A stretch of 64,000 bases of DNA from an uncultured Candidatus Poseidoniales archaeon (GTDB lineage Archaea > Thermoplasmatota > Poseidoniia > Poseidoniales > Thalassarchaeaceae): positions 83,632 to 147,631 of the forward strand of contig CAZUBQ010000001.1 of the NCBI GenBank assembly GCA_964618995.1, given 5' to 3'. The notes beneath the pieces were generated by a model. The model had not been told where the DNA came from, ran no database searches, and was given only the letters and a program-made list of their open reading frames with translations. The first letter of the stretch is position 1. Each line of letters begins with the position of its first letter. The position numbers and the translations under genes are program-made. This document shows positions 1-64,000 of the stretch, piece after piece.

Positions 1-63
1 TCATTCCACGGCGCGGCTCCCTCCGATGATCAACTGAAACAAGCGATGGAGGAGTTGCAATGA
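1..63 (+). CDS. 3' end of upstream ORF, probably the transketolase N-terminal subunit (partial)
   Basis: Frame-1 ORF reads ...SFHGAAPSDDQLKQAMEELQ* and ends in an ATGA overlap with the next gene. Only 20 aa are visible, so the call rests on adjacency to the transketolase C-terminal subunit. Confidence 0.3.
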   Translation, partial: SFHGAAPSDDQLKQAMEELQ

Positions 64-1001
64 CCACGATGGTGGCCTCACGTGATGGATATGGAGATGC
101 GCTGCTGCAACTTGCTGACGACGAGCGTGTAGTCGTTCTAGAAGCGGATTTGGGCAAATCCACCAAATCATGTCGATTCCGTGAGATGTACCCCGAGCGA
201 ACATTCTCACTCGGCATTTCAGAACAGAACATGATGCTGGTCGCTGCAGGCCTGGCTTCCTCAGGATACAAGCCATTCGCCTCTACATTCGCCATCTTCA
301 CGGAACGAGGATTCGAGCAGGTTCGCAATGGTATTGCACGGCCTAAGCACGCTGTACACCTTTGCGGCTCGCATGGGGGGCTGCACACGGGAACGGACGG
401 CTCCTCAGCTCAATCGATAGAGGATCTGGCCATCTATCGGACCCTGCCAAACATGACCGTCATGCACCCATGCGATGACATCAGCACCGAACGACTCACG
501 GTCCTGCTTGCGTCCTCGTCTGGCCCATCCTACATGCGCACGGCGCGCAACAAGCGACCGCGCATCCATGACGAAGAGTCAGTCGCTGCACTTAGAATAG
601 GCAAAGGGCATGTGTTGCGTGAAGGAAGTGATGTCGCACTGCTGGCTTGTGGAGTTCTAGTGGGTGAGGCAATGACTGCCGCTGATGCGCTCTCGACTGA
701 TGGAATCGAAGTCACAGTGGTTGACATGCATACGATAAAGCCGCTCGATTCAGCATTGGTTCAGAAGCTTGCCACAGACTGCGGCGCGCTGGTAACCGCA
801 GAGGATCATTCGATGATTGGTGGCCTCGGGGGGGCCGTAGCAGAGTTGCTGGCAGCCAACTGCCCCGTACCACTCGAGAGGGTTGGTGTGAACGACACCT
901 TTGGTGAGTCAGGAGATGGTGACGAACTACTGGATAAATACGGATTGAGTAGTGAACACATCATATCTGCAGCCCGCAGGGCGATTGCTCGTAAGGCGTG
1001 A
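60..1001 (+). CDS. Transketolase C-terminal subunit (pyrimidine-binding/C-terminal domains of split archaeal transketolase)
   Basis: 313 aa with ATG start. Transketolase Pyr/C-terminal motifs are present (FSLGISEQNMM, GSHGGLHTGTDGSSAQSIEDLAIYRTLPNM, PCD, VVDMHTIKPLD). Confidence 0.8.
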   Translation: MTTMVASRDGYGDALLQLADDERVVVLEADLGKSTKSCRFREMYPERTFSLGISEQNMMLVAAGLASSGYKPFASTFAIFTERGFEQVRNGIARPKHAVHLCGSHGGLHTGTDGSSAQSIEDLAIYRTLPNMTVMHPCDDISTERLTVLLASSSGPSYMRTARNKRPRIHDEESVAALRIGKGHVLREGSDVALLACGVLVGEAMTAADALSTDGIEVTVVDMHTIKPLDSALVQKLATDCGALVTAEDHSMIGGLGGAVAELLAANCPVPLERVGVNDTFGESGDGDELLDKYGLSSEHIISAARRAIARKA

Positions 1002-1073
1002 ACGAACGGGGCAGGCCCCTCTCATCCACAGTGTTGATGAAGCGACGTCGGCTGCGTCGCAGTTAGTGGTGAC

Positions 1074-1628
1074 ATGAGTTCCGAGAGTGACCGGCTGCGG
1101 AAGTTGCTGGATGGCGAACTTTCACCAGAGGAACTTGAAGAAGATCCCATGCTCGCTGGACTGGCTGAACGTGTATATGGGGAGGATTTCCTCGATGAGA
1201 TAGGAGTGTCTCGCGGGGACTCCAAACGTGCGCTTGCCGAATCCTTGCAGGATGAGGAAGAACTCGATGATCTGATGGTTGAATTACCAGATGAGCTACC
1301 CGAGTTCGACCCACCCACACTTCCTGATGATTCAACTACTACAGAAGGAAATGGAGGTAAGGGGTTGGCAGGACTCGTTACCGGTGTGCTAGGATTGATG
1401 CTCGTCGCGCTAAACCTCTTCTATGGGCTAGGCAACATGATCGGAGGATGTACGGCCAGCATTCACATCAGTTGCGGCCAGAACATGAAACTCAACTTGC
1501 TAGAGTTCCATCGTACTGCAGAGCACATTGCTTGGGGTCCAACGGGTGTGGTGGGCATTCCAGACATCGTAGCAGCCAGCCTGATGGTGACATTGATTGT
1601 CATCGCTGTGATGAAGCGGCGCGGATGA
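1074..1628 (+). CDS. Hypothetical membrane-anchored protein with acidic N-terminal half
   Basis: ATG start. N-terminal ~90 aa are extremely D/E-rich; C-terminus has 2-3 hydrophobic helices. No recognisable family. Confidence 0.4.
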   Translation: MSSESDRLRKLLDGELSPEELEEDPMLAGLAERVYGEDFLDEIGVSRGDSKRALAESLQDEEELDDLMVELPDELPEFDPPTLPDDSTTTEGNGGKGLAGLVTGVLGLMLVALNLFYGLGNMIGGCTASIHISCGQNMKLNLLEFHRTAEHIAWGPTGVVGIPDIVAASLMVTLIVIAVMKRRG

Positions 1629-3167
1629 TTAAAACATCCGCGCTAGATGATGGCGTCTGGTGGTCAGTTCGCCCGTAACGCAGCAAGGACGAGGGTCTTC
1701 GAACTCGCCGAGGGTGTGTCCGAGGATTGTGAGGCCGGTGGTCTTCTCTAGAACCTCAGCAGCGGCATCGTTACCGCAGAAAGCAACCTCGTGTACCACC
1801 CCGTCGTCAATCTCTTCAGATAGACACCATTCACCACTTTCATCCTGTATCAAATTGGGAAGGGGCTTGATGCACTTCGATTGATGCTGCGATGACCTGC
1901 TTCTGAGTTCGTCAGCAACTGCATCCAATTCAACAGCGACAGCTTCGGATATTCCATCCAGTGGGATACTTTGCTTGCCACCAGTCCGCCTTGCCGCCAA
2001 TGCAGTGCCGGATGAGAGATCCCGTGGCCCAATCTCTAACCTGAGTGGTACTCCACGAATCTCCCAGTCGTAGTACTTCTGTCCAGGTCGTAGATCCCTG
2101 TCGTCGACGTGCACACGCAATCCGGAGGCTCTCAACTGCTCGGCTATCTCACAGACCTTGTCGACAACAACTGGGGACGTATGCGCGGCCACAGGGATGA
2201 GCACCACCTGATGAGGGGCGATGGAGGGTGGAAGGATTAACCCAGCATCATCACCATGGACCCCGACCACAGCTCCTAGGAGGCGTTCTGACATCCCATA
2301 TGTCGTTTGGTGGCAGTGACGATGTTCACCATCCTCTGCTTCGTATGTGATGTCGAAGGCTTGGGCCCACTGGTCACGGTAATGATGACACGAGGCGACC
2401 TGTAGAGTACGTCCGTCAGGCATCAGAACGTCGATGGCGATGGTGTACCATGCACCGGGAAAGGTGTCCCAGACTGGGCGTTTGTTGACAAGGTATGGCA
2501 GACAAAGATCGTGCATCAATCGAGATACGATATCCAAATCCTCCTCGATTTGGCGTGTGGCATCGTCTTCGTCTGCATGAGCAGTGTGTGCCTCGAAGAA
2601 GTGAATCTCCCGCACTCGAATGAAAGAACGCGTCTGCTTGGTTTCATAGCGGAACGTGTTGACAATCTGGTAGGTCTTCAAGGGGAGGTCGACATGGCTG
2701 CGCACCCACAGAGCGAACAGTGTGTACATCGCCGTCTCAGAAGTGGGACGTAGGAACATCGGCTGGTCCAGTTCATGCTCACCAGCATGTCGTACCCAGT
2801 AAACCTCGCTGGCAAACCCCTCTGGTTCATCCTCGATGCGCAGTTCAGAAGGGTCTACTCCAGCCTCACGTGCGGCCTTGAGCCGGGCGACGAGACGGTT
2901 CTCTTTCTCGAGAAGTTCATGCGGGATGAGAAGGGGGAAACTCACCTCATCGTGGCCAGTAATCTCCATCTGGTTGTGCGTCAACTGGTCGATGAGCTTC
3001 ATCGTCTTCCATCCATAGGGCCTCCAGACATCCATCCCTTTGATTGGGTAGCGTTTGTCGACGAGGTCAGCGATCTCAACTATTGCGGGATACCACGCAT
3101 TGAAATCCGAGTGAGGAGGTATGCCTCTCTTGGCGCCCGCGCGCGCATCATCATCCGCGCCAGCCAT
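1629..3167 (-). CDS. proS: Prolyl-tRNA synthetase, archaeal/eukaryotic type
   Basis: Class II aaRS motifs are present (FRYE, YPIKGMDVWRPYGW, anticodon-binding and C-terminal Zn-like domain). Start moved to the internal ATG at 3167 (MAGADDD...) because the track start at 3197 is TTG. Confidence 0.85.
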   Translation of the reverse strand: MAGADDDARAGAKRGIPPHSDFNAWYPAIVEIADLVDKRYPIKGMDVWRPYGWKTMKLIDQLTHNQMEITGHDEVSFPLLIPHELLEKENRLVARLKAAREAGVDPSELRIEDEPEGFASEVYWVRHAGEHELDQPMFLRPTSETAMYTLFALWVRSHVDLPLKTYQIVNTFRYETKQTRSFIRVREIHFFEAHTAHADEDDATRQIEEDLDIVSRLMHDLCLPYLVNKRPVWDTFPGAWYTIAIDVLMPDGRTLQVASCHHYRDQWAQAFDITYEAEDGEHRHCHQTTYGMSERLLGAVVGVHGDDAGLILPPSIAPHQVVLIPVAAHTSPVVVDKVCEIAEQLRASGLRVHVDDRDLRPGQKYYDWEIRGVPLRLEIGPRDLSSGTALAARRTGGKQSIPLDGISEAVAVELDAVADELRSRSSQHQSKCIKPLPNLIQDESGEWCLSEEIDDGVVHEVAFCGNDAAAEVLEKTTGLTILGHTLGEFEDPRPCCVTGELTTRRHHLARMF

Positions 3168-3206
3168 GGACGACCGCCCATTCGGTCTGTCCTTCAACCT
3201 GACGCC

Positions 3207-3494
3207 TCAGACGTTGTCCGCACCGTTTACTTCCGGGGGACTCACCAACGCGACGAGAGAAGCGAGCATCCACGCCACTTCGAGCACTACGAACGCCCAT
3301 TCACCAGTGTGTACTGCTCGAATACCGAGAATACCTGATCCGAATGCCATCAACCCTAGGTATGACCGACCACGGCTGTGGATGATGCCTCGAGTCTCCA
3401 ATGCGAACGCACCGAGGATGCATAGCATGCCGAGGTAGGCGAGCAATGCTGTCACTGGCTCAAGTCCAGGGTAGGCTAGAACCTGTTCAGTCAT
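3207..3494 (-). CDS. Small hypothetical membrane protein (3 TM)
   Basis: 95 aa from ATG at 3494 (MTEQVLAYPG...). Three hydrophobic segments. The ATG lies 4 nt from the coaBC stop codon. Confidence 0.35.
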   Translation of the reverse strand: MTEQVLAYPGLEPVTALLAYLGMLCILGAFALETRGIIHSRGRSYLGLMAFGSGILGIRAVHTGEWAFVVLEVAWMLASLVALVSPPEVNGADNV

Positions 3495-3498
3495 GTGT

Positions 3499-4695
3499 TC
3501 ACCCGCAGATGGCGGTTTCAATCAGTTCGGCGAGTTCATTGAGGTTGGAGATGGGCTTTGGTTCTGAATCATCACTCACCCACATCCCTCTCCTATCGGT
3601 ATCCCCTGACACTTCCTCGAGATGATTCGCCACCACGCCGTCCAGATCATGCTTCTTCAGCAGCGATGTCGCAGAGTCGATGAGTTGGTTGTCACTGACT
3701 CCGGATTCGAGTTTGAAAGCTATGCGGCAACTGTCACTGCACAGTGATGTCAATGCATCGAGATGCTTAGTAGAGCGCACCAACCCCAATCCCCATTGTT
3801 CCGCACCACTGGAGACCTTCTCTGATTCAGGCTCAGCGACTACATAGTCGAGTACCGCGGCAGCATGCACCCAAGCCGTTGGAGCATTGTCCGATGCAGC
3901 AAGCTCCATCAATGCACTGAGCATGTCATCGGGGTCATGTGCACTGATTACTGATGGTAGTTTGAATGTAGGGTGACTAGTTACTTCTCCAGATACAATA
4001 TCCACTGAATGGCCCATTCTATAGAGGTGCTCGGCAATCACCCACCCCGTTCTGCCCGACGATGAATTGGTAATCCAACGGACAGAATCCACTCGACTTC
4101 GATTTCGTCCCAGTGTCACTACAACACGCCTTCTCTCAGGTCTACGTGAATTGACCAGGTGGCAAAGATCAGCGACAATTTGCACCGCGTCAGGTGTCTT
4201 GTAGCGACCTTCCTCCCGCTCACCCCAAACGACCGACGCCCCTTCAGCGACAACAGCCTGGCACAAATCATCGGTTACTGGGTCGTCGAACAGGTCATCG
4301 TGCATCGAGGGAACGAACATGATTGGGTCGAGTCGCCCACGCGCAGCGCTCAGGGCCATCTGGATAGGGGTGTCGAGAACGCCATGAACGTGGGCTGCCA
4401 GGCAACGCCTAGTCGCGGGAGTGACAAGGACGACATCATGGGGGTCCAGTTGCGCCATCTCAGCACCCCACTCGATGATCGGTTTGACTCCACCAGCCCA
4501 TTCTACAGCGAGTGGGGAAATCACCCTCTGGGCGGAGTGGGACATGATTACAGTCACTATTGCCCCGTGCCTACGTAGTTCACGCAGCAGACGTACTGAA
4601 TCTACTGCTGCGATGCCTCCGCAGATACCCAACAGTACCTTGCAATCCGACAAGGATTCTGAACGGCGATCTACAGTACGGTCCACTGAATCCAT
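3499..4695 (-). CDS. coaBC: Bifunctional phosphopantothenoylcysteine decarboxylase / phosphopantothenate-cysteine ligase
   Basis: N-terminal flavoprotein domain (KVLLGICGGIAAV...PAT) and C-terminal DFP/CoaB domain (VTLGRNRSRVDSVRWITNSSSG). Start placed at internal ATG 4695 (MDSVDR...). Confidence 0.8.
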   Translation of the reverse strand: MDSVDRTVDRRSESLSDCKVLLGICGGIAAVDSVRLLRELRRHGAIVTVIMSHSAQRVISPLAVEWAGGVKPIIEWGAEMAQLDPHDVVLVTPATRRCLAAHVHGVLDTPIQMALSAARGRLDPIMFVPSMHDDLFDDPVTDDLCQAVVAEGASVVWGEREEGRYKTPDAVQIVADLCHLVNSRRPERRRVVVTLGRNRSRVDSVRWITNSSSGRTGWVIAEHLYRMGHSVDIVSGEVTSHPTFKLPSVISAHDPDDMLSALMELAASDNAPTAWVHAAAVLDYVVAEPESEKVSSGAEQWGLGLVRSTKHLDALTSLCSDSCRIAFKLESGVSDNQLIDSATSLLKKHDLDGVVANHLEEVSGDTDRRGMWVSDDSEPKPISNLNELAELIETAICG

Positions 4696-4727
4696 GGTAA
4701 CCGGCTTCGGGGCTACGGTCTCCCTCT

Positions 4728-5378
4728 TTGGGACTGTCGGTGCGGGTGACATTGAAGGAGTCACCGCACAAGCAGGTAAATGTGACCACAACCGAAGGAC
4801 TGGAACCGGTCCATCGCCAACTCTCATCGTTGCTGTTGTCAACGACCATTCTGGTCTACGCACTCATGATTTTGCTGGCGGCATCTAGCCCGGAGTTGAC
4901 GAGACCATTCTGGCTAGCTATCTCGCCCGTGATAGTGATTGGAGCGGTGGCTCAACTCTTCGTGTGGAGGAAATTCCGCTTACGAGACATTGCCATCCAG
5001 CACGTCAAACTCAGTTGGGTTGTAGTATGTGGGGCGTGCAGTATACTCGGGTTACTTCACTTCGTCCGCGCCCTACAGGGAAACCTCGTCGACTGGCTAC
5101 TTGGGGGTATGTTGTTCTACCTCGCCTGGTCAATGTTCAGTCGATTCAGCACCCTCGATAATCCGGTATACAGGGGATGGTACTCTGGGAGCAGCAGTGG
5201 TTCGTCTCCACTTCTAGACCTCAAACCTGGAGAGATGCTCGCTGCTTGCCCTCACTGCTCCTCTCTTCTTGCAGTCAGGCCCGAGCAATTGGGCGCGGAC
5301 GAGCGGTGTCCGAACCATGATTGTGGAGGGAGACTGGTGTTGGAATCCACTCTCTCGCGACTCGCCGAAGAGGAGTGA
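4728..5378 (+). CDS. Hypothetical polytopic membrane protein with C-terminal zinc ribbon
   Basis: About 4 TM helices followed by CPHC...(18)...CPNHDC. No family recognised; N-terminus uncertain. Confidence 0.4.
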   Translation: MGLSVRVTLKESPHKQVNVTTTEGLEPVHRQLSSLLLSTTILVYALMILLAASSPELTRPFWLAISPVIVIGAVAQLFVWRKFRLRDIAIQHVKLSWVVVCGACSILGLLHFVRALQGNLVDWLLGGMLFYLAWSMFSRFSTLDNPVYRGWYSGSSSGSSPLLDLKPGEMLAACPHCSSLLAVRPEQLGADERCPNHDCGGRLVLESTLSRLAEEE

Positions 5379-5396
5379 ACGAATACAACTCTTGAA

Positions 5397-6425
5397 TCAC
5401 GTATCAGAGATTGTGAGGTTCTTCCAATACTCTTCTGGAACTTCCTGTGCTAGCCTGAGACCACCTAGGGCCCCTAGTTGGACAGGGTCCTCGACGATAT
5501 GCACCTCAATCTCACCCATGTCGGCCAACAGCTCCTCGAGCGAAGCACCCAGGCCACGGATGGCAGAGCCGCCACCAGCGAGGATGATGTTCTGCCTGAA
5601 CTGGTCGTGATATTCCGGGTTGGATTCAGAAAGCAATTCCTTGATGTTTGCAACAATTGGACCGATTATCGCTTCGCACGCCGTCTGCATGCACTCAGTG
5701 ATATCAAGCGACATCGATTTTCCTTCGATGGAGAACTCGACGATAATCGGGTCGTCTGGGGGTGATGTAGAGGTGAATGAGTGTTGCTCCTTCCACCGAC
5801 GCGCCATGTCCTTCGTGATCTGGGCACCAGCGTATTTCCGCTGAATCTCCTGAATCAACATAGAGTCTATGACATCGCCGCAACTATTGATGTGCAACTG
5901 ATCCTCAGGCTTTGGTATAGTGCCATAGACGCGACAGATATCTGTGGTACCTGCACCGATGTCAACAACGATGGTGTGCTCAAGCATGTCCAGTGCGTAG
6001 GCGACGGCGAAAGGTTCCGAGATAATCATGCAAGCGTTCACCGTGCCTGCTGCTGCGTCAAATATCGCAGTCTTGTCTACGTGGCTTGCCTCGGCTGGAG
6101 CACCGATAACGGCGACTACGCGACCGTAACTCTCGGGGTCAGTGAGGTTGATCATGTGGTTGATGAAGTGGGCGATGAACTTCTTGTCCTCAGGAGAATC
6201 CTTGATCACCCCATGTTCCAATGGGCGATAGAGATTCAGGGCCAGCCTGTTTTTGAGTGCCTCTTCACCGAAAAGCACGTCGCGTCTCAGGAAATTCTTG
6301 GCAATCGAATCTTTGGGAGTCCCTATGACTGTCAGCACCTCTTCCTCATCTTTCTCGCTGGAGACAACGACCGAGCGGAACGTTCCGAGGTCAATTCCGA
6401 TGTAGAGTGTGTCTGATGTTGCCAA
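5397..6425 (-). CDS. Actin-fold ATPase (MreB/ParM/Ta0583-like archaeal actin homologue)
   Basis: Phosphate-1 motif YIGIDLGTFRS, phosphate-2 motif VVDIGAGTTD, adenosine motif ILAGGGSAIRGL. 342 aa. Apparent TTG start at 6425. Confidence 0.65.
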   Translation of the reverse strand: MATSDTLYIGIDLGTFRSVVVSSEKDEEEVLTVIGTPKDSIAKNFLRRDVLFGEEALKNRLALNLYRPLEHGVIKDSPEDKKFIAHFINHMINLTDPESYGRVVAVIGAPAEASHVDKTAIFDAAAGTVNACMIISEPFAVAYALDMLEHTIVVDIGAGTTDICRVYGTIPKPEDQLHINSCGDVIDSMLIQEIQRKYAGAQITKDMARRWKEQHSFTSTSPPDDPIIVEFSIEGKSMSLDITECMQTACEAIIGPIVANIKELLSESNPEYHDQFRQNIILAGGGSAIRGLGASLEELLADMGEIEVHIVEDPVQLGALGGLRLAQEVPEEYWKNLTISDT

Positions 6426-6516
6426 GAGTTCTCACCGTCCACTCAAGGGGGGGGAGGGCGGTATATCAACCATATCCAATCCACCACTCTCAATTGTTGT
6501 CAGTAGTCGCTGATTC

Positions 6517-7530
6517 TCACAACCAGATGCGGCACTTGTCACAGAACCAACCACCCCGCTGCTCTTGAAGCGGGGTGTTACCTCCGCACGCATGGCATTC
6601 CTTCAATGCACTGCTTCCGAACAGGCTGGTGATGATTCTGATGTGACGTCGGTCAGAGATGCCGAGGTTCTGACGCATAGCCCATAGCAGTTGATCCTCA
6701 CTTGGTGTGATGATTCCATCTTCCAACATCAGTGCAACTGCGGCGGTGTAATCGTCTTCTATGGCCACGTCATCTGGGTCGAGTGACACACCACCTTTTT
6801 CTCCCACCAGATCCTTTCCTCCAGGGTCGTCGATGTACAGAACCATACTAGCTGGGTTCAATCTCGTGTCTCGAAGTTCAAATGCAACAGAGGCGCCATC
6901 ATGGTGCGCATGAACCAACTTGCTGTTTCGATTAATGACCGTGGCTATGTTACGGGCTGTCTCCTCGGCGTTTCGTCCTCGTCGCCAGCCATGGGCATCA
7001 TCATCATCGAAACCGTAGAACTCTGTCCCGATACCCGGATACTCGATGCGCACCTCTTCACCCCCGTCGAAATCGTTGTTCACAACAGTGAGTGATGCTA
7101 CCTCGGTCTGCAGCAGGTTGTCGTCTTCATCGAATGCGATGAGGAGGGGTTTCCGCTCATCCTGTGCTGCGTCGTAATGACCCTGCATACCATCTACCCA
7201 TTTGGACTGTAACCGCGTCAGCGCCCCCTCCTGCTCAGAAGAAAGTTGCTGATCGATACCCAATACACGAGAGATCTCGCCGCCACCCTCTAATTCTGAC
7301 TTGAATTGTTCAATCAGCTCAGAATCGTGCGAGACGGATGCCCTGTCGGATTTGGATGCAACTGGAGAGTAATCCGGATCGTTCCATTCGTATGAGCAAC
7401 GTGAGCAGGAGAGATATCCAGGAATGGACGACTGTGTTTTGTCCCCCCCGCATCGTGGACAGTCCCCTCCATCCTTGACCTCGATGTTCTCGGCAGCCTT
7501 GCGGCGACCGCGGCGGGGATTGAGTCCCAT
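6517..7530 (-). CDS. Hypothetical protein with N- and C-terminal zinc ribbons and an acidic central region
   Basis: Start at ATG 7530 (MGLNPRRGRRK...). N-terminal CPRCGG...CSRC and C-terminal CHACGG...CDKC. Co-directional with and 91 nt upstream of the actin-like gene. Confidence 0.5.
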   Translation of the reverse strand: MGLNPRRGRRKAAENIEVKDGGDCPRCGGDKTQSSIPGYLSCSRCSYEWNDPDYSPVASKSDRASVSHDSELIEQFKSELEGGGEISRVLGIDQQLSSEQEGALTRLQSKWVDGMQGHYDAAQDERKPLLIAFDEDDNLLQTEVASLTVVNNDFDGGEEVRIEYPGIGTEFYGFDDDDAHGWRRGRNAEETARNIATVINRNSKLVHAHHDGASVAFELRDTRLNPASMVLYIDDPGGKDLVGEKGGVSLDPDDVAIEDDYTAAVALMLEDGIITPSEDQLLWAMRQNLGISDRRHIRIITSLFGSSALKECHACGGNTPLQEQRGGWFCDKCRIWL

Positions 7531-7586
7531 CAAAAGTGAAGCCTGCTCTGTCACATATAGGACTATGTGTACTATCAGGGGACCCC

Positions 7587-8726
7587 TCAGGTGTCGATTG
7601 AAGAGAGTACTGTGGCGATGCCCATACCGCCACCGATACACATAGTTGCCAACGCATATCGCACTCCTTCTCGCTTCAGTAACGCCGCAGCCTTGCCCGT
7701 GACGCGCGCGCCACTGGCTCCGAGAGGATGGCCGATGGCGATTGCGCCCCCATCCTGATTCAGGAGGCGATCATCAATACCGAGTTCATCTATCACAGCA
7801 AGTGACTGGCTAGAGAACGCCTCGTTCAGTTCGATGACATCCATGTCTCCTATCGTTAATCCCGCTCTATCCAGAGCCTTTCGAGTGGCAGGAACTGGTC
7901 CGATTCCCATTATCTCTGGTGCGACGCCGGCAACAGCGGTACTGACTATGCGCGCCAACGGAGTGAGGCCCCGCGCCTCTGCGAACTCTTCGGAAGTGAC
8001 GACCACGAATGAAGCACCGTCGGTGAGCGGCGAGGATGTGGCCGCCGTAACCACACCATCGTCAAGGAAGGCGGGCGGAAGTCCAGCCATTTTCTCCAGG
8101 GTTGTGTCAGCGCGAATGCATTCGTCAGCGGAAACCTCGCCTACATCAGTGTCAATCACAACAATCTCGTCATCCAATCTGCCAGCATCGCGGGCCGCGG
8201 CCGCCTTCTGATGGCTGGCAAGGGCGAACTCCTCCTGGCGGATGCGAGGGATTCCGTGCAATTGCGCTACGTTCTCAGCCGTGATTCCCATGGCGATGTA
8301 CGCCTCTGGATACTCCTCCTGCATCTGTGGATGCGGACTGCGGTTGAAACCACCTCGCTCGACTCGACTCATCGTCTCAATGCCTCCACACACGAAACAT
8401 TCTCCCGCGCCCAGCATGATTGCTCCTGCAGCGGCGTGGATTGTCTGCATGGAAGAACCGCACAAACGGTTGATGGTGGATCCTGGAACGGTAACCGGTA
8501 ACCCTGAGCGATAGGTCAGTATGCGTCCAAGGTTCAATCCCTGCTCACCCTCAGGATAGGCGCACCCGAGTAGCAGATCTTCCACATCATCTCCTTCAAG
8601 CCCACACCTAGAGAGTAATTCACGCACCACAGGAGCTGCGAAATCTTCGGGGCGTACGTGTGTGAGGCCACCCCTATGAGCAGGAGTGAACGGGGAACGA
8701 GCGTATCCGACGATGACAGCCGCCAT
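7587..8726 (-). CDS. Acetyl-CoA C-acetyltransferase (thiolase)
   Basis: Thiolase motifs are present (NRLCGSSMQ active Cys, GHPLGASGAR, CIGGGMG). Start at ATG 8726 (MAAVIVGYARSPF). Confidence 0.85.
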   Translation of the reverse strand: MAAVIVGYARSPFTPAHRGGLTHVRPEDFAAPVVRELLSRCGLEGDDVEDLLLGCAYPEGEQGLNLGRILTYRSGLPVTVPGSTINRLCGSSMQTIHAAAGAIMLGAGECFVCGGIETMSRVERGGFNRSPHPQMQEEYPEAYIAMGITAENVAQLHGIPRIRQEEFALASHQKAAAARDAGRLDDEIVVIDTDVGEVSADECIRADTTLEKMAGLPPAFLDDGVVTAATSSPLTDGASFVVVTSEEFAEARGLTPLARIVSTAVAGVAPEIMGIGPVPATRKALDRAGLTIGDMDVIELNEAFSSQSLAVIDELGIDDRLLNQDGGAIAIGHPLGASGARVTGKAAALLKREGVRYALATMCIGGGMGIATVLSSIDT

Positions 8727-8831
8727 GTCTCGCCGACAGGTGAGGCCGCCATAATCATTCATGACCGCTGCTGCAGTGCCATCATCGCCATACCGTTGGG
8801 GTTATCAGGAGGTCACCGGTCGGCCGCTCCG

Positions 8832-9551
8832 ATGATTCGACAATGCCGACTTCACGGGCACTTTGAAGGTGAACTATGCCCCGCCTGCAACGACGAGGGA
8901 AAGTTCGTCATGAACGGCCGCGAGAGAGACAGTATAGCGCGCAGGCTCGCTCTGATTCTAAGGCACGCACCAGAGAAGTTCGACCTAGAGATGGACCTGA
9001 ACGGCTGGGTAAGCATCCGCGACCTCTCGAACGCGCTTTCCAAGCGTGACAAGCGACTTCACTGGCTGCGCGACAGGCACATCGAGGCGATTGCAGAAAT
9101 CGATGAAAAGGGCCGTTACGAAATTCGGGGAGGGATGGTCAGAGCTACGTATGCACATACGGTGGAAATTGAACTGGATCTTCCCACCGATCTGATTCCT
9201 GACCTGTTGTTCTATCCCTGCTCTGAAGAAGAATCGGAGGTGCTGCTCGAGACAGGAATCAAGCCCGGTGGACGACGCTGGGTCCATCTGTCGAAGACTG
9301 TGACCGCTGCATGCAATGCCGGCCGAGTACACCATGACCATCCATTGATCATCGAGGTCGATACAATTCAGATGCAGGCTGATGGGAACACCATCTTTCG
9401 TGCTGGCACAACCGTCTACCTCACCGAAGATACTCCTGCAGAGTACTGCCAACTGCTTCCCGCTGACAATCGTGAGTACGAACTCATGGTAGATTCCTGG
9501 GGAGACGCTGAGCAACTGTCTGAAGTCACCACTTCATCCGAAGAGGAGTGA
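8832..9551 (+). CDS. kptA: RNA 2'-phosphotransferase Tpt1/KptA family
   Basis: The LRHAPEKFDLEMDLNGWVSIRDL and HLSKTV...RVHHD-type motifs resemble Tpt1. Start chosen at ATG 8832, outside the overlap with thiolase. Confidence 0.65.
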   Translation: MIRQCRLHGHFEGELCPACNDEGKFVMNGRERDSIARRLALILRHAPEKFDLEMDLNGWVSIRDLSNALSKRDKRLHWLRDRHIEAIAEIDEKGRYEIRGGMVRATYAHTVEIELDLPTDLIPDLLFYPCSEEESEVLLETGIKPGGRRWVHLSKTVTAACNAGRVHHDHPLIIEVDTIQMQADGNTIFRAGTTVYLTEDTPAEYCQLLPADNREYELMVDSWGDAEQLSEVTTSSEEE

Positions 9552-9554
9552 GTT

Positions 9555-9884
9555 TCACTGGTAGCCGCCGCACGCGGGGCAGAATGGAACATCGGTCTCC
9601 AGATTCTCGTCACAGTGTCGACAGACCGATGGGTCCCCCTCAGGCACAGTCCCATCCTCATCATCACTTGTTGCGAGCAGGCGCACGCTCGGCACCTCTT
9701 CGAACGGCTCGATGTCTTCCGAAGCGCGGGCCATCACATGCGCCTGGAACTCCAATGCCTCCTGCAACGCGGCCTCCAATCGCCATATTCGTTGTTCACG
9801 CAATCGCTTGTCCTGAATCAGTTCCGCTTCCACCAGTTCTGCTTGCAGATGCCGTACGAACTCATCTGTAGTGGCTTCGGTCAT
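9555..9884 (-). CDS. Small coiled-coil protein with C-terminal zinc ribbon
   Basis: ATG at 9884 (MTEATTDEF...). Helical, charged middle region. CRHC...(11)...CPAC at the C-terminus. Confidence 0.4.
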   Translation of the reverse strand: MTEATTDEFVRHLQAELVEAELIQDKRLREQRIWRLEAALQEALEFQAHVMARASEDIEPFEEVPSVRLLATSDDEDGTVPEGDPSVCRHCDENLETDVPFCPACGGYQ

Positions 9885-9967
9885 GAGGCGGCCAAACGAC
9901 CGAGGCAAATGAAACCGGCGGAACGTCGACCAAATCTCAATAGCGGGACGGCTTCGGTTCCCAATTG

Positions 9968-10825
9968 ATGACGAGCCCCCATACCCAGGCCTCATGGGTC
10001 TTGATCAAGTTCGGAGGGGGTCTCATCACGGAGAAGCAGAATTTGTTGACCGTACGCAAGCAGGTCATCGATTCTCTGGCCGGTGCGGTATCCGAAATCC
10101 AAGTAGCAGGAAAATCACCCATCGTAGTCCACGGAGCCGGCAGTTTTGGGCATATCAAAGCAAAACGGTGGCGACTGCACGAGGGGAGAATAGAAGGGTG
10201 GACTCCAGAATCAAGCAATGATGAATACATCATGAGTCAGGATGAGGCTTGCCTCTCTGTGCATAGGGACATGCTCAACCTGAATGGGCAGGTTGTCGAA
10301 TCCCTGACTCGGGCAGGACTCAGCACCTCTGTTCACCCTCCACGAGACTGGGCCAATGGAACCGGACCCGAATTCAAGGGGGAATTCATTGATTTTCTCG
10401 ATCCCGATAGTGACACGATTCCAGTATTCTTCGGGGATGTAGTCCACTGCCCGAATGACGACTTCGGCATACTCTCAGGAGATGATGTTGTGTTCCGTCT
10501 GGCGAATGAACTCGGAGGCGTCAGTGCTGTGGTGTTCTGCATAGGGGGTGCACAGGGATTGCTCACAGCCCCCCCCAATGTGACTGGTTCTGAATTGGTG
10601 ACAATCTGGTCAACTGACATGAACCTGCATGGTCACCATGATAGCGCAATTGATGTCACTGGTGGCATTGCCTTGAAGGCAGCTCGTGCTGGAAGCATCT
10701 CCCAGGTGGTAGACGATGTCTGGTTCGTAAACGGTGAACACCCTAACAGAGTGGTCGAGGCGGCGCTGGGTGGGGAACCAATGGGCACTCGAATAGTCCC
10801 TGCATCTGGACAACCACTCGATTAA
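9968..10825 (+). CDS. ipk: Isopentenyl phosphate kinase (amino-acid-kinase fold)
   Basis: LIKFGGGLITEK, VVHGAGSFGH and GGIAL motifs typical of archaeal IPK. ATG at 9968. Confidence 0.8.
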   Translation: MTSPHTQASWVLIKFGGGLITEKQNLLTVRKQVIDSLAGAVSEIQVAGKSPIVVHGAGSFGHIKAKRWRLHEGRIEGWTPESSNDEYIMSQDEACLSVHRDMLNLNGQVVESLTRAGLSTSVHPPRDWANGTGPEFKGEFIDFLDPDSDTIPVFFGDVVHCPNDDFGILSGDDVVFRLANELGGVSAVVFCIGGAQGLLTAPPNVTGSELVTIWSTDMNLHGHHDSAIDVTGGIALKAARAGSISQVVDDVWFVNGEHPNRVVEAALGGEPMGTRIVPASGQPLD

Positions 10826-10859
10826 ATGCCCACGCACCCTCGAGAGAGCCGTGAGCGAG

Positions 10860-12551
10860 ATGGGTGAAGACACTGCCGACATACTCGGCGACGCGTACGA
10901 CAGTTCACAAACGGGTATGATGGATGAAGAGTGCATTCTCATCGACGAACATGACAACCCCCTCGGGCCCGGTAGCAAGGTCCTTTGCCACCTAGGGGAA
11001 GGACGACTACATCGCGCTTTCAGCGTTTTGTTGTTCAACTCAGAGGGGCGATTGTTAATCCAGAAACGCGCAGGTAGCAAGATCACCTTCCCAGGGGTGT
11101 GGGCGAACTCCTGTTGTAGCCATCCACTACATACTTCAGAGGAACTTGAGGAGGGGGTAGGCGTCAAACGTGCAGCGATACGCAAACTCGGACAGGAACT
11201 CGGAATTTCGCCTGAACAAGTTGCCGTAGATGACTTTCAATTGGTATCTAGGATGCATTACCACGCACGCGCTGATGAGCGCTGGGTCGAGCATGAAATC
11301 GACCATGTACTGGTGATTCAAGCGGATGTCGACATCGAGGTCAATCACAATGAAATCGAAGAGATTCGATGGGTCACTGCGGACCAACTCGCTGACATGA
11401 TATCAGGCGCCCCAAACAACAGCACTGTGTTCGCACCTTGGTTTTTGGAAATCTCAGACCGATTCCTCCCCTCCTGCTGGGACAATCGGGATGACCTCGC
11501 TGACGATGGACTCATCCATGAAGTGGGCCTTCTGACTAGCGCAGGCGCTGCTTCCGACGAAGGATCGCTGCTCGAAGCTCTCGTCGTCCATCGCGACAGG
11601 GTCGAGCAAGCCATCGATGAAGCCCTCGCCAAAACGATGCATGTACGTCTGCGCTCTGCCATGCAGCACCTATTCATGGGCGGTGGAAAACGTCTGCGTG
11701 CAATCCTTCCATGGCTGGTTGCGGACGCCGCTGGTGATGCCCACCAGGGACTATACGACTTGGGCGCGGCGATTGAGATCATCCACAATTTCACCTTGGT
11801 CCACGACGACATCATGGACAATGATGCCCTACGTCGTGGTAGACCTGCTGTGCACGTCGAGTTCGACAATCCTACGGCCATCAATGCAGGCGACGCCATG
11901 CTCGCACTGTCATTCGAGGTGCTGAGCGAATCCGAGGCAATCTCCGACGACCACTTCCGTCGTTTGGTGCAAATTATCGGAAGCATGGTCAGACGTGTAT
12001 CCGAAGGGCAACAGATGGACATGGATTTCGAGAATCAGGATGATGTGTCAGAGGATGCTTACATGCGCATGATAGCGGGTAAGACTGCAGCCATGTTCCA
12101 AGCCTGCTCTGAATGCGGTGCAATGCTCTCAGGAGCCGATAACGAGACGGTCATGGCAATGGCTGAGTGGGGAATACAACTCGGATTATGCTTCCAACTG
12201 ATGGATGATCTGATTGATGTTACAGGCGACTCCGAAACCCTCGGCAAGCCTGCAGGTAGTGATATTCTTGAGGGAAAGAGAACCCTCATCGCTATCCACG
12301 CGCTGCAACAGGATCAGGACATTCTCCCAGTGTTCCATGAGTTGTACGGTAGTTACTCCGACGATGTGAATGATGAGCGAATGAAGCAGGCCCTAGCCGA
12401 ACTCCGGACTGCAGGCTCGATTGACCACGCTCTTTCGCGCGCCATGCACCACCATTCCCGAGCGCATGAGTTGCTCAATATTCTTCCAGTAACCGGGGCA
12501 CGTGACCTGTTACGGGAACTCACCGACTGGCAACTGGTGAGGATATCCTGA
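10860..12551 (+). CDS. Fusion protein: type-1 isopentenyl-diphosphate isomerase (Nudix) N-terminal + geranylgeranyl/polyprenyl diphosphate synthase C-terminal
   Basis: N-terminal ~200 aa: HRAFSVLLFNSEGRLLIQKRAGSKITFPGVWANSCCSHP...E (IDI-1 Cys/Glu motifs). C-terminal ~340 aa: first DDxxD in LVHDDIMDNDALRRGRP, second in FQLMDDLID. Single uninterrupted ORF. Confidence 0.8.
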   Translation: MGEDTADILGDAYDSSQTGMMDEECILIDEHDNPLGPGSKVLCHLGEGRLHRAFSVLLFNSEGRLLIQKRAGSKITFPGVWANSCCSHPLHTSEELEEGVGVKRAAIRKLGQELGISPEQVAVDDFQLVSRMHYHARADERWVEHEIDHVLVIQADVDIEVNHNEIEEIRWVTADQLADMISGAPNNSTVFAPWFLEISDRFLPSCWDNRDDLADDGLIHEVGLLTSAGAASDEGSLLEALVVHRDRVEQAIDEALAKTMHVRLRSAMQHLFMGGGKRLRAILPWLVADAAGDAHQGLYDLGAAIEIIHNFTLVHDDIMDNDALRRGRPAVHVEFDNPTAINAGDAMLALSFEVLSESEAISDDHFRRLVQIIGSMVRRVSEGQQMDMDFENQDDVSEDAYMRMIAGKTAAMFQACSECGAMLSGADNETVMAMAEWGIQLGLCFQLMDDLIDVTGDSETLGKPAGSDILEGKRTLIAIHALQQDQDILPVFHELYGSYSDDVNDERMKQALAELRTAGSIDHALSRAMHHHSRAHELLNILPVTGARDLLRELTDWQLVRIS

Positions 12552-12579
12552 GCCATCCACCGTTCTGTCGGTGCGTGTA

Positions 12580-14787
12580 TCAGTCTGTGTAGTAAGTTTC
12601 ACCTGGTATGTCGGGCTTGAGACCTTTACGTTCACGAATCTCCCCGACAATACCCTCGAGAAGACTGCGCGGCAGTTCCTCGAAGCCACAGTTCTCCGTG
12701 TTCCAGATCGCCCTTCCCTGGCTAGCTGCGCGAATACTGTTGCTGAATCCGAACGTCTCGGCGACCGGTACCTTGCCAATCACTGTCGTGGTCTCTCCGT
12801 CAGCGGGCATGTCCTCTATCTCCCCGCGTCGTTGTGTAAGTTCGCGCGTCACCCCTCCGAGCCACTCGTTGGGCACGCTCACGAATAACTTCTGGATTGG
12901 CTCTAGAACGACCGGGCCTGCTCGCACCATGGCACCCTTCACTGAATTGCGCATGGCAGGAATAGTCTGCGCCGGACCACGGTGGATGGCGTCTTCGTGG
13001 AGTTTGGCATCTACGAGTCTGACCATGACTCCCATGCACGGTTCCTCAGCCAGAGGGCCGCGAATGCACACCTCGTTGAACGCCTCGATGAGTAGTTCCT
13101 TCGTCTCGTGTAGGTATTGGATGCCCTTTGTGTCGTTGACGAGCAGGTTGGTTCCGTTTATTGTGAATGTCTTGCGCATCAGGTCCTTGTCCAGGCCATA
13201 CTCGGCGAATCTACGGCCAATCTCCTTCGCCTCCTTCGGTCGCACATTTCCAGTTCCGAACACCCCTTCGCGCAGAGCCTGGATGACATCATCAGGAAGT
13301 CGTTCCACCTCACAGTAGAATCGGTTGTGGCGGTTGGGGGATTTACCCTCGAACGCCCTTCCGTGATTGTTGCCGGACACTGTTTCCCGATAGACAACAA
13401 TGGGCTCGGACACATCGACCTTTATTCCCTGTTCATGCTCGATTCGATATGTGGTGATCTCCAGATGCAATTCACCCATCCCCGCTAGCAATGCCTCGCC
13501 TGTCTCGGAGTTGGTGCTGACCTCAAGCGATGCGTCAGCCTTGGCGAGTGAGCGCAGCGCATCGATGAACTTGGGAAGGTCCTTCATCCCCTTGGGCTCG
13601 ATTGCAACGGTGACAACCGGTTCAGAGTAGTGTCGAATCTCCTCGAACGGGGTGCTATCCTGCTCACGAGTGATGGTGACACCAGCGGCGGCTGAGCGAA
13701 TACCTGTGAGGGCTGCGATGTTCCCTGCGACAACGTTCGGTACAGAGATGCGATCGCTACCGACCATCATACTTACTTGCTGGACCCGCTCGGATTTTCC
13801 CGCTCCGGACGCCCACAACGTCTCACCATGTTCTATTGAACCAGAGTAGACACGACCAACCGCGACCTCGCCAGCGTGTGGGTCCATCCATATCTTGGTA
13901 ATCATCAATGAAAGTGGACCATCTGCATCACAGGTAAGCATCGCTTTACCCATATCCGAATCGAGATCTCCCTGCCAGATGTTTGGGATGCGATAGGGCT
14001 GGGCCACTTCAGGGCTAGGAAGTTCAGAGACCGCCATGTCCAACAGCACCTCGTGGACGGGCGCACGTTGAGCCAACTCCTCTTGGTTCTCGGAGTTGCA
14101 GTAGTCGAAAATCATCGTGAAATTGATGCCTGATTTCTGCATGTATGGAACTGTAATTCCCCAGTTATGATAGGCGGAACCAAAGGCGACAGTGCCATCC
14201 TGCACAGAGACCTTCCACTCCTTCTTGAATTCCTCTGGAGCGAAGTCCTGGATCAGCTTGTTGACCTTGACTATCTGCTCCGTGAAGCGCGCCATCATGT
14301 CCTCAGGAGTCACCTGCAACTCGTTGATTAGCCGGTCGACCTTGTTGATGAATAGAACTGGCTTGACGCGCTCCTTGAGTGCCTGGCGTACAACAGTCTC
14401 TGTCTGCGGCATGGCACCCTCGACGGCACAGGTCAGGATGAAGCAGCCATCAACAGCGCGCATGGCACGTGTGACGTCACCACCGAAGTCGACGTGACCT
14501 GGAGTATCGATGAGGTTGATGAGGTAGTCAGTAGATTCGTAATCGTGTACCATCGATGCACTGGCAGCATTGATTGTGATACCGCGGGCAGACTCCTGTT
14601 CATCGAAATCGAGTACCCGAGCCTTTCCGGCCAACTCGGCGCTCATCATTCCAGCGCCGGCGATGAGATTGTCTGAAAGCGTGGTTTTTCCGTGGTCGAT
14701 GTGAGCGGCTATAGCTAGGTTGCGAATGTTAGCGCGATGATGCATGACCTCGGTCGCCTTGGCGATGTTATCCTCCTTGCGTGCCAT
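12580..14787 (-). CDS. fusA: Translation elongation factor 2 (aEF-2)
   Basis: AHIDHGKTTLSDNL, DTPGHVDF and full EF-G/EF-2 domain series. 735 aa with ATG start. Confidence 0.95.
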   Translation of the reverse strand: MARKEDNIAKATEVMHHRANIRNLAIAAHIDHGKTTLSDNLIAGAGMMSAELAGKARVLDFDEQESARGITINAASASMVHDYESTDYLINLIDTPGHVDFGGDVTRAMRAVDGCFILTCAVEGAMPQTETVVRQALKERVKPVLFINKVDRLINELQVTPEDMMARFTEQIVKVNKLIQDFAPEEFKKEWKVSVQDGTVAFGSAYHNWGITVPYMQKSGINFTMIFDYCNSENQEELAQRAPVHEVLLDMAVSELPSPEVAQPYRIPNIWQGDLDSDMGKAMLTCDADGPLSLMITKIWMDPHAGEVAVGRVYSGSIEHGETLWASGAGKSERVQQVSMMVGSDRISVPNVVAGNIAALTGIRSAAAGVTITREQDSTPFEEIRHYSEPVVTVAIEPKGMKDLPKFIDALRSLAKADASLEVSTNSETGEALLAGMGELHLEITTYRIEHEQGIKVDVSEPIVVYRETVSGNNHGRAFEGKSPNRHNRFYCEVERLPDDVIQALREGVFGTGNVRPKEAKEIGRRFAEYGLDKDLMRKTFTINGTNLLVNDTKGIQYLHETKELLIEAFNEVCIRGPLAEEPCMGVMVRLVDAKLHEDAIHRGPAQTIPAMRNSVKGAMVRAGPVVLEPIQKLFVSVPNEWLGGVTRELTQRRGEIEDMPADGETTTVIGKVPVAETFGFSNSIRAASQGRAIWNTENCGFEELPRSLLEGIVGEIRERKGLKPDIPGETYYTD

Positions 14788-14790
14788 ATG

Positions 14791-14807
14791 CCCAACCTAC
14801 GGTTGGG
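14791..14807 (-). promoter_or_regulatory. Hairpin (7-bp stem, cccaacc/ggttggg) immediately 5' of the EF-2 start codon
   Basis: Perfect inverted repeat cccaacctacggttggg ends 3 nt from the ATG. It lies in a 138-nt S7-EF2 spacer. Confidence 0.3.
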
Positions 14808-14925
14808 CGGGCCACCCGACCTCGGTTCATAAAGCCCCCCGCATCCGATTGAGGAATTACCGCGCTGTGAGGCGAGATTGAGAGAATCAGGACAATTATC
14901 GGATTGAACTGGAATCCGATGACGA

Positions 14926-15591
14926 TCAACGAGCAGAGGCGGCAACGCGCTCGAGTTCCTCACGCTTGCCCACGGCGAATGATGCGACATCACCGTCAGC
15001 AGCCTTGAGCACCTCAGTGACGATTCCTTGGGTGAGTGTTCTCTTGCTCTTTCGCGTCGCCTTTGTCGAACCCAGAGCAAGGTTGCGCAGAGCAGTGTCC
15101 ATGCGCCTACTGGGGGAACTATCGACAGCCTTCGGCTGGCTGACAGCGCCGAAGCGGATGCGAGTGGTCTCCTCCATCGGAGCGGAATTAGTGATGGCAT
15201 CAACGAACACCTGCAGTGGGTTCTGTCCAGTCTTCTGGGAGATGTCGTCAAGCGCCTGTTCGAATGCCTTCGTGGTCGCCATCTTCTTGCCTGTGTAGGA
15301 ACCAGTGCGCATCAGTCCGTTGATGAAGCGCTCTACGATTGAGAGCCTCTTCTTACCGAACCATTGGTTGGCGTGTCGGCCACCGGAGTGTGGCACTCCT
15401 ACGGTCTTGAGATTGATGTACGGGGCGATTCCGGGGTCCAAGCAGGTCACTTCGGTCGCATCCCACTTTCCGAAAACGAGGGTTCCGATACCTGCGATTG
15501 GCATTTCCGGTTCAGGTTCGGGTGCATCCTCGACCTCAGGTGCATCCTCATCGAGGTTCACTTCCTCGCCACCCTGTTCGTCGTCGGCCAT
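14926..15591 (-). CDS. rps7: 30S ribosomal protein S7
   Basis: KLFGKWD-like core (LVFGKWD), RNA-binding C-terminus. 30-aa acidic N-terminal extension (MADDEQGGEEVNLDEDAPEVEDAPEPEPE). Confidence 0.9.
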   Translation of the reverse strand: MADDEQGGEEVNLDEDAPEVEDAPEPEPEMPIAGIGTLVFGKWDATEVTCLDPGIAPYINLKTVGVPHSGGRHANQWFGKKRLSIVERFINGLMRTGSYTGKKMATTKAFEQALDDISQKTGQNPLQVFVDAITNSAPMEETTRIRFGAVSQPKAVDSSPSRRMDTALRNLALGSTKATRKSKRTLTQGIVTEVLKAADGDVASFAVGKREELERVAASAR

Positions 15592-15600
15592 ACTAACACC

Positions 15601-16044
15601 TCAGCGAATCGGCTTCTCCTTACGCCCACGGACCATCTCATCGAGAGAGACTCCGTTGACCTGGATGACCTTGTAGCGCACTCCCGGAATGTCGCCGTAC
15701 GACCTTCCCATGCGGCCTCCGATTCCCTCGACCATCACTTCGTCATGTTCATCGATGAAGTTGATGGCCCCGTCACCTGGGGCGAACGCAGTCAGTTTGT
15801 TGCCGGTGCGAATGAGGCTGATCTTCAGGCACTTGCGAATCCCTGAGTTGGGCTGCTTGGCTTCGATACCCACCTTCTCGATGACGATTCCTTTGGCTTG
15901 GGCGCTGCCGCGCAAAGGGTCGTGTTTGAGCACTCCACCCTTGGTCTTCTTCTTTGCTTGCCGCTTCTTGTAGCGGCGATCGGACCAGCGGTACTTGTTG
16001 CGTTCCTGCTTCATCTTCGAGCCAGCGAAGAGTCCCCTACCCAT
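15601..16044 (-). CDS. rps12: 30S ribosomal protein S12
   Basis: [30 protein letters not shown] is conserved S12 sequence. Confidence 0.95.
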
Positions 16045-16078
16045 GTATCCACCTTGAGCAGCCCGCCGACCTGCCGCG

Positions 16079-16086
16079 CGTATATG
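16079..16086 (-). promoter_or_regulatory. Candidate TATA box for the S12-S7-EF2 operon
   Basis: A gtatatga element sits ~35-40 nt upstream of the S12 ATG in an otherwise GC-rich 113-nt divergent intergenic region. Confidence 0.25.
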
Positions 16087-16157
16087 AGGGTGATGGCTCG
16101 TAAATGATGGACACGGCGCCAGAATAGGCCCTCAATGTCATTGCACAGCCACCTCTG

Positions 16158-17501
16158 ATGGCACAGGATGTGGGTTACTGGGAGGTGCCCCCAATGTTGA
16201 AGCAGGTCGGACAGGTCGATTGGATGATGGCGTTCAGGGATCATCTTACAGATGCGCTGAGAATCTCTGAGCCGACGAGCGTTGTCACCGAGATCCGAGA
16301 ACGAGCCGCAGAGTGTGGAGGCACATCTCTGCTGTTCGAGAACCTGCCTGGTAGCCCCGGGCATCGTGCTGCCGTGAACGTGTGCATGCGCGAAAACCTG
16401 GCACGCGCTTGGAACATCGACCCATCGGAACTCATTGACCTGATGGGCTGGGCGATGGAAAATCCGAGTGATGACTTCGTTATTCTTGAGGTTGATTCGG
16501 CACCTGTCATGGAGTGCTCAATGGAACCGGTCGACCTAACCCGCTTACCGATACCATGGCACTATCCCGAAGACCGCGGCCGTTACATGTCAGCCAGCAT
16601 CGTCATCGCTGAGCATGCTGGTGTGCGAAACGTCTCCTACCATCGGCAGTTCATCCGTGACAGTGACCACGTTGTTGCCCGCCTGGTGCCTCGCCACCTC
16701 ACCGCGTTGTTGGACAGTGCCAGATCTGACGATGAGACTGTGAGCATCGGCGTGGTGAATGGGGCTGATCCCACCGTTCTTCTGGCTGGGGCGATGTCCT
16801 TCAGTGAACCGCTCGATGAGTTGACCGTTGCCAACAGCCTGCACAAGCGAGTCCATGGCCGACCGTTGGAATTGGTCTCCTTGGAGAACGGAATCATGAT
16901 TCCCGCAGGTGCTGAATATGGGATGGCGGCTACCATACTTCTCGAGGATGATGACGAGGGCCCGTATGTTGACATCACCGGTACGGTCGATGATGTGAGG
17001 CAGCAACCAGTGTTCAGCATCGATAGTCTGCACCACCGCACTGAGCCAATCTTCCATGCTATCGTTCCTGCTGGAGCTGAGCACTTGGCACTGATGGGAT
17101 TGCCCCGTGCCCCCACGATCAAGGCTGCTGTGTCACAGGTTTGTGAATGCCATGATGTCGTGCTGGGGGAGGGTGGATGCGGCTGGCTGTCGTCGGTGGT
17201 ATCGATAACTCCCCGAACTGAGGACGAACCGCGGGCAGCCATCATGGCGGCATTCGACGGACACCCCTCGATGAAATCCGTGACCATCGTCGACTCTGAC
17301 ATTGACATCTCCGACCCTCAGAGAGTAGAGTGGGCCTTGATGACCCGGTGGCAACCAGATCAGGACACGGTGATACTGTCCAACCAACGAGGCAGCAGTC
17401 TCGACCCGACCCGCTCTGATGACGGTGTGACTTCGAAGATTGGATACGACGCCACAATCCCTCTCGGAGCTGACCGTGGGCCATTTACATCGGTATTGTG
17501 A
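16158..17501 (+). CDS. UbiD-family (prFMN-dependent) decarboxylase
   Basis: End-to-end similarity to UbiD (LLFENLPGSPGHRAAVNVCMRENLARAWN; C-terminal RWQPDQDTVIL...GYDATIPLG, compare E. coli TTRMDPARDTVLV...GLDATNKWPG). Confidence 0.75.
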   Translation: MAQDVGYWEVPPMLKQVGQVDWMMAFRDHLTDALRISEPTSVVTEIRERAAECGGTSLLFENLPGSPGHRAAVNVCMRENLARAWNIDPSELIDLMGWAMENPSDDFVILEVDSAPVMECSMEPVDLTRLPIPWHYPEDRGRYMSASIVIAEHAGVRNVSYHRQFIRDSDHVVARLVPRHLTALLDSARSDDETVSIGVVNGADPTVLLAGAMSFSEPLDELTVANSLHKRVHGRPLELVSLENGIMIPAGAEYGMAATILLEDDDEGPYVDITGTVDDVRQQPVFSIDSLHHRTEPIFHAIVPAGAEHLALMGLPRAPTIKAAVSQVCECHDVVLGEGGCGWLSSVVSITPRTEDEPRAAIMAAFDGHPSMKSVTIVDSDIDISDPQRVEWALMTRWQPDQDTVILSNQRGSSLDPTRSDDGVTSKIGYDATIPLGADRGPFTSVL

Positions 17502-17562
17502 GCACACTCAACAGCGAAGGGGAGAAATGGCGGCACGTTACCAACCGCGATGAGGTGAGTGC

Positions 17563-18561
17563 ATGGAGCGCAGTTCGTCGGATTTGTTTCACCCAAGGAG
17601 AAGCCTAGGTAATCGGCATCGCACACAGGCGATCAAGTTCCTAGAACTTGCCAACACCGACCCTGATCGCCGCGACCAGAATCTCAGTTGGGCCGAGCAG
17701 AACGCTCGTCAAGCCGTCCTGCACGATTTCACCAACGAGTTGAACTGGACCGTGCTAGCAGATGTGAAGCGCCAAGGAGCGGATTCTAGTGGCCTCCGTG
17801 CAGTGCTCGAGGATCTGTTCGGTGTACTCGGAAGGGACCCCGAGTTGCTATCGCAACTCGACGATATCGACATGCTGGAGGCGGGTTGTGAGCTGCTTAA
17901 CGGAGCGCTGGACGCCGACCCACTCGACGCGGACGCGTGGTGGGAGAGTAACGCAGGAGACGATGCACTCGAAGAATTCGAGCAACGGATGTTCCGGCTG
18001 GATCTATCGGATCCACGTGCGAACGTGATTTTCGGGAGGAGGTTAGAAAGGGTTCGCGCCGGAGGCGAAGAAGAGCGGTTCATCAGATTGGTTCGACGGT
18101 TGCTGGCCCATAGGCCGGTGAACCACGAAGCATGGGGTGAACTCGGTAGGTTGCACGAGAGGCGTGATGAGTATGATGAAGCGTGGTTCTGCTACGATCA
18201 GGCCCAGAATCACTTCCCGCAGGTGCCACTACGCGACCGATTCAGGGATCGCATGACCCAGGCGATGGATCGAGCCGGGCAGAATTGGAGTGCGCCCGAC
18301 CAAGATGCACGGGAGCAATTCCTCACCAAGATGCAATCACTGGCACTAAAGGTCAGCCCTCCTGTTAATCAGCCTGTAACAGAGGATGACGAAGATGATG
18401 AAACGATTGATGATGACGAACAGGAATTGGCGCGTTTGCTCGATTCTGGAGAACCGGCGGCCGCATTCTTCCTCGCACGCCGACTAGTAACCAGAGGTGA
18501 ATCGTGGGCCAGTGAATGGCTGGAACGCGCCAGCGCACAACTTCAGGATGAATCTGGTTGA
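17563..18561 (+). CDS. Hypothetical all-alpha (TPR-like) protein with acidic C-terminal stretch
   Basis: Helical repeats, W/E-rich. No motif recognised. Confidence 0.4.
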   Translation: MERSSSDLFHPRRSLGNRHRTQAIKFLELANTDPDRRDQNLSWAEQNARQAVLHDFTNELNWTVLADVKRQGADSSGLRAVLEDLFGVLGRDPELLSQLDDIDMLEAGCELLNGALDADPLDADAWWESNAGDDALEEFEQRMFRLDLSDPRANVIFGRRLERVRAGGEEERFIRLVRRLLAHRPVNHEAWGELGRLHERRDEYDEAWFCYDQAQNHFPQVPLRDRFRDRMTQAMDRAGQNWSAPDQDAREQFLTKMQSLALKVSPPVNQPVTEDDEDDETIDDDEQELARLLDSGEPAAAFFLARRLVTRGESWASEWLERASAQLQDESG

Positions 18562-19523
18562 TCGACTGTATCACCCAGCATCTCTAGTAGTCGTGTATCG
18601 GTGATGTCCTCAGTCTGCATCAGCTGTGCCTCGAACTCCATCCTTCCAAGCACCCGTGATGCCTCCAACATCAATTGAAGGTCTGGCCGATCATGACCAG
18701 ACACACCACCATCCCAGGAATCAGCTATGACATCGAATGCAAATGCAACATCTTCTGGATGGCTGTTGAGAACGAACTCCTCCCCTACATTCCGCGGAGT
18801 TGATTCCTCGACCAGTGTCTGCATCCGGGGAGCCTCCTCATTCACGTCTGCCATTGCGAGATTCAACCAGATGAGTGCCGCTTCGACCGCTAGTCCAGGC
18901 AGCCCAGCATCGGACAGTCCGTGCAATGCCACCCAAGAGTGGCGTATCGCAGATTCATGGTCCTGCAGGTGCATCTGAAGTCGTGAGGCAGCCAATCGAC
19001 TGAGCGCGATTGTTTCAACCAGATGCGGACCATGTCGACTGATCTCGCTATGCATGGCAAGGGCCATCATCCACTCTGCTCGCGTTTCGTGCCACGCAGC
19101 CATGTTCAGCAGTGCGACGCCATGGGCTGCACTGCCCTCGTCCACGACCTTCAGCCGCTCCATAGCCCACTTGAGGTCGACACCGGCCTCCTCTTTCTCA
19201 CCCAGCGAATATCGAAGCAGACCCCATTCCATGCGAGCTCTGGCCTCAAGGCAATGATCCCGCTCTCCTTTCTTGCGGCAATCCTCAACACAGGAGCGGA
19301 TTGCCTCGCTTGCCGCGTCTGCATTGTTGGTAACCTGAGCGCGACGGAAGTTGACGAAATGCACTTCAGCCGCGCTAAGAAGGGGAATCAGTGTCGAAAC
19401 CAATGCCTCCTCCTGTTCTGCTGCAGCATGTTCGGCGACGGCTAGTCGCTCATTGGCGCCCAACTCCTTGATATCGAGCGAGTTGAGGCGCCACTGCTCT
19501 ACTCGTTCCAATGAGGTGACCAT
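18543..19523 (-). CDS. Hypothetical all-alpha (TPR-like) protein, last gene of the superoperon
   Basis: ATG start. Helical repeat content. Its stop overlaps the convergent upstream ORF by 19 nt. Confidence 0.4.
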   Translation of the reverse strand: MVTSLERVEQWRLNSLDIKELGANERLAVAEHAAAEQEEALVSTLIPLLSAAEVHFVNFRRAQVTNNADAASEAIRSCVEDCRKKGERDHCLEARARMEWGLLRYSLGEKEEAGVDLKWAMERLKVVDEGSAAHGVALLNMAAWHETRAEWMMALAMHSEISRHGPHLVETIALSRLAASRLQMHLQDHESAIRHSWVALHGLSDAGLPGLAVEAALIWLNLAMADVNEEAPRMQTLVEESTPRNVGEEFVLNSHPEDVAFAFDVIADSWDGGVSGHDRPDLQLMLEASRVLGRMEFEAQLMQTEDITDTRLLEMLGDTVDQPDSS

Positions 19524-19526
19524 GAG

Positions 19527-20522
19527 TCATCCTCCATCCCTAGGGGTGGCCGATAGATCCGCAATGAATCCAGATTGTGCTGTGATGTCAGGTACAGCGC
19601 CTGTCCATCCCGCGGCCCCAGGATGGCCACCACCCTCTCCACCGATTCTTGAGGCCAGGCCAGACATCAAGCCGCCGAGGTCGGCACCTTGTGATACAGC
19701 ACGGCGACCTGCGCGCGACACAAGTCGAACCTCGTCCTTCGCCTTACGCACCACCAACGCCACATCAGCTCCCGCCGCCAGCAATGCCCTTGCAACCACC
19801 CCTTCGTGTGTCGATGCAGATGTGTGCAGCAGGAACCAATCGCCAGCTTGCTCTACCTGCACCCGGTTCAGCGCGCGTGATACTGCCACCTTCTGTGAAT
19901 AGTCGAGTTCAACTTGTTCAAGTTCTTCAATGAAGCCAGAGAAGTCGACTTCACCTCCATCTACCAGTCTTGCGGCAGCAGCCAGCGAGGCTGCGTTGCC
20001 ATGTCTGAAGCGACCAGTGTCGGTGATGACACCTGCTAGCAGGAGGCGGCGGATTTCATCATCGAGAGATTCCGGACGGTGTCTCTCAAGATAGGCGAGT
20101 ACAATCTCTGCTGTGGATGATGTGTCCCAGTTGAGGTGCAACTCGGCGGTTTGCCAGTCAGAACCTCCGCTGTGATGATCGAGTACACACACTGGGGTGT
20201 CAGCGGGGAGATCCAACCCTAGTTGACTGGGTGAGGCTGCGTCGACTACCAGCACTCCACCCAACTGACGCGGCCATAGTGGGCGACTACCGTCCATGCG
20301 TGTGAAATCTGATTGTGAGCGATGTGTCACTGCGCTTGCGATTGCAGAGAGATGCACTCCGCATGCACGCGCCTGAGGGCCAAGTGCTCGAGCGATGGCG
20401 CACGCAGATCCAACTGTGTCCATGTCGCCATTGCGATGAGTTACCACTGCCAGTGCTCCAGCATCGCACGACCGCTCTATCCAGTTGTGCAGTCGGTCGA
20501 GTTCGTCAGCATTCCGTGTCAC
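19527..20522 (-). CDS. DHH/DHHA1 phosphoesterase (NrnA-like nanoRNase/pAp phosphatase family)
   Basis: HRNGDMDTVGSA, VLDHHSGGSD (DHH) and GGGHPGAAG (DHHA1) motifs. GTG start overlapping the prefoldin stop. Confidence 0.75.
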   Translation of the reverse strand: MTRNADELDRLHNWIERSCDAGALAVVTHRNGDMDTVGSACAIARALGPQARACGVHLSAIASAVTHRSQSDFTRMDGSRPLWPRQLGGVLVVDAASPSQLGLDLPADTPVCVLDHHSGGSDWQTAELHLNWDTSSTAEIVLAYLERHRPESLDDEIRRLLLAGVITDTGRFRHGNAASLAAAARLVDGGEVDFSGFIEELEQVELDYSQKVAVSRALNRVQVEQAGDWFLLHTSASTHEGVVARALLAAGADVALVVRKAKDEVRLVSRAGRRAVSQGADLGGLMSGLASRIGGEGGGHPGAAGWTGAVPDITAQSGFIADLSATPRDGG

Positions 20523-20851
20523 GCCAATCCCTCGAACTGCTTGACCACCTGTTCATAGCGTTCCCTCAGTTGCTGTTCATGCAGCTCAAGCCGTTGCTGG
20601 TGCTCCTGTAGTTTTTCGATGCTGGTGCTGAGTTCGCTGATCAATTCATCGCGGTCCTCGACCTCGAGTAGTAGTGGACCCGTCTGTCTGTAAACAGGGC
20701 GATTATCGGGTTGTTTCTGCAACGCCTCCAGACTGCCCTCCAATTCTCGCACCTGTGAACTAACAGTCGCCACCTGCTGTGCTGCAGCCTGCAGTTCATG
20801 GGCTAATGTCTGCAATTCAGTCGTCAGGTCTGCGGGTTCGGTCATGCTCAC
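20519..20851 (-). CDS. pfdB: Prefoldin beta subunit
   Basis: ~110 aa with two coiled-coil heptad segments flanking a beta-hairpin region. Position in the superoperon supports the call. Confidence 0.6.
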   Translation of the reverse strand: MSMTEPADLTTELQTLAHELQAAAQQVATVSSQVRELEGSLEALQKQPDNRPVYRQTGPLLLEVEDRDELISELSTSIEKLQEHQQRLELHEQQLRERYEQVVKQFEGLA

Positions 20852-21114
20852 TCCACCTCCGTGGATGTTCCTCGGGAGGCGTCGACGGAAATCAGCGCTT
20901 CGGACGCGGCCTGTAGTGACCGCAACGTGGAATTCAATCGTGCGCGTAGGTCAGAGATGCTGTCTCCGTGCACAGTGACCAACAGTGAATCATCTTCGAT
21001 GGATGCACCAGCATCCTCGGACTGGATACAGGCGAACAACCCCTGTATCTGATCGGCTTCAGCTAGCCGAAGCGTCGCAGTACACGACTCACTCTTCTTC
21101 GCTGGTGGCGTCAT
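20848..21114 (-). CDS. pcc1: KEOPS complex subunit Pcc1
   Basis: 88 aa from ATG 21114. C-terminal DLRARLNSTLRSLQAASEAL matches the Pcc1 signature helix (LRAslNsylRwl). Confidence 0.5.
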   Translation of the reverse strand: MTPPAKKSESCTATLRLAEADQIQGLFACIQSEDAGASIEDDSLLVTVHGDSISDLRARLNSTLRSLQAASEALISVDASRGTSTEVE

Positions 21115-21502
21115 CGTCTCCCTCGGTGGCGACTTCCGCCAGCGGCGAGTCTGAATCATCATCAGCCTCGGCACGCTGGCGCTCGAATTCGACTGCCGCC
21201 TGCTGAGCGATGACCGCCATGTCGGTGGCAGTGGCTCCCTCGACGGAACGGCGAACTATCCTCTGGTTTGCGACGGTTGCGCGCGTGAACGGCTCCCACA
21301 CACCACCTGCGAACGTGTGATCACACTTCTTGCAGTTCCAGACGCCGGCCGCAACCCGCTTCACCTTCGGGTACTGACAGACCGGGCAGGTGTACGACTT
21401 CTTGAGGCGCTTGAGTACTGAAGTTGCACGGCGACGGACGCTGACTCCGTATCGCGGACCAAAGCGAGCTCCAAGTCCGACTTTCTGGGTCCTGCGTGAC
21501 AT
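21089..21502 (-). CDS. rpl37ae: 50S ribosomal protein L37Ae with acidic C-terminal extension
   Basis: Zn ribbon CPVC...CKKC, MSRRTQKVGLGARFGPRYG. ~45 extra C-terminal residues rich in D/E/A. Confidence 0.85.
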   Translation of the reverse strand: MSRRTQKVGLGARFGPRYGVSVRRRATSVLKRLKKSYTCPVCQYPKVKRVAAGVWNCKKCDHTFAGGVWEPFTRATVANQRIVRRSVEGATATDMAVIAQQAAVEFERQRAEADDDSDSPLAEVATEGDDDATSEEE

Positions 21503-21503
21503 C

Positions 21504-22292
21504 TCAATCCTGCTCCAGGCTCTCCACGAGTTCCATCAGTTCGTCACGGCGCACACGAGCCGCTTGCATGATATCGTCGAACTCCTCGGATGTGAACGCT
21601 CCCCTCAGTCCCTTCTGGAGAGAATGGACGTGACCATCATCCCCCAATGTGATGTGGATGCGCTCGTCTCCGCCGAGTTCCTCCTCGCCGTTGGCATCGT
21701 AGACGAAACGACCGCCTACCTTGTGATACGAGCACATGATCGGAGTGCATGAGAGTTCAAGCGACTCATCCTCGCCTACGTCGAATCTCTCAGCAGGTAT
21801 GGTGGCGTTACGTAGCGCCACTATTGCTGCGAGTCCGAAGGCGTCGAACAGGTTTCCGTCATCAGATATGGCGTGCAGGTCGATGATCACCTGCCAGGCC
21901 TTCTCACCGGGCAAGATACACAGGCCGTTGACGTCGATGCAGCCTGATTCACGGATGCCGCGGTCGACCACCCGGCCCAGTTCGATTGATTCCTCACTAG
22001 GTGGCCCCGGCTCCCAGTTGCGTCCGGCAATCGGCCGGATTTCAGCGCTGGTCATCAGGCCGCCCTGGTCTGGGCGGTCAGAGTATGGTGTCATGATCTG
22101 GAACTTGACGCCGGCGTAGACGATGGTGTCACCCATTCGAACACGAGCTGACCCCTCAGCGCGATCTATTGGGTTGACCTCCACCTCAATCGGGCGTCCT
22201 TCCAGACGGCCGCGACCATCGACTCGCTCATCGCGCTCGGCCAACTCTTTGAGGTGGTCGCGCAGCAGCCCTGGCACGAGTGCAATACCCAT
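21504..22292 (-). CDS. rrp42: Exosome complex component Rrp42 (inactive RNase PH subunit)
   Basis: RNase PH fold; typical Rrp42 length and motifs. ATGA overlap with rrp41. Confidence 0.85.
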   Translation of the reverse strand: MGIALVPGLLRDHLKELAERDERVDGRGRLEGRPIEVEVNPIDRAEGSARVRMGDTIVYAGVKFQIMTPYSDRPDQGGLMTSAEIRPIAGRNWEPGPPSEESIELGRVVDRGIRESGCIDVNGLCILPGEKAWQVIIDLHAISDDGNLFDAFGLAAIVALRNATIPAERFDVGEDESLELSCTPIMCSYHKVGGRFVYDANGEEELGGDERIHITLGDDGHVHSLQKGLRGAFTSEEFDDIMQAARVRRDELMELVESLEQD

Positions 22293-23017
22293 CAGGCATC
22301 ACCTCCGTAACGTGCGGCTAGTGCAGCCACCATAATCTCGTGAATCTCCTTGGCGGCTCCCATGTTGTAGTCCCACGCCTCCTGGAAATCATCAGGAGAG
22401 AGGTTGCCGTCCATCTGTAGGAACACCAATTCACCACTGTTGGGTAGAATCCCCATCGGGAGATCCGCATCCCCATAGTTATCCTCTTCCTTATTGAGGT
22501 CGAGGACGACCACGCCGTTCACCTTCCCGCTGGCCACGCTGACGACCATGTCGGTCATCGGGATACCAGCATCCGCGAGAGCCACCGAGGCTGCTGTCAG
22601 GCCGACGCAGCGAGTTCCTGCTTCGGCGCACATTATCTCAATCTCGACACGTATCTTGGAACGGGGGTATAGTTCGAGTTGTACGACGCTCTCGAGGGCA
22701 TTGGCGGTGACCTTGCCTATCTCGCGACTGCGTCGGTTGAATCCCGGACGAATGCGATCAGTGACGCTGAATGGTGCCATGTTGTAGCGCACGTCGAGAA
22801 CGGCGCGGTCCTGTCGCGATATCTTGCGCGGATGGGCTTCCATCGGGCCATACACCGCGGCAATCGCCATGTTCGTCCCCCATTGGATTCTCGCCGAGCC
22901 GTCCGCAACAGGGACCACCCCCGCTTCAATCTCGATCTTCCGGAGTTCATCCGGGCGGCGCCCATCCATTCGGGTACCGTCTTCATTCAACATCTGGACA
23001 TCTCCGTATCCACCCAT
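22292..23017 (-). CDS. rrp41: Exosome complex exonuclease Rrp41 (RNase PH)
   Basis: R-x-DGR and phosphate-binding motifs (RPDELRKIEIEAGVVPVADGSARIQWG, MCAEAGTRCVG). Confidence 0.9.
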   Translation of the reverse strand: MGGYGDVQMLNEDGTRMDGRRPDELRKIEIEAGVVPVADGSARIQWGTNMAIAAVYGPMEAHPRKISRQDRAVLDVRYNMAPFSVTDRIRPGFNRRSREIGKVTANALESVVQLELYPRSKIRVEIEIMCAEAGTRCVGLTAASVALADAGIPMTDMVVSVASGKVNGVVVLDLNKEEDNYGDADLPMGILPNSGELVFLQMDGNLSPDDFQEAWDYNMGAAKEIHEIMVAALAARYGGDA

Positions 23018-23037
23018 TTCTATTCACTCTCCTGCTT

Positions 23038-23706
23038 TCATTGCTCGAGAATACCACGAACGCGGCTCTCGATATCCGGTCGATGACCGGCTTCGCGGAT
23101 GACGCTGAGCGCTGAGCGCGCCAGGCGGGTGCCCGATGCATCACCTTCGATCCATATTCGGCCGTTCTGGCCAACGACCATGCGGCAATCGCTTGCCTCT
23201 TTGATCGACTTCAACATTCGTCCATCGACGCCGACTACCCTGCTCAGCAGATGTGACGGTAACGTGTCAACGAACCCTGAATTCAACTTGCGCAGCCCCA
23301 TGCCCTTCATGGTGACCACGGCACCGTGGTTCTCGTCAACCTCCTGCACACGGCAGAGGACTGTCGAGCCGACATCCATGTACTCCCTCGTTGCACCGAA
23401 ATCAACCTTGCCAGCGGCGAGGCTCATAGGAAGAATCGCATTGAATGGCCCACCGATGTCGATGAACCAGATGTTTGAGCGCATCCCTTCCACATAACCG
23501 ACTATCAGGTCACCTGGGCGTGGGGTGTATGCCGTGTGCACCGGATGCACCGACAACTCACCCCCCTGCTCCTTCAGATGACCGAGCCGCGTGGCAATCA
23601 ATTCGCCGTTGCGCCGAAGCACACCATGGCCTGCTCGACGCTCGCCGATTTCACCAAGCGAATCGCCGGGAATGACCAGTCGACCAACGTCCCCTGAATC
23701 ACTCAT
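23038..23706 (-). CDS. rrp4: Exosome RNA-binding subunit Rrp4 (S1 + KH)
   Basis: N-terminal domain, S1 (GDLIVGYVEGMRSNIWFIDIG) and KH (GRIWIEG) regions. ATG at 23706. Confidence 0.85.
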   Translation of the reverse strand: MSDSGDVGRLVIPGDSLGEIGERRAGHGVLRRNGELIATRLGHLKEQGGELSVHPVHTAYTPRPGDLIVGYVEGMRSNIWFIDIGGPFNAILPMSLAAGKVDFGATREYMDVGSTVLCRVQEVDENHGAVVTMKGMGLRKLNSGFVDTLPSHLLSRVVGVDGRMLKSIKEASDCRMVVGQNGRIWIEGDASGTRLARSALSVIREAGHRPDIESRVRGILEQ

Positions 23707-23780
23707 GCAGACCCTCCGTCGCCGCCGACCGGCCCGCCCTCTATAACCGTTGCATAGCAACGACGGCTGAGTGATGCCCC

Positions 23781-24470
23781 TCAATCGAGTTCCTTGACGA
23801 CCACGTCGGGAGCACGCTTGCCCACCTTGGCGATGTAATCAATCTTCATTCCAGCCGGGACCTCGACAGTGAACGCCCAGTCACCATTGGCGAGCCATTC
23901 CTCACGAAGGATGTCCTCCCTGACCATCGATAACACTGAGCCGTAGTTGGCGCCGGCAATCTTGAACGCTAGTTTGACAGTTGTGAACGAGAGAGGAATC
24001 AAGGGGCGGATCTCGTCGACGGCAGACTTCACCTGTTTGTCAACCGGGATGAACGGGTCGACACTGAAGCGAGCCTCCTCCAGTGCATTCTCGATGCGTT
24101 GTGGGGGGTGGGGGAGCTTCGTCTTCGGATCGATGGCGAGCATGGCAATCTCTGAGATGATGGCGGTCCGTTTACCGGAGACCATCTTCTTTCGCTGCTC
24201 TGTTGTCAATTGCACAGAACCATCCACGAGGATTTTCGCAACACACTCTGCGAGGTCCGTCGTCCCGAACACGCCCACCAGTTTCTCTTCCGTCGGCCGG
24301 TCGCCCGCCTTGGCGTCATGCCACACCTCGTCGGTGGCGAGCAGGTCATCGAGCTCAACTGATTCTGGGTCCTCCTTCCAGTTGTCGACCAGGTCGGGGT
24401 CCACTAAAATCTCGTAACGCTTTCCACCTTTCTCGAGGCGGGCGATGACCGCATCATCTAGACTGACCAT
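23781..24470 (-). CDS. sdo1: SBDS/Sdo1 ribosome maturation protein
   Basis: ARLEKGGKRYEILVDPD FYSH-domain start. ATG at 24470. Confidence 0.8.
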   Translation of the reverse strand: MVSLDDAVIARLEKGGKRYEILVDPDLVDNWKEDPESVELDDLLATDEVWHDAKAGDRPTEEKLVGVFGTTDLAECVAKILVDGSVQLTTEQRKKMVSGKRTAIISEIAMLAIDPKTKLPHPPQRIENALEEARFSVDPFIPVDKQVKSAVDEIRPLIPLSFTTVKLAFKIAGANYGSVLSMVREDILREEWLANGDWAFTVEVPAGMKIDYIAKVGKRAPDVVVKELD

Positions 24471-24544
24471 GGCAACCCAAACAGAGGAGAAGGGGCGGAG
24501 GGCAATAGCCCTTCGTAACTCAAATGAGCCATTAGCGCTCGGAA

Positions 24545-25276
24545 TCACTCTTCGTCGGTGATGAGCGGCTTGAGGCGAGCTATCTGCTTGCTCACCTCGT
24601 CACGGCTGAGCAGCCGGTAACCATCGCTGTTCAGTACGGCAATCTCCACCGCATCCTCGTTAAGTTCGTCCTCAAGAGATTCACGCAGAGCCTCAAGCCC
24701 TATCTTGCAAGCGGCATTCATAGTCATGTTCTCCTTCCATTGTTTCTCAAAGAACTCAACCACACTGTTGCGGCCACGCCCTATTGCGCCGGCCTGATAG
24801 GACTGGTATGCGCCTGATGGATCGGTCTCGTAGAGATGCATGCCGTTCTCATCGCACCCGGCGATCAGCAGTGCGGTCCCGAACGGTCGTACCCCACCGT
24901 ATTGGGTGAATGACTGCTTGAAGTCGCAGATTTTCTTGGTGAGCACATCAACAGGAATGCGGCTGCTGTAGGTGATGCGGTTGACCTGACATTCGGTGCG
25001 GGCGCGGTCGACCAGTTGACGTGCGTCGGCAACCAGTCCGGAGGTCGCGAATCCGATGTGCTCGTCAATCATGTACACCTTGTCAATCGACTCTGGAATG
25101 ATCAGTCGGCTGGCGATGCGCTTGTCGACGATGAGCAGGACTCCGTCACGAAACTTCAGGCCGACTGTAGTTGTACCGCGCTTGACTGATTCTCTCGCAT
25201 ATTCCACCTGAAACAGCCTCCCATCGGGGCTGAAGGTGGTGATTCCGTGGTCATATCCTCTTCCGCTCGGCTGCAT
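24545..25276 (-). CDS. psmA: Proteasome alpha subunit
   Basis: YDHGITTFSPDGRLFQVEYARE, GTTTVGLK. ATG at 25276. Confidence 0.9.
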   Translation of the reverse strand: MQPSGRGYDHGITTFSPDGRLFQVEYARESVKRGTTTVGLKFRDGVLLIVDKRIASRLIIPESIDKVYMIDEHIGFATSGLVADARQLVDRARTECQVNRITYSSRIPVDVLTKKICDFKQSFTQYGGVRPFGTALLIAGCDENGMHLYETDPSGAYQSYQAGAIGRGRNSVVEFFEKQWKENMTMNAACKIGLEALRESLEDELNEDAVEIAVLNSDGYRLLSRDEVSKQIARLKPLITDEE

Positions 25277-25388
25277 CCCGTGTACCCGGTGTCGGCTCTG
25301 AATCAACCCCTTATGAACCTTGGTCGTGTCTCCTCCTAACCCAGCCAGAGGGCGCGGCCCTTTTCCGAGCCGGCCTTGTCCCCGGGCC

Positions 25389-26063
25389 ATGCGCGTGCTC
25401 GCTCTCTCCTCGGGTGGCAAGGACTCCTGCTACGCAATCTGGTGGGCACTGCTGCGAGGATGGGATGTCTCTGGCATCATCACCGTGCGTGTCACAGGAG
25501 ACGATTCGATGATGTTCCAACTTCCAACCGTCGGAATCGCACGTCTGCAGGCAGAGGCTGGTGACATCCCTTGGCATGAGATCGAAGTCGAAGGAGATGT
25601 AGCAACGGAGATGGATGACCTGGAGGCTGGAATTAGGTCGATTGCACGCAACGAACCCATAGATGGCATCGTCTGCGGCGCATTGCGCTCAGATTACCAG
25701 AAAACTCGTGTTGAACGGATGTGCGAGAGGCTCGAGATGCATTCGTTCACGCCACTCTGGCATCATCAAGGAGACCAGCACATGCTCGAACTGTTGGAAC
25801 ACGGATTCGAAGTCACCCTGACATCCGTGTCAGCGGATGGTATTGGCAGTGAATGGCTCGGCACTAAGCTCGACTTGAACGCGCTCGATCGGCTGCGGGG
25901 CCTGGCAGCGGATTACCGTTTCAACATCGACGGTGAAGGAGGAGAGTTCGAGACTGCAGTATCTAGCGCCCCGTGGATGGTTGGGCGCATCGAATTGGAG
26001 GGCAGTCACTATTCCAGCGGTTGTCGACACTGGTTGGAGATTGAATCTTCGGAAGTCGTCTGA
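25389..26063 (+). CDS. dph6: Diphthine--ammonia ligase (Dph6 / MJ0570-family PP-loop ATPase)
   Basis: ALSSGGKDSCYA PP-loop, SDYQKTRVERMC, EGGEFETAV, compared with MJ0570. Confidence 0.7.
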   Translation: MRVLALSSGGKDSCYAIWWALLRGWDVSGIITVRVTGDDSMMFQLPTVGIARLQAEAGDIPWHEIEVEGDVATEMDDLEAGIRSIARNEPIDGIVCGALRSDYQKTRVERMCERLEMHSFTPLWHHQGDQHMLELLEHGFEVTLTSVSADGIGSEWLGTKLDLNALDRLRGLAADYRFNIDGEGGEFETAVSSAPWMVGRIELEGSHYSSGCRHWLEIESSEVV

Positions 26064-26136
26064 GCGTCCCATATGCCAGCGTTCTTCTAGCGGCAGTCTC
26101 AAACGGAACCTCCGCTCGCCGCATCACGGGGTAGCG

Positions 26137-27486
26137 ATGTCGCTGTGTCCGTTGGATTACCGCTATGGGCGCGACAGCGTCAAGCAAATTTGGTCTGATG
26201 ATGGGCGTCATGCTCGACAACTCGAGGTAGAACGGGCGCTGGTCTGGGCGCACAAGGAACTCGGACGAGTGAGTGATGACGACTACCGCGAAGTGGCGGC
26301 CGTCGCCGACCCGCGTATCGTCACCAAGGAACGGGTAACACAGATTGAAGATGAGACGAAGCACGACATAATGGCGCTCACCAGGGCGATGTCTGAGGCC
26401 GCCGGAGATGCAGGTTGGTGCATACATCTCGGAGCTACCAGCAACGACATCGTCGACACTGCGGTGGCGCTGCAAATCCGTGACTCCATCTCACAGCAGG
26501 TGGAAGGCATCCAGACGCTGATAGGTACACTATGCGATCTTGCTGAGCGCGAGCGTGACACCGTCATGCTAGGTCGCACGCACGGACAGGCTGCTACTCC
26601 AATCACATTCGGACTGAAGGTGTCCGTGTGGATTGACGAGTTTCGTCGGCACCTGATTCGTTTGGTGCAGATGTCACCGCGCGTGTGCGTTGGTAAGTTC
26701 CTTGGCGCTGTCGGCACAGGTGCGGCACAGGGTGACAATGCGCGCGAACTGCAGGCGTTGATACTCACTCACCTCAATCTGGGCGTCCCCTTGGTGACAA
26801 CTCAGGTTGTAGGTCGTGATCGCTACATCGAGTGGGTCTCATGGATGGCGAACGTCGCTACCAGCGTAGAGAAGATTCTGCAAGAGGTGCGCAACCTGCA
26901 GCGCAGCGAGATCGCCGAGGTAGCAGAGGCATTCGATGCTGACAAACAGGTCGGGTCCTCAACGATGGCGCACAAGCGCAACCCGATTACCTCAGAGAAT
27001 GCATGCGGTCTGGCACGAGTCGTGCGCTCGATGCTGCTGCCAACTTGGGAGAACGCGCTCCTGTGGCATGAGCGGGACCTCGCCAACTCATCCGCCGAGC
27101 GATTTACCCTGTCTCACGCTGTGGTGCTGCTGGACGACATTCTAGGCAAGTCGAACAAGGTGTTCACCAATCTTGTGGTCGACGCTGAACGGATGGGGGC
27201 CAACATCGATGCACAGAAGGGCCTGGTCATGGCCGAGAAAGTGATGCTTGAACTCGTTGAACGTGGAGTTCCGAGAGATGAGGCACACGAAGTGCTGCGC
27301 ACTGCCTCGATGGAGGCTATAACGTCAGGTGCGCATCTCGAGGATGTCTGCGCGCGTACCCCCCCGATATCTGCACTGTTCGACGGCGATGAACTGCACG
27401 CCCTGTTCGAACCATCGAGTCATCTGGGAGTCAGTGGAGAACTCGTCGATGAGACTGTGGAACTTGCTCGCAGGGCGCTTGATTGA
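26137..27486 (+). CDS. purB: Adenylosuccinate lyase
   Basis: Fumarate-lyase signature GSSTMAHKRNP; PLDYRYG N-terminus. ATG at 26137. Confidence 0.85.
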   Translation: MSLCPLDYRYGRDSVKQIWSDDGRHARQLEVERALVWAHKELGRVSDDDYREVAAVADPRIVTKERVTQIEDETKHDIMALTRAMSEAAGDAGWCIHLGATSNDIVDTAVALQIRDSISQQVEGIQTLIGTLCDLAERERDTVMLGRTHGQAATPITFGLKVSVWIDEFRRHLIRLVQMSPRVCVGKFLGAVGTGAAQGDNARELQALILTHLNLGVPLVTTQVVGRDRYIEWVSWMANVATSVEKILQEVRNLQRSEIAEVAEAFDADKQVGSSTMAHKRNPITSENACGLARVVRSMLLPTWENALLWHERDLANSSAERFTLSHAVVLLDDILGKSNKVFTNLVVDAERMGANIDAQKGLVMAEKVMLELVERGVPRDEAHEVLRTASMEAITSGAHLEDVCARTPPISALFDGDELHALFEPSSHLGVSGELVDETVELARRALD

Positions 27487-27693
27487 TTAGAGCATCATCA
27501 TCAAGCCGAGCGCAATCCCTGTCAATGAGGCGGTGATTACCAACATGAGGATCATTCCCTGCGGGCCGAACTGGTTCGAATCGCTCAGTGCGGTGCGGAA
27601 CAGGCCGTGCTCTCTGATGGCGGTCAACAGGTTGGCATCCTCCAACTCCTCATATGCCGGTGGGTCTCGGCGGGGAATCCTCTCCTCTACCAT
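27487..27693 (-). CDS. Small hypothetical protein with C-terminal TM helix
   Basis: 68 aa; only ORF properties support it. Confidence 0.2.
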   Translation of the reverse strand: MVEERIPRRDPPAYEELEDANLLTAIREHGLFRTALSDSNQFGPQGMILMLVITASLTGIALGLMMML

Positions 27694-27799
27694 CTATCCC
27701 ACCCACTGGGTGTCGGAACATAGCGATTGCCTGACAGCGACATATCACACATGACGTTGTGACAGGCTTGATGAGCCTCCGCATGTCAACGAGTGCTGC

Positions 27800-28399
27800 A
27801 TGTCTCCTGATATTCCGATTGTTGACACTGCGATACATCTCTCAGTCGAATCGGGATGCGGCGGCACTACGTTCGCCCTGCAGCAGGCTCGCATGGTGCT
27901 CGAGGGCGATGGCAGAGTGGTCTGGGTGTGCTTCAAGCAGCCAGACCCTGAGCGGTTTTCACAACTATTGGGAGTTCTCCCCCCAGTCACGCTCGCCCGC
28001 TTCCATCGGCTTGTAGCCGGGGAGTTGATGCCTCAAGGAATCGACTCTGCGTGTGTACTCGCTGAATCTATGAAATCAATTGAGTTGATTGTCGTCGACG
28101 ATTGGACTCCGGACACCGGACATGTCAGCGCGATGACACTTGCTTCCGTCGAGGAACTTGCTGGAAGCAATTACGCCGAACGAGGTGGCATCCTGCTCGT
28201 TTCAGCGGCGTACTCTGATCCATCAGGGGAGCAAGCAGGCGGTGGCCTGAAGGCACGTGGTGAGGGCAGGTTGAGCGAACTCGGATTCTCAACTTGGTGG
28301 CTAAAGACCGACGAGAGCGGAGGCGGGCATCGAACCATCGGGATGGGTGGGGATGAGATAGCGCTTAGATTGGAATCGCAAGGATTCAAACGAGGCTGA
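27800..28399 (+). CDS. RecA/KaiC-superfamily ATPase-like protein with degenerate Walker A
   Basis: SVESGCGGTTFALQQARMVLEGDGRVVWVCFKQ aligns to the KaiC/RadB P-loop region (GppGsGKTtfalQf...vyvsfEe), but the Walker-A Lys is Gly. A Walker-B-like IELIVVDD is retained. Confidence 0.45.
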   Translation: MSPDIPIVDTAIHLSVESGCGGTTFALQQARMVLEGDGRVVWVCFKQPDPERFSQLLGVLPPVTLARFHRLVAGELMPQGIDSACVLAESMKSIELIVVDDWTPDTGHVSAMTLASVEELAGSNYAERGGILLVSAAYSDPSGEQAGGGLKARGEGRLSELGFSTWWLKTDESGGGHRTIGMGGDEIALRLESQGFKRG

Positions 28400-28401
28400 G
28401 T

Positions 28402-28716
28402 TCAGTCCTCTTCATATTCCAGCCCTTGAGCCTCGGCGGCTGTACGGAGCATGTCCTGCATCTCATCGAGTGCTTCGTCATCGGGTTCCACGAACTGACC
28501 GGGATCCTTCGCCGAACCTCCGAGTTCGTCCTCACCCGCCACCGCCGGTTTGTTTGCTTCGGCAAACTCGGCTCGATTGCGCTGGGCCCGTTGCCTGATG
28601 AACCAGAGCAACCCCAGAACGCAGATTCCCATCATGACATAAGCCATCAGCACACGGTCGACCATGGACACTCCCGCGCGCTCGTCGGTCTTGATTGTTC
28701 GCCGAATTGGGTCCAA
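28402..28716 (-). CDS. Small hypothetical membrane protein (1 TM, acidic C-terminus)
   Basis: ORF properties only. Confidence 0.3.
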   Translation of the reverse strand: MDPIRRTIKTDERAGVSMVDRVLMAYVMMGICVLGLLWFIRQRAQRNRAEFAEANKPAVAGEDELGGSAKDPGQFVEPDDEALDEMQDMLRTAAEAQGLEYEED

Positions 28717-28734
28717 GAGCTATGCCCCGGGTCA

Positions 28735-29973
28735 TCAGCGTGGACGACGCGCCAGAGGACGGGCTAGATGACGTCGCTGAGTGGGTGGAGGTTCGACCCA
28801 ATCGTTGGCCACCCCTACGTGTCCAATCCAATGAGACCTCTGCGAGGAACCACATAGACGGCAGGACAGTGGTTGACCTCTGCCCTTGCGCCTCAGCCTT
28901 CCTCCGCACGCGCACACTGGCCTTGTGAGTTCGCGTGGCCGCGCATCATCAAGTTGTAACTGTTCTAGATGGACACTTCCATCAGGAGATGGCAGACCAG
29001 TCCAATTGAGCCGGTCGCCTACTTCCGCGCTACGGAACAGACGATTCACAGGACCCCCTTCAGCGAATGCCACCAGCACATCCGACCCAATGGACGTGCG
29101 TACCCGGCCTGAAGCGTGCCCGCGGCGTCCGGAACGCACCTGTTCGATGAGTACTCCGGAATCGACTCCACGTAGATGGTCGCCCGTCGCCTGATTGGTC
29201 TGATGCACCCTGCAGGAGTTGGCCTGCTCAACCTGTGGCTGATATTGCAGCCACTCGTGAGCTGAGGCTGCCTGCTCCTGCGATTCAGACCTGATTCCGT
29301 AGAGCACCGGGCAGGGTGTTCTCGGGGTGATCATGCTGCGGCCAGCATTCGGGTCTCGGTTCAGTATGGTGTCCGGGAAGAGGGATGCCATCTTCTCGAC
29401 CGCCTCCTCAGGGACCGTGCGTACAGTTCCAATCTCCTCTTCCTCACGCCAGGCTGTCGCCTCCCATGTCCAATCACCGCTTGCCGGCCAAGCGATGGCA
29501 CTACTGGCGCCAACGACTCCATCCAATCTGGTAACGCTCCAGATAGAGGTGCCTTCAATCGCTTCAAGATCACTCAAACGTACGGACACATCCACTAGGC
29601 CGTGGACTGCCGACCAGTACCATTCCTCAGGTAGGCTGTTCAGGCTGTGGACGAGCACGGGTGCCGAATCCTGTCCATCCGCGCACTCGGGCTTGCCATG
29701 CAGGTGTCCGAAGCGCTGTTTGAACCAATTGTCCAGCAGCGCAATGAATTCATCCTCCGAATCTCCATCCACGTCGATGTAAGCAGCCAGCGCGGCGTTG
29801 CCACGAGTACGTCTCGGAGCGTGTGGCCACAGACGTACTAGTCGTGGGGGCCCGCTGAGACGCCATCCACCTGTGTCCGCGCCGGCCTCGATGTGCGATA
29901 GCAGAAGGTGCATGTCCCAAGTCGTACACCCGCCTGCAAGGCTGTCGGTGTCATCCAATCCGACCCAACCCAT
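28735..29973 (-). CDS. tiaS: tRNA(Ile2) 2-agmatinylcytidine synthetase
   Basis: N-terminal MGWVGLDDTDS...GCTTW kinase-like motif; C-terminal Zn ribbon CACGG...CRLC. ATG at 29973. Confidence 0.8.
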   Translation of the reverse strand: MGWVGLDDTDSLAGGCTTWDMHLLLSHIEAGADTGGWRLSGPPRLVRLWPHAPRRTRGNAALAAYIDVDGDSEDEFIALLDNWFKQRFGHLHGKPECADGQDSAPVLVHSLNSLPEEWYWSAVHGLVDVSVRLSDLEAIEGTSIWSVTRLDGVVGASSAIAWPASGDWTWEATAWREEEEIGTVRTVPEEAVEKMASLFPDTILNRDPNAGRSMITPRTPCPVLYGIRSESQEQAASAHEWLQYQPQVEQANSCRVHQTNQATGDHLRGVDSGVLIEQVRSGRRGHASGRVRTSIGSDVLVAFAEGGPVNRLFRSAEVGDRLNWTGLPSPDGSVHLEQLQLDDARPRELTRPVCACGGRLRRKGRGQPLSCRLCGSSQRSHWIGHVGVANDWVEPPPTQRRHLARPLARRPR

Positions 29974-30020
29974 GGAACTCCCTCTTGTCGCCAGCACTTG
30001 AGCCCGTCGCCGGGCTCGTA

Positions 30021-30653
30021 TCAGAGCATGTGGCCTATGACCGCTGCCAACCCTTTGTCACCAGGGGTACGAAGGAAGCGCACACCATGTGCTGCAGCAG
30101 CTCCTTCGTCGGAATCGCGGTCTCCCACCATGACGGAATCTGCTTCCGCATCGGGTTTTCCAGAGTAGTCAGGTCCGTAGACCAGGTTGGATTCCACCAA
30201 CTGCTGACCTGCGGCCGAACAGTCCAGCAGTTGCCGTGCGACTTGAAGCATCCCCGGACGTGGTTTTCGCGACCAAGCCCGGTCCGACGGATCGTAGGGG
30301 CTGTAGAGAATGAGATCGATGACAGCCTGTTCATTGCCTGCAATCAATTCAGATATCATACGGTCATGAATGCTCGCAAGTCGGTCATGCCCCCACCATC
30401 CACGTCCGATTGGTGATTGATTCGTCACCACCACGATGCGATATCCAGCGTTGCGCAAAGATGCGACCATGTCGGCCATTCCATTGAATAGAGCGAAGTC
30501 GACTTCCGAGTTAACATAACCCTCATCGTTGTCGTTGATCACACCATCTCGGTCGAGGTAGGCAAGCCGTCCACCCCACTCATCACCCCTTGGCAGGGGA
30601 GTCAGTTCGAGAGGGTCGAGCAGGGCAGACCTGTGTCTGTGAGGCAGGAGCAT
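30021..30653 (-). CDS. gmhB: D-glycero-D-manno-heptose 1,7-bisphosphate phosphatase (HAD, GmhB-like)
   Basis: YLDRDGVIN, VVVTNQS, KPRPGM and MVGDRDSD HAD motifs in GmhB order. Confidence 0.7.
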   Translation of the reverse strand: MLLPHRHRSALLDPLELTPLPRGDEWGGRLAYLDRDGVINDNDEGYVNSEVDFALFNGMADMVASLRNAGYRIVVVTNQSPIGRGWWGHDRLASIHDRMISELIAGNEQAVIDLILYSPYDPSDRAWSRKPRPGMLQVARQLLDCSAAGQQLVESNLVYGPDYSGKPDAEADSVMVGDRDSDEGAAAAHGVRFLRTPGDKGLAAVIGHML

Positions 30654-30662
30654 TACACGACC

Positions 30663-31247
30663 TCAATCTGAGCAAGTGCCTGAGGTAGCCTTGACCGCTT
30701 CCTTGACTATGTGATTGATGACGAGTTGCAAATCCTCGATGCGTTCCATCGATGTCGTGTCACACACGATGGCCACATCCACAATCCCCGCCAGAGCGCC
30801 GCCACCACCACCGCGGTAGTCACCGCTGATGCAGGCGGTGGTGCAGCCCACCTCGCGGGCGTGTGCCATTCCATTGAGCACATTCGCCGAATTCCCAGAG
30901 CCGCTGTAACCAACCACCAAATCACCTGGACGCGCCCAGGTCTCCAGGGCCCCGACAAACACGTTGTCGTATGAGGTGTCGTTCGCCCACGCTGTCAGGC
31001 TGGCAACATTATCGACATGGCAGATGGTTCTCAAGGAGAGTTCCTTGGCCCAGTCCCCAGCTGAGTGGGATGGAGTCGCAGCAGAGCCTCCGTTTCCGAT
31101 GAAGTGGACGGTGCCGCCATTCTCGATGACCGTGCAGACGGCGAGGTATAGGTCGCGGATGGAATCCTTGGGCAGAACAGAGAGGGTGTAGGTGAGATCG
31201 GCCACATAGGATTCGATGAACGAATCGAAATCGAAATCTGCGCTCAT
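30663..31247 (-). CDS. gmhA: Phosphoheptose (sedoheptulose-7-phosphate) isomerase, SIS domain
   Basis: HFIGNGGSAA, GYSGSGNSANV (compare E. coli GNGGS...STSGNSANV). Confidence 0.75.
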   Translation of the reverse strand: MSADFDFDSFIESYVADLTYTLSVLPKDSIRDLYLAVCTVIENGGTVHFIGNGGSAATPSHSAGDWAKELSLRTICHVDNVASLTAWANDTSYDNVFVGALETWARPGDLVVGYSGSGNSANVLNGMAHAREVGCTTACISGDYRGGGGGALAGIVDVAIVCDTTSMERIEDLQLVINHIVKEAVKATSGTCSD

Positions 31248-31281
31248 TTACACTCCTCGGACCGCTCGCTGCAAGGCAGCC

Positions 31282-31289
31282 TATTTACG
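31282..31289. promoter_or_regulatory. Candidate TATA box in the gmhA / archaeosortase-like divergent intergenic region
   Basis: ctatttac lies ~27-34 nt upstream of ATG 31316 on the + strand, and ~35 nt upstream of the gmhA ATG on the - strand (as taaatag). Confidence 0.3.
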
Positions 31290-31315
31290 AGTTGTTGAGC
31301 CACAACTGCACCATA

Positions 31316-32305
31316 ATGGCGACTTGGGGATTCCTCGAAGCCGCGGGGGACACCCTCGGCGTTAGCTCCACTACCGTTGAACTTCTGATTCCGTTCAGTG
31401 GATTGTTGTTGCTCGCGTACTCCTTCCACGGGGGGACTGAGACACCCGCTCGATATTCAGCACCAGCATGGATTCTCATCGGACTGTATTTCTTCCTAGC
31501 CGCTCCGCACTACGTGGACATTGGCGACTGGGTGCTGGTCGTGATGACGGCATCAGCGCTTCCGCTCGGAATCGCCTTGGGCTGGTGGGACCTGAAGATT
31601 GAACGGGATGGGTTGGATGAACCTGCCCTCGTCTGGTTGCGTGGCTGCGTCTTCTGGGCCGCATTCCCTTACCTGATGACGGCGCACATGCCGCATCTGT
31701 CCATCGCCGCGGTATACATCACAGCCTCGCAGGGGGTGCTGTTCCTCCACTGGGCAGGTATCGCCGACCTACAGTTAGGTGACCCGCAGGTGGAGTATGC
31801 CGATGGTTCGGTCGTCCCATACTCTGAGTTCAGTGGCAACCAATGGTTCCACACCGAAGCACTGGGTGAAGGTGGATTCTTCATCCCGCTGCTGAACGCC
31901 GACGGTACGCCGCTGGGAATATCTATCGTACTCGCCTGTTCTGCGTTGCAGTCGATGATCATCTTCGTCGGCGCCCTAGTGGCGCTGCGTGGTGTGTCAT
32001 GGAAACTGAGAGCGCGTGCCCTTCTGCTGACCCTACCAGTCATCCATGTTCTGAACGTGTTTCGCAACGCTGGTATAATCTGGCTCAAGATGACTTACCC
32101 CGACTGGCGTCTGATGGGTATTGACATCTTTGATTTCGGCCACTCCTACGCTGCAAAATTCGGCTCTCTGTTCGCGATGTTCCTGATGGCGATAGTACTG
32201 TTCGAACTGCTGCCGACCCTGCACTCCCACGTGCTCCGTCTGCTCGAGCCCCTCCTGCGCGTCATCGACAAGATTTTCCCGCCGCCCAATCCGAAGGCAG
32301 TTTGA
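31316..32305 (+). CDS. Polytopic membrane protein, archaeosortase/exosortase-like
   Basis: ~8 TM. Candidate active-site region ACSALQSMIIF and an N/R motif VLNVFRNAGIIW resemble the exosortase/archaeosortase family. Weak assignment. Confidence 0.4.
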   Translation: MATWGFLEAAGDTLGVSSTTVELLIPFSGLLLLAYSFHGGTETPARYSAPAWILIGLYFFLAAPHYVDIGDWVLVVMTASALPLGIALGWWDLKIERDGLDEPALVWLRGCVFWAAFPYLMTAHMPHLSIAAVYITASQGVLFLHWAGIADLQLGDPQVEYADGSVVPYSEFSGNQWFHTEALGEGGFFIPLLNADGTPLGISIVLACSALQSMIIFVGALVALRGVSWKLRARALLLTLPVIHVLNVFRNAGIIWLKMTYPDWRLMGIDIFDFGHSYAAKFGSLFAMFLMAIVLFELLPTLHSHVLRLLEPLLRVIDKIFPPPNPKAV

Positions 32306-32329
32306 GAATCGCCACCCGTACTCGAGACT

Positions 32330-35300
32330 CTATCGTCCTCGAATTCTGTCGAGAACCTTGCCCCGCAGCGGCATGTTGTGTTCCCAGGCGAACTCCTTGA
32401 TCACGCGGACCGCCTCCTTCTCCAGCTTGGGGTCGGTCACGAAATCTGTCACGTCGATGATGTCGTCCCTCGTATTCGCCTTGAAGGCGGCGATAGCATC
32501 CTCGTTGTGGAACACTAGGTAGGCCGAGCCGAAGCCGAACCGCTCGCGCAGCAGAGCCGAGAAATATGGGGCGAGCGGGTCTGAGGGGGGGAGTACGAAA
32601 TCCCTCATTGGCGGTAATTCCGAGGCATTCTCGAGCATCTCTTTGCGCCCCCAGCAGATCTCGAAGATGTCTTCGAGCAGGAATCCCTTGATGAACACGC
32701 CATCGTCCTCCAGTTGCTTGAGCACATCCATCACATCCTCTGGCTTGAACGGCCTGCCAGCGAGCCTCTCGAACTGCTTCAGGGTGATGACGGGAATCTC
32801 CTCTATCAGTTCACGCAGATACTCCTGCTTCAACTCCAGAACATCGACGTCCGTCAAGGGGTCGACGGTACGGAAGCCACCTCGGTAATCCTGCACCAGG
32901 TGCCCAGAGCGGATGAGTGGTTGGGCCAGTTTGCGGAACTCGGAGCGGGTCATCGCATGCCTGTCCATGAACAGTTGGGGATCGGAATTCTCTGAGAAGA
33001 ATTCGAGCACGTCGAGCAACTCCTCGTCAGGTGGCTGGTTGCGGATGGTGAGCAATCGCTGGAAGTGCTGGTAGGGAGCGTATACCCGATGACTGCGCAG
33101 GTTGGTTCCTTGGTGCAACTGGCTCGCAGTCGCCATTGACTTCAGGTCGACGCGGTACATCTCGCATCTGCCGCGCAGAGCGAAATCGTCGCGCACCTCA
33201 GCAATCTGCCTGACTGCCAACGTCTCATTCTCGCTGCGCGTCTTCTGGTGCAGGTTCGTGTTGTAGAACAGCGTACGAATCGACTCGTTTGGCGGACGGG
33301 GGTCCATCACACCGCCGCGCATCATGCGCTCACCGTCGCCGACGAAGCGGAATCCTATGTCCTCAAACGCCTTCTTGGTGGTGTCATCAGCCAGCGCAAT
33401 CGACTCTCCATTGAAGTTAGTCAACAGTGCCACGTCGACCAGAGTGTCCCTGTAGTTGTTCAGTAACCGTTCGAACTGCTTCGTGAACTCGTCCAGATAG
33501 GCGTGTGGAATGTGGATGTCCCTAACCTCAAGGTAGTCGTTGACCTTGTACATCAGGATGCGACCAACAGGGTCCACTCCCTTGAACACGGGATAGTACC
33601 ATCCCTGCTTGAGGACGTAGCGCACCTCCTGGATGAATCTGGAGCAGAACGGGTCGGACTGTGTGAGAATGCGCATGTCGCGGTCCTCGCGCACGCTCTT
33701 GCGCACTTGGATGGCGTCCTCGGGCAAGCAGTAGAACTCAGTAAGTTCAGGCTGCAGCGCCAGCACCACAGAAATCTTGCCGGCATCGATTAGTTCACGG
33801 ACGGCCTCATCGACTTCTTCGGGTGAACGGCTGATGTAATTGCCAAGTGTGTAGCGCTTGACCGGACCGATACGCTTGATCAGTTCAAGAAGTGCATCGA
33901 GGAATGGCATCGGCTCGTAGACCTCGTGCACACGATGGAACAGCGACAGGCTGCGCTTACGTTCAGGCAATTCCTCGTACTGCTTGACGAATACCATCTG
34001 GCGCTCGAGGTTGGCGAGGGCGTGTTTAGCGTGGTTCATCACATGTTTGTGCTCGTCACCCTTCGGGATGTCGATGAACAGGTCCTTCCTCACCACATTC
34101 TCTCCTGCTGGCATCTTGCTGAGTACCTTGGTCTCCATTTCGCCGACCCACGGCTCTGGCCTCAGGCCCAGCAACAGTGGAAGTTGATCGATTTTGGTGT
34201 AGCCCACCCGATTGTGCAACAACCTCCCCATGACCACGTCGGGGTCATGTTTGAGGTCCTTCCAGTCGGCGAAACGGTACTCTGATACGCGGTCCAGCAG
34301 TTCGTGCATCTTCTGGAACATGACGTGAGATTCGAAAGCCTCCAACGGATCCTCGTGGAGTTTGAAGGACTTGGACAACAGCATATTCTGGAGCAGACGA
34401 TATTCAATCACTTTCTCCTTACCGCCGGTTATGTAGTGTTCATCCACTTTGAGAATAAATTCCCCTTCGTCCGTTCCTCTATAGAATCCTATTGAAACCA
34501 CGTTGCGTACTTCCAGTTCATGCAGCATGTTCTCGATCATCCTCTGTGGGAAGGGTAACCGTTCATCCAATTGCTCCAGTTGCTGTGGACCTTCACTACC
34601 CAGCATGTCAACCAATTTCACACGCAGGCACTCGTGTGGGTCTGACAAGGGTACATCCGCCCATGAACTGGGATTGTTTCCCTCGAATCCGTCGGCCATC
34701 TTGTATGTCAGCCCGCCAGTGTAGAGTTGGCGCAGGTCGTCCAATTCTCCCGCACCTTGGCTAGCGAGGACGCCTAGGGTACCGTGAATGTCCGCCATTC
34801 GACCTGAGAACCATTTGCCATCGACCTGATCGTTCCCAGTTCCTTTGATCTTGGTAATATCGTCCCGTTTGAGCAGTTCATCCCGCCACTGGCGCAGGAT
34901 GGCGTTGTCGATTCCCTCGAGCTTGTCGGCATACAGTGGATTCTGTAGGCCACTTTCCAGCCCTCCACCCATGTCCATGAGTTTCAGCAGACCGTCGGCG
35001 TCCTCTGGCACGGCCACTTTGTCGCGGTAGTACTGGTCGACCCCCATGGAATCGAGGTCGGTTGCAAGAGCACGGCGCCCGAGCAACCGGCGCAGAATCT
35101 CCGGGTCGATGTCCTTGATGAGGTAGGCTCGGGTGCGCAGCGCAAGCAGGTCCTCGAACGCTGACATGTAGAGGTTCATGCCCAGTGGCGATGGAATCTT
35201 CACCTGAGTGTGAATGATGCGCGCGTCGCCTTTGATCACATCATCGATGAACGATTCGAGTCCGGGCAGGTCAAGGTCGTGTTGCAGAATCTCGTTGCAC

Positions 35301-37639
35301 GCCTCTCGCACCAGCAGAGAATCATCCATGGCTCGGTGGTTGCGGAACAGCGTCTCCGCCTTCTGCTGGAACTGCTGAGGGGAGACCTCCTCGGCGCCGA
35401 CGCGTCGCGGAATTATCAGACTGCGTCCAGCAACCTCGCGGAAGCGTTTGGCGAACAGTTGGGTGTCGAGCAGATGGGTTTCAATCAAGCCCCGGTGGTC
35501 ATTGGTGGCGAACAGATGCGGGAACGACTCCGGTTCAATCTCATGTGACATTTTTGCGAGGAAGCCGTTCTCATCGAACGACAGTTCGTGAACATCGATG
35601 TCATTGGCCTTCGCCAACCCGGCGAAGAAGTATCCCAGCGTGAGGTTGAACGCTCTCCCCCTACAGGTAGTGACCATGTACGTCGGGATTCCGACTTGGA
35701 TCTGCTCCAGCAGGATGCGATTGTGCGCTGGAACAGTGAACGTTTCCGCAAGATGCTGCTCCAGGAAGACGGCGACACCGTTGGCTACTGGTTGAGTCAA
35801 ACCATATGCATCGGTGAGCAGCTTACGCGGGTCCCGCTGCCTTCGAAGGGCGGTTACACAAGCCCCGAGTAGGCTGAGTACTGCACCCGACAGTTCTGGG
35901 CTGCGGCTCTGTGCCTCACCAGACCAGGAGGGGACGGTAGGGCGAAATCCCGTGACTGGGGAGACGTTTACGCGCGAACCCTGAATGGACTGGATGCGGT
36001 AGGTGGTTCCACCGAGTAGGACCACATCTCCACCGCGAAGGTTCTGTACGAACGAGGAGGATAATTGGCCGACCATCGAACCGTCGGTGTTGAGCACGAG
36101 GTAGTTGTTGTCTGGAGCGATGGTGCCGATGTTGGTGTAGTAGATCATCTGCGAGTACCCGCGCTTGCCGAACGCGTTGTCCTCCCATTCGACCCAGATG
36201 CGATTCTCTTCCTCGAGCATGTCGAGAACCTCGATGTAATCATCGTAGGGAAAATCACGAAACGACCATGTGGCGGTTATGAGAGAGTAAGCCTCGTCGA
36301 TGTCCTGCTCGCCGATGATAGTCAGCCCGACGATGAACTGCGCCAGCACGTCGAGAGAGTTTTCCGGAAAACGCAATTGGTCCATCTCACCTTCCATGAT
36401 GGCTCCCTGCAACGCCACCAACTCGATGAGGTCGTGCGGACTGCTGGGCAGGAATCGCGCCCTCGGCACGCCACCTACGTGATGTCCCGCCCTGCCGATG
36501 CGCTGCAGACCTGTGGTAATCGAGCCTGGCGAACCAAGTTGCACCACCAGATCGACGCTGCCGATGTCGATGCCCAACTCGAGCGAGGAGGACGAGACCG
36601 CGCAGCGCAGTTCTCCATCCTTCAATCGCTGCTCGACCTCGAGGCGAATCGTCTTGTCCATCGAACCGTGATGTGCCTGGATGGCGTCGCCATCCCAACC
36701 AATGATGCGCCTGAGTCTGGACACAATCTCCTCTGTCATCGCTCGTGTGTTTACGAACACCAGCGTGGTCGTATGTGCCTCTACGAGGTCTCGTATACGT
36801 TCGACGTTGGCATCGAGGATTTGCTTGTGATCGAACTGCGGGTCGTTGAAGCGCTCGTGTGGCAGAATGATGTCCAAGTCGAGTTCGCGAGCCCCGGAGA
36901 CCTTGGCGATGCACACTTTCTGGTCATCCCCTTCTTCTTCGCGACTGTCCGAGGAAACAAGGTAGTGGGCGACCTGTTCGAGTGGTTCCATGGTCGCTGA
37001 GATACCGATGCGCTGCACTGGTGTCTCGATGACGGTGTCCAGTAGTGAGAGGGAGAGGGCGAGGTGCACACCGCGCTTGGTCGGCACGAGGCTGTGCATC
37101 TCGTCAATCACCAACCATGACAGTTGGGAGTAATGTGGGCGGAATCTCTTGGCGGCGAGAGTAAGGGCCAGGCTCTCAGGGGTGGTAATCAGGATGTGCG
37201 GAGGCTTGCGGAGCATCTTCTGACGCTCGGATTGACTGGTATCTCCAGTTCGCAATCCAACTCGAATGTCTTTCGCGCGGCTGGGCAGGAAGCGCTCCTT
37301 GATCTCGGTCAGCGGCCCGATGAGGTTCTTCTGGATATCATTAGCGAGCGCCTTGATTGGTGAGATGTAGACACAGTATACTCGCTCCTCCAGTTCTCCG
37401 TCCATAGATTTTCGAATCAGGTTATCGATGATTGACAGGAACGCGGTCAGGGTCTTGCCGCTGCCTGTGGGGCTACATAGCAGTAGGTGCTCACCACCGA
37501 TGATACTTGGAATAGCCAACTTCTGGGGATCTGTGAAATCGGGGAACGTGTCCTCGAACCAGTCCCGTACAGGTTGGCTCAAGTCAGCGTATATCGACTC
37601 GGATTCGGAGTACGAATCCAAGTATACTGTTTCAACCAT
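32330..37639 (-). CDS. lhr: Lhr-type (large helicase-related) DExH helicase with very long C-terminal region
   Basis: Lhr N-terminus (FPDFTDPQKLAIPSIIGGEHLLLCSPTGSGKT), DEMH box, motif VI (GRAGHH), then WH and Lhr-specific domain, followed by a further ~900 aa. 1769 aa from ATG 37639; an upstream GTG at 37675 is also possible. Confidence 0.85.
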   Translation of the reverse strand: MVETVYLDSYSESESIYADLSQPVRDWFEDTFPDFTDPQKLAIPSIIGGEHLLLCSPTGSGKTLTAFLSIIDNLIRKSMDGELEERVYCVYISPIKALANDIQKNLIGPLTEIKERFLPSRAKDIRVGLRTGDTSQSERQKMLRKPPHILITTPESLALTLAAKRFRPHYSQLSWLVIDEMHSLVPTKRGVHLALSLSLLDTVIETPVQRIGISATMEPLEQVAHYLVSSDSREEEGDDQKVCIAKVSGARELDLDIILPHERFNDPQFDHKQILDANVERIRDLVEAHTTTLVFVNTRAMTEEIVSRLRRIIGWDGDAIQAHHGSMDKTIRLEVEQRLKDGELRCAVSSSSLELGIDIGSVDLVVQLGSPGSITTGLQRIGRAGHHVGGVPRARFLPSSPHDLIELVALQGAIMEGEMDQLRFPENSLDVLAQFIVGLTIIGEQDIDEAYSLITATWSFRDFPYDDYIEVLDMLEEENRIWVEWEDNAFGKRGYSQMIYYTNIGTIAPDNNYLVLNTDGSMVGQLSSSFVQNLRGGDVVLLGGTTYRIQSIQGSRVNVSPVTGFRPTVPSWSGEAQSRSPELSGAVLSLLGACVTALRRQRDPRKLLTDAYGLTQPVANGVAVFLEQHLAETFTVPAHNRILLEQIQVGIPTYMVTTCRGRAFNLTLGYFFAGLAKANDIDVHELSFDENGFLAKMSHEIEPESFPHLFATNDHRGLIETHLLDTQLFAKRFREVAGRSLIIPRRVGAEEVSPQQFQQKAETLFRNHRAMDDSLLVREACNEILQHDLDLPGLESFIDDVIKGDARIIHTQVKIPSPLGMNLYMSAFEDLLALRTRAYLIKDIDPEILRRLLGRRALATDLDSMGVDQYYRDKVAVPEDADGLLKLMDMGGGLESGLQNPLYADKLEGIDNAILRQWRDELLKRDDITKIKGTGNDQVDGKWFSGRMADIHGTLGVLASQGAGELDDLRQLYTGGLTYKMADGFEGNNPSSWADVPLSDPHECLRVKLVDMLGSEGPQQLEQLDERLPFPQRMIENMLHELEVRNVVSIGFYRGTDEGEFILKVDEHYITGGKEKVIEYRLLQNMLLSKSFKLHEDPLEAFESHVMFQKMHELLDRVSEYRFADWKDLKHDPDVVMGRLLHNRVGYTKIDQLPLLLGLRPEPWVGEMETKVLSKMPAGENVVRKDLFIDIPKGDEHKHVMNHAKHALANLERQMVFVKQYEELPERKRSLSLFHRVHEVYEPMPFLDALLELIKRIGPVKRYTLGNYISRSPEEVDEAVRELIDAGKISVVLALQPELTEFYCLPEDAIQVRKSVREDRDMRILTQSDPFCSRFIQEVRYVLKQGWYYPVFKGVDPVGRILMYKVNDYLEVRDIHIPHAYLDEFTKQFERLLNNYRDTLVDVALLTNFNGESIALADDTTKKAFEDIGFRFVGDGERMMRGGVMDPRPPNESIRTLFYNTNLHQKTRSENETLAVRQIAEVRDDFALRGRCEMYRVDLKSMATASQLHQGTNLRSHRVYAPYQHFQRLLTIRNQPPDEELLDVLEFFSENSDPQLFMDRHAMTRSEFRKLAQPLIRSGHLVQDYRGGFRTVDPLTDVDVLELKQEYLRELIEEIPVITLKQFERLAGRPFKPEDVMDVLKQLEDDGVFIKGFLLEDIFEICWGRKEMLENASELPPMRDFVLPPSDPLAPYFSALLRERFGFGSAYLVFHNEDAIAAFKANTRDDIIDVTDFVTDPKLEKEAVRVIKEFAWEHNMPLRGKVLDRIRGR

Positions 37640-37756
37640 GATACTTCTCGCCTTTGAATTCGGCGGACAGCGCACCGAGGCGATATATCAATCATTCCCT
37701 ATTCAAATGAAAATCGATTACCCTCCCATCGGTTCAGCGGATGAACAAGGTGGGTT

Positions 37757-38068
37757 TCACGCCCATCCGACGCCGTCATTACTCCAGCGTGCAACCGAGA
37801 TGACATCGGGGTCTCCTTCCCGTTCTGTCAGCAGTGGTGATGCTATCGCTACAGGCGGCATCGTCAGCTCCTGTAATGCGCCCGTTGGACACGAGCCGAT
37901 GCATGATAGACAGCCAACGCAATTGGCGTTCAACACTACGACGGCCCGCTTGTTCCGATGTGGAGCGCATTCAGTCAGCGGGAGCAGCGCCTCGAACGGG
38001 CAGTGGGTAATGCACAGGTCACACCCCGTGCAGTCCGGCTCGATGATCTCGACCATCGCTTGGCCCAT
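37757..38068 (-). CDS. 2x[4Fe-4S] ferredoxin
   Basis: CTGCDLCITHCP and CVGCLSCIGSCP. Confidence 0.7.
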   Translation of the reverse strand: MGQAMVEIIEPDCTGCDLCITHCPFEALLPLTECAPHRNKRAVVVLNANCVGCLSCIGSCPTGALQELTMPPVAIASPLLTEREGDPDVISVARWSNDGVGWA

Positions 38069-38162
38069 TGAAGAACGGGAGCAGGTGGCCCCTCTTGACG
38101 GTGGCTACGGCAAAGGGTTGAGAACCGGGTGTGGTTGGAGTGTGCCCAAGGTGGTCTGTTTC

Positions 38163-39884
38163 ATGGAAGAGGACAGAAGTCGCAATCTTCTCTCTCTGCT
38201 CAAACGGCGTGGCATCATCTTCCCCGCGTTCGAGGTTCACGGCGGGGTATCCGGATTGTTCGATTACGGCCCAGTGGGGGGCAGATTGCTCAGGAAGGTG
38301 CAGCAGGCCTGGATCGACCATTTCCTGCGACTGGGGAACATCGTAGTAATCGATTCACCCACCCTGACCCCACATTCCGTGCTCGAGGCGAGTGGCCACG
38401 TAGGCGCGTTCAACGACCATGCCTCGGAATGTGCTGCCTGCAACGCTGTCTTCCGCAGCGACCATCTGCTTGAGACCCACCACTCCAACCCTGACTCACT
38501 CGCGGCGGCAGAACTCGATGGACTTCTATCCGACCATCAGGTTCCTTGCCCCTCATGCGGTGAGCATAACTGGCAGGGCGCCCGCCCTCTGAACTTGATG
38601 TTCTCTACGAGAATCGGCGCCACTGGGGGCGGTCGACAGGCGTACATGCGCCCGGAGACCGCTCAGGGGATGTTCCTCACCTTCCCGTACCTATACCGCC
38701 ATTTCCGTAGCCACCTTCCGTTCGGTGCCGTTCAAGTCGGTAAGGGATACCGTAACGAGATCAGCCCTCGCCAGGGGATGATACGCCAACGGGAATTCAA
38801 TATGGCTGAACTTGAGTATTTCATCGACCCTGCGGCACCACTCGACCTCGACCTATCAAGTTGGAACGACCGCCCATTCAACCTCGTCCCTGACCCACAG
38901 GGCCCGGCCCCTGAACCGAGCCAACTGACAATCGCAGATGCGGTTGCTACTGGGGTTGTTCGCCACGCTACCGTCGGCCTGTTCATGGCGCTGACACACG
39001 ACTTCCTCGTCGCTGTTGGCTGCGACCCGAAGCGGATTCGGTTCCGACAGCACGAAGGCGACGAGATGGCGCATTATGCCAGTGACTGCTGGGACTGTGA
39101 ACTGCATGGCTCTTACGGATGGGTCGAGACAGTCGGCATCGCCCACCGTGGCTGCTACGACCTCGAAGCGCATGAACTGGCGACTGGTAACAAGGAACTG
39201 CGTGCCTGGCGTGAGTTCAATGAACCGCAGACCGTTGTCAAGGATGTCCTAGCTCCGGTTGGTGGTGTGATCGGACCAGCCTTCCGTGACCGAGCGCGTC
39301 AGGTCAACGAGGCTTTGGCTGCCTTGGAACAACTTCCAGAATCACTCCCATTCGAACTGACACTGGCGGGTGGGGAGATAGTCACCATCGAAGAGAACAT
39401 GGTCGAGGCCAGGAGAGTCGAGGAGGTCGCTCGCGGTGAGTGGTTCATTCCGCATGTCATCGAACCGGCGTTCGGCATGGATCGCATCATCTGGCACATC
39501 GTCGACCACGCACACGAGGAGACCGAGAAAGAGGGTGAACCCTACGTCATCCTGCACCTTGCCGAAGGCGTAGCTCCGTACGATGTCAGCGTGCTGCCGC
39601 TATTCGAGAAGGATGGAATGGGAGAGATAGCGCGCGCGCTTAACCACAGAATCCTCGAAATTCCCGGCATCCAATCACAATACGACTCATCGCAGTCCAT
39701 CGGTCGACGCTATGCTCGCGCGGATGAAATCGGCACCCCGTGGTCCGTCACCGTCGACCATACCTCACTCGAGGATGGAACTGTCACGGTACGGCGCCGC
39801 GACGACCAACAACAGATTCGAGTAGGACAAGATGACCTGTGCGAACATATCGCCCGCGGAAGCGTCTCCTCACTGTTCAGTTGA
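38163..39884 (+). CDS. glyS: Glycyl-tRNA synthetase (archaeal/eukaryotic alpha2 type)
   Basis: LLKRRGIIFPAFEVHGGVSGLFDYGPVG N-terminus, class II motifs, insertion Zn-binding CPSCG. ATG at 38163. The track's 245-aa N-terminal extension overlaps the ferredoxin gene and was rejected. Confidence 0.9.
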   Translation: MEEDRSRNLLSLLKRRGIIFPAFEVHGGVSGLFDYGPVGGRLLRKVQQAWIDHFLRLGNIVVIDSPTLTPHSVLEASGHVGAFNDHASECAACNAVFRSDHLLETHHSNPDSLAAAELDGLLSDHQVPCPSCGEHNWQGARPLNLMFSTRIGATGGGRQAYMRPETAQGMFLTFPYLYRHFRSHLPFGAVQVGKGYRNEISPRQGMIRQREFNMAELEYFIDPAAPLDLDLSSWNDRPFNLVPDPQGPAPEPSQLTIADAVATGVVRHATVGLFMALTHDFLVAVGCDPKRIRFRQHEGDEMAHYASDCWDCELHGSYGWVETVGIAHRGCYDLEAHELATGNKELRAWREFNEPQTVVKDVLAPVGGVIGPAFRDRARQVNEALAALEQLPESLPFELTLAGGEIVTIEENMVEARRVEEVARGEWFIPHVIEPAFGMDRIIWHIVDHAHEETEKEGEPYVILHLAEGVAPYDVSVLPLFEKDGMGEIARALNHRILEIPGIQSQYDSSQSIGRRYARADEIGTPWSVTVDHTSLEDGTVTVRRRDDQQQIRVGQDDLCEHIARGSVSSLFS

Positions 39885-39940
39885 CGGAGTCTTCTCCATT
39901 CCGGGATGAAGGTTCAAGAGGCGTCGCTCGCCGATGGTGC

Positions 39941-41482
39941 ATGATGGCGTCGCAGAATGAGGATACTATCGCAGATTGGTGCGAGCGCTATCGACCTCAG
40001 ACAGAATCTGAACTTGAGGGGAACGACGCCGCGCGCAAGCGCATTCGCTCTTGGCTGCAGTTGTGGACGCGTGGCACCCCCGACCAGAGGGGTTTGCTGC
40101 TCACCGGTCCGCCAGGGGTCGGAAAGACGAGCATAGTTCGAGCGATTGCCAACGACCTCGGTTGGGACGTCATAGAGTTGAACGCCTCTGATGCGCGCAA
40201 CGCAGCGGCGATTCGCACGGCAGCAACATCCGGAGCCACTCACTACACCTTCGGCATGGACGGTTCCTTCAGCAGAGATGCCAGCCAGCGCACTCTGATA
40301 CTACTCGATGAGGTGGACCACCTTCAAGGGACTTTCAGAGCGACGAGCGAGAAGCGAATCGACAGCACTCTCGCCGCCAGCAGAGGTGCTGATGATGCCA
40401 AGAACGTCCTCACCGGGGATACTGGAGGCAAGGCGGAACTGATGCGGTTGCTGAAGGTCGCCGAGCAGCCTGTCATCATGACCTGCAACGACGAAATGCG
40501 CCTGTGGGGGGCTGGCCAGTACTGGCGCTCTGCCCGTGACAGATTCAACGCGCTCGCCAGTGTCATCCAGTTTCGCCGAGCGACTGACACTGCCATGCGC
40601 CGAATCACGCGCCGTGTCCTCGACGAAGAGGGGGCCAGCGCCGACGGGGTTGCCATCGACCGATTGTTGCAGTCGAATCCCGGTGATCTGCGAGCGCTCA
40701 TCCGTGACTTGCAGATGATTATCGAGAGTGGTGTCGAGAACATCGACATGGCAGCTGTTGAACTGCAGTTAGCGCGCGGATTGCGTGACCAGCAGATCGA
40801 CTTGTTTCCTGGATTGGAGCAACTCTATCGCACGAACTCTGCCGCTGAATCTAGTCGTATCGGCCGCGAACTGGAGAAGACACCTCCCGAACTGGTAGCG
40901 TGGGTCTCTTGGAACAACGGCTCGGTACTACCTGACGGCGAATCGCGGGCGAGGGCTGCAGAAGCGCTCACAACTGCTGATCAAGCGCTGGCGGTGCTCT
41001 ACGAGAATAATGCCTTCCGCAGTTGGTACTGGGCAGGAGACATCGCCGCTCTGTCAGCCAGCGTGGTGTCTCATGCTCAACCTGATGGACGCATCTCGCT
41101 CTCCTTCCCTGAGTTTCTTCGTAGGGGCAACGAGCCATGGAGACGTACCGGACTGATCGAGGCTCTGTCGGGATGCTCTGGCTCCAGCAAGCAGGCCGCG
41201 CGCGAGGAACTCTGGCCTCAACTGGCCGCCATTCACGACGAGGGTGATGGTCTAGATGCGAACGACTTCTCACTCAACATCGCGCTAGGCCTCGATGCAG
41301 ATAGCCACCTTCTGCTACATGGGTTACCAACAAACCGAGTTGCCTCAAAGCGAATCGCTGAAGCCTACACTGAAGCGCAGGACAGACCGGTTGACGATGT
41401 GCAAGAGTTCGATGTCCCAGAGGTAGATTCCTCGGATGATGACGAGCCTCCCGCCGGTCAGAAGCGCCTCGACCTGTTCTGA
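39941..41482 (+). CDS. rfcL: Replication factor C large subunit
   Basis: WCERYRP...L.GN, GPPGVGKTS, DEVD(H) box, sensor motifs, C-terminal acidic tail. Confidence 0.8.
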   Translation: MMASQNEDTIADWCERYRPQTESELEGNDAARKRIRSWLQLWTRGTPDQRGLLLTGPPGVGKTSIVRAIANDLGWDVIELNASDARNAAAIRTAATSGATHYTFGMDGSFSRDASQRTLILLDEVDHLQGTFRATSEKRIDSTLAASRGADDAKNVLTGDTGGKAELMRLLKVAEQPVIMTCNDEMRLWGAGQYWRSARDRFNALASVIQFRRATDTAMRRITRRVLDEEGASADGVAIDRLLQSNPGDLRALIRDLQMIIESGVENIDMAAVELQLARGLRDQQIDLFPGLEQLYRTNSAAESSRIGRELEKTPPELVAWVSWNNGSVLPDGESRARAAEALTTADQALAVLYENNAFRSWYWAGDIAALSASVVSHAQPDGRISLSFPEFLRRGNEPWRRTGLIEALSGCSGSSKQAAREELWPQLAAIHDEGDGLDANDFSLNIALGLDADSHLLLHGLPTNRVASKRIAEAYTEAQDRPVDDVQEFDVPEVDSSDDDEPPAGQKRLDLF

Positions 41483-41484
41483 TC

Positions 41485-43044
41485 TCATTTCTTCCAGACT
41501 CGAGGAGTCAGCAGCACGATCACAGTAAGCAGTTCCAGACGTCCCAGCCACATCATCAATGAGGTGATGATCATCGAACTCCAATGCAGACTGGCCCAGG
41601 TCTGGGTCGGCCCGAACGCACCGAGTGTAGGTCCGGTGTTACCTAGTGACGACACAACGATGCCGATGAGCGACTCAAGATCAAGGTTGTATTCGATGAA
41701 CGAAAGAAGCAGCAACCCTGCCATTGCGATGACCGCCCACCACGACAACATCCCGACGATAATCCATAATTTGTCATCCTCGACCACCTCTCCGTCCATT
41801 CTCACCAGGTGCACCTTGCGCGGGGATGAGATGCGGGAGATCTCTCTCCTAGCCAGTTGAAACGCTATGCGCAATCGCAGTATCTTCAGCCCACCACTGG
41901 TCGAGCCTGCGCACGCCCCGACTATCATAAGCAACAGAAGTATCACCTTGGAGAGAATCGGCCAGGCGGCGAAATCAGCCGTCGCGTATCCAGTCGAGGT
42001 GCCAATCGAAACTGCCTGGAAGGCTGCGAGCCTGAATGAATCCACTGACCTTACATCAGCCGCCATGATCAGATTGACCGTCATGACTGTCCACGCCCCG
42101 AGCAACACCAGCAGGTAGACCTGTAGTTCGTTGTTGGTAACCACATTGAACCACTCCTTCAACCAGAGGAAGTGGTAGAGGGTGAAGTTGATGCCAGTGG
42201 CGACCATGAAGAAGATGATGATCCACTCGACAGTGGGACTCTGGAAATGCATGATGCCGGCATCGTATGTGCTGAAGCCTCCGCTGGGCATCGTGGTGAA
42301 CCCATGGTTCACTGAATCGAACCAACTGAGCCCACCCACGAATCTCAGCAGTAGCATCTCGGCGAGAGTCAGCACGATGTAAATCGTCCAGAGGATCTTG
42401 GCAGTCTCCGCAAGGCGGGGGCGCAGTCGGGAGAGCGACGGGCCCGTGAGTTCCGCTCTGGCGACACTCATTCCGCCGCCTAGATAGCGCGATAGGATCA
42501 GAATCCCGAGCATGATGATACCCATGCCCCCGAGCCATTGCGTCAGGCTACGCCATAGCAACAAACTGCGCGGTTGCGCTGCGATGCAGTCGCTGACAGC
42601 AGCAGTGCAAATCGGACTGGTGTCCCCATCGATGACAGTCGCTCCCGTCGTCGTGAAACCGGACATCGACTCGAACCATGCGTGAACATAACCCACAGCC
42701 ATGGTCGACAAATCGACGTCCCCCGCAAGGAGTGCGAAGGGGCCGTGGAACATTCCACCCAACCAGTACGGCAGCGCGCCGATGGCGACAACCACCGGCC
42801 AACCCAATGCGACAGCAGCGAATGCTTCACGATCGCGCAGTCGCTCATCAGTGTCCTCGCGCGTGCCCCAGCGTTTGAGCAGGAACCCCAGAACACACGA
42901 GAGCAGCAGAGGGGGTAGGAATGCGCGGCTGGCGAAATCCATTCCATCGCCTAGAATGAGTGTTGAAAGCCCGACAACAGTCAGTGGGATGCAGAGTAGA
43001 ATCAGTGTCCAGCCTACCACTAAGCTGAGAATATCCTTGCGCAT
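41485..43044 (-). CDS. trkH: TrkH/KtrB-family K+ transporter membrane subunit
   Basis: Multiple M-P-M repeats with GGxG-like selectivity sequences. 519 aa. Confidence 0.85.
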   Translation of the reverse strand: MRKDILSLVVGWTLILLCIPLTVVGLSTLILGDGMDFASRAFLPPLLLSCVLGFLLKRWGTREDTDERLRDREAFAAVALGWPVVVAIGALPYWLGGMFHGPFALLAGDVDLSTMAVGYVHAWFESMSGFTTTGATVIDGDTSPICTAAVSDCIAAQPRSLLLWRSLTQWLGGMGIIMLGILILSRYLGGGMSVARAELTGPSLSRLRPRLAETAKILWTIYIVLTLAEMLLLRFVGGLSWFDSVNHGFTTMPSGGFSTYDAGIMHFQSPTVEWIIIFFMVATGINFTLYHFLWLKEWFNVVTNNELQVYLLVLLGAWTVMTVNLIMAADVRSVDSFRLAAFQAVSIGTSTGYATADFAAWPILSKVILLLLMIVGACAGSTSGGLKILRLRIAFQLARREISRISSPRKVHLVRMDGEVVEDDKLWIIVGMLSWWAVIAMAGLLLLSFIEYNLDLESLIGIVVSSLGNTGPTLGAFGPTQTWASLHWSSMIITSLMMWLGRLELLTVIVLLTPRVWKK

Positions 43045-43048
43045 TGGC

Positions 43049-44476
43049 TCAACTCCGCTTCATCAGGTCGGCCTCGACCTGATCGACGCCTGTGAGCAGC
43101 ACGAACAACAACAGATTGTCGCCTTCCATGAACACCTTGTCCGATGATGCGCGCAACTTGGTCTTGGAATCGCCCCTGCCTGTTCGCTCTATGAACGCCA
43201 CGCGGCACTTCCCTCCTCTTCCTTCCAACGACGACACCGGCTTTCCTATCAGCGCGCTGTTTGGGGAAACGACCGCTGTCATACCCACCAGATCTGGGAT
43301 ACTGGCCAGGAGGTGGTATGTGCCAGGAACTCGGCTGTGCACATACTGCAGAATCGAGTCGATCGCAACCCTGCGGCGACTGACTGCGTAAGTTCGTCCG
43401 ATACGTTTGACCATCAGGGCGAGATCGCTGTCGTCGAGTACCAATCCTGAGCGCTGCACGCCCAGTTCGCTCGCCTGCATGGCAACCGCGATGTTTGCAT
43501 GGTCGTCATCGAGCACGGCTATCGAGATGTCGTGGCCGCCCAGTTCTAACTCGTTGAGTAGGTCAACATCCTGCAGGTCGCCGTGCATGACGTCGATGTC
43601 CTTCTCGTTGCCAATCTCACTGCCAGCGAGTTGGTTGGCCTCCTCTAGACTCGGGCTGAGCACCGTGACTGAAGCGCCTTCGTCCAGGTATGACTTCGCT
43701 AGACGCTTTCCCAGACGTGTCGCACCGAAGATGGCTACTCGTGGATGTTCGGGGTACTCCGGCTCCTCATGACCTGCTGCCTGCACGATGCGGCGGAAGG
43801 TGTGCTGACCGACAGTTGCGAATGCCAGACGGTCACCCGCTTCGATTTGGGTTGTTTCGTCTGGAACCAATGTTCCGGAATCCTTGCGAGCAAGAGCAAA
43901 CACGCGTGGCAATCCGTCGATGGTAGCTTCCGCCTCACCGAGAGTCTTGTGCACCAGTCGATCCGCTCCGGGATGCACTTCCACCTCGGCTATCCATGCG
44001 TCGTTTCCCAGCGATAGTACCTCGCTCATGGCGGCAGCCTTCAATCCAGCCTTCAGGTCGTCGACCAACCTGATGTCGGGGCAGACGGCGTGGTCGGTTC
44101 CTGTCCAACGTCGTAGCCGGCCGTCTTCGGTCTCCTTCTCAACAAGTTCGCTGTCGTTGATGCGAGCAATCGTCATCAGGCTGCGGCCTGAATCGCCATT
44201 CGCTTCCTCGAACAAGTCACGAGCCAATCCACATGCTAGCAGATTCATTTCATCTCGCGCTGTTGCTGCGATGAACACCTCGGCGTCACGAACTTTCGCC
44301 TCCTCGAGATCCTCGCGCCGCGAAGCATCTCCTTGCAGTACGAGTACATCGAGAGCCTGAGCCTCTTTGAGAGCATGGGTATCGTTGTCGATGAGCACGA
44401 CATCCCTGCCTTCGCTGCGCAACGCCTTGGCCACCCCGCGACCTACTTCGCCGGCCCCTCCGATCACTATGCGCAT
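43049..44476 (-). CDS. trkA: TrkA K+ uptake regulatory subunit (tandem RCK/NAD-binding domains)
   Basis: Two Rossmann GxGxxG motifs (VIGGAGEVGRGVA; IFGATRLGKRLA). Confidence 0.85.
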   Translation of the reverse strand: MRIVIGGAGEVGRGVAKALRSEGRDVVLIDNDTHALKEAQALDVLVLQGDASRREDLEEAKVRDAEVFIAATARDEMNLLACGLARDLFEEANGDSGRSLMTIARINDSELVEKETEDGRLRRWTGTDHAVCPDIRLVDDLKAGLKAAAMSEVLSLGNDAWIAEVEVHPGADRLVHKTLGEAEATIDGLPRVFALARKDSGTLVPDETTQIEAGDRLAFATVGQHTFRRIVQAAGHEEPEYPEHPRVAIFGATRLGKRLAKSYLDEGASVTVLSPSLEEANQLAGSEIGNEKDIDVMHGDLQDVDLLNELELGGHDISIAVLDDDHANIAVAMQASELGVQRSGLVLDDSDLALMVKRIGRTYAVSRRRVAIDSILQYVHSRVPGTYHLLASIPDLVGMTAVVSPNSALIGKPVSSLEGRGGKCRVAFIERTGRGDSKTKLRASSDKVFMEGDNLLLFVLLTGVDQVEADLMKRS

Positions 44477-44527
44477 TCTGACAACCCCGGTTGATTCGCC
44501 GCCTTCCGTCTCCCTTTTCAGCATTAA

Positions 44528-46093
44528 CTACAGCAAGTCGAGTCTCACCTTGTATGTTCCACCGCTGTGTACTGGTCCCGCGACAGTGTCCCATGACATG
44601 TTCCATTGGAACTGGTTGGCGTTTAAGTTCAGTGGTCTATAGAATTCACCAGCCGCTCCCCCCTCGTTGCTGGCAGGCTCGATCCACTCAGTGAAGGCGG
44701 TCGGGGTGTGCAACAACCACTTGTTGTTCACCACATCCACCGACGCCTCGAGGTAACAGGTCTCGAGCTTGATCGACTTCGCCGCGCACCATCCCGAGTC
44801 GTACGGGATGAGCACATTGGACCAGGCGTGTGGTTCCCACTTGGTGTGCTCCATGTCCGTAAGGGCTCCGAACTCGTACCATGCGGGAATGTTTCGCGCC
44901 CTGAGAATGCTCATCCAGGCGTTGGACTGCTCGTCGCAATCACCCAGCCCATGCGCAAGACAGGTGGGGCCACTGCGAGGTGGGTTGGCAAGGCCATAGG
45001 AATACTGCACGTTATCGCGCACATACTCAAACGCGGCATGAGCGAAGGCGAATACATTCTGCTGCTGGTCGGAAGGGAGCGAGGCTGTGATCTGATCCGC
45101 AGCCGCTGTGACCAGCGAATGCTGTCCGTCTATCGCCCAATCAGGCCAATTAGGGTCGAACGAGCGATCGTACCATTGAGGAACATCGCCAATGAGGTTG
45201 GTCGTCGAGCCGACCCACCCGGGGCGGTACAGATCATCGAAATCACCAGAGCTGTCCACGTTCATGGCGAATCCCTTCCCTGAAACGACGTTGTCCACGC
45301 TGCCGTCGAGCCACCAGGTGTACGAATGTGCCAGCACGACGTAGCGAATGACGAGTTGCACACTGCTCCGCGCCGGCATCGTCCCTGACCATACGATGCA
45401 GCGCATGAACTCGCAACGTTCCTCACCCTGTCCCGGAACGGGCCAGTAGACAGTTGTCATCCCATCGCCGAGGTCGATGGCATCCTCTTGCTCAAGATGC
45501 GAACTGGTCAACAGTGGCACACCTATTGTCGCTGAATTGGCACCCACTGACATCAATTTCACGACCTGCAAGGATGACGCTGGTTCCTTAGCCCCGGATT
45601 CGTAGGTGAAGGTGTCATCCCAAGTCCCACTGCTGGTCCTCTGAATAGGGATGGGCACGCGATAGGTGAATTCGCGGTCGGAGAAGTCGTAGTTGTCCAA
45701 GCGTACCGTCCTCTCGAGTGTGTAACTCGTGGTGACCGGATACTCATGGTACGGTCCAACCTGATCCCATAATTCCCCCAGCCAGTGATCGAGCTGTCGT
45801 CTCAACTGGTCCTGAGCCGGAGTGAACAGGAATACGAAGGCGATAACGACCACGATGACGATCTTTCGGTATTGCTTGCTACCGCGCTTCCTACTGCGCC
45901 GCATCGCCTTCCCACTGGAGACTCGATATCCAGGAGTCGCCCGGGATCTCGGGGGGGCCGTGCCGGTCCTGCTCGATGGACGTGGTGTGACGCGCGCTGG
46001 CAATCCCTGACTACCCTCAACGAACCTGCCACAGGTGTAGCACAGAGGTTGACCCTCAACTATCCCAGCGAGGCAGTAGGGGCAGCGAGTCAT
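44528..46093 (-). CDS. Membrane-anchored transglutaminase-like cysteine protease-domain protein with N-terminal zinc ribbon
   Basis: CPYC...CYTC ribbon, basic linker, 1 TM. Extracytoplasmic domain carries CLAHGLGDCDEQSNAWMSILRARNIPAWYEFG, the TGase-core Cys motif. Confidence 0.6.
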   Translation of the reverse strand: MTRCPYCLAGIVEGQPLCYTCGRFVEGSQGLPARVTPRPSSRTGTAPPRSRATPGYRVSSGKAMRRSRKRGSKQYRKIVIVVVIAFVFLFTPAQDQLRRQLDHWLGELWDQVGPYHEYPVTTSYTLERTVRLDNYDFSDREFTYRVPIPIQRTSSGTWDDTFTYESGAKEPASSLQVVKLMSVGANSATIGVPLLTSSHLEQEDAIDLGDGMTTVYWPVPGQGEERCEFMRCIVWSGTMPARSSVQLVIRYVVLAHSYTWWLDGSVDNVVSGKGFAMNVDSSGDFDDLYRPGWVGSTTNLIGDVPQWYDRSFDPNWPDWAIDGQHSLVTAAADQITASLPSDQQQNVFAFAHAAFEYVRDNVQYSYGLANPPRSGPTCLAHGLGDCDEQSNAWMSILRARNIPAWYEFGALTDMEHTKWEPHAWSNVLIPYDSGWCAAKSIKLETCYLEASVDVVNNKWLLHTPTAFTEWIEPASNEGGAAGEFYRPLNLNANQFQWNMSWDTVAGPVHSGGTYKVRLDLL

Positions 46094-46163
46094 CACTGAG
46101 ATACCCTCACCAGCGCCCCATAACGGTTCCCCAACGCGTATTCGTGAAACGATAGGCAGGGGG

Positions 46164-46985
46164 TCATTCCTCTTCTGCTACCGGAATCCCACGCTCACGC
46201 TCACGCCGTTGTTTCAGTCGCCTGCCGCCCTTCCGCCGAACCCGCTCATACTCCTGCCTGAGAGCGGGAAGCAGAGCCATTGGTAGCCAGTCGTCATCTG
46301 CGCGCATCTGCCCTAGCAAGACTGCTGGGACCAGCATCAGCAGCATCGGTAGGTTGAGCACACCGTAGGCCAGCAGGAAGAGTAGCAATCCGCGAGCAAG
46401 CGCAGCCTTCCAGATGGCAGCCCATGGCCTACCGGCTAGGATGCCCGCCCCCTGCCAAGCGCCGATAATACCCTGCATCCACGGAGCGAATACCGCCAGG
46501 TAAACTCCCAACAGTATCGTAGGGGTGCCGAATCCCGAGATGATTCCTATCCAGTTCTCGTCAGCGACTCGAATCAGCAGGTAGACGACCTGCATCCCCC
46601 CTAGTCCGAGACCGAATGTCCAACCAGAGGTGGGCGCGGCGCGCAGCATCTTGACGCGCTCGCGCGTGAGCAGCAGATGGACGGCACCGGTCTGAGACAG
46701 ACCGATGAACATCAGCAGCACCACCGATTCCACAGGTACTGCCCTGACGGCGAGCATCGGTTGGATGAACAGGCTGTCGACGAACCAAGCGGACAGTCCA
46801 CCGATGGCGATTCCCCAGGCGAGATGAATCGTGGCATTGGGCATGTCGTAGAATCCGACCATCCGCCGCATCCCGCCGCGCCAACCTACGAAGATGCCCA
46901 CCAATCCGATTAGCGTGAGCGCCTGAGCATGCCACATCGTGGGCAGGGGTGTGGCCATCGAGGCTCGGACCTGAGCGCCTCTCAT
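46164..46985 (-). CDS. Hypothetical polytopic membrane protein with basic C-terminal tail
   Basis: ~7 TM; C-terminal RRKGGRRLKQRRERERG. No family recognised. Confidence 0.4.
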   Translation of the reverse strand: MRGAQVRASMATPLPTMWHAQALTLIGLVGIFVGWRGGMRRMVGFYDMPNATIHLAWGIAIGGLSAWFVDSLFIQPMLAVRAVPVESVVLLMFIGLSQTGAVHLLLTRERVKMLRAAPTSGWTFGLGLGGMQVVYLLIRVADENWIGIISGFGTPTILLGVYLAVFAPWMQGIIGAWQGAGILAGRPWAAIWKAALARGLLLFLLAYGVLNLPMLLMLVPAVLLGQMRADDDWLPMALLPALRQEYERVRRKGGRRLKQRRERERGIPVAEEE

Positions 46986-47076
46986 GTATACTTCCCAGTC
47001 CCTGAGAACGGAACACCGTGTCTGAAAGGCCGACGGGTTGAAGGCTGACCCTTGTCAGCGGCGGATGAGGATAGAG

Positions 47077-48429
47077 ATGGCACTCGATGGACTGCGCTCA
47101 GGCATCTTCGGCGCGTTGTCAGCACTGAAGGGTAAGCGTAAGCTCGACGAGGGTGAACTCTCTGACATGGTGCGCAGTATCAAGAAATCACTGCTCGAAG
47201 CCGATTTCAACGTCCGCCAGACGAAGGAGATCTCCGAGAGACTTGAGCAGCGAATGCGCGACGAGGAACCGCGGCCGGGCATCACACTGCAGACCCACGC
47301 GCTGAACATCCTCTACACTGAACTCGTGCGCATTCTCGGAAAACCAAGGGAGATTCATCCACACGGACAGACGATTCTGATGGTGGGACTCTATGGTCAA
47401 GGTAAGACGACCACCACCGCCAAACTCGCTGAGTGGTGGCGCAGACGACACGGCATGAAAGTCGCAGTCATTGAGGCCGATTCACACCGACCGGGCGCGT
47501 ATGCTCAACTACAGCAACTGCTAGCCGACACACCAACAACGGTGTACGGGGAGCCTGACGAGAAAGATGCGCTGACCATTGTACGCAACGGAATCGCTGC
47601 AGTAGGTGACGCGGATCTGGTCATCATCGACACCGCCGGCCGAGACCGGCTCGACGACGAGTTGCAGATTGAACTCGAGAACATCCACAAGGTGGCCAAC
47701 GCCACCGAGCGCTTCCTCGTCATCGACGCGCAGGTCGGTCAAGCTGCCGGACCAGTCGCCGCCAATTTCCACGACTTAGTGGACATCAGCGGTGTCATCG
47801 TAACCAAACTCGACGGCACGGCGCGTGGTGGTGGTGCGCTGTCGACAGTGGCGGCTACCGGCGCGCCGATCGTGTTCATTGGCGAAGGTGAGAAGGTCGG
47901 CGACCTGGAGTTGTTCGAATCGAACCGCTTCATATCACGGCTTCTCGGGATGGGCGACATTCAGGGACTGATTGACCTCGCTCCCGAAGATCTCGATGCT
48001 GAAGAGGCGCAACGCATCGCTGAGCGGCTGATGTCAGGCCGCTTCAGCCTACACGACATGGACCAGCAGATGGAGATGATGTCGCGAATCGGAACCGTCG
48101 ACCGCATTATGTCACACATGCCGGCGGGAATGTTCGGTCTTGGTGGAATGTCAACCAGGCAGAAGAAGGAGATGCAGACCAACCTCGATCGCTTTCGTAT
48201 CATCATGGACTCCATGACTGCCGACGAGAAGAACGAACCCACCCTGCTCAAACAGGAGCGCATCCGGAGGGTGGCGCGTGGCTCTGGTGCCACCGAGAAG
48301 GAAGTGCGCGCCCTACTGGCGCAGTGGAACAAGTCACGCAAGATGATGAAAGGAATGCGCGGTGACCGGCAGATGCGCAAGAAGATGAAGCAAATGATGG
48401 GTGACCTCGACGACTTCGACATCGCTTGA
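47077..48429 (+). CDS. ffh: Signal recognition particle protein SRP54
   Basis: [27 protein letters not shown]-domain with Met-rich C-terminus. Confidence 0.9.
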
Positions 48430-48481
48430 GTCATCATTTCTGAGTCGAGAGGTCTATTGCCAATTATCCTGAGCGAGGTGC

Positions 48482-49117
48482 ATGGGAGAGCGGCGCTTCG
48501 CCATCATCGGGCACCGAGCGCTGAATGACGGTAAGCTACCGCTGAATGACCTTGCTGGCGCGGGCGGCAGGATGGACGTGCTCGTGCGCGCGATTAACAC
48601 CGCACTCTTCCTATCTCATGGCATTCGAAATGATTCGCACATCACGCTGCACCTGATGGGTGGTCCGGGTCCTCCGCGCCGAATATGGTTCGATGGCAGT
48701 CGTCTCGAAGGTGTGCACGCCGATGAACGAGCAATCGCCGGCCAGGTCGCAAAGGTGCTGCGCGAGCCAACACCCCCCATAGGAAGATTGGATGAAATCT
48801 GGCCGGGCCTGTGGCACAGCGGAGGAGACATCTCGACCACAGTTGCAGAATGGCGGCGCGAAGAAGTATCCATGGTGAGGCTCGATGCCGATGCGCCGAT
48901 GCTGTGTGTGCCGGGTGGTGAACATTCAACCAACCATGGAGGCCATAAACTCGGGTTCTTCCTCTCAGATGACCTGCCTTTCACCGATACTGAACTTGAA
49001 CAAACCAGCTTGATTCCAGCACGTTCTCTCGGAGATCAGTGGATTCAAGGACACTCAGCGATTGCAGTAGTTCACCATCTTCTAGATACTGCAGTTGCAC
49101 TCGATCTTGGCGAATGA
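48482..49117 (+). CDS. trmY: tRNA (pseudouridine54-N1)-methyltransferase TrmY (SPOUT, MJ1640 family)
   Basis: DLAGAGGRMDVLVRAINTALFLSHGIRND matches the MJ1640 family ([29 protein letters not shown]). Confidence 0.7.
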   Translation: MGERRFAIIGHRALNDGKLPLNDLAGAGGRMDVLVRAINTALFLSHGIRNDSHITLHLMGGPGPPRRIWFDGSRLEGVHADERAIAGQVAKVLREPTPPIGRLDEIWPGLWHSGGDISTTVAEWRREEVSMVRLDADAPMLCVPGGEHSTNHGGHKLGFFLSDDLPFTDTELEQTSLIPARSLGDQWIQGHSAIAVVHHLLDTAVALDLGE

Positions 49118-49121
49118 GATT

Positions 49122-50069
49122 TCAAACATTCAACCAACGCGGTAGTCCGTGGATATCGGCTTCGAGTGCGGCTTCAAGGAGGGAATCTGGGATGGCCAAT
49201 GGATGAGTCTGGGGCCAAGTCGGCAGGGTCGTGATCGATGTGCTGCCCGCAGCGATGGCATCTGCGTCACCACCTTCTACCTCCTCCAACACAATCTCCT
49301 TCGCACCAATGCGGCAATTGTGCTCATCTAGTTCGACTGAACTCATGTCAATAGCCCCGCGATACCAGCGGGCACCTAGTCGAGTCGTCTGATATCCGCC
49401 ATCCCACTCACCAGCGCAGTTCAAGTTGAGCAGGACATCACCTCGTTGGAAAGCCATCCTGAGCGCACCCATGGATGAGCGCCCATCCCGCTGTTCCGGT
49501 CCACGGATTCCATGAGGGCGCAATCGGTTGACTGCGGTGCCCGGCAACAACTCAGCAGCGGCTTCCACAACCCTGAGCGTCGCTTCCACGGCATGAGTGT
49601 AGTCCTCGTGATCGAATGTACCGAGACTGGTTGAAATCGCCGGCATGCCGTATACCGCTGCTTGGCGCGCGGCGGCGACAGTCCCTGAGTGGAGTATGTC
49701 AATCGACACATTCGGACCGTGGTTGATGCCGCTGATGCAGAGAGAGGGCACCATGCCTTCTGGGAACAGTTGCTCACACTCCTCAAGTGCCAGTATTACT
49801 GAGTCGCAGGGAGAAGCATCCAGACTCACCATCTCCACTGGAGGACCGTTTGCTTCCAAATCCAGTATGTCACGCAAATCATCTCGGTTGGCGACCACCA
49901 AGTCCTGATGCAATGTCAGACGCATCCCAGATGCGCTCTGCTCCCGTGCTGGAGCGAGGACCAACAGTGGGAATCCTCGATTATGCAACGCGTGTATGAG
50001 CGCGTGCAGACCCGCCGCCTCTATGCCATCATCGTTGGTCAGCAGGATACAAGGGCGTGACACACTCAC
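49122..50069 (-). CDS. surE: 5'/3'-nucleotidase SurE
   Basis: ILLTNDDGI, SGINHGPN. GTG start. Confidence 0.85.
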   Translation of the reverse strand: MSVSRPCILLTNDDGIEAAGLHALIHALHNRGFPLLVLAPAREQSASGMRLTLHQDLVVANRDDLRDILDLEANGPPVEMVSLDASPCDSVILALEECEQLFPEGMVPSLCISGINHGPNVSIDILHSGTVAAARQAAVYGMPAISTSLGTFDHEDYTHAVEATLRVVEAAAELLPGTAVNRLRPHGIRGPEQRDGRSSMGALRMAFQRGDVLLNLNCAGEWDGGYQTTRLGARWYRGAIDMSSVELDEHNCRIGAKEIVLEEVEGGDADAIAAGSTSITTLPTWPQTHPLAIPDSLLEAALEADIHGLPRWLNV

Positions 50070-51031
50070 TCCTCGCCGCTGGCTGCCTGAGCATCGGTAT
50101 TCAAATCATCCAAACCCAAACTCACCAGTAGAACCCCGGCAATGAGCAGCGGCCCGCCGAGCCAGGTCCATATTCCCGGTACGCTGGTGGTCCCCAGTAT
50201 CCAGCCCAGTAACGAGCCGATGAGTGGCTCGAGTACGACCGCGATGGATATCACCAGCGGAGGAAACCAGCGCAGCACCGCGTTGATTCCTGTGTGGCCG
50301 ACCATCCCGGGACCCAGAGCGAGGTAAGCGATGTACGGCAGCCAGACAAGAGAACTCCATCCAAGCACTGCCGAAGCAGCTGGGATGGTCCCCCAGGCAG
50401 CCCCCTCAAGCCAAACGGCGGACAGTGCCAGCATGACGGCGGCGATGAGAGTGACCGGAAAGGCGTAGACGAACAGCGGCATCCATTCCCTCAGCACCCG
50501 CCCAGCGGCGAGGTATCCTACGATTGCGACCGCACCGAGGAAGGCGGCGGCATCACCGGCCAAGGTAACCTCACCCTCCGAACTGATGCCCATTAGAACC
50601 ACGGCAGCACCGAGGAACCCGAGCACTGCACCCAATGTCTGCTGCCGATTAGTGGGCCGTTTCAGCAACCATAAACCCACAACGATGACCAGCGGGTGAG
50701 ATGTGACGAACAGCAGGCTGTGTGTGAGCGAGGTGTGGTCAAGTGACCATACCCAACTTCCGAAGTGAATCCACAAGCAGAGCCCAGAGCCGACGATGAT
50801 CCCCCACACCTTCGAATCCTTCAGACGTCCTCTCGTCTCATCCGCCATTCCGCGGTACTGCCACATTGCCAGTGGTGCCAGTAGGGCTGCAGTCAACTGC
50901 AGACGCCACGATGCGCGCAGAAGCGGCTGCACCTCGTCAATCAGTTGGAACACAGGTCCTGCGCTCGATACGGCCAGCACGGCCGCGCCAAGCAGGACCC
51001 AAGCGTGCAGTGGTGGAGGCTCGCGCGCCAT
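50066..51031 (-). CDS. DMT-superfamily (EamA-like) permease
   Basis: 10 TM in two 5-TM repeats; EamA-like loop motifs. Confidence 0.6.
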   Translation of the reverse strand: MAREPPPLHAWVLLGAAVLAVSSAGPVFQLIDEVQPLLRASWRLQLTAALLAPLAMWQYRGMADETRGRLKDSKVWGIIVGSGLCLWIHFGSWVWSLDHTSLTHSLLFVTSHPLVIVVGLWLLKRPTNRQQTLGAVLGFLGAAVVLMGISSEGEVTLAGDAAAFLGAVAIVGYLAAGRVLREWMPLFVYAFPVTLIAAVMLALSAVWLEGAAWGTIPAASAVLGWSSLVWLPYIAYLALGPGMVGHTGINAVLRWFPPLVISIAVVLEPLIGSLLGWILGTTSVPGIWTWLGGPLLIAGVLLVSLGLDDLNTDAQAASGEE

Positions 51032-51043
51032 CGCGCAGCCCCC

Positions 51044-53491
51044 TCAATCCAACTCCGCTTCCATCAACTGGTCCTTCGGACCAATGATTCCCGCCTTGCG
51101 GAACAACATGTAAATCGCTCCTGCTAACAGCACGTTGATCACGATGAACGAGCCCATTCTCACCCATGGATACCAACCTAGATCCCCCATCACTTCATTT
51201 CGCATGACCGGGTCTCCGTTTTCATCCAGCAATGGCACTCCTCCTGTCATCTCAGGCACGTCCTCACCCCCACTGGGCAGTTCGTCTACAGCCGCCAACG
51301 CTGCTGATTCGACACCTAGGAACGCCTCACCGGTGAGCATGCCTGCAGCAATCATGAATGTAGCCAGCAGCAAGATGGCGCGCGTCCGCTCGGCTACCTT
51401 GTTGCCCTCTTTGGAACGAATCTTCTCCACCTTTGGCTTCAACTTGCGCTCCTCCCACCAGTCACGAGCTCCGCCGCCGATGAGCATCGGGAAGGTCATC
51501 AGCGTCGGGAGGTACATACCAAGACCGAACGACGTCCCCATCCCAGTAGCCCACTCAGCGAAGCAACCGAGCGCGAAACCTAGTGCCAAGGCCCTCAGGT
51601 CACCCTCCCCCTCTGCGAGCAGGATGGTGAAAGTGGCGAACGCGTTCGCTTGGGGGGCCACCAGATCTATGTCGCCATTGGCGAGCATGATTGAGAGGAA
51701 GATGGCGATTCCGGCACCTAGGATTGAGCCGGGCACTACCCCCATGATGTTGCCCTTCGATATGTGATATGGTCGATTACCGATGTACAGGCTGTTCTTG
51801 TAATCTGCAACCACAGTTCCGGACATCGAGATGGCCGAGCCGAACACCGTTGTGCCGACCAACCCCATCAGAATCGCTTCCTCTTTGGACAATCCCAGCG
51901 TTTCGCGGAAGTTCAGGAATAACGCGAGCAGCATTAGCAACACGATGAATGAGGTGCCCGAGACCGGCTCGATACCCGTCTCACCCATCACGCGAACGGC
52001 GATCGCCCCCAGCAGGAAGGTGGTTACTGCGACGACGATGGCGAAGATGATGCTCGGCAGCACTGGGAAGCCTCCAAGGGTGAAGATGACTATCATCGCG
52101 ATGAATGCGATTCCGAGGAATATCGGAATATGGTATAGCGGCCACTCATACCACCCCTTGCCTTCGATGTACTCCTCACCCTGCTCTCCCTGAAACGCTT
52201 TGGCGATGTCTCCGAAGATGTTCTTGAAGGTCGGGGCCATCTTGAACAGGCCTAGGAAACCCCCTCCGAGAATCGCTCCTATGGCAATCAGTCGAATCAG
52301 CGTGCTGTAGGCTACGATCTGAACCACCGGGCTGTATGGCTGAGTGTTGGGGTCTCCGACGTCGGATAGGAGGAAGTAATCCCCCAGACCCGCGATGTAC
52401 ACCGGCACGTCGAGAATGACTGCTAGGGGAACGAGGTAGAACCAAGCGACCAACGTCCCGAGATTAACGAGCACCGCAACGCGCGAGCGCATGAACCAGC
52501 CGATGGCGAACAGTGTAGGAGACATTTCGACACCCAGATAGGTGTATTGAAATGGATTCACACTACCCTCTTCGTAGTAGGTGACTCCGCGCGACACACC
52601 ATCCCATGTACCATGATTTCCATCGACTGTGTCCACTCCGGCAGGCTGGTGAATGGCTCGCTCGCTGAAGATGCTCGCAAGGCCCGTCCCGAGGAACGAT
52701 AACTTCTGTGTGACAACGTCTGCAATCGATGCGGGGACCCCATCGAGGTGGCGCTTCCAAGAAATGGGGTAGTCGATGACGAACATGAACGCCATCGTCA
52801 GCACTGTCCACAGACCAACCGTCTTGAGTGACTCCTTCGCCTGATCGGCAGCACCTACATTCACGTCGCAGGCGATGTCGAGCAGGACCAATGTGGCCTC
52901 GAACCCAGGCATCGGGAGCGGGTCCTCAATCAACCAAACCCTGCGGAAGATGATGAAATACATGATGCCTAGGAATCCGGCGAACATAGATGCAATGATG
53001 CCGATGAACGCCAACTGCATCGTGTCGATGTTCGTCAGCAATCGTCCACCTGAGACGATGTAGTTGTCACTGGAGGCGAGCAGGAAGATCGCAGGGAATG
53101 TGAAGATGAAACCTGTCGAGGCGTGAGTGGCGCCTGTGGTGGCCGAAGTGGCTATGTTGATCTCGGAAGGAGACCAACGCAGTGCCATGCCGAGCAGGTA
53201 GGCGACGTACCAAGCGGCTGATACTGCCAGCCCGATCTTCAGACCGATGTAGGCGGTCACCCCTGCGAACACCGCTCCGATAGCGATGCCTACTAGTACC
53301 TTCCAGAGCGACCAGTGAGATACCTCGAACGCCTCTGCGAGGTTCTTCTCCTCGAGGTATTGCTCCAGCAGTCCGGTGTTCAGGTTCTTGTACATCTCTT
53401 GGTCGAGCCAGGTCAGTTCTCCGGACTCAATCGCCTTGAGACCCTCAGCCGTGACTGGGCGGCGATATGTCGAACGCTTCACCCCACTCAC
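51044..53491 (-). CDS. OPT-family oligopeptide transporter-like membrane protein
   Basis: ~16 TM, 815 aa; pattern and size resemble OPT-family archaeal proteins. The GTG at 53491 is uncertain; an internal ATG at 53395 is an alternative start. Confidence 0.5.
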   Translation of the reverse strand: MSGVKRSTYRRPVTAEGLKAIESGELTWLDQEMYKNLNTGLLEQYLEEKNLAEAFEVSHWSLWKVLVGIAIGAVFAGVTAYIGLKIGLAVSAAWYVAYLLGMALRWSPSEINIATSATTGATHASTGFIFTFPAIFLLASSDNYIVSGGRLLTNIDTMQLAFIGIIASMFAGFLGIMYFIIFRRVWLIEDPLPMPGFEATLVLLDIACDVNVGAADQAKESLKTVGLWTVLTMAFMFVIDYPISWKRHLDGVPASIADVVTQKLSFLGTGLASIFSERAIHQPAGVDTVDGNHGTWDGVSRGVTYYEEGSVNPFQYTYLGVEMSPTLFAIGWFMRSRVAVLVNLGTLVAWFYLVPLAVILDVPVYIAGLGDYFLLSDVGDPNTQPYSPVVQIVAYSTLIRLIAIGAILGGGFLGLFKMAPTFKNIFGDIAKAFQGEQGEEYIEGKGWYEWPLYHIPIFLGIAFIAMIVIFTLGGFPVLPSIIFAIVVAVTTFLLGAIAVRVMGETGIEPVSGTSFIVLLMLLALFLNFRETLGLSKEEAILMGLVGTTVFGSAISMSGTVVADYKNSLYIGNRPYHISKGNIMGVVPGSILGAGIAIFLSIMLANGDIDLVAPQANAFATFTILLAEGEGDLRALALGFALGCFAEWATGMGTSFGLGMYLPTLMTFPMLIGGGARDWWEERKLKPKVEKIRSKEGNKVAERTRAILLLATFMIAAGMLTGEAFLGVESAALAAVDELPSGGEDVPEMTGGVPLLDENGDPVMRNEVMGDLGWYPWVRMGSFIVINVLLAGAIYMLFRKAGIIGPKDQLMEAELD

Positions 53492-53496
53492 TGACT

Positions 53497-53515
53497 CACC
53501 TGCCTAAGGCAGGTG
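53497..53515. promoter_or_regulatory. Perfect palindrome cacctgcc-taa-ggcaggtg (8-bp arms)
   Basis: It sits 6 nt upstream of the OPT GTG and ~90 nt downstream of the aIF5A stop. It could be an operator site or an RNA hairpin. Confidence 0.3.
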
Positions 53516-53604
53516 CAACACATGACAGCCGATTCAATACGGTTGCCCTTGATGAAGGTCAGAGGATACCACTTGAACGGAGAGTTCGTGGAGCGACAGG
53601 ACCT

Positions 53605-53991
53605 TCAATGATCGCGGATGATTTTGAAGCGGCCCATCGCTTCCATCCACATGATCTCGCCACCAGCCTCGACATTCAGACTCGCATCGGCTGGGAGAAC
53701 CATCATCTCGAATGTCTTCGCATCCATGGCGTGCACCTCCTCACCTTGGAGATGGGTGACCGTGGCGGTACCCTTCTCTATCAGAGGCACATGGACGGAG
53801 TCTGACACGCTGCCGACATGGCTGCGCTTCTGGCCGGTGAACAGGTCCTCGAGCTCGATGCGCGCCTTGGCGCTGCCGTGCTTGCCCGGCTTGGACTTCG
53901 AGATGCTCAATATGCGGTAGGCGTCATCATCGATGGCCAGGTAGCGTCCGACCTTCAAAGTGCGAATCTCGACGCGTGACGTGCCTGGCAT
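53605..53991 (-). CDS. eif5a: Translation initiation factor 5A (aIF-5A)
   Basis: Hypusine loop SKPGKHGSAK. ATG at 53991. Confidence 0.85.
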   Translation of the reverse strand: MPGTSRVEIRTLKVGRYLAIDDDAYRILSISKSKPGKHGSAKARIELEDLFTGQKRSHVGSVSDSVHVPLIEKGTATVTHLQGEEVHAMDAKTFEMMVLPADASLNVEAGGEIMWMEAMGRFKIIRDH

Positions 53992-54049
53992 CCTAATCCC
54001 TTCCCTGACCCACTTCCTCGGTCTTATCAGCATTGCCTAGCCTGAGGGC

Positions 54050-54901
54050 TCAGGCGTAGTCATAGAAACCCTGGCCGCTCTTGCGCCCCAACTTACCCTC
54101 GGCAACCATCTTCTCAAGGAGCGGGGCGGGGCGGTACTTGTCATCCTTGAAGCCTTCGTGCAGGACGTTCATGATGTGCAGGACAGTATCGAGACCGACC
54201 AGATCCGCAAGAGCCAGTGGGCCGATGGGATGATTCATTCCGAGTACCATGATGCCGTCGATGGCGTGTGCATCGGCGATTCCCTCCTCGTATGTCAACA
54301 CCGCTTCGTTGAGCATCGGGCAGAGCAACCGATTGGAAATGAATCCCGGCGAATCGTTGCAACACAACGCCGTCTTGCCCATTCGCTCTGCAACCAGCAT
54401 CACCGCTTGTGTCACCTCCTCATCAGTCTCCTTGCCGAGGACTATCTCGACCAGACGCATTATCGGAACCGGATTCATGAAATGCATCCCTATGACGTTG
54501 TTCGGACGCCCAGTACTACCAGCGATGTCATTGATTGAGATGCTGCTTGTGTTGCTGGCGAGAATTGCTTCGGGATTGCACAACTCATCCAGTTCGGTGA
54601 ACAGAGAGAATTTCAAGTCTGGAATCTCAGGAACTGCTTCGATGACGAGATCAGCCTCTTGCGCCGCAGAATTCTCAGTAGAGGTAGTGATGCGCTGGCG
54701 CGAGGCATCTGCATCCTCCTGGGTCATGCGCCCCTTCTCGACCAGCTTCCCCAGCGAGAACTCGATGGTGCCGATACCGCGCTCGACGAACTCATCGGAG
54801 ATGTCGATCATCGTGACCTGATAGCCAGCACAGGCAGCCACCTGCGCGATGCCATTTCCCATCTGTCCCGCGCCGATTACCGCGATGCATTCGATGTCCA
54901 T
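54050..54901 (-). CDS. hbd: 3-hydroxyacyl-CoA (3-hydroxybutyryl-CoA) dehydrogenase
   Basis: IAVIGAGQMGNGIAQV Rossmann, HFMNP, C-terminal dimerisation domain. Confidence 0.8.
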   Translation of the reverse strand: MDIECIAVIGAGQMGNGIAQVAACAGYQVTMIDISDEFVERGIGTIEFSLGKLVEKGRMTQEDADASRQRITTSTENSAAQEADLVIEAVPEIPDLKFSLFTELDELCNPEAILASNTSSISINDIAGSTGRPNNVIGMHFMNPVPIMRLVEIVLGKETDEEVTQAVMLVAERMGKTALCCNDSPGFISNRLLCPMLNEAVLTYEEGIADAHAIDGIMVLGMNHPIGPLALADLVGLDTVLHIMNVLHEGFKDDKYRPAPLLEKMVAEGKLGRKSGQGFYDYA

Positions 54902-54957
54902 CGTGCTCTCGACCCCAGTCGCCCAAATAGCGGTTATGCCACACCTGACTGCCGCGC

Positions 54958-57900
54958 TCACTTGTGATGCGCCCAGTATCCTGATTCGTCGCGGAACCAC
55001 CATACGTCGCTGTTCTCGGGCCATTCGAGCCACTCGACGCCATCGTCAGCAACCTCGCCCTGAGTCTCCTCGTGAGGTGCTTCATAATCCTCTGTCACCA
55101 CTCCTTCCGAGGCCTCCTCAGCCCAACTCCCAGCAGCGTCATCCACCACCTGCAGCGCTTGGTCCAACTTTCCACCGCCCGCTCGCTTGCGCTTCGGTTT
55201 GCGCGTGTTGACAGTGACTGCAACGACCAAACCGACAATCACCAGGATTGCCAGTGCGATCGCCACCCACAGGAATGTAGGCAACCCGGAGCCGGATTTG
55301 CCACCGTCGGTTACGGGTCCGGTCCAGATTTCCGCAGGGCAGCCATTCGCTAGTGAGGAGGAGTCGTCGGGGCACTTGTCGGGCGCGGTGGCTCCGGGAA
55401 TGAATTCCCCTGGCCAGCCATACTGCCGGCTTGAGTTCCATTCAGGGTCGTCCCAGTTGTCATAGAATCCATCACCATCGCTGTCAAACCATTGTGTTGA
55501 ATCATAGATCAACGCATCGGCACCATCACTCAGTCTCCAGAGGCTGTCAGGGTCACTGTACCCGTCGCCGTCGCTGTCCGGGCATCCTCGCCGATCGCCG
55601 GTCGAATTACCAACTCTGTTCCTGCAGTCGTCACCGTTCGTGCCAGACGAATTATCCCCCATGCCGTCGCCATCGGTGTCTCTTGTCTGGGTAGGGTCGT
55701 GGGGGAAAGCGTCGTTCGGATTGTTGACTCCATCGCCATCGTCATCACGCTGACTGTCGGAGCACCCGTACCAGTCGGCCATCGCTACCTCGGAAGTGGG
55801 TGTGTCCGGGCAGTCGTCATAGGCGTCGTTGATACCGTCGAAATCGCTATCCCGTTCGGATGGTCCGCATCCGTCTTCGTTCACATCGTCAATCTCATGA
55901 GGAGGTGTTTCGAGGCAGTCATCAGGGTTGTTCCCTTCCCATCGATCTCCGTAGCCGTCGCCATCGTCGTCCTCCCATTGGGTCGATTCATCGGGGAAGT
56001 CGTCATCGATGTCCGCATAACCATCACCATCGGAATCAGGGCAGCCAAAGCGCCCTAGTTCAGTGGATGTACCGGCTTGAAGTGGACATGAGTCGGGCTG
56101 AGTACCCATCTGCTGGTCCGCGAAGCCATCCCCGTCCGTGTCCGACCACTTGAACGGATCATTTGGCCAAGCGTCACCCTGCTCATTGACTCTTAGCAGG
56201 CCATCTTGGTCGAGGAAGTAACTGTGGTTGTCGCCGTATCCGTCTCCATCGGTGTCGACCCATTGGTGGTGGTCGAGAGGAAAGGCATCAGCCCCATCGT
56301 CGGTCAGCCAGTCGCCATCCTCGTCGGACCACCCATCACCATCGGTGTCCGGGCATCCGAAGCGGTCGTAGTGGGATGTCCCGGCGATGTCTGGGCAGGC
56401 GTCGGGCTCCCACGCGCCAATGGTCTGGTTGTTACCGTATCCGTCCTCATCACTATCGAGCCACTGGGTCGGTTCATCTGGGAAATCGTCATCGATGTCC
56501 GCGACCCCATCACCATCCGCGTCCGGACAGCCAATCGTGGGCACTGTACTGTTGCCCCACTGTGTGATGCAATCGTCATCTGAGTTTGCATAGCCGTCAC
56601 CATCGTCGTCTAGTTGGTACTGAGCACAGCCCCGTTCGTCAGCCACCCAACCCTCGAGTGTGTCGGCACAGTCGTCCTCACCGTTCCATACACCGTCATT
56701 GTCGTCGTCGGGGAGCAGGTATCTGGCATCGAACCCGATACGAGCCCATGCGAAAACTCGTGCATACAGGCTGAGTCGGACGAACCCCATCTCGTCCCAC
56801 TCCGCCTGCGCCGTGTCGTTGAGCATCCACTCCAACAGTTGGAGGCGTTCCTGAAGTTCCGCGGAATCGATGATGAGGTAGTGATCATCTTGTACCGGCC
56901 ACGTACCGTTCTCGCTGGCCGAAACGGACGGTTGGATTGCTTGACCGCCACCGTAGAGCGCGTCCTGCACGCCATGCGTCCAATTGTCGACGATAGGTAC
57001 GTGGTAAAGGTCGGGGGAGTCGAGCGCCACGCGCATCTCAGTGAACCCGAGCAGGTCATCCTGCTGGCTGACGAAGTAGACTAGTGAACTGCGCAACTCC
57101 TCCTCGAACCTGTAGCGAGCAGTGGAACCGACGAAGAAGCCATCTGGGAACTGACAGTCACTGCAGGTGAACAGACGCTCCATCATCATCGGCACGGAGC
57201 GATTGTCCCAACGTCCTGCAACGTGAAACGGCTCCTGGTTGCATGAGGAATGGAGATCCCCCCACTCCTTGATTCCGTCATTGTCAAGATTGGGGACCAC
57301 CGACATCAGCTCAATCCCCGGCATGTCCCCAGACTGCACCATTGTCGAGACTGAGGCTCCGGAGAGGAACCATCTCAGTTGCGCCATCGACAGTCCTCCA
57401 ATGGTGCTCAGACAGGATTCGGCGGCTCCGCCTGACTTGACAAACAGGGAGGCGGGCATACGACCGATGGGCACCTCAAGGAGTTGCGAAGGGGTCTGAG
57501 TGCAGTTCAAGAGTCCATTTGTTGACCAGTTGGCTGTAGGGGAGGCTATGTGGTGAGGGACTCCATGAGTGATGGATCCGATGATGCCGCCATCGTCGCA
57601 GAGGGTGTTCGACATCAACGTGGTGGTCATGTTTTTGTGCGACACGGGGCGGCCGTCGGTGCTCGGCCAGTTCTCTTGCCAACTGTCGATCATAATTTCG
57701 CCCGTGATGTCTCCTTTCAACTGATGGAATGTCTCTGGCGACATGTACACCGTGGTGCGGCCACGTACCTGGGCGAACGCCATTTTGTTTCCATCGGGAG
57801 ACCACGCGACAGCCCTGACTCCGCGACTGCTACCGCCACCACCACCGCTGAACGATCCGAATTCTGCTATTTCGTCTGAATAGTTACTGATGTTAGCAAC

Positions 57901-58977
57901 GTTATCGGGACTGTCGTAGACGCGCACTTCGTTATCACCGCCAGCGACAACGAAGTACGCACCTGTAGGGTCGAATGATATCGAATAGACGTCGCGAGAA
58001 CTGTCAGTGAATCCGCCGACATGCGATGCGTTGCTGACGTTGTAGATGTTGACGCGATTGTCAAACGCCCCTGTTAGCAACCACCGACCGTCTGGGCTGA
58101 ATGTGACCCCGAGAGCATAATTGGTCGTATGGTTGTTGAAATACATGTGTTCAGTTCCATTGTTGGTCCAGAACGTCTTCAGCTCCCCTCCTGCAGCCAA
58201 TCCAGCGACCAGTCGGTCATCTGGACTGACATCGACACTCCAAACCGTTTGACCGGGATCGAATGAATAATTCCTCACCATGCTCCAGTTATCATTCGCC
58301 GAGAATTGTCGCAATTCTCCCTCGCCACCACCGGTGTACAGGTAGGTGCCGTTGGATGACCATGCCACACTGGGCACATCGTCGGTATGCGCGTTACTCA
58401 GGTTCTTCATAAGAGTGGCAGTATTGGTTGTCCAGTCCATCTCCAAGATAACTATCTGAGAATGGTTGTCGCCACCGTTGAAGTACGCGCCAGCAGCAAG
58501 ATAGGAGCCGTTTGGCGAGAACGCCAACCCCCTGACGTATTCATCAGAGAAGGTGTACAGAGTTGCAATAGTTGCCCCGCCTGCTGTGTAGAGCATGACA
58601 TCACTCCCACCACCTCCAGCCACGTGAACCGAGTCAGGAGCCCACGAGATGGCGCGGGAACTGCCGTCGCTAACATACAGGGCCCTCGCCGAATCTTCCC
58701 AGTCTGTGATCGCCGCCCCGGAGAAATTCGGGTTACCATCACCATCTGAATCCGGGCATCCAGCATAGCCGATGGTGCTGTTCCCCCATGCGAACGGGCA
58801 GTCATCCACTGCATCGTCGATTCCATCATTGTCACCATCGACTGCGGAGGCGGTGAGGGCGAACATCGCGCTCGAGCACATGAGCATCAGCACGAGCATT
58901 ACGGGCATGACTTGTGGACGCGTACGCACCAGCATTGAACTGCCAAGGAGTATGTTCCACCTTTGGCTCTGTCGCAT
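54958..58977 (-). CDS. Giant surface protein: signal peptide, WD40-like beta-propeller, array of thrombospondin type-3-like Ca-binding repeats, C-terminal TM helix and acidic cytoplasmic tail
   Basis: N-terminal hydrophobic signal. Repeated SPDG/WSPDG blades. More than 12 DxDGDGxxDxxD/GCPDxDGDG units. Dense NxS/T sequons. C-terminal LPTFLWVAIALAILVIVGLVVAV + KPKRKR + ~100-aa D/E-rich tail. Confidence 0.7.
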   Translation of the reverse strand: MRQSQRWNILLGSSMLVRTRPQVMPVMLVLMLMCSSAMFALTASAVDGDNDGIDDAVDDCPFAWGNSTIGYAGCPDSDGDGNPNFSGAAITDWEDSARALYVSDGSSRAISWAPDSVHVAGGGGSDVMLYTAGGATIATLYTFSDEYVRGLAFSPNGSYLAAGAYFNGGDNHSQIVILEMDWTTNTATLMKNLSNAHTDDVPSVAWSSNGTYLYTGGGEGELRQFSANDNWSMVRNYSFDPGQTVWSVDVSPDDRLVAGLAAGGELKTFWTNNGTEHMYFNNHTTNYALGVTFSPDGRWLLTGAFDNRVNIYNVSNASHVGGFTDSSRDVYSISFDPTGAYFVVAGGDNEVRVYDSPDNVANISNYSDEIAEFGSFSGGGGGSSRGVRAVAWSPDGNKMAFAQVRGRTTVYMSPETFHQLKGDITGEIMIDSWQENWPSTDGRPVSHKNMTTTLMSNTLCDDGGIIGSITHGVPHHIASPTANWSTNGLLNCTQTPSQLLEVPIGRMPASLFVKSGGAAESCLSTIGGLSMAQLRWFLSGASVSTMVQSGDMPGIELMSVVPNLDNDGIKEWGDLHSSCNQEPFHVAGRWDNRSVPMMMERLFTCSDCQFPDGFFVGSTARYRFEEELRSSLVYFVSQQDDLLGFTEMRVALDSPDLYHVPIVDNWTHGVQDALYGGGQAIQPSVSASENGTWPVQDDHYLIIDSAELQERLQLLEWMLNDTAQAEWDEMGFVRLSLYARVFAWARIGFDARYLLPDDDNDGVWNGEDDCADTLEGWVADERGCAQYQLDDDGDGYANSDDDCITQWGNSTVPTIGCPDADGDGVADIDDDFPDEPTQWLDSDEDGYGNNQTIGAWEPDACPDIAGTSHYDRFGCPDTDGDGWSDEDGDWLTDDGADAFPLDHHQWVDTDGDGYGDNHSYFLDQDGLLRVNEQGDAWPNDPFKWSDTDGDGFADQQMGTQPDSCPLQAGTSTELGRFGCPDSDGDGYADIDDDFPDESTQWEDDDGDGYGDRWEGNNPDDCLETPPHEIDDVNEDGCGPSERDSDFDGINDAYDDCPDTPTSEVAMADWYGCSDSQRDDDGDGVNNPNDAFPHDPTQTRDTDGDGMGDNSSGTNGDDCRNRVGNSTGDRRGCPDSDGDGYSDPDSLWRLSDGADALIYDSTQWFDSDGDGFYDNWDDPEWNSSRQYGWPGEFIPGATAPDKCPDDSSSLANGCPAEIWTGPVTDGGKSGSGLPTFLWVAIALAILVIVGLVVAVTVNTRKPKRKRAGGGKLDQALQVVDDAAGSWAEEASEGVVTEDYEAPHEETQGEVADDGVEWLEWPENSDVWWFRDESGYWAHHK
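55437..56697 (-). repeat. Degenerate tandem coding repeats (TSP3-like Asp-rich units) inside the giant surface protein gene
   Basis: Reiterated gatggcgacgg/gacagcgatgg-type codon blocks encoding DxDGDG. Confidence 0.5.
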
Positions 58978-58988
58978 CTCTGACTACG

Positions 58989-61900
58989 TCAGTTATTCGT
59001 GTCTGACTCGGGTGGGTGTAGTTCATCATCCTCATCAACCGCAGAATCCTCTGGCACTTCATCATCCAACTCACCGATGACACCGGACACATCGACCTCG
59101 TCGAGCAGGTCGAAATCGGCCTCGTCGGTTGGCGGGGGGCCAATCGGTCCGATGCTAGAAGTCATCTTCATCGCCTCGATGTCATCCAATCCCTCGTAGT
59201 CTAGTTTCTCGTAGTCGTCGAGGAACAACTCCGGGTCAAGTGGTGTTCCTATAGGGTGGGTATCGGGCCCGCTACGTTGTCTGCGCTGCCAGAAGACGAG
59301 CAGTAGCAGCAGACCAGCTATGCTCGCCATGTTTGCCAGCGATCCGGGTTCGCTCACCTTCGCTGTCATTGTGTTCTCAGGGGCGATGGCGACAGCCTCA
59401 AGTTCGATTATCTGGTTGTTACCCGCCAAATCCGAAACCCGCAGGGATGCATCCCAGTGACCAGGCCTGGCGATTTCCGAAATATCGAACCAAAGAGTCT
59501 GCTCCCCCGGAGACCCTCCGGTCATGCTATGCTCTATCTCCCGCTCTCGCTCGATCAACAGCGACCAATCAACTATGTCGTCGTCGAGGAAGTCCACCCT
59601 GAGAATCAACTCGCAGTCGGCCATCGGCTCAGGCCGGAACACCGAGGGCACAGGCTCGGGATCACATCGATTGAGGTCCCACTCCAAGCGCGCCTGAGGC
59701 GCTCGGCGGTCAATCGTCAGATTTTGAGCCCGCCACCCGAGGTTACCGGCGATGTCGGTGCTGCTGACATTGAGCAGCCACAGACCATCCACCCCTGGTA
59801 GGTCGATGCGAACCGTGTAGGTTCCCACGTCTGTACAGGAAGCAGAAGCGGACTCGTCGGCTATGCGCACGTCGACCTCAAGCCCGGGTTGACACCCCCC
59901 GGTGACCTCCATGGACCAATTCGACGTATGCAACCCGCGCGGGGGTGAGTCAATCGTCAGTTGAGGTGGTTGGGTATCCAGATGGACCTCTAGCAGGAAC
60001 ACGAACATATGTTCGAGCGCCGACATGTCGAAGCGGATGTGGTTTTCACCCTCCAACAACTGCACAGGGACTGATATGTCACCAGCGTCAGTACTGCCAC
60101 TCGACATAGGAATCCAGGTCGAGTTGACCAAACGGCTCCAGGACCAGGACTGGTCCGGACCGAGGTACAGGTCGGCGTGCAACGTTGGTGTATTTACAAC
60201 GCTGCCATTCCATTCGGCCGTCAGAGTGGGGAAGTAGATCTCTGGAGGTAGTAAGACGGTGATGCACTCGAGCACAGTGTTCGGGTCGGGGCCAAAGGAC
60301 AGGTCGACAGCGTAGATGCATATCTCGTGTTCGCCTACGCTCTCAAGCGCCAATGAGGTGGAGGAAGTGATCGTGTGCTGCGAGGTGACAGTGGTCGCAG
60401 CCAGACCGTCGATGAGCACCTGCACTCGTGCCGGCTCGGAGATGTTCCACTCGACGACGAACTCATGATGCAGCAGGGTGACGTTGTTCGCTGGTGTTAT
60501 CCAGCCCACCTCGGGCGAGGTACGATCTAGTTCCAAGGTGAAGTTCTCATGACCCCAGTTCTCGGCGAAGTCGAGCAACTCGACCTCCACCTGATACTCT
60601 CCATCGAGGAGTTGTGACTGGTTCACCTCGAATTCGAAGGTGACGTGTGCCCACGGGTCTTGTTCTCTCGCAGATGTTGTTTCGCCACCGCGCAGATGGG
60701 CGCCGTTGTCATCACCCCATGGAGGTGTCTGCTGGTGCTCACAATCCCGGTAGTAAGAGAATCCTGACTCATCTAGCAGACGAATGCACATCCTTCTCGT
60801 GTCGAATATCGATTCCAGATGCAGCAGCATCGGCCCTGTCCTTGCGTTGAGGGCTCCGTTGAAGTCGCTGTCAATGCCATCGAACGGTGGCCATGCCCAA
60901 CTTCCGTTCGGTGAATCACCGGTCGTCTGCACGAACTTGACCTGCTTGTCAACCTGAGGCGGCAGATCATTGGTGGGTCCTATCTCGTCATAGACGATGT
61001 CGAACTCTAGTTGGTTCCAGTTACCGGCCAGATCCAGAGCATCGACCCTGAAGGTGTTCAAGCCAACCCACTCCCAAGTGGTAACGTCGGCAGAATCACC
61101 TGCGACATTCGACCATTCGCTCGGATTCAACGACAGCGACAGATTAGCCCTGCCGCTAGAGTCGACGAGATGCTCGATTCCATCGACCCATATGCGTGAG
61201 CCCACATCGGACTGCACCCAGAGCCAGTCTGGGTTGGAGACATTCGTCAGCAGAGTCCAACCATACAGGATGATCGGGGGGGCGACGGTGTCATACTCCA
61301 CCATCAGGATGGTCTGGTTCAGTTTGCCGAAGTTGTCCGAGACATTTGCCCAGAATGTGCGCCACCCTTCGTCTGTAGGGAGGGTCAAGTTGACCCACGC
61401 GGCGCGCATCAGTGCCTCCTCGTAGAGGGTTGAGGTCGTCTCGTTCTTCCCTAATGGGGTGTAGAGCCAGTCGTCGATGATGATAATCCGGTCGACGCTG
61501 AGGCCATCCTCAAGCATCCACAGGCTGAACACATGCCTTCCAGCAGCCTGCACCATGAAGGTCGCCACCTGGCTCTGGTTGTTCGCCCACCCGCTCGCTG
61601 CCCAGTCCCACTGGCCATCCACACTGGTAGCCTCGACCAATCCGAGCTGCTGGCCGTCGATTCCGTAACGGATAGAGTCACCATTCGCATCTGGCGCGCT
61701 CAAGCGTAGCCAAACGTAGTACTGACCGGGGCTGTTGAAATCTATAGAATAGTCCAAGCGTGAGCCGATATTGATGTTCGCACCATCATCGGGCGTTGCG
61801 TTCAAATGGCCTGTACCCGAATATCCGGGGACGGAGGAGTTGACTTCCCAGGTGTGGTTCGAGGGGTCCCCGAGTGCAGAATCCGTATAGGACTCCGCTT

Positions 61901-64000
61901 CGATCACCAACTTACCTGATGTCTCGGAGTAATGTGTGCCATTGGCCAGGCTCGCGCCGCTGTTCCAGTGCTTCCATGAAGCGGTGAAGTCCCGGCTGTC
62001 GCTGGTGTACGACTCGATTCCCTCCACCGAAATCGTCAGGTTGTCCCAGAGCATCGAAGGGTCACCCTCCAAACTCAATGAGGACAGGTTGAACCCGTCG
62101 CCGATATCGCTGGTGGCGAGGTTGACCGGCAGTGTCGCATTGGTGCGCGTGCCATTGAGGGGGGTCGAGAAGACCAGTTCAGGCGGATAGTCGAGCAGTT
62201 GGTAGTCGTATTCGAGCCTGACCTTGCCTCCAGATGCGAGTTCGAGGACAATCCAACCGCGCCAGTCGCCCGGTTCAGCGGGCATGCCATAGTCGACGAC
62301 AACGTCGAATGCTGTGACCGGCATCCTCCCTGCTAGCACGCTGCTGCCGTTGGGGAATCGGCTCTGGATGGTCGTGCTGTTCAACTCGGTGAGATTGGTC
62401 ACAGTGAGCAGGTCACCGGAGACGATGGTGCGCTTGAGCATGAAGTTGGCTGAACCATTGGGAACATCGAACCCATTGACCACCGCCCACCATGTCCCGT
62501 CATCAGGGTTCTCGATTGTGATCTCCTCGTCTGAATTCCAATTGCCTGAGACATCTATCTGCTCGCCACCCCAGTTGATGTTGCCATCGCCGTTCTTGTC
62601 GTGGTAGAGCGCCAGATCCAAATCGGTGCGCGGCGCGCTAGAATCGATCTCGATGCGCAGCATCACCGCATCGTCGACCGTGAATTGGTGGCGATATGAC
62701 GAGCTCGACCATCCACCTGGGGTGTCCTGCAGCGCGGTTTCGGTGGGCAGCAAGGTAGGCTGCGTCCACCCGTATCCGGTCACTGAGGCAATGTCCAACC
62801 CCATGGTTGAACCGAAGGTCACCACTTCCTGACCTGTGGCGTCGTTCCAGTCACGTACGACACGAGACAGCGTCCCGTCGATTGACGCCACATAGCCGAC
62901 CGATATGTTCAGCGGGTTGTCGTTGGTGTTCACTCCGTGCATCGCCGAATGCAGCATCATCTGCTTCAGCCCGGGTGTCGCTTCGGCCACCAGCACCTCG
63001 TGGCTGCTTCCTGTCGAGGTCTCCCAATCGTAGATACCGCTGCCGACGTCCATGTTGCGCGACGACACCTCGGGCTCGAGGTTCACCGGCCCATACGCTG
63101 CTGGATCATCGAGTTGGAACGGATGGCCACGCTCTGACATCCAATGCACGTCGACGTCGGTGTAGCTGTTGTTTGGCCAGTCGACATCGATGACAATCGC
63201 CCCATCACCTGACATGTTCTGCGGCCAATCGAACGAGAGGAACTTCCAGTCTCCCGATTCAGAGCGCCATCCCCAGCGCTGCGCCCCCTGCAACCAAGTC
63301 TCAGTGTAGAGCGTCTGGTTGCTGACGTTGCCGTCGATTGGCTTCGGGCGCAGGTCTAGCGGCCCGGGAGATGCGACGTTGACGACCACCGGTAGGGGCC
63401 AGTCCCTTAGGTGGGTGCCATTAGCGGTGTATGTGGAGATGCGGATCTGCTCCTGATGAATCCCGGGCAGTGCATCGGCGGGCACGTTGACGCTGCAGTT
63501 GAACCACCCGCTGCCATTCGGAGACAGCTGAACCGAATTCGAGCACGGGCTCAGCCAGGTGTTATTGACATCGGGTCCGAACGCCGTCCAATCGACATCT
63601 ATCGGCAATGGTTCCTTGGTACCGACCTGTGCTTCGTGTCTGTAGACCCCTAGTATGATTCCATCCCCGCCCCGTTCCAGCGGCCAGCCCGCGCGGGTCT
63701 CTGATTGCCCCGTCTGATACGTGTGCGCCGACAGGGTGGAGTACTCATTGCCGCCCTCCATCTCATCGCCATCGACGTATCCGTCACCGTCGGTGTCGTT
63801 CCACCAGATACCATCTCCGTCGACATCGTGCCAACTGAACAGCTCCACATAGACCCGATTCTCAGACTGCCTGTTCTGATCGTTGTCGAATCCCTCGCCG
63901 TTCATCGCAGCCCGCGCCCTGATGAGTGAGGTTCCGTTGGGAATCGACAGGTTGGCATCGCCTTCGATATGGATAGGGATGAAGATGTCCGGCCTACCTC
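58989..64000 (-). CDS. Second giant surface protein (5' end beyond window): multi-domain, sequon-rich, PPC- and lectin/CBM-like modules, C-terminal TM and acidic cytoplasmic tail
   Basis: The reading frame is open to the window edge upstream of the annotated Met. A PPC-like segment (DLDLALYHDKNGDGN...GTWWAVVNGF) and a CBM6/35-like segment (EAESYTDS...GYSGTGHL...GQYYVWLRLSA) are present. C-terminal IAGLLLLLVFW + RRQR + ~110-aa acidic tail. Confidence 0.65.
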   Translation of the reverse strand, partial: GRPDIFIPIHIEGDANLSIPNGTSLIRARAAMNGEGFDNDQNRQSENRVYVELFSWHDVDGDGIWWNDTDGDGYVDGDEMEGGNEYSTLSAHTYQTGQSETRAGWPLERGGDGIILGVYRHEAQVGTKEPLPIDVDWTAFGPDVNNTWLSPCSNSVQLSPNGSGWFNCSVNVPADALPGIHQEQIRISTYTANGTHLRDWPLPVVVNVASPGPLDLRPKPIDGNVSNQTLYTETWLQGAQRWGWRSESGDWKFLSFDWPQNMSGDGAIVIDVDWPNNSYTDVDVHWMSERGHPFQLDDPAAYGPVNLEPEVSSRNMDVGSGIYDWETSTGSSHEVLVAEATPGLKQMMLHSAMHGVNTNDNPLNISVGYVASIDGTLSRVVRDWNDATGQEVVTFGSTMGLDIASVTGYGWTQPTLLPTETALQDTPGGWSSSSYRHQFTVDDAVMLRIEIDSSAPRTDLDLALYHDKNGDGNINWGGEQIDVSGNWNSDEEITIENPDDGTWWAVVNGFDVPNGSANFMLKRTIVSGDLLTVTNLTELNSTTIQSRFPNGSSVLAGRMPVTAFDVVVDYGMPAEPGDWRGWIVLELASGGKVRLEYDYQLLDYPPELVFSTPLNGTRTNATLPVNLATSDIGDGFNLSSLSLEGDPSMLWDNLTISVEGIESYTSDSRDFTASWKHWNSGASLANGTHYSETSGKLVIEAESYTDSALGDPSNHTWEVNSSVPGYSGTGHLNATPDDGANINIGSRLDYSIDFNSPGQYYVWLRLSAPDANGDSIRYGIDGQQLGLVEATSVDGQWDWAASGWANNQSQVATFMVQAAGRHVFSLWMLEDGLSVDRIIIIDDWLYTPLGKNETTSTLYEEALMRAAWVNLTLPTDEGWRTFWANVSDNFGKLNQTILMVEYDTVAPPIILYGWTLLTNVSNPDWLWVQSDVGSRIWVDGIEHLVDSSGRANLSLSLNPSEWSNVAGDSADVTTWEWVGLNTFRVDALDLAGNWNQLEFDIVYDEIGPTNDLPPQVDKQVKFVQTTGDSPNGSWAWPPFDGIDSDFNGALNARTGPMLLHLESIFDTRRMCIRLLDESGFSYYRDCEHQQTPPWGDDNGAHLRGGETTSAREQDPWAHVTFEFEVNQSQLLDGEYQVEVELLDFAENWGHENFTLELDRTSPEVGWITPANNVTLLHHEFVVEWNISEPARVQVLIDGLAATTVTSQHTITSSTSLALESVGEHEICIYAVDLSFGPDPNTVLECITVLLPPEIYFPTLTAEWNGSVVNTPTLHADLYLGPDQSWSWSRLVNSTWIPMSSGSTDAGDISVPVQLLEGENHIRFDMSALEHMFVFLLEVHLDTQPPQLTIDSPPRGLHTSNWSMEVTGGCQPGLEVDVRIADESASASCTDVGTYTVRIDLPGVDGLWLLNVSSTDIAGNLGWRAQNLTIDRRAPQARLEWDLNRCDPEPVPSVFRPEPMADCELILRVDFLDDDIVDWSLLIEREREIEHSMTGGSPGEQTLWFDISEIARPGHWDASLRVSDLAGNNQIIELEAVAIAPENTMTAKVSEPGSLANMASIAGLLLLLVFWQRRQRSGPDTHPIGTPLDPELFLDDYEKLDYEGLDDIEAMKMTSSIGPIGPPPTDEADFDLLDEVDVSGVIGELDDEVPEDSAVDEDDELHPPESDTNN

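Follow-up and report, generated by a model that had tools for sequence, protein, structure and literature searches.

A MamK-branch actin in Marine Group II archaea and its zinc-ribbon neighbour, a candidate accessory protein

Genes for actin-like cytoskeletal proteins usually adjoin a gene for an accessory protein; ParM-ParR, AlfA-AlfB, MamK-MamJ and crenactin-arcadin are all adjacent gene pairs. BeeR, a Verrucomicrobial MamK-related actin, forms three-stranded tubes (PDB 8r2n; PMC11929497), and salactin (Pfam PF25229) and volactin (PF25216) are haloarchaeal actins, the former reported to be related to MamK (PMC10746226). The locus described here resembles ParM/ParR, AlfA/AlfB, MamK/MamJ and crenactin/arcadin-2 in that an actin-like ATPase gene lies beside the gene for a small to medium-sized non-enzymatic protein with flexible, conserved segments. 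It differs from them in its setting, which is chromosomal and housekeeping rather than a plasmid or genomic island, and in the separate putative promoters of its two genes. Family and fold searches with the protein encoded beside the actin brought up nothing that resembles ParR, AlfB, MamJ or the arcadins in sequence or in fold.

Marine Group II (MGII) archaea, the Poseidoniales, have not been brought into culture, although they are among the most abundant archaea of the surface ocean. The MGII genomics literature found by our search makes no mention of MreB or MamK. MGII cells are cocci about 0.7 µm across (PMC6864105), and actin-family genes tend to accompany elongated cells according to a review of archaeal cell biology (PMC7613921); these cocci nonetheless carry a highly conserved MamK-type actin. 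The window (the whole 64,000-nucleotide stretch of DNA analysed) is chromosomal DNA of an MGII archaeon, and the ORFs for the actin and for its 337-aa neighbour are both present in it (Table 1). Public assemblies already include the same two proteins, with identical starts, as gene calls, and the contigs that carry both reach 215,103 bp. Neighbouring genes encode thiolase, Tpt1, CoaBC, ProRS, EF-2 and similar proteins, a chromosomal, housekeeping setting.

Table 1. Features of the actin locus, in window coordinates
Feature	Coordinates	Strand	Remarks
TMZn: membrane protein with C-terminal Cys-rich ribbon	4728..5378	+	Neighbour only, membership not implied
MamK-family actin-like ATPase, "paralogue A" of Poseidoniales, 342 aa	5397..6425	-	TTG start
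Shine-Dalgarno-like GGTGAG upstream of the actin TTG	6431..6436	-	Read from sequence
TATA-like box TTGATATA, 44 nt 5' of the actin start, within the 91-nt spacer	6462..6469	-	
Poseidoniales-restricted protein with two Cys4 zinc ribbons, 337 aa	6517..7530	-	ATG start; candidate actin accessory protein
C-terminal Cys4 zinc ribbon, C-x2-C...W[YFW]C-x2-C type, residues 312-333	6532..6597	-	Invariant Cys and W328
Three-helix ENT/TerB-like module, residues ~256-307	6610..6765	-	
Central alpha/beta domain, residues ~140-250	6781..7113	-	Invariant NxFDGGEExRxEYPGxGTEF, GWRRGR and DDPGG motifs
N-terminal Cys4 zinc ribbon, residues 24-45	7396..7461	-	C24/C27/C42/C45 conserved
TATA-like CTATATG about 29 nt 5' of the ATG of the zinc-ribbon protein	7554..7560	-	Read from sequence
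ccZn: 146-aa Zn-ribbon ORF	9555-9995		

Over its full length the actin belongs to the MamK branch of the polymerising actins. MamK (NF040964) is its best NCBIfam family by about 140 bits (364.8 bits, below the curated cut-off of 400; E 3.8e-109, profile positions 1-331 of 335), and a sequence search of the PDB places the MamK entries 5ljw, 5jyg and 5ljv at the top (E about 1e-75), ahead of BeeR (1e-45) and MreB (1e-15). In BLASTP the protein is 40% identical to Magnetospirillum MamK across 334 aa, and the alignment needs 3 gaps. The top fold matches of the AF2 model (pLDDT 76.8) are all polymerising actins, with TM scores of 0.77-0.81 for MamK 5ljv/5ljw, 0.73 for BeeR and 0.65-0.70 for MreB. 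An earlier note on this DNA had called the protein an actin from the motifs IGIDLGT, DIGAGTTD and LAGGGS, and the call stands: LYIGIDLGT, VVDIGAGTTD and ILAGGGS are read in the sequence (with the nucleotide motifs DLGT, DIGAGTTD and AGGGS), and sequence and fold both match MamK. Conserved features shared with MamK are the phosphate, adenosine and connect motifs, a C-terminal tail of the form (L/V)P..YW..L, and E136 and D154, the counterparts in the alignment of MamK E143 and D161, which we take to be the catalytic residues; the nucleotide-binding and catalytic motifs are all intact.

The note had also named an ATPase of a non-polymerising type (Hsp70, sugar kinase or PilM) as the outcome that would speak against its proposal, and the family and fold comparison it suggested places the protein with polymerising MamK instead. 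Pfam HSP70 gives a sub-cut-off 20.2 bits and the DnaK models about 20-25 bits against cut-offs of 648-823, while neither a sugar kinase nor PilM is the best match in the family or fold searches. EutJ reaches 34 bits against 182, ParM 15 against 417 and crenactin likewise 15 against 630, the last being also the ground on which a crenactin/arcadin system was rejected. A plasmid or viral ParM system is set aside because the genes around the pair are chromosomal housekeeping genes, and a ParMRC-type segregation locus was rejected for want of a ParR-type match and of iterated centromere repeats, the only centromere-like repeats around the pair (4500-10100) being two-copy, chance-level matches.

Within the MamK-related actins, the protein stands apart from MamK itself in its archaeal host, with no mam-type families among the 16 window ORFs scanned (neighbours of the actin included), and in a zinc-ribbon neighbour that is not MamJ-like. 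With BeeR, its second-best PDB match, it shares the position of a non-magnetotactic member of the wider group; unlike BeeR, to which it is only 34% identical, it has neither the disordered N-terminal extension nor the insertion after SEPF, and a crude NJ tree places it inside the MamK clade and outside that of BeeR. With salactin and volactin it has in common that all are archaeal actin homologues, but its low scores (salactin 55 vs 400; volactin 26.5 vs 35) point to a different family. The databases (JGI, NCBI) name it "rod shape-determining protein MreB," and Pfam MreB_Mbl does score over the Pfam cut-off (97.9 bits), yet we give almost no weight to the reading implied by that label, an MreB orthologue that sets rod shape. 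The dedicated MreB models fall far short (TIGR00904, 86.8 vs 365.75 bits; NF010539, 100.2 vs 293) where MamK reaches the score given above, MreB structures rank behind both MamK and BeeR, no mreC, mreD or rodA-type genes occur among the neighbours of the actin, and the cells are coccoid (PMC6864105).

Species loci from 62 Poseidoniales yielded the MamK-type actin, whose gene is a core chromosomal gene of this order. Among the genes of its neighbourhood it evolves the slowest, with a mean distance of 0.25 vs 0.40 for ProRS, an extreme conservation that fits a protein constrained on many surfaces. A motif of the TTGATATA, TTGAAATA or TTCATAAG type lies 30-45 nt (mode 43) 5' of the actin start in 60/60 loci, vs 4.2% of random 80-nt windows, and a Shine-Dalgarno-like motif occupies -16 to -4 in 45/60; the TATA-like box of the window likely serves as the actin gene's own archaeal promoter.

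That this actin polymerises seems to us probable, and one reason for hesitation is a single residue, D274, which aligns with A278 at an interface of MamK. The MamK of PDB 5ljw is the "non-polymerising" A278D mutant, and across 25 A-type sequences the conservation of D274 is 90% or higher. The actin might then form no filaments alone, the Asp weakening the longitudinal contact; assembly would need a cofactor (the neighbour or a paralogue), or the protein would be a non-filamentous ATPase. A second paralogue, found in Poseidoniaceae, could co-assemble with it, much as the MamK and MamK-like proteins of Magnetospirillum AMB-1 do according to work cited in PMC10653835. However, the position is unconserved across the family, being Ala in MamK, Val in BeeR (which polymerises), Pro in paralogue B and, with a reversal of charge, Lys in a deep A lineage, so the effect of the A278D mutation is context-specific. 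Very strong conservation of the whole surface, as found in this actin, is typical of polymer formers. Given this and the intact nucleotide-binding and catalytic motifs, we regard a failure of the actin to assemble alone as quite improbable.

The neighbour of the actin is a non-enzymatic, multi-domain protein whose central domain and overall architecture are without a described counterpart. The earlier note had described a protein of ~337 aa with a Cys4 ribbon at each terminus, and this is borne out: the protein has exactly eight cysteines in two sets (C24/C27/C42/C45 and C312/C315/C330/C333), invariant or nearly so across 41 homologues. An alternative, longer GTG-initiated ORF, extending as far as 7641, would run into the thiolase gene, whose end lies at 7587. 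The "long D/E-rich middle" of the note survives only as a slight acidity: with 17.8% D+E and a pI of 4.67 (the actin has 4.62), against a median of 5.0 and a lower quartile of 4.67 for 37 long window ORFs, the protein is only slightly more acidic than the local background. Its middle is not low-complexity, residues 140-337 being highly conserved and predicted to be folded (pLDDT about 86 or more). A MamJ-like acidic adaptor was rejected on these grounds, since the middle is a conserved folded domain and the pI equals the lower quartile of local ORFs.

Resemblances to known domains are confined to parts of the protein, and all of its matches lie under curated cut-offs. The N-terminal ribbon gives weak Zn_ribbon_IS1595 and L37ae matches and, in Foldseek, a weak likeness to ribosomal L37ae ribbons. 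The JGI name for the protein, ribosomal L37ae/L43A, was rejected, with scores of 17-24 bits against cut-offs of 21.9-95.8, a match in the N-terminal ribbon only and a length of 337 aa vs about 90 aa. The helical module resembles known dimerisation domains (ENT/EMSY, KaiA, RsbU-N) in the fold search. The likenesses of residues 256-307 and of the two ribbons to ENT/EMSY and TerB, and to L37ae, TFIIB and IS1595-type ribbons, are local and structural or sub-threshold. The C-terminal ribbon with its preceding helices is 26-40% identical to a module of unrelated membrane proteins and Ser/Thr kinases; a search for the taxa that carry this module (query from P0306) returned no matches. For an orphan the protein is under strong constraint (mean distance 0.59, about 75 invariant columns). 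Some conserved segments have low pLDDT, namely the basic N-terminal peptide and residues ~60-130 within the N-terminal third, a combination typical of binding regions.

Homologues form 194 clusters, all of about 336 aa; among the 120 listed, identity is 52-88% and the organism names given are all Poseidoniales, MGII or Euryarchaeota. Clustered at 50% identity, the full-length proteins make up a single cluster in a set of 1.84e9 representatives, and no full-length relative outside Poseidoniales was found among those 1.84 billion. As no Pfam, NCBIfam or PHROGs profile matches above cut-off either, the note was right that this is not a described family. A profile of the protein had no match in viral contigs, and the family and fold searches, the comparison proposed for this protein as well, found no likeness to any known actin-binding protein or actin adaptor. 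The TATA-like box upstream of its ATG is likely its own promoter, which would leave a leader that is short or absent; related boxes (CTGATATG, CCATATCA) were seen by eye at a similar distance in most loci.

The actin gene lies directly downstream of, and co-directional with, the gene for this protein, as had been noted for the window, and the arrangement recurs in 56/59 species loci, across both families and deep lineages. The synteny of the pair is thus real, but unrelated genes of the same region stay together just as well, six control junctions being kept at 77-96% (among them IPK-ccZn, 45/47; Tpt1-zinc-ribbon gene, 48/51; actin-TMZn, 54/58; TMZn-DFP, 54/56). In three species (L050, L051 and L054) an inversion has left the zinc-ribbon gene 2.2 kb away on the opposite strand with both genes intact, whereas in L029 and L031 the adjacency survives a rearrangement that moved genes on both flanks. 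In a mirror-tree comparison of 31 loci and 8 gene families, the actin and the zinc-ribbon protein have a raw r of 0.82 and a partial r of 0.29 (rank 6/28); this is marginally the highest partial correlation with the actin among the seven other families and about equal to that of Tpt1 (0.275), and the signal is not distinctive. The separate TATA-like boxes indicate that the pair is not a simple operon. With adjacency at background level, promoter-like boxes of their own, an inversion and undistinctive co-evolution, the functional link between the two genes is only positional. Of the "candidate cytomotive module" proposed earlier, the ATPase, a member of the polymerising MamK family, holds up; the partnership is unproven, and the module is a reasonable hypothesis rather than a finding.

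If the actin has a lineage-specific accessory or adaptor protein, the best candidate is the 337-aa protein, plausible though unproven, and we put its being a direct functional partner at slightly under an even chance. A serious contender, itself somewhat short of even, is that the two are neighbours only: the zinc-ribbon protein would be unrelated to the actin, binding nucleic acid or another protein for example, and would have been kept nearby by a collinear 10-kb housekeeping region, with the actin's real partners, if any, elsewhere. The equal conservation of unrelated junctions, the separate promoter-like boxes, the inversion that splits the pair without loss of either gene and the undistinctive mirror-tree result are all what mere proximity would give. 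The protein itself lends some substance to such an unrelated role: its N-terminal ribbon is similar to those of L37ae, TFIIB and IS1595 type, for which nucleic acids are the usual binding target, and its C-terminal module is common to kinases and membrane proteins with no visible link to actin. The other MamK paralogue of these archaea, moreover, has no such neighbour. Proximity fits less easily with an accessory gene being the usual companion of an actin-like cytoskeletal gene, with the pair having stayed together through the rearrangement in L029 and L031, with the restriction of the protein to Poseidoniales, the order that carries this actin clade, and with its place, marginal as it is, at the top of the seven partial correlations with the actin.

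For the actin, a mechanism can be envisioned in which ATP-bound monomers assemble into MamK-like filaments and hydrolysis through the conserved Glu136 and Asp154 drives filament turnover. The filament would more likely serve as an intracellular positioning or segregation track than as a determinant of rod shape, since microscopy in the literature shows small coccoid cells and no magnetosome genes were seen close to the actin gene or in the window ORFs scanned. If the 337-aa protein is indeed the partner, it would, expressed like the actin from a putative promoter of its own, dimerise through its ENT-like three-helix module and might contact the filament through its conserved, poorly ordered N-terminal third (the basic N-terminal peptide and residues ~60-130), leaving the two zinc ribbons and the central domain to hold cargo or another protein. 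Both proteins are small and soluble, so that expression in another host and assembly in vitro could put them to the test with no need of a Poseidoniales culture. The pair is thus a practical entry point to the role of MamK-type filaments outside magnetotaxis, and such work would show whether the orphan is a new kind of adaptor. Should the neighbour prove unrelated, a known actin family would still have gained a new archaeal branch, and the gene a corrected annotation.

At least one Poseidoniales family carries a second actin paralogue: in Poseidoniaceae a MamK-type paralogue B lies beside a 420-aa coiled-coil protein, Pfam-less and structural-looking. The zinc-ribbon protein is absent beside paralogue B, and its profile found no match near 20 other MamK-family or BeeR-like metagenome loci. 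A search for paralogues A and B in one genome compared the contigs returned for P0406 and for P0040, which did not coincide. A bolder and rather unlikely proposal is that Poseidoniales have a lineage-specific actin cytoskeleton of duplicated MamK-type actins, each with a private and structurally new accessory protein: for A the zinc-ribbon/flagellin-D2-like/ENT-like protein, for B the 420-aa coiled-coil protein. Were it true, the zinc-ribbon protein would represent a new class among actin-filament adaptors and might license the assembly of an actin bearing, at its longitudinal interface, the polymerisation-blocking Asp of A278D MamK, and the duplicated actins would serve these small planktonic cocci in organising or segregating the contents of the cell.

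On the other side of the actin gene, TMZn has no family match in Pfam, NCBIfam or PHROGs profile searches. It is placed tail-to-tail with the actin gene, with 18 nt between the stops, and it evolves fast (mean distance 1.41).

Both open reading frames and the actin motifs of the earlier note are present as it described them, and its actin-family ATPase is borne out, with family and structure searches agreeing on MamK rather than on Hsp70, a sugar kinase or PilM. The actin has the sequence and fold of the MamK family, with intact ATPase motifs. In an NCBIfam scan MamK came out on top over the full length (E 3.8e-109) at 364.8 bits, just short of the curated cut-off of 400 bits, so that by the strict rule the protein is a near relative and not a certified member. 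Other models followed at 221 bits (BeeR), 87-100 (MreB) and 55 (salactin), with Hsp70, EutJ, FtsA, ParM and crenactin at 15-34 bits. The PDB sequence search was led by three MamK entries (E ~1e-75), followed by BeeR (1e-45) and MreB (1e-15), and the AF2 model (pLDDT 76.8, subdomain IB poorly defined) ranked by fold as MamK (TM 0.77-0.81), BeeR (0.73) and MreB (0.65-0.70). BLASTP aligned 334 residues with MamK at 40% identity with three gaps, placing Glu136 and Asp154 opposite MamK E143 and D161, which we take to be ATPase residues. The label "rod shape-determining protein" is unsupported, as MreB thresholds were missed by a wide margin. Very strongly conserved and found in 62 Poseidoniales species loci, the actin (actin A) adds a new branch, in archaea, to a known family.

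Its expected activity would be to form MamK-like filaments in an ATP-dependent manner. One residue lowers confidence in autonomous polymerization: D274 aligns with MamK A278, and PDB entry 5ljw is titled "MamK non-polymerising A278D mutant." Aspartate is at least 90% conserved here among 25 sequences of the actin A type. Lineage L056, a deep-branching one, has Lys at this position, a second Poseidoniales actin (paralogue B) has Pro, and BeeR, which polymerizes (PMC11929497), has Val; we therefore read the A278D effect as context-dependent, and autonomous polymerization of actin A is still probable. Marine Group II (MGII) cells have been described as ~0.7-um cocci (PMC6864105), yet archaeal actin-family genes tend to accompany elongated shape, according to a review (PMC7613921), so the MGII actin would be an exception. 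Filaments in such cocci might serve positioning or segregation rather than shape determination. Within the part of the literature covered, no MGII report mentioning MreB or MamK was found, and none on a zinc-ribbon partner of any archaeal actin.

Coordinates of the features discussed (positions in the window unless preceded by the handle of another locus)
Feature	Position	Strand	Remarks
Actin A ORF	5397-6425	-	342 aa, TTG start
Codon of actin D274	5604-5606		
TATA-like box of actin	6469-6462	-	TTGATATA, in 91-nt spacer
Partner ORF	6517-7530	-	337 aa, ATG start
Partner C-terminal module	6532-6765		minus strand; last ~85 residues
TATA-like box of partner	7554-7560	-	~29 nt upstream of ATG; similar box in related loci
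Membrane protein	4728-5378	+	
Acidic zinc-ribbon protein	9555-9995	-	146 aa
Isoprenoid-type ORF	10851-12551	+	566 aa
Lhr-type helicase	32330-37675	-	1781 aa
WD40-repeat protein	54958-58977	-	1339 aa
GH115_C/Ig-like protein	58989-63905	-	1638 aa
Extra ORF, thiolase/partner	L147-L156:441-1319		279-292 aa, Pfam-less
Actin B	L063:3998-5002, L064:1232-2248, L065:3989-4993, L066:3998-5002; L143-L146:6001-7005		334-338 aa
Coiled-coil protein	L065:5068-6333, L066:5083-6363, L064:2326-3612; L143-L146 ~7090-8366		421-428 aa, Pfam-less
MamK-family loci with conserved upstream gene	L072:2899-3996, L073:2857-3999		upstream gene 365-380 aa

The co-directional neighbour upstream is an undescribed protein, apparently restricted to Poseidoniales. 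Family scans gave only sub-threshold zinc-ribbon matches and PHROGs none, in keeping with the suggestion that no described family covers it. The Cys4 ribbons proposed for both termini are there, as eight cysteines (24/27/42/45 and 312/315/330/333). Its description as acidic with a D/E-rich middle holds in part: there is no MamJ-like acidic tract, and the pI of 4.67 (actin, 4.62) coincides with the lower quartile of local ORFs. Homologues fall into 194 clusters, all of ~336 aa; among the matches listed (120 of the 194 clusters) identity is 52-88%, and the organism names given are all Poseidoniales, MGII or Euryarchaeota. When 1.84 billion representatives were searched with a profile, the full-length matches made up a single 50%-identity cluster, accompanied by fragments; beyond these, relatives match only the C-terminal module, composed of three ENT/TerB-like helices and a C-x2-C...W[YFW]C-x2-C ribbon. 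This module is 26-40% identical to that of small membrane proteins and of Ser/Thr kinases that have four or five ribbons in tandem (P0286, P0353, P0360, P0306, P0320 and P0352 are the module-bearing proteins). The small membrane proteins share a QNIGEYIAGG.VDI.DSVVQRS motif. The AF2 model of the partner (41 sequences, pLDDT 75.7) comprises an N-terminal ribbon, a conserved low-confidence helical third (~58-129) and a confident block at 140-337.

Among 62 Poseidoniales species loci fetched, both genes were found in 59; in the other three the contig ends <1,100 nt upstream. In 56 of these 59 (95%) the partner directly precedes the actin in the same orientation, so the pair is syntenic in related genomes, the check that the earlier note had proposed, and it stays intact in two loci with reshuffled flanks (L029, L031). 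The exceptions (L050, L051, L054) carry an inverted Tpt1-thiolase-partner block, which moves the partner to the opposite strand, at a distance of 2.2 kb. Six other junctions of the region served as a control: they join genes with no functional relation and are conserved in 77-96% of loci. The 95% of the pair thus adds little beyond general synteny. In a mirror-tree comparison the pair had a raw r of 0.82; its partial r, 0.29, is the top value among the actin's pairs, yet it ranks 6 of 28 and is barely above actin-Tpt1. No centromere-like repeats were found near the pair.

Actin-like cytoskeletal genes generally have accessory genes alongside, and by analogy this favors a direct functional partnership. 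So do the character of the partner (non-enzymatic, modular and probably dimeric, with flexible segments that are conserved), the strong constraint on its sequence (mean distance 0.59, similar to Tpt1) and its apparent confinement to the order carrying this actin clade. We regard such a partnership as a realistic if tentative possibility; that the two are neighbours only, without functional link, is nearly as likely. Of the cytomotive module envisioned earlier, then, the actin half stands, and the partnership with the zinc-ribbon protein is unproven. Were the partnership real, the partner could dimerize via its ENT-like helices, contact the filament through the conserved disordered N-terminal third and bind cargo via ribbons and central domain.

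The genes carry separate TATA-like boxes and are therefore probably transcribed separately, judging from sequence. A box 30-45 nt (~43) upstream of the actin start is present in 60/60 loci, whereas random 80-nt windows contain one in 4.2% of cases; its conserved forms are TTGATATACC or TTGAAATACC, with GGTG or GAGG following, and an SD-like motif precedes the start in 45/60 loci. The box of the partner suggests a transcript with a short or absent leader.

A metagenome scan with the MamK-family alignment yielded four loci (L063-L066) with paralogue B, which shares 45% identity with actin A and reaches 336-342 bits against NCBIfam MamK. Exact-sequence look-ups named "Candidatus Poseidonia alphae," "Poseidonia sp." and "Candidatus Poseidoniaceae archaeon," so that at least the MGIIa family has two MamK-type actins; no contig among those compared carried both. 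A crude neighbor-joining tree, drawn without support values, pairs A with B as sister groups within the MamK clade and separates them from the BeeR clade and an MreB-like outgroup. Four Ca. Poseidonia alphae contigs (L143-L146) place FtsY, prefoldin, ribosomal protein LX and a membrane subtilase before actin B, and a coiled-coil protein, GGGP synthase, an ABC transporter and rhodopsin after it; L064-L066 have the core of this arrangement, and L063 lacks the coiled-coil gene at that place. The coiled-coil protein, directly downstream in 3/4 metagenome loci and 4/4 of these contigs, has an acidic C-terminal tail and only weak SMC coiled-coil matches, and may be an accessory protein of actin B. 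No zinc-ribbon partner relatives were found near paralogue B or at 16 other MamK-family/BeeR-like loci. Two metagenomic MamK-family loci, L072 (GC content 0.41) and L073 (0.51), have a conserved upstream gene overlapping the actin start and may represent another actin-plus-neighbour arrangement, in bacteria; the L072 actin, the one scored, reaches 407 bits on NCBIfam MamK, above cut-off.

The setting of the pair is one of chromosomal archaeal housekeeping genes: prolyl-tRNA synthetase, CoaBC, thiolase, Tpt1, aEF-2 and an isopentenyl-phosphate-kinase-like gene (named by eye) as flanks, with Lhr helicase, TiaS and adenylosuccinate lyase farther out. Close relatives of both proteins are named Poseidoniales, Thalassarchaeaceae, Poseidoniaceae or "Marine Group II," and the closest named relatives of the window's own lineage are Thalassarchaeaceae. 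Identical sequences with the same starts exist as public gene calls (contigs up to 215,103 bp); 90%-identity cluster mates are "hypothetical protein" at NCBI, and JGI labels the actin "MreB" and the partner "ribosomal protein L37AE/L43A."

The membrane-protein gene converges on the actin gene, with 18 nt separating the two stop codons; its fast-evolving product carries a Cys-rich ribbon at the C terminus and has no family match. This junction is kept in 54/58 loci, and the protein could be a membrane anchor or merely a neighbour. The acidic 146-aa protein, probably helical, ends in a Cys4 zinc ribbon with weak Pfam zinc-ribbon matches, and its gene is likewise syntenic across the order; zinc-ribbon proteins without known function thus number three within 5.3 kb. 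An extra ORF separates thiolase and partner in one Poseidoniaceae lineage, and thiolase is missing from its usual place beside the partner in ~20 other loci. Elsewhere in the window, the 566-aa ORF resembles, by eye, a fusion of IPP isomerase (Nudix type) and polyprenyl (GGPP) synthase. Of three very large ORFs, the Lhr-type helicase has a weakly AlkZ-like C-terminal region, and a WD40-repeat protein lies beside one with GH115_C and Ig-like domains.

Follow-up and report, generated by a model that had tools for sequence, protein, structure and literature searches.

A fused type-1 IPP isomerase and probable GGPP synthase that is conserved across the archaeal order Poseidoniales

Across the order Poseidoniales (Marine Group II archaea), a type-1 IPP isomerase (IDI-1) and a prenyl diphosphate synthase, probably a GGPP synthase (GGPPS), are encoded as one continuous polypeptide. 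The fusion is real and lineage-wide; it is not a rarity, but the norm in these archaea. We have studied the example contained in a window of 64 kb (the whole stretch of DNA that was analyzed). We consider it very likely that its 563-amino acid product is a natural bifunctional IDI-1::GGPPS that originated by read-through between two genes and was established early in the history of the order.

The archaea of Marine Group II are abundant, uncultured inhabitants of the surface ocean, and how they make their membrane lipids is debated. The fusion is placed where the mevalonate pathway meets C20 synthesis, and for that reason should be a useful handle on the products of these organisms. Although it joins two well-known enzymes, the fusion itself is apparently uncharacterized. 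The preliminary description of this DNA had not recognized the architecture as a characterized one, and we likewise found no account of an IDI-GGPPS fusion from archaea or MGII in the literature covered, which lay largely outside the subscription journals. In public records the fusion is named after one of its halves, as an IDI by NCBI and as a GGPPS by JGI. Such naming can make automated pathway reconstructions call the other step missing.

Organization of the locus

The fusion gene lies downstream of a gene for isopentenyl phosphate kinase (IPK), with features whose coordinates are collected in Table 1. This is the arrangement originally described, an IPK gene followed after a short gap by one ORF of 563 aa, except that the gap is 1 nt shorter than the 35 nt given before. 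The ENA gene call places the IPK start at the second of two alternative TTG codons (10001), giving a protein of 274 aa. There is also an in-frame GTG at 10851, upstream of the ATG of the fusion. In the window sequence the fusion ORF runs without a stop or change of frame throughout, including the region 11460-11560, so that the proposal of a single ORF across the junction is borne out here, and it is conserved in relatives. IPK and the fusion are probably co-transcribed as a putative operon. Scanning with bacterial-type models (the host is an archaeon) revealed no terminator-like site in the gap between them, and the promoter and terminator counts that it gave were those expected from shuffled sequence.

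Table 1. Coordinates of the features of the fusion locus and two conserved neighbours
Feature	Position in window	Strand	Comment
Thiolase (acetyl-CoA C-acyltransferase)	7587..8762	-	TIGR01930, 424 bits; conserved neighbour
IPK gene, very probable	9968..10825	+	285 aa counted from ATG 9968
IPK alternative starts	TTG 9965, TTG 10001	+	
IPK-to-fusion spacer	10826..10859	+	34 nt from IPK stop to fusion ATG, from sequence
Fused IDI-1::GGPPS ORF	10860..12551 including stop codon	+	563 aa, single frame
IDI-1 domain (predicted type-1 IPP:DMAPP isomerase)	10917..11498	+	Residues ~20-213
Codons C86-S87-H88	11115..11123	+	Predicted catalytic Cys and metal-ligand His (E. coli C67, H69)
Codons E144-H145-E146	11289..11297	+	Predicted metal-ligand Glu and catalytic Glu (E. 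coli E114, E116)
IDI C-terminal tail and short, probably flexible tether	11499..11579	+	Residues ~214-240; putative ancestral two-gene junction
Type-I short-chain trans-prenyl diphosphate synthase domain, probably GGPPS	11580..12548	+	Residues ~241-563
Chain-length region and first Asp-rich motif, F311-T-L-V-H-D316-D-I-M-D320	11790..11819	+	From sequence and PDB alignment
Second Asp-rich motif, D449-D-L-I-D453	12204..12218	+	From sequence
UbiD-family decarboxylase	16158..17501	+	TIGR00148, 281 bits (cutoff 244.85); conserved neighbour

The upstream gene is very probably an IPK, in keeping with its earlier assignment. Its ORF matches Pfam AA_kinase with 60.6 bits, and all seven of its seven PDB matches are IPKs or IPK-related proteins. 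The GSFGH motif with its conserved His aligns with the PDB IPKs ('vvhgagsfgh' against 'lvhgggsfgh'), and the score for NCBIfam IPPK_Arch is 119.5 bits, i.e., 0.5 bit under the cutoff of 120. In every Poseidoniales locus where the contig reaches far enough upstream, the IPK gene is found directly 5′ of the fusion, and the conserved gene order in Poseidoniales is thiolase-Tpt1-IPK-fusion-EF2. The synteny of the thiolase is kept in most of the loci, and this enzyme is a candidate for the step that opens the mevalonate pathway. The UbiD-family gene holds the same position in the relatives L001, L085 and L087; its product is presumably a candidate for the anhydromevalonate-phosphate decarboxylase of the archaeal mevalonate pathway.

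The N-terminal half as a type-1 IPP isomerase

Judged from its sequence, the N-terminal half of the fusion is a type-1 IPP isomerase. It scores 164.4 bits with the NCBIfam model TIGR02150 (IPP_isom_1), whose curated cutoff is 105.8, and 148.1 bits with PRK03759 (cutoff 127). Human IDI1 (2icj) aligns with residues 10-213 of the fusion (E=1.6e-53), with ~50% identity over the full length. The half is also ~50% identical to stramenopile IDI1 but only 34% identical to the IDI1 of Nitrosotenuis, and pairwise alignment gave 34% identity to E. coli Idi.

In the alignment with E. coli Idi, H44, H51, C86 and H88 of the fusion are matched to H25, H32, C67 and H69, and Y134, E144, E146 and W194 to Y104, E114, E116 and W161. 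In the E. coli enzyme we take C67 and E116 to be catalytic and H25, H32, H69, E114 and E116 to be the metal ligands, with Tyr104 and Trp161 as further active-site residues. All eight IDI active-site residues are invariant in 67 homologs of the fusion. The preliminary description had read the N-terminus as IDI-1 from its C/E catalytic motifs, and this reading is upheld by both the TIGR02150 score and the presence of every catalytic and metal-binding residue.

A domain search, also suggested there, found Pfam NUDIX and polyprenyl_synt both present. The NUDIX match covers residues 50-183 and is to the generic family only, as would be expected if the N-terminal domain were instead a Nudix hydrolase, converting IPP and DMAPP into monophosphates in a regulatory futile cycle with IPK. 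A futile cycle of this sort has been described for Nudix/IPK pairs in plants. The position of IPK as the adjacent gene would fit it, and relatives carry a small separate NUDIX gene a few genes downstream (16446-16835 in L085). However, the Nudix hydrolase models of NCBIfam score no more than 25 bits on this half where TIGR02150 exceeds its cutoff, and neither the full-length identity with human IDI1 nor the presence and invariance of every IDI-1 catalytic and metal residue accords with a hydrolase. We therefore reject the generic Nudix hydrolase as highly improbable, on the basis of the IDI-specific HMM score and the active-site residues.

The C-terminal half as a probable GGPPS

The C-terminal half is clearly, from its motifs and matches, an archaeal type-I short-chain trans-prenyl synthase. 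Residues 263-514 match Pfam polyprenyl_synt (PF00348) with 244 bits, and there are full-length matches to GGPPS structures in the PDB (5jfq, E=6e-58; 1wy0, E=1e-55). The two DDxxD boxes reported earlier for this trans-prenyl synthase are both there, DDIMD at 316-320 and DDLID at 449-453, and to them can be added a chain-length residue of the GGPPS type. In the alignment, the counterparts of the region of F311 and the first Asp-rich motif are HNFTLVHDDIMD in 5jfq and HNYSLVHDDIMD in 1wy0. The aromatic residue at position -5 is F311, where 5jfq has F and 1wy0 has Y, and there is no two-residue FARM insertion. F311, the Asp residues of the DDIMD box, D449, D450 and D453 are invariant in the 67 homologs.

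Since both DDxxD boxes are accompanied by Phe at -5, the product is probably GGPP (C20). The half passes no NCBIfam equivalog cutoff that fixes product length, scoring 273 bits for IdsA_Meth (cutoff 468), 258 bits for GGPP_syn (cutoff 500) and 245 bits for gerfarn_diphsyn, the geranylfarnesyl-PP synthase (cutoff 560), and the nearest GGPPS from outside Poseidoniales is only ~40% identical. With scores under all of the equivalog cutoffs, it is one chain-length residue and the likeness to archaeal GGPPS structures that speak for C20 specificity, and the enzyme may instead have a dual C15/C20 output or make C25. The protein might then be bifunctional as proposed, but with FPP (C15), a C15/C20 mixture or geranylfarnesyl-PP (C25) as its main product. 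The three scores lie close together as well as under cutoff, and archaeal synthases that make both FPP and GGPP are known. On the other side, the invariant F311 at -5 and the insertion-free FARM match the type-I GGPPS 5jfq and 1wy0, relatives are annotated by JGI as 'GGPP synthase type I', and there is no second GGPPS or other short-chain synthase among the larger ORFs scanned in the window. We regard a main product other than GGPP as unlikely.

Conservation of the fusion

The identical 563-aa protein is encoded on three contigs from two independent samples. The preliminary description had proposed looking for the fusion in related MAGs. An uninterrupted frame is present in 23 of the 24 Poseidoniales GTDB species genomes, within the same gene neighbourhood, and both domains are carried by all of the best 120 database clusters (120/120, from ENA, JGI, NCBI, Logan and Tara). 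The fusion spans both major families of the order despite ~45-50% divergence at the protein level.

The tether varies in both sequence and length among the homologs. Its dN/dS is 0.13-0.14 (0.14 in the comparison with the relative L003), and it is under purifying selection; the low ratio indicates that the tether is translated in frame. Modelling with AF2 gave two confident domains (pLDDT mostly 85-97 for the IDI domain) connected by a short tether of low confidence, with pLDDT <50 at residues 228-234. The model (pTM 0.60) contained no usable inter-domain geometry and no sign of active sites facing each other.

Could the single ORF be an assembly artefact, in which a frameshift or lost stop has merged two genes? 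Two-gene versions do occur in the relatives L085 and L024, and a 1-nt frameshift in one pilon-polished assembly (L087) points to indel noise at the locus in some data sets. Yet the same protein was obtained from two independent samples, the best 120 clusters are fused in all five sources, the frame is free of stops in 23 of 24 species genomes and the tether is under in-frame purifying selection. Evidently the artefact is improbable in the extreme, and we reject it.

Outside Poseidoniales, a search with the IDI domain through 1.84 billion representatives returned only one IDI::polyprenyl_synt protein, P0165. We have not accepted this singleton as a second class of fusion. One half is like stramenopile IDI-SQS and the other like type-III GGPPS, and it is possibly an assembly chimera.

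Split relatives and the origin of the fusion

Four relatives (L083, L085, L086 and L024) have the same synteny with separate genes for IDI (235 aa) and GGPPS (332 aa) that overlap by 4 nt (9001-9708 and 9705-10703 in L085). The out-of-frame state in L024 is not an error, but belongs to a real split lineage common to all four. Alignment shows that the separate proteins are collinear with the fusion, with a total of 567 compared with 563 aa, and the natural split point in L085 and L024 falls within fusion residues ~214-240. In a Nitrosotenuis genome (L027), MVK, IPK, IDI1 and GGPPS are abutting genes. Read from these sequences, the fusion is simply one gene read through into its neighbour. We envisage that the two genes were translationally coupled and became joined by simple read-through, and that the fusion was fixed early in Poseidoniales, with a secondary split in at least one sub-lineage. 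In a tree of EF-2 (NJ, midpoint-rooted, from this one protein), the split lineage falls within fused lineages; such a tree polarizes secondary fission against repeated fusion only weakly. L087 is possibly a second split lineage within Poseidoniales; its split results from the loss of a single A in a short A-run of the pilon-polished assembly, which may be a genuine frameshift or an error.

Proposed function

In the pathway that we propose, the upstream IPK would supply IPP, so that the order of the genes (IPK, IDI, GGPPS) is that of the reactions. The IDI-1 domain, with its Nudix fold, would convert IPP to DMAPP and back by adding and removing protons through Cys86 and Glu146, using a divalent metal bound by His and Glu. 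The prenyltransferase domain would then combine one DMAPP with three IPP to form GGPP, with two DDxxD-bound Mg2+ sites and a product pocket closed by Phe311. The GGPP would be used for membrane ether lipids, and probably for carotenoid/retinal synthesis too. The likeliest gains from fusion would be an obligatory 1:1 co-expression of IDI and GGPPS, and the placing of the source of starter units beside the elongating enzyme where the mevalonate pathway ends.

Substrate channelling by the fusion is a plausible hypothesis. Engineered Idi-CrtE raises flux, and diatoms have a natural IDI-SQS fusion. A stronger claim, that this is a true channelling enzyme committing the mevalonate output to C20 and that its eukaryote-like IDI-1 is the record of an inter-domain transfer, seems to us distinctly doubtful. 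If true, the pairs of fused and split forms in one order would be a ready-made evolutionary experiment on linkage and flux, and the IDI-1 half would be tied to the history of eukaryotic IDI1.

The split lineage within the same order, and possibly L087 as a second one, is an argument that covalent linkage is dispensable, and suggests that the fusion is not essential. It could then be functional yet near-neutral, a frozen accident of stop-codon loss that provides 1:1 stoichiometry only, with no kinetic channelling. No linker has been gained (235+332 against 563 aa), the tether is poorly conserved and flexible by prediction, the nested lineage has gone back to two overlapping genes with its synteny intact, and separate abutting genes suffice in Nitrosotenuis. 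Nevertheless, the fusion has been kept in both major families across their divergence, engineered proximity of Idi and CrtE raises flux, and eukaryotes have independently fused IDI to downstream prenyl enzymes. We regard near-neutrality as a real possibility that falls short of being probable.

For the bifunctional IDI-1::GGPPS that we favor, any benefit of fusion is directly testable, because the genomes of close relatives hold natural split versions. A natural, lineage-wide fusion would back a design reached separately by metabolic engineers in the co-assembly of Idi and CrtE, and this single gene could serve as a compact part in building diterpenoid or carotenoid pathways.

Comparison with known systems

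Archaea mostly use type-2 IDI (PMC3533463, PMC6107057), as the preliminary description had stated; none was found among the larger ORFs scanned in the window. The N-terminal half is of one fold family with known IDI-1 (human IDI1 and E. coli Idi; TIGR02150) and has all of the catalytic and metal residues, but it is archaeal and is continued at its C-terminal end by a covalently linked prenyl synthase. With archaeal type-I GGPPS/IdsA (5jfq, 1wy0) the C-terminal half has in common both DDxxD boxes, the aromatic residue at -5 and the lack of a FARM insertion, but it is preceded by an IDI-1 domain, has only ~40% identity to the nearest GGPPS outside Poseidoniales and scores under the equivalog cutoffs. 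Unfused IPK-IDI1-GGPPS clusters (Nitrosotenuis L027, and the Poseidoniales UBA596 lineage of L024 and L085) contain the same three genes in the same order and strand, with starts and stops that abut or overlap by 4 nt, and give two polypeptides rather than one.

Natural fusions of IDI with squalene synthase occur in diatoms (PMC6330534). The diatom and algal IDI-SQS proteins (e.g., Phatr3_EG02290) also have an N-terminal eukaryote-type IDI-1 followed by a downstream prenyl-chain enzyme, and their IDI halves are ~50% identical to that of the fusion. Their partner, however, is a head-to-head C15+C15 synthase of the SQS_PSY family that makes no direct use of DMAPP, and they are eukaryotic and arose in an independent event. 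The Poseidoniales fusion follows the pattern of an IDI-fusion enzyme, with a frame conserved in many species, but with polyprenyl_synt as the partner instead of SQS_PSY.

The same two activities have been brought together in engineered Idi-CrtE, with the rationale that IPP and DMAPP are channelled into GGPP; RIAD-RIDD scaffolds are one format, and docking-domain assemblies are reportedly another. Artificial Idi-CrtE assembly gave a carotenoid titre up to 5.7-fold higher (PMC6751169). Those constructs are artificial and non-covalent, made of bacterial or yeast enzymes in a 1:2 stoichiometry, whereas the fusion of Poseidoniales is natural and covalent.

A single frame for two enzymes

The preliminary description had placed an isopentenyl phosphate kinase (IPK) gene before a single-ORF fusion of type-1 IPP isomerase (IDI-1) and GGPP synthase (GGPPS). 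Sequence reading, Pfam and NCBIfam agree with it on both ORFs, their order and the single frame. The fusion ATG lies 34 nt past the stop of the first ORF, and the fusion runs without stop or frame change throughout, including the zone 11460-11560 that had been flagged as a possible site of interruption. The upstream gene is indeed IPK-like; every PDB match is an isopentenyl phosphate kinase or IPK-related, the GSFGH motif aligns, and the score against the NCBIfam model IPPK_Arch is 119.5 bits, half a bit short of the cutoff of 120. Both expected Pfam domains are found in the fusion protein, NUDIX at residues 50-183 and polyprenyl_synt at residues 263-514.

Could the fusion be an artefact of assembly? 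Besides the 93.5-kb ENA metagenome scaffold to which the window belongs, a contig of a second, independent sample codes for this 563-aa protein, 100% identical. The best 120 clusters from a homolog search of 5.8 billion clustered proteins have 53-100% identity and lengths of 419-606 aa (only one, a partial record, is shorter than 538 aa), and all 120 contain both domains. Those that carry a name belong to MAGs of Marine Group II, Thalassarchaeaceae, Poseidonia or generic 'Euryarchaeota'. In a survey with a single genome for each GTDB species, 24 Poseidoniales loci came up, and 23 of them have the IDI and GGPPS parts in one uninterrupted frame. The neighbourhood thiolase (-), Tpt1 (+), IPK (+), fusion (+), EF-2 (-) is kept. 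In comparison with the closest relative, the IDI part has a dN/dS of 0.07, the GGPPS part one of 0.05 and the tether joining them one of 0.13-0.14; the last value indicates in-frame translation of the junction, under constraint. The second sample, the clusters, the survey and the tether together exclude an assembly artefact for practical purposes.

Features of the window and of the unfused loci compared with it
Feature	Position	Strand	Remarks
MreB/actin-like gene	5397-6425	-	Pfam MreB_Mbl, Salactin and Volactin matches; syntenic across Poseidoniales loci
Bacterial-type thiolase	7587-8762	-	TIGR01930, 424 bits; two genes upstream of IPK; synteny kept
IPK ORF	9965/9968-10825	+	Pfam AA_kinase
Fusion ORF, 563 aa	ATG 10860 (in-frame GTG 10851) to 12551	+	Pfam NUDIX and polyprenyl_synt
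UbiD-family decarboxylase	16158-17501	+	TIGR00148, 281 bits; just past EF-2/S7/S12
1781-aa Lhr-type helicase with AlkZ-like glycosylase region	32330-37675	-	
3-hydroxybutyryl-CoA dehydrogenase	54050-55033	-	
1339-aa WD40 beta-propeller protein	54958-58977	-	
1638-aa protein, GH115_C and Ig-like domains	58989-63905	-	
MVK-IPK-IDI1-GGPPS cluster, Candidatus Nitrosotenuis sp. (ammonia-oxidising archaeon)	L027 2851-6211		
Split IDI/GGPPS loci, UBA596-like Poseidoniales lineage	L085 9001-10703; L086; L083 897-2293; L024 ~1846-3503		

Both active sites are intact

The N-terminal domain is an IDI-1, as had been proposed. The fusion protein scores 164.4 bits against the IDI-1-specific NCBIfam model TIGR02150 (cutoff 105.8), and its N-terminal 225 residues align over their whole length with human IDI1 (2icj, 2dho; E ~2e-53), and with E. 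coli Idi structures at E ~3e-21. In pairwise alignment with the E. coli Idi sequence, H44, H51, C86, H88, Y134, E144, E146 and W194 correspond to H25, H32, C67, H69, Y104, E114, E116 and W161, which in the E. coli structures bind the metal, form the Cys/Glu acid-base pair or, as Tyr and Trp, line the active site. An alignment of 67 fusion sequences shows no variation at any of the eight, C86, E146 and the metal ligands included. A generic Nudix hydrolase is ruled out by these residues and the match to human IDI1.

The C-terminal domain is the expected trans-prenyl synthase. It matches the archaeal GGPPS structure 5jfq (E=6e-58, residues 235-560) and also 1wy0, and has both Asp-rich motifs, DDIMD at 316-320, with no insertion, and DDLID at 449-453. 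Phe311, five residues before the first motif, is equivalent to a Phe in 5jfq and a Tyr in 1wy0; it is invariant across the 67 sequences, as are the aspartates of both motifs. By the established chain-length rule of type-I prenyl synthases, this residue sets an expected ceiling of C20 for the product. C20 stays a prediction because the three NCBIfam scores (IdsA 273, GGPP_syn 258, geranylfarnesyl-PP synthase 245) fall short of their equivalog cutoffs.

AlphaFold2, run on the same alignment, gave a mean pLDDT of 87.9, with both domains mostly at 85-97 and a dip at about residues 221-240 (below 50 at 228-234). The pTM of 0.60 reflects two confident domains whose mutual orientation is not fixed by the model. 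The C-terminal tail of human IDI1 still has its aligned counterpart in residues 205-225, and the tether of ~10-15 residues varies in sequence and length among relatives. The fusion is a full-length IDI-1, this tether and a full-length GGPPS, with no additional linker module. Two intact active sites, one of IDI-1 and one of a short-chain prenyl synthase, lie on a single conserved polypeptide encoded straight after IPK.

Split genes and the origin of the fusion

One Poseidoniales lineage (L083, L085, L086 and L024), sampled on a 1.86-Mb contig, a Tara scaffold, a 2.3-kb contig and the UBA596 MAG, encodes IDI (235 aa) and GGPPS (332 aa) as two genes overlapping by 4 nt (TTGA or ATGA). Gene order is that of the window from proS through RNase PH. 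The two proteins are collinear with the fusion (235+332=567 aa versus 563 aa), and they part within the variable tether. A neighbour-joining tree of EF-2 nests this lineage among fused ones, a position that favours one early fusion followed by secondary fission. Repeated fusion would be the less favoured history, to which a midpoint-rooted tree of a single protein leaves some room.

A second apparent split (L087 7001-8760) is due to one missing A after the WWP codons, where CCAACG is found and CCAAACG would put the genes back in one frame. Contigs of 1.9, 1.5 and 0.5 Mb show this split, and the one examined (1.9 Mb) belongs to an assembly polished with pilon; either the frameshift is real or long reads introduced an indel error.

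In Nitrosotenuis the genes for MVK, IPK, IDI-1 (213 aa) and GGPPS (324 aa) are consecutive, and the IDI stop abuts the GGPPS ATG. Both major planktonic archaeal groups, in the examples here, have a type-1 IDI beside GGPPS, yet the IDI of Nitrosotenuis, like that of E. coli, is only ~34% identical to the Poseidoniales domain. Among the nearest unfused relatives of that domain, at 45-52% identity, are proteins of eukaryotes (Albugo, human), a likeness that hints at inter-domain transfer in either direction. The window's IDI domain (10917-11498) scores 185 bits with human IDI1 versus 79 bits with E. coli Idi, and is ~46-52% identical to Albugo and diatom-type IDI; thaumarchaeal IDI-1 is more distant.

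Other genes in the window

The UbiD-family gene occupies the same position at the Poseidoniales loci with gene calls reaching that far (L001, L085/L086, L087). It is a candidate for the anhydromevalonate-phosphate decarboxylase of the archaeal mevalonate pathway, an assignment that, if true, would make the locus a loose isoprenoid gene neighbourhood. The thiolase may serve the mevalonate pathway as its acetoacetyl-CoA thiolase, or else take part in beta-oxidation.

Discussion

In the proposed scheme IPK would supply IPP, the IDI domain would equilibrate it with DMAPP, and the GGPPS domain, presumably a homodimer as in its structural relatives, would condense one DMAPP with three IPP to GGPP for ether lipids. 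The Poseidoniales are rhodopsin-bearing archaea, and carotenoid/retinal synthesis is another probable use. Fusion guarantees 1:1 expression and proximity of the two enzymes, and it may also channel DMAPP. A benefit from proximity would be in keeping with work on engineered Idi-CrtE assemblies (PMC6751169), where carotenoid output rose by 58% in yeast and 2.3-fold to 5.7-fold in E. coli. That the two enzymes also occur unfused, in the split lineage and in the Nitrosotenuis cluster, argues against a need for fusion. That true channelling of DMAPP and an inter-domain history of the IDI half should both hold seems to us improbable.

The preliminary description took IDI-2 to be the usual archaeal isomerase, in agreement with reviews of archaeal isoprenoid evolution, where IDI-1 is reported only in haloarchaea and Thaumarchaeota (PMC3533463; PMC6107057). 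Our full-text literature search, with most subscription journals outside its coverage, found no description of an IDI-1::GGPPS fusion. Public databases already contain the sequences, under names that are each right for one half ('isopentenyl-diphosphate delta-isomerase' at NCBI, 'GGPP synthase type I' at JGI). Taken alone, either half is an ordinary member of a well-known family; what is new is a natural, order-wide fusion, for which the present analysis adds an origin in evolution and, in the split lineage, a natural control. The preliminary observation and its interpretation are borne out: the fusion is a real and neat finding, of moderate interest but no great surprise.

Relation to other fusions

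The IDI domain alone was searched against 1.84 billion 50%-identity representatives, and long matches were domain-scanned. In that search IDI::polyprenyl_synt was confined to Poseidoniales representatives (P0121, P0122 and the fragment P0123) and one further protein, P0165 (L084 1279-2949), a singleton on a 4-kb metagenome contig. This joins IDI-1 to a eukaryote-type (type III) GGPPS (309 bits with human GGPPS); its IDI half is 80% identical to that of a stramenopile-type IDI-SQS and its GGPPS half resembles stramenopile GGPPS. This protein, treated here as unverified, is either a eukaryotic fusion that joined the two activities independently or a chimera produced in assembly.

A 672-aa protein of Ophiocordyceps camponoti-saundersi (P0194, RDA94783.1) came up in the same search and has HMG-CoA reductase at 55-429 and a C-terminal IDI-1 at 493-640; it is a further unusual fusion of mevalonate-pathway enzymes, or else two gene models merged into one. 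A 221-aa IDI-1 (P0127), 45% identical to the window's IDI domain, lies in a bacterial-looking biosynthetic cluster (L088 530-8714) with a ketosynthase, a UbiA prenyltransferase, an AMP-binding enzyme, a radical SAM enzyme, a thioesterase and a carrier protein.

Several IDI::squalene-synthase fusions were recovered in the IDI-domain search. The diatom-type fusion is a known architecture, but there the partner of IDI is squalene synthase, whereas in the Poseidoniales it is polyprenyl_synt.

Follow-up and report, generated by a model that had tools for sequence, protein, structure and literature searches.

An S8-family protease and a neighboring glycoprotein with a Trp-rich C-terminal module: two giant, predicted surface-tethered proteins of a Poseidoniales archaeon

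The question raised by this locus is what two giant proteins, encoded by adjacent genes and each ending with a single transmembrane (TM) helix and an acidic tail, might do at the surface of a planktonic archaeon. The locus lies at the end of a 64,000-nt stretch of DNA from an uncultured member of the Poseidoniales (marine group II), a stretch that is called the window below. Among the heterotrophs of the surface ocean, marine group II archaea rank with the most abundant. To our knowledge, none of them has been cultured, and their use of organic material with a high molecular weight has been inferred from gene lists only.

Open reading frame calling agreed with the preliminary description of the locus in that two adjacent giant frames run in the same direction on the minus strand. 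ORF1 has a length of 1339 aa (1325 aa if counted from Met15), and ORF2, which begins at position 58989 and stays open up to the window edge, comprises at least 1669 aa inside the window. The two genes and a transporter gene, given for context only, are located as follows:

54958..58977, minus strand: gene of the partner glycoprotein (ORF1), with its start 11–53 nt past the protease stop codon
58989..64000, minus strand: 3' two-thirds of an S8/subtilisin-family protease gene (ORF2, aa ~819-2487), by 100% identity to protein P0121
51044..53491, minus strand: OPT-family oligopeptide transporter, by PF03169 on the identical gene in locus L001

The start codon, the signal peptide, and the catalytic domain of the protease all lie beyond position 64000. 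The missing 5' part of ORF2 was supplied by L001, which matches window positions 45001-64000 to 99.97%, and by P0121, a protein of 2487 aa that is identical to ORF2 across all 1669 window residues. The upstream continuation found in this way contains a Peptidase_S8 domain (PF00082, aa 265-724, 115.3 bits versus a cut-off of 21.8), which is thus encoded outside the window, in L001. The catalytic triad of P0121 is in subtilisin order (D274/H483/S673), and the DSG, HGT, and GTSxAxP motifs are present, i.e., VAIVDSGID at aa 270, HGTLCAS at aa 483, and GTSLATP at aa 671, together with NGGHG, containing the oxyanion Asn, at aa 587. It is therefore strongly supported by sequence comparison that ORF2 represents the C-terminal 1669 aa of a predicted S8 (subtilisin/pyrolysin-like) protease of about 2400-2487 aa. 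Its former interpretation as a simple lectin- or adhesin-like protein had to be abandoned, as ORF2 would be the non-catalytic part of a giant protease. Extracellular S8 subtilisins are encoded in every MGII MAG, with 1-4 per MAG (PMC6864105).

Three modules were detected in the window part of the protease:

62478..62687, minus strand: PPC-like module, weak (PF04151, 18.9 bits, under the cut-off of 25.9)
61479..61931, minus strand: GH115_C-like beta-sandwich, CBM-like (PF17829, E 5.2e-13, 49.6 bits versus a cut-off of 24.1)
59709..59966, minus strand: Ig-like module (Big_13, PF19077, 29.6 bits, cut-off 27; Glucodextran_B, PF09136, 24.8 bits), with scores at or slightly under the respective cut-offs

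The presence of a CBM-like module, as described earlier, was thus confirmed, and the PPC module was recovered only weakly; PF04151 is also among the precomputed matches of several S8 orthologues. The signal peptide is seen in orthologues and not in the window part of ORF2.

The arrangement of the two genes is not unique to this genome. The ORF1 gene directly adjoins the S8 gene in L001-L004, and L002 shows a stop/start overlap of 4 nt. The gene order HD - S8 - WD40 protein - 3HCDH - aIF5A - OPT is kept in L001-L004, and the relative position of the OPT transporter is unchanged in L002-L005. The conserved neighbors across L001-L005 are HD, 3HCDH, aIF5A, GNAT, OPT, EamA, and SurE; a conserved regulator gene beside the pair was not found in these neighborhoods. 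It is strongly supported that the S8 gene and its partner, with the OPT gene nearby, form a syntenic gene set across the Poseidoniales. The association with OPT may be plain conservation of gene order, because the synteny also spans the housekeeping genes aIF5A and 3HCDH.

About 30 full-length orthologues of ORF1 were found, which are named marine group II/III euryarchaeote. The ectodomain of ORF1 consists of the following parts:

58843..58977, minus strand: signal peptide (aa 1-45), with an h-region at aa 21-47 and predicted cleavage near the ASA-VDG junction
57718..58680, minus strand: WD40 beta-propeller (aa ~100-420), sequon-dense (PF00400, E 9e-27)
56683..57750, minus strand: PstS-like periplasmic-binding-protein domain (aa 410-765; AF2 pLDDT 90.2, pTM 0.86)
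55453..56709, minus strand: array of 14 DxDxDG calcium loops with paired cysteines, a thrombospondin (TSP) type-3-like stalk (aa 757-1175), by motif count

A signal peptide was found in 30 of 30 ORF1 orthologues, and the propeller scored 92.8 bits with PF00400 (cut-off 27), with many propeller models spanning aa ~100-415, so that both features stand as they had been described. The PstS-like domain, which lies between the propeller and the calcium loops, had been overlooked. PBP_like_2 did not match ORF1 itself and reached 27.3 bits in the orthologue P0009 (cut-off 27), and a profile search against PDB sequences gave marginal matches to phosphate-binding proteins (E 0.2-0.6). The fold search was decisive: with Foldseek against the PDB, the top 47 matches of aa 410-765 were all PstS or other phosphate-binding proteins, the best being 4jwo (E 2.4e-14). 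A two-lobed PstS-like fold is therefore strongly supported for this region, as a prediction from the modeled structure.

ORF1 contains 16 DxDxDGxx[DN] loops, and 14 of them fall within aa 757-1173, compared with 0.74 +/- 0.84 in shuffled sequences. They are flanked by pairs of cysteines with a spacing of 13-16 aa. Dx[DN]xDG is a calcium-binding motif (PMC3123361), and thrombospondin-type genes are widespread in Poseidoniales (PMC6461757). Pfam TSP_3 (PF02412) did not match ORF1 or its aa 760-1226, even at E<=10, and it stayed below its cut-off of 25 also in the orthologue P0009 (19.5 bits) and in P0334 (23 bits), another protein with the C-terminal module described below. The earlier count of at least 12 TSP3-like calcium repeats is thus supported by the loops and their cysteine pairs and not by the TSP_3 model.

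The topology of both proteins was deduced from their glycosylation sequons and the residues that flank their hydrophobic helices:

59289..59345, minus strand: TM helix of the protease, after (T/E)PGSxxN, by its hydropathy peak
55210..55275, minus strand: TM helix of the partner (aa 1235-1256), after G(L/I)P, with a Kyte-Doolittle peak of 3.18

The numbers of N-glycosylation sequons (27 in ORF1 and 41 in ORF2) were compared with those in shuffled sequences (9.2 +/- 2.8 and 14.0 +/- 3.4, respectively). All of them are N-terminal to the TM helix, the ectodomains are enriched about threefold over the expectation, and the sequon frequency in the tails is at least fivefold lower than in the ectodomains, so that the reported saturation of both proteins was confirmed. 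In ORF1, GLPTF precedes the TM helix, which is followed by NTRKPKRKR and a tail of 83 aa with 24% D+E; in ORF2, EPGS, the TM helix, and QRRQR precede a tail of 99 aa. The number of K+R per 15 aa was 0.23 before and 6.77 after the TM helix in 30 ORF1 orthologues, and 0.83 before and 3.19 after it in 48 S8 orthologues. An NCBIfam scan at E<=1 did not reveal PGF-CTERM, PEF-CTERM, or similar sorting models on either tail. These results strongly support a predicted type-I topology for both proteins: they would be exported, with the ectodomain outside, one C-terminal TM helix, and the tail in the cytoplasm. This is in agreement with the preliminary description, which had proposed a type-I topology and an ending unlike PGF-CTERM. 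It had also described a Pro-containing motif, a TM helix, a K/R cluster, and an acidic tail of about 100-110 aa; the layout was found as described, but the ORF1 tail is shorter.

The cytoplasmic parts were divided as follows:

58992..59288, minus strand: protease tail, 99 aa, with QRRQR, TPLDPELF, and S(S)xGPIGPPP; 31% D+E
55081..55209, minus strand: ORF1 tail up to the module, with the basic cluster NTRKPKRKR, the conserved motif KLxQALxVVDxAAxxW, and an acidic linker
54961..55080, minus strand: Trp-rich beta module, the last 40 aa of ORF1 (...DDGVEWLEWPENSDVWWFRDESGYWAHHK), conserved in all orthologues

The D+E content of the tails is about double the background of 15% in the other window ORFs; the ectodomains of both proteins are also acidic (15-18%). 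The median tail length is 86 aa for the ORF1 family and 52 aa for the S8 family, in which tails range from 17 to 115 aa and differ widely in length and sequence among clades. The motifs DPEL and GPxGxPP are nevertheless invariant in 12 S8 orthologues at 47-82% identity. Loss of the tails in orthologues had been named as an observation that would speak against the preliminary reading, but the tails persist and carry conserved elements, so that this objection fails. Neither Pfam nor NCBIfam recognized a signaling or enzymatic domain in either tail, and the matches returned for the tails, the canonical module versions, and an alternative paralogue tail were all TM-driven noise.

The protease tail was also considered as an element common to other families. 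This was rejected, as its profile A5 recovered only short fragments of S8 tails. A co-variation of the protease GPxGPPP motif with the Trp-rich module of the partner, i.e., a pairing of a proline ligand with a WW-like domain, was likewise rejected, because the proteases of L003 and L004 have quite different tails without the motif, although the partners there retain the module. Judged from its sequence, the protease tail is a family-specific, acidic, disordered-looking segment with short conserved motifs. The two tails thus differ in kind: that of ORF1 carries a folded and widely occurring module, and that of the S8 protease only short motifs.

The Trp-rich module is the best-conserved portion of the ORF1 tail and was found in about 30 ORF1 orthologues down to 37% identity, including those in L003 and L004. 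AF2 predicted its structure with a pLDDT of 94.1 and with strands at residues 16-19, 27-30, and 36-39. No Pfam or NCBIfam family matches it, and it does not qualify as a WW domain when judged by a PF00397 or structural match and the terminal W-x-x-P. The small beta domains WW, SH3, and Tudor and a single blade of a beta-propeller are among its closest known counterparts. A search for homologous tails in other proteins was rewarding: the module occurs on many unrelated surface proteins. At E<=1e-3, 123 representative proteins carry it, nearly all at the extreme C-terminus and in the order TM helix, basic cluster, acidic linker, and module. Among the carriers are FG-GAP, CBM96, and TSP_3 proteins with lengths of 1170-3048 aa, further multi-pass proteins, and one probably soluble acidic protein. 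In P0309, a type-II protein, the module is N-terminal, with a KDKIK cluster ahead of the TM helix and the ectodomain behind it. A genome scan, which was made with the narrower module alignment A4, yielded 386 confirmed loci, and the titles of the records are almost all Poseidoniales. From the predicted fold and this distribution, the Trp-rich module is a previously undescribed domain of about 40 aa, modeled as a beta-meander and specific to Poseidoniales.

At 80 of the genome loci, the neighborhood of the module was searched for a conserved partner gene; none was found, and the synteny was that of housekeeping genes only. The surrounding genes encode a putative PAC2-like protein of about 256 aa (assigned by eye), a TRM1-like protein, PurM, and MCM. 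Two apparent cases of several module carriers in one MAG, L009/L010 and L015/L018, were rejected as duplicate strain copies.

We consider it probable that the locus encodes a surface-tethered pair of a protease and a capture partner, with a shared cytoplasmic docking module on the partner. The S8 protease and the partner glycoprotein would be N-glycosylated, and each would be held at the cell through one TM helix at its C-terminus. The pair would capture and digest high-molecular-weight protein while tethered to the surface, and the neighboring OPT transporter might import the peptides released. The Trp-rich module, on its flexible acidic linker, would be a common cytoplasmic docking module that tethers or clusters giant ectoproteins by binding a cytoplasmic partner common to them or by associating with itself. 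The more specific proposal that it is an undescribed Poseidoniales docking domain, which attaches many giant surface proteins, among them the WD40/PstS/TSP3 protein, integrin-alpha-like FG-GAP proteins, and CBM96 proteins, to a common cortical partner or lets them co-assemble like blades into clusters, is put forward tentatively and is rather doubtful.

Other explanations of the two endings were weighed against this proposal. The motif, the TM helix, and the basic cluster might together form a sorting signal that is cleaved by an archaeosortase, a rhomboid, or another protease, so that the mature proteins, after losing their tails, would be either released or lipid-anchored. We regard this as quite unlikely. 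Both endings do have the tripartite layout of such signals, and conservation extends to the juxtamembrane motifs: (T/E)PGSxxN is kept by S8 orthologues down to 37% identity, and close ORF1 orthologues share G(L/I)P. However, the tails extend over 50-130 aa, compared with a few residues in known sorting signals, no CTERM model matches them at E<=1, and the ORF1 tail closes with a strongly conserved domain of confidently predicted fold. In addition, the module is also found on multi-pass proteins, and its N-terminal position in the type-II protein argues for a cytoplasmic domain and against a cleaved signal. It is very unlikely that the tails lack a specific function and are mere acidic low-complexity spacers of an acidic proteome that hold a stop-transfer helix. 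The wide variation of the S8 tails between clades and the acidity of the ectodomains themselves would be in line with it, but the tails contain about twice as much D+E as the window background, DPEL and GPxGxPP are invariant, and the most conserved part of the ORF1 tail is predicted to fold.

The third explanation, that the proteins are type-I receptors that bind an external ligand, e.g., with the PstS-like or the propeller domain, and relay this via the tail to a cytoplasmic effector, is close to the outside-in coupling suggested in the preliminary description. In its favor, the PstS-like domain of ORF1 is of the Venus-flytrap type, and both the cytoplasmic module and the short tail motifs are conserved. 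Nevertheless, this explanation is unlikely, and outside-in coupling was not borne out. Kinase, HAMP, cyclase, DNA-binding, and other signaling domains were not found with Pfam and NCBIfam, no regulator is kept in the neighborhoods of L001-L005, and a single TM helix with a long disordered acidic linker would be ill suited to carry a conformational signal. Furthermore, the module is common to unrelated ectodomain types and occurs on a probably soluble protein; generic anchoring or docking thus fits better than ligand-specific signaling.

For a tethered protease with a capture partner, the locus would give a concrete picture: a tethered giant protease, a partner built from a propeller, a binding-protein domain, and a calcium stalk, and a syntenic peptide transporter. 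The profile of the Trp-rich module could serve as a simple sequence marker with which the membrane-anchored surface proteins of the entire order are catalogued, and the module points to a cytoplasmic partner or clustering mechanism.

The components of the locus resemble several known systems in part. Pyrococcus pyrolysin and lactococcal PrtP have an S8 domain with long insertions and a beta-sandwich C-terminal extension, are located at the cell envelope, and are presumed to serve feeding on extracellular protein. The ORF2 protease appears similar to such subtilases in its D-H-S triad and its very long beta-sandwich C-terminal extension, but it differs in its size of 2.4 kaa, its GH115_C-like module, its single TM helix followed by an acidic tail of 50-115 aa with motifs, and its operon-like pairing with a WD40/PstS/TSP3-like protein. 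ORF1 shares DxDxDGxxDxxD loops and flanking cysteine pairs with TSP type-3 proteins (thrombospondin/COMP, bacterial OmpA-TSP3), and by this analogy, the loops probably form a calcium-stiffened stalk. In contrast to these proteins, ORF1 remains under the TSP_3 threshold and combines its loops with an extracellular WD40 propeller and a PstS-like domain as well as with a TM helix and a cytoplasmic domain. In PGF-CTERM/archaeosortase A signals of archaeal surface glycoproteins, a small conserved motif likewise precedes a TM helix and a basic cluster close to the C-terminus, but here the tails run on for 83-99 aa, CTERM HMMs do not match, and the module is N-terminal elsewhere. With a type-I topology, an adhesive or TSP-type ectodomain, one TM helix, and a short acidic tail, the proteins may also be likened to apicomplexan TRAP/MIC2 and to integrin alpha, and some carriers of the Trp-rich module are indeed FG-GAP (integrin-alpha-type) propeller proteins. 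In TRAP, a conserved C-terminal tryptophan connects the adhesin to its cytoplasmic partner, whereas the tryptophans here are part of a folded beta module of about 40 aa and not of a linear motif; the likeness is meant as an analogy in mode of action. If the docking proposal is true, the Trp-rich module would be an archaeal counterpart of the integrin and TRAP tails and would organize the cell surface in what are the most abundant archaea of the plankton.

Four open reading frames (ORFs) of the window are considered here:
54958..58977, minus strand: ORF1, 1339 aa
from 58989, frame open to the window edge, minus strand: ORF2, at least 1669 codons within the window
32330-37675, minus strand: an ORF of 1781 aa
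44528-46096, minus strand: an ORF of 522 aa with a zinc-ribbon-like N-terminus (CxxC...CxxC)

The window also encodes aIF5A, EF-2, exosome subunits and SRP54, and the best named matches of ORF1 and ORF2 were 'uncultured marine group II/III euryarchaeote', Poseidoniales or Thalassarchaeaceae. The preliminary description of two minus-strand ORFs with sequon-rich ectodomains, a transmembrane (TM) helix, a K/R cluster and an acidic tail was confirmed. By hydropathy, ORF1 has an N-terminal h-region (aa 21-47), followed by ASA|VDG, and a single strong C-terminal helix, and ORF2 likewise has a single C-terminal helix. The numbers of N-x-S/T sequons, 27 in ORF1 and 41 in ORF2, were far above those in shuffled sequences (9.2 +/- 2.8 and 14.0 +/- 3.4, respectively), and all of them (27/27 and 41/41) lie N-terminal of the helix. 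The helices are followed by basic clusters (NTRKPKRKR in ORF1, QRRQR in ORF2) and by tails with 24% and 31% D+E, respectively, compared with 15% in the remaining ORFs of the window. Tails of about 100-110 aa had been claimed; the ORF2 tail has 99 aa, but that of ORF1 turned out to be shorter, with 83 aa.

N-terminal signal peptides were present in every orthologue of both families. In the ORF1 family (n=30), K+R per 15 aa increased from 0.23 before the TM helix to 6.77 after it, and sequons per 100 aa were 2.0 in the ectodomain and about 0.35 in the tail. The respective values for the family of ORF2, identified below as an S8 protease (n=48), were 0.83 and 3.19 for K+R and 2.4 and about 0.5 for sequons. 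Because the basic residues follow the helix and the sequons are mostly in the ectodomain, these values indicate a predicted type-I topology with a cytoplasmic tail for both families, in agreement with the preliminary description.

The continuation of ORF2 upstream of position 64000 was found in a 2487-aa protein (P0121) that is 100% identical across all 1669 ORF2 residues of the window. L001, the contig encoding P0121, agrees with window 45001-64000 at 99.97% and extends 4.3 kb beyond. In the N-terminal part outside the window, P0121 contains a Peptidase_S8 domain (aa 265-724, 115 bits) with the DSG, HGT and GTSxAxP triad motifs and the oxyanion Asn. In the part of the protease inside the window, three kinds of module were recognised: a beta-sandwich resembling GH115_C (E 5e-13), Ig-like modules matching Big_13 and Glucodextran_B, and a weak PPC-like module. 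Together, these matches identify ORF2 as the two-thirds, lacking the catalytic domain, of a predicted giant subtilase that is pyrolysin-like and anchored in the membrane. Upstream of the window (L001 1840-2143), the called S8 start lies within the preceding HD-domain gene, with an overlap of 61 nt. The true start is likely a GTG or TTG 72-82 codons downstream; the GTG at L001 2083 or the TTG at 2053 would yield a protein of about 2406-2416 aa with an orthologue-like signal peptide. Giant S8 proteases and thrombospondin-type genes of marine group II (MGII) are known in outline (PMC6864105, PMC6461757), and MGII MAGs each encode 1-4 extracellular S8 subtilisins (PMC6864105).

The WD40-like propeller described for ORF1 was recovered by Pfam with 92.8 bits. 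For the claimed thrombospondin-type-3-like repeats the results were mixed. Pfam made no TSP_3 call on ORF1, but 16 DxDxDGxx[DN] loops bordered by cysteine pairs were found, 14 of them within aa 757-1173 versus 0.74 in shuffles. Because the loops are far above the shuffles and cysteine pairs border them, 'TSP3-like calcium-binding stalk' is a fair label for this region, with calcium binding as a prediction and outside HMM membership. An AF2 model of aa 410-765, between propeller and stalk, was built with 17 orthologues (pLDDT 90.2). Its best 47 PDB structure matches were all PstS or phosphate-binding (top E 2.4e-14), and one ORF1 orthologue just reached the PBP_like_2 threshold. By its modelled fold the region is a PstS-like domain, which the first reading had missed.

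The gene order HD-domain, S8 protease, WD40 protein, 3-hydroxyacyl-CoA dehydrogenase (3HCDH), aIF5A, (GNAT), oligopeptide transporter (OPT) was the same in four loci, which represent one near-identical strain and three relatives with proteins 37-50% identical to those of the window. In one of the relatives' loci (L002) the S8 stop and the partner start share 4 nt, whereas 11-53 nt separate the two genes in the window. The conserved order and the close or overlapping genes support a predicted co-expression of protease and partner. A more distant locus (L005) contains the S8 protease and OPT and lacks the WD40 gene. Between its 3HCDH and aIF5A genes, a 1030-aa ORF on the opposite strand (15373-18465, minus) starts with an N-terminal TM segment and had no Pfam match. 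A functional tie of the pair to peptide uptake by OPT is plausible from the synteny, although this synteny also includes housekeeping genes.

The tail of the S8 protease is of another kind than that of ORF1. In close orthologues (47-82% identity) its short motifs DPEL and GPxGxPP are invariant, and ADAxxLQ occurs in many. The tail is shorter in a more distant clade, where it ends in ...MFEDDVVVSxEExTPSNTE, and across the family its length varies between 17 and 115 aa. The suggested search for homologous tails elsewhere yielded, with the S8-tail profile, nothing but S8-tail fragments and no other family. Just outside the TM helix (window 59340-59365), (T/E)PGSxxN(I/L) is found throughout the S8 family (P0121-P0164), even at 37% identity. 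It is better conserved than its flanking sequence and might serve in processing or recognition.

Tails of low complexity and absent from orthologues had been named as a possible refutation, but the tails are present: every ORF1 orthologue has a basic cluster, a short conserved motif, a variable acidic linker and a conserved Trp-rich C-terminus of about 40 aa. The short motif, the helix-like (K/R)LxQALxVVDxAAxxW, directly follows the basic cluster (window 55150-55200, ORF1 aa ~1260-1276) and is conserved in many ORF1 orthologues; it also occurs in some unrelated short matches (P0241, P0244). The consensus of the Trp-rich module is ~GxxGDDGxEWLEWPxxSDxWWxRDxSGYWxxW in near and DEHGTEWWxxxDGxWWYRxxxxxDW in distant relatives, and AF2 predicts a small antiparallel beta sheet (pLDDT 94.1).

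Here the search for homologous tails was successful. Among 1.84 billion representative proteins, the module profile matched 123 at E<=1e-3. Nearly all of them end in the module, which is preceded by a TM helix, a basic cluster and a poly-acidic linker. The carriers are diverse and include FG-GAP (integrin-alpha-type) proteins of about 1440-1530 aa, a CBM96 protein of 3048 aa, a TSP_3 protein, multi-pass membrane proteins and others without a known domain. In a 337-aa type-II carrier (P0309), an N-terminal module is followed by KDKIK, the TM helix and a C-terminal ectodomain, so that the module is predicted to stay on the positive-inside side whichever terminus holds it. When one genome per GTDB species was scanned, 386 module loci were confirmed, with almost exclusively Poseidoniales record titles and with MG-II chromosome CM001443.1 included. 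Of the best 80 of these loci (L006-L085; module at ~6001-6120), 79 encode one orthologous family of about 1430-1480 aa with the canonical module; the FG-GAP match is that of P0350, a representative of similar size (1446 aa), and applies to that protein only. A same-strand gene of about 256 aa directly follows the module gene in 76 of these best 80 loci and, judged by eye, looks PAC2 / proteasome-assembly-chaperone-like. One locus titled 'Verrucomicrobiales bacterium' (L026, NZEQ01000040.1) encodes the same Poseidoniales family (1443 aa), matches the module query with 100% identity and is probably a mis-binned archaeal contig. That the module, cytoplasmic by prediction, is lineage-wide and common to many Poseidoniales membrane proteins is strongly supported.

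A paralogous WD40/calcium-loop family of about 1150 aa (P0031-P0048) has a different conserved tail (EEERRxxWIxHYVxxGxxxxAxxLGW...PxWKQ...) without a Pfam match. Because relatives of this type bear a different tail, cytoplasmic tails seem to be modularly swapped between related ectodomains.

Two other readings of the C-terminal regions were considered. A cleaved sorting signal is disfavoured, as the tails are long and contain a conserved domain predicted to be folded, and the N-terminal module of P0309 argues against a C-terminal signal. For outside-in signalling, the coupling suggested initially, no positive evidence was obtained: the tails contain no signalling domain, no regulator is conserved in the neighbourhood, and ectodomains of unrelated type share the Trp-rich module.

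The domain identities, the type-I anchoring, the conserved gene pairing and the conserved tails are shown or strongly supported. We propose that the S8 protease and its partner, tethered to the cell, would capture and cleave macromolecular protein, the partner's propeller and binding-protein domains sitting beside the protease on a calcium-stiffened stalk. OPT would import the released peptides, and the Trp-rich module might dock these giant ectoproteins to one another or to a partner in the cytoplasm that they have in common. Binding of the module to the proline-rich motif in the tail of the protease was rejected, because the module is retained even where this motif is missing.

The conserved protease/partner operon appears to be without prior description in the published literature searched, and the PstS-like domain inside the partner and the Trp-rich cytoplasmic module across many Poseidoniales membrane proteins appear to be undescribed in that literature, Pfam and NCBIfam. 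Both proteins fall among the archaeal surface proteins that are anchored by a single pass. In functional terms, the nearest parallels are the tails that apicomplexan TRAP adhesins and integrins extend into the cytoplasm.
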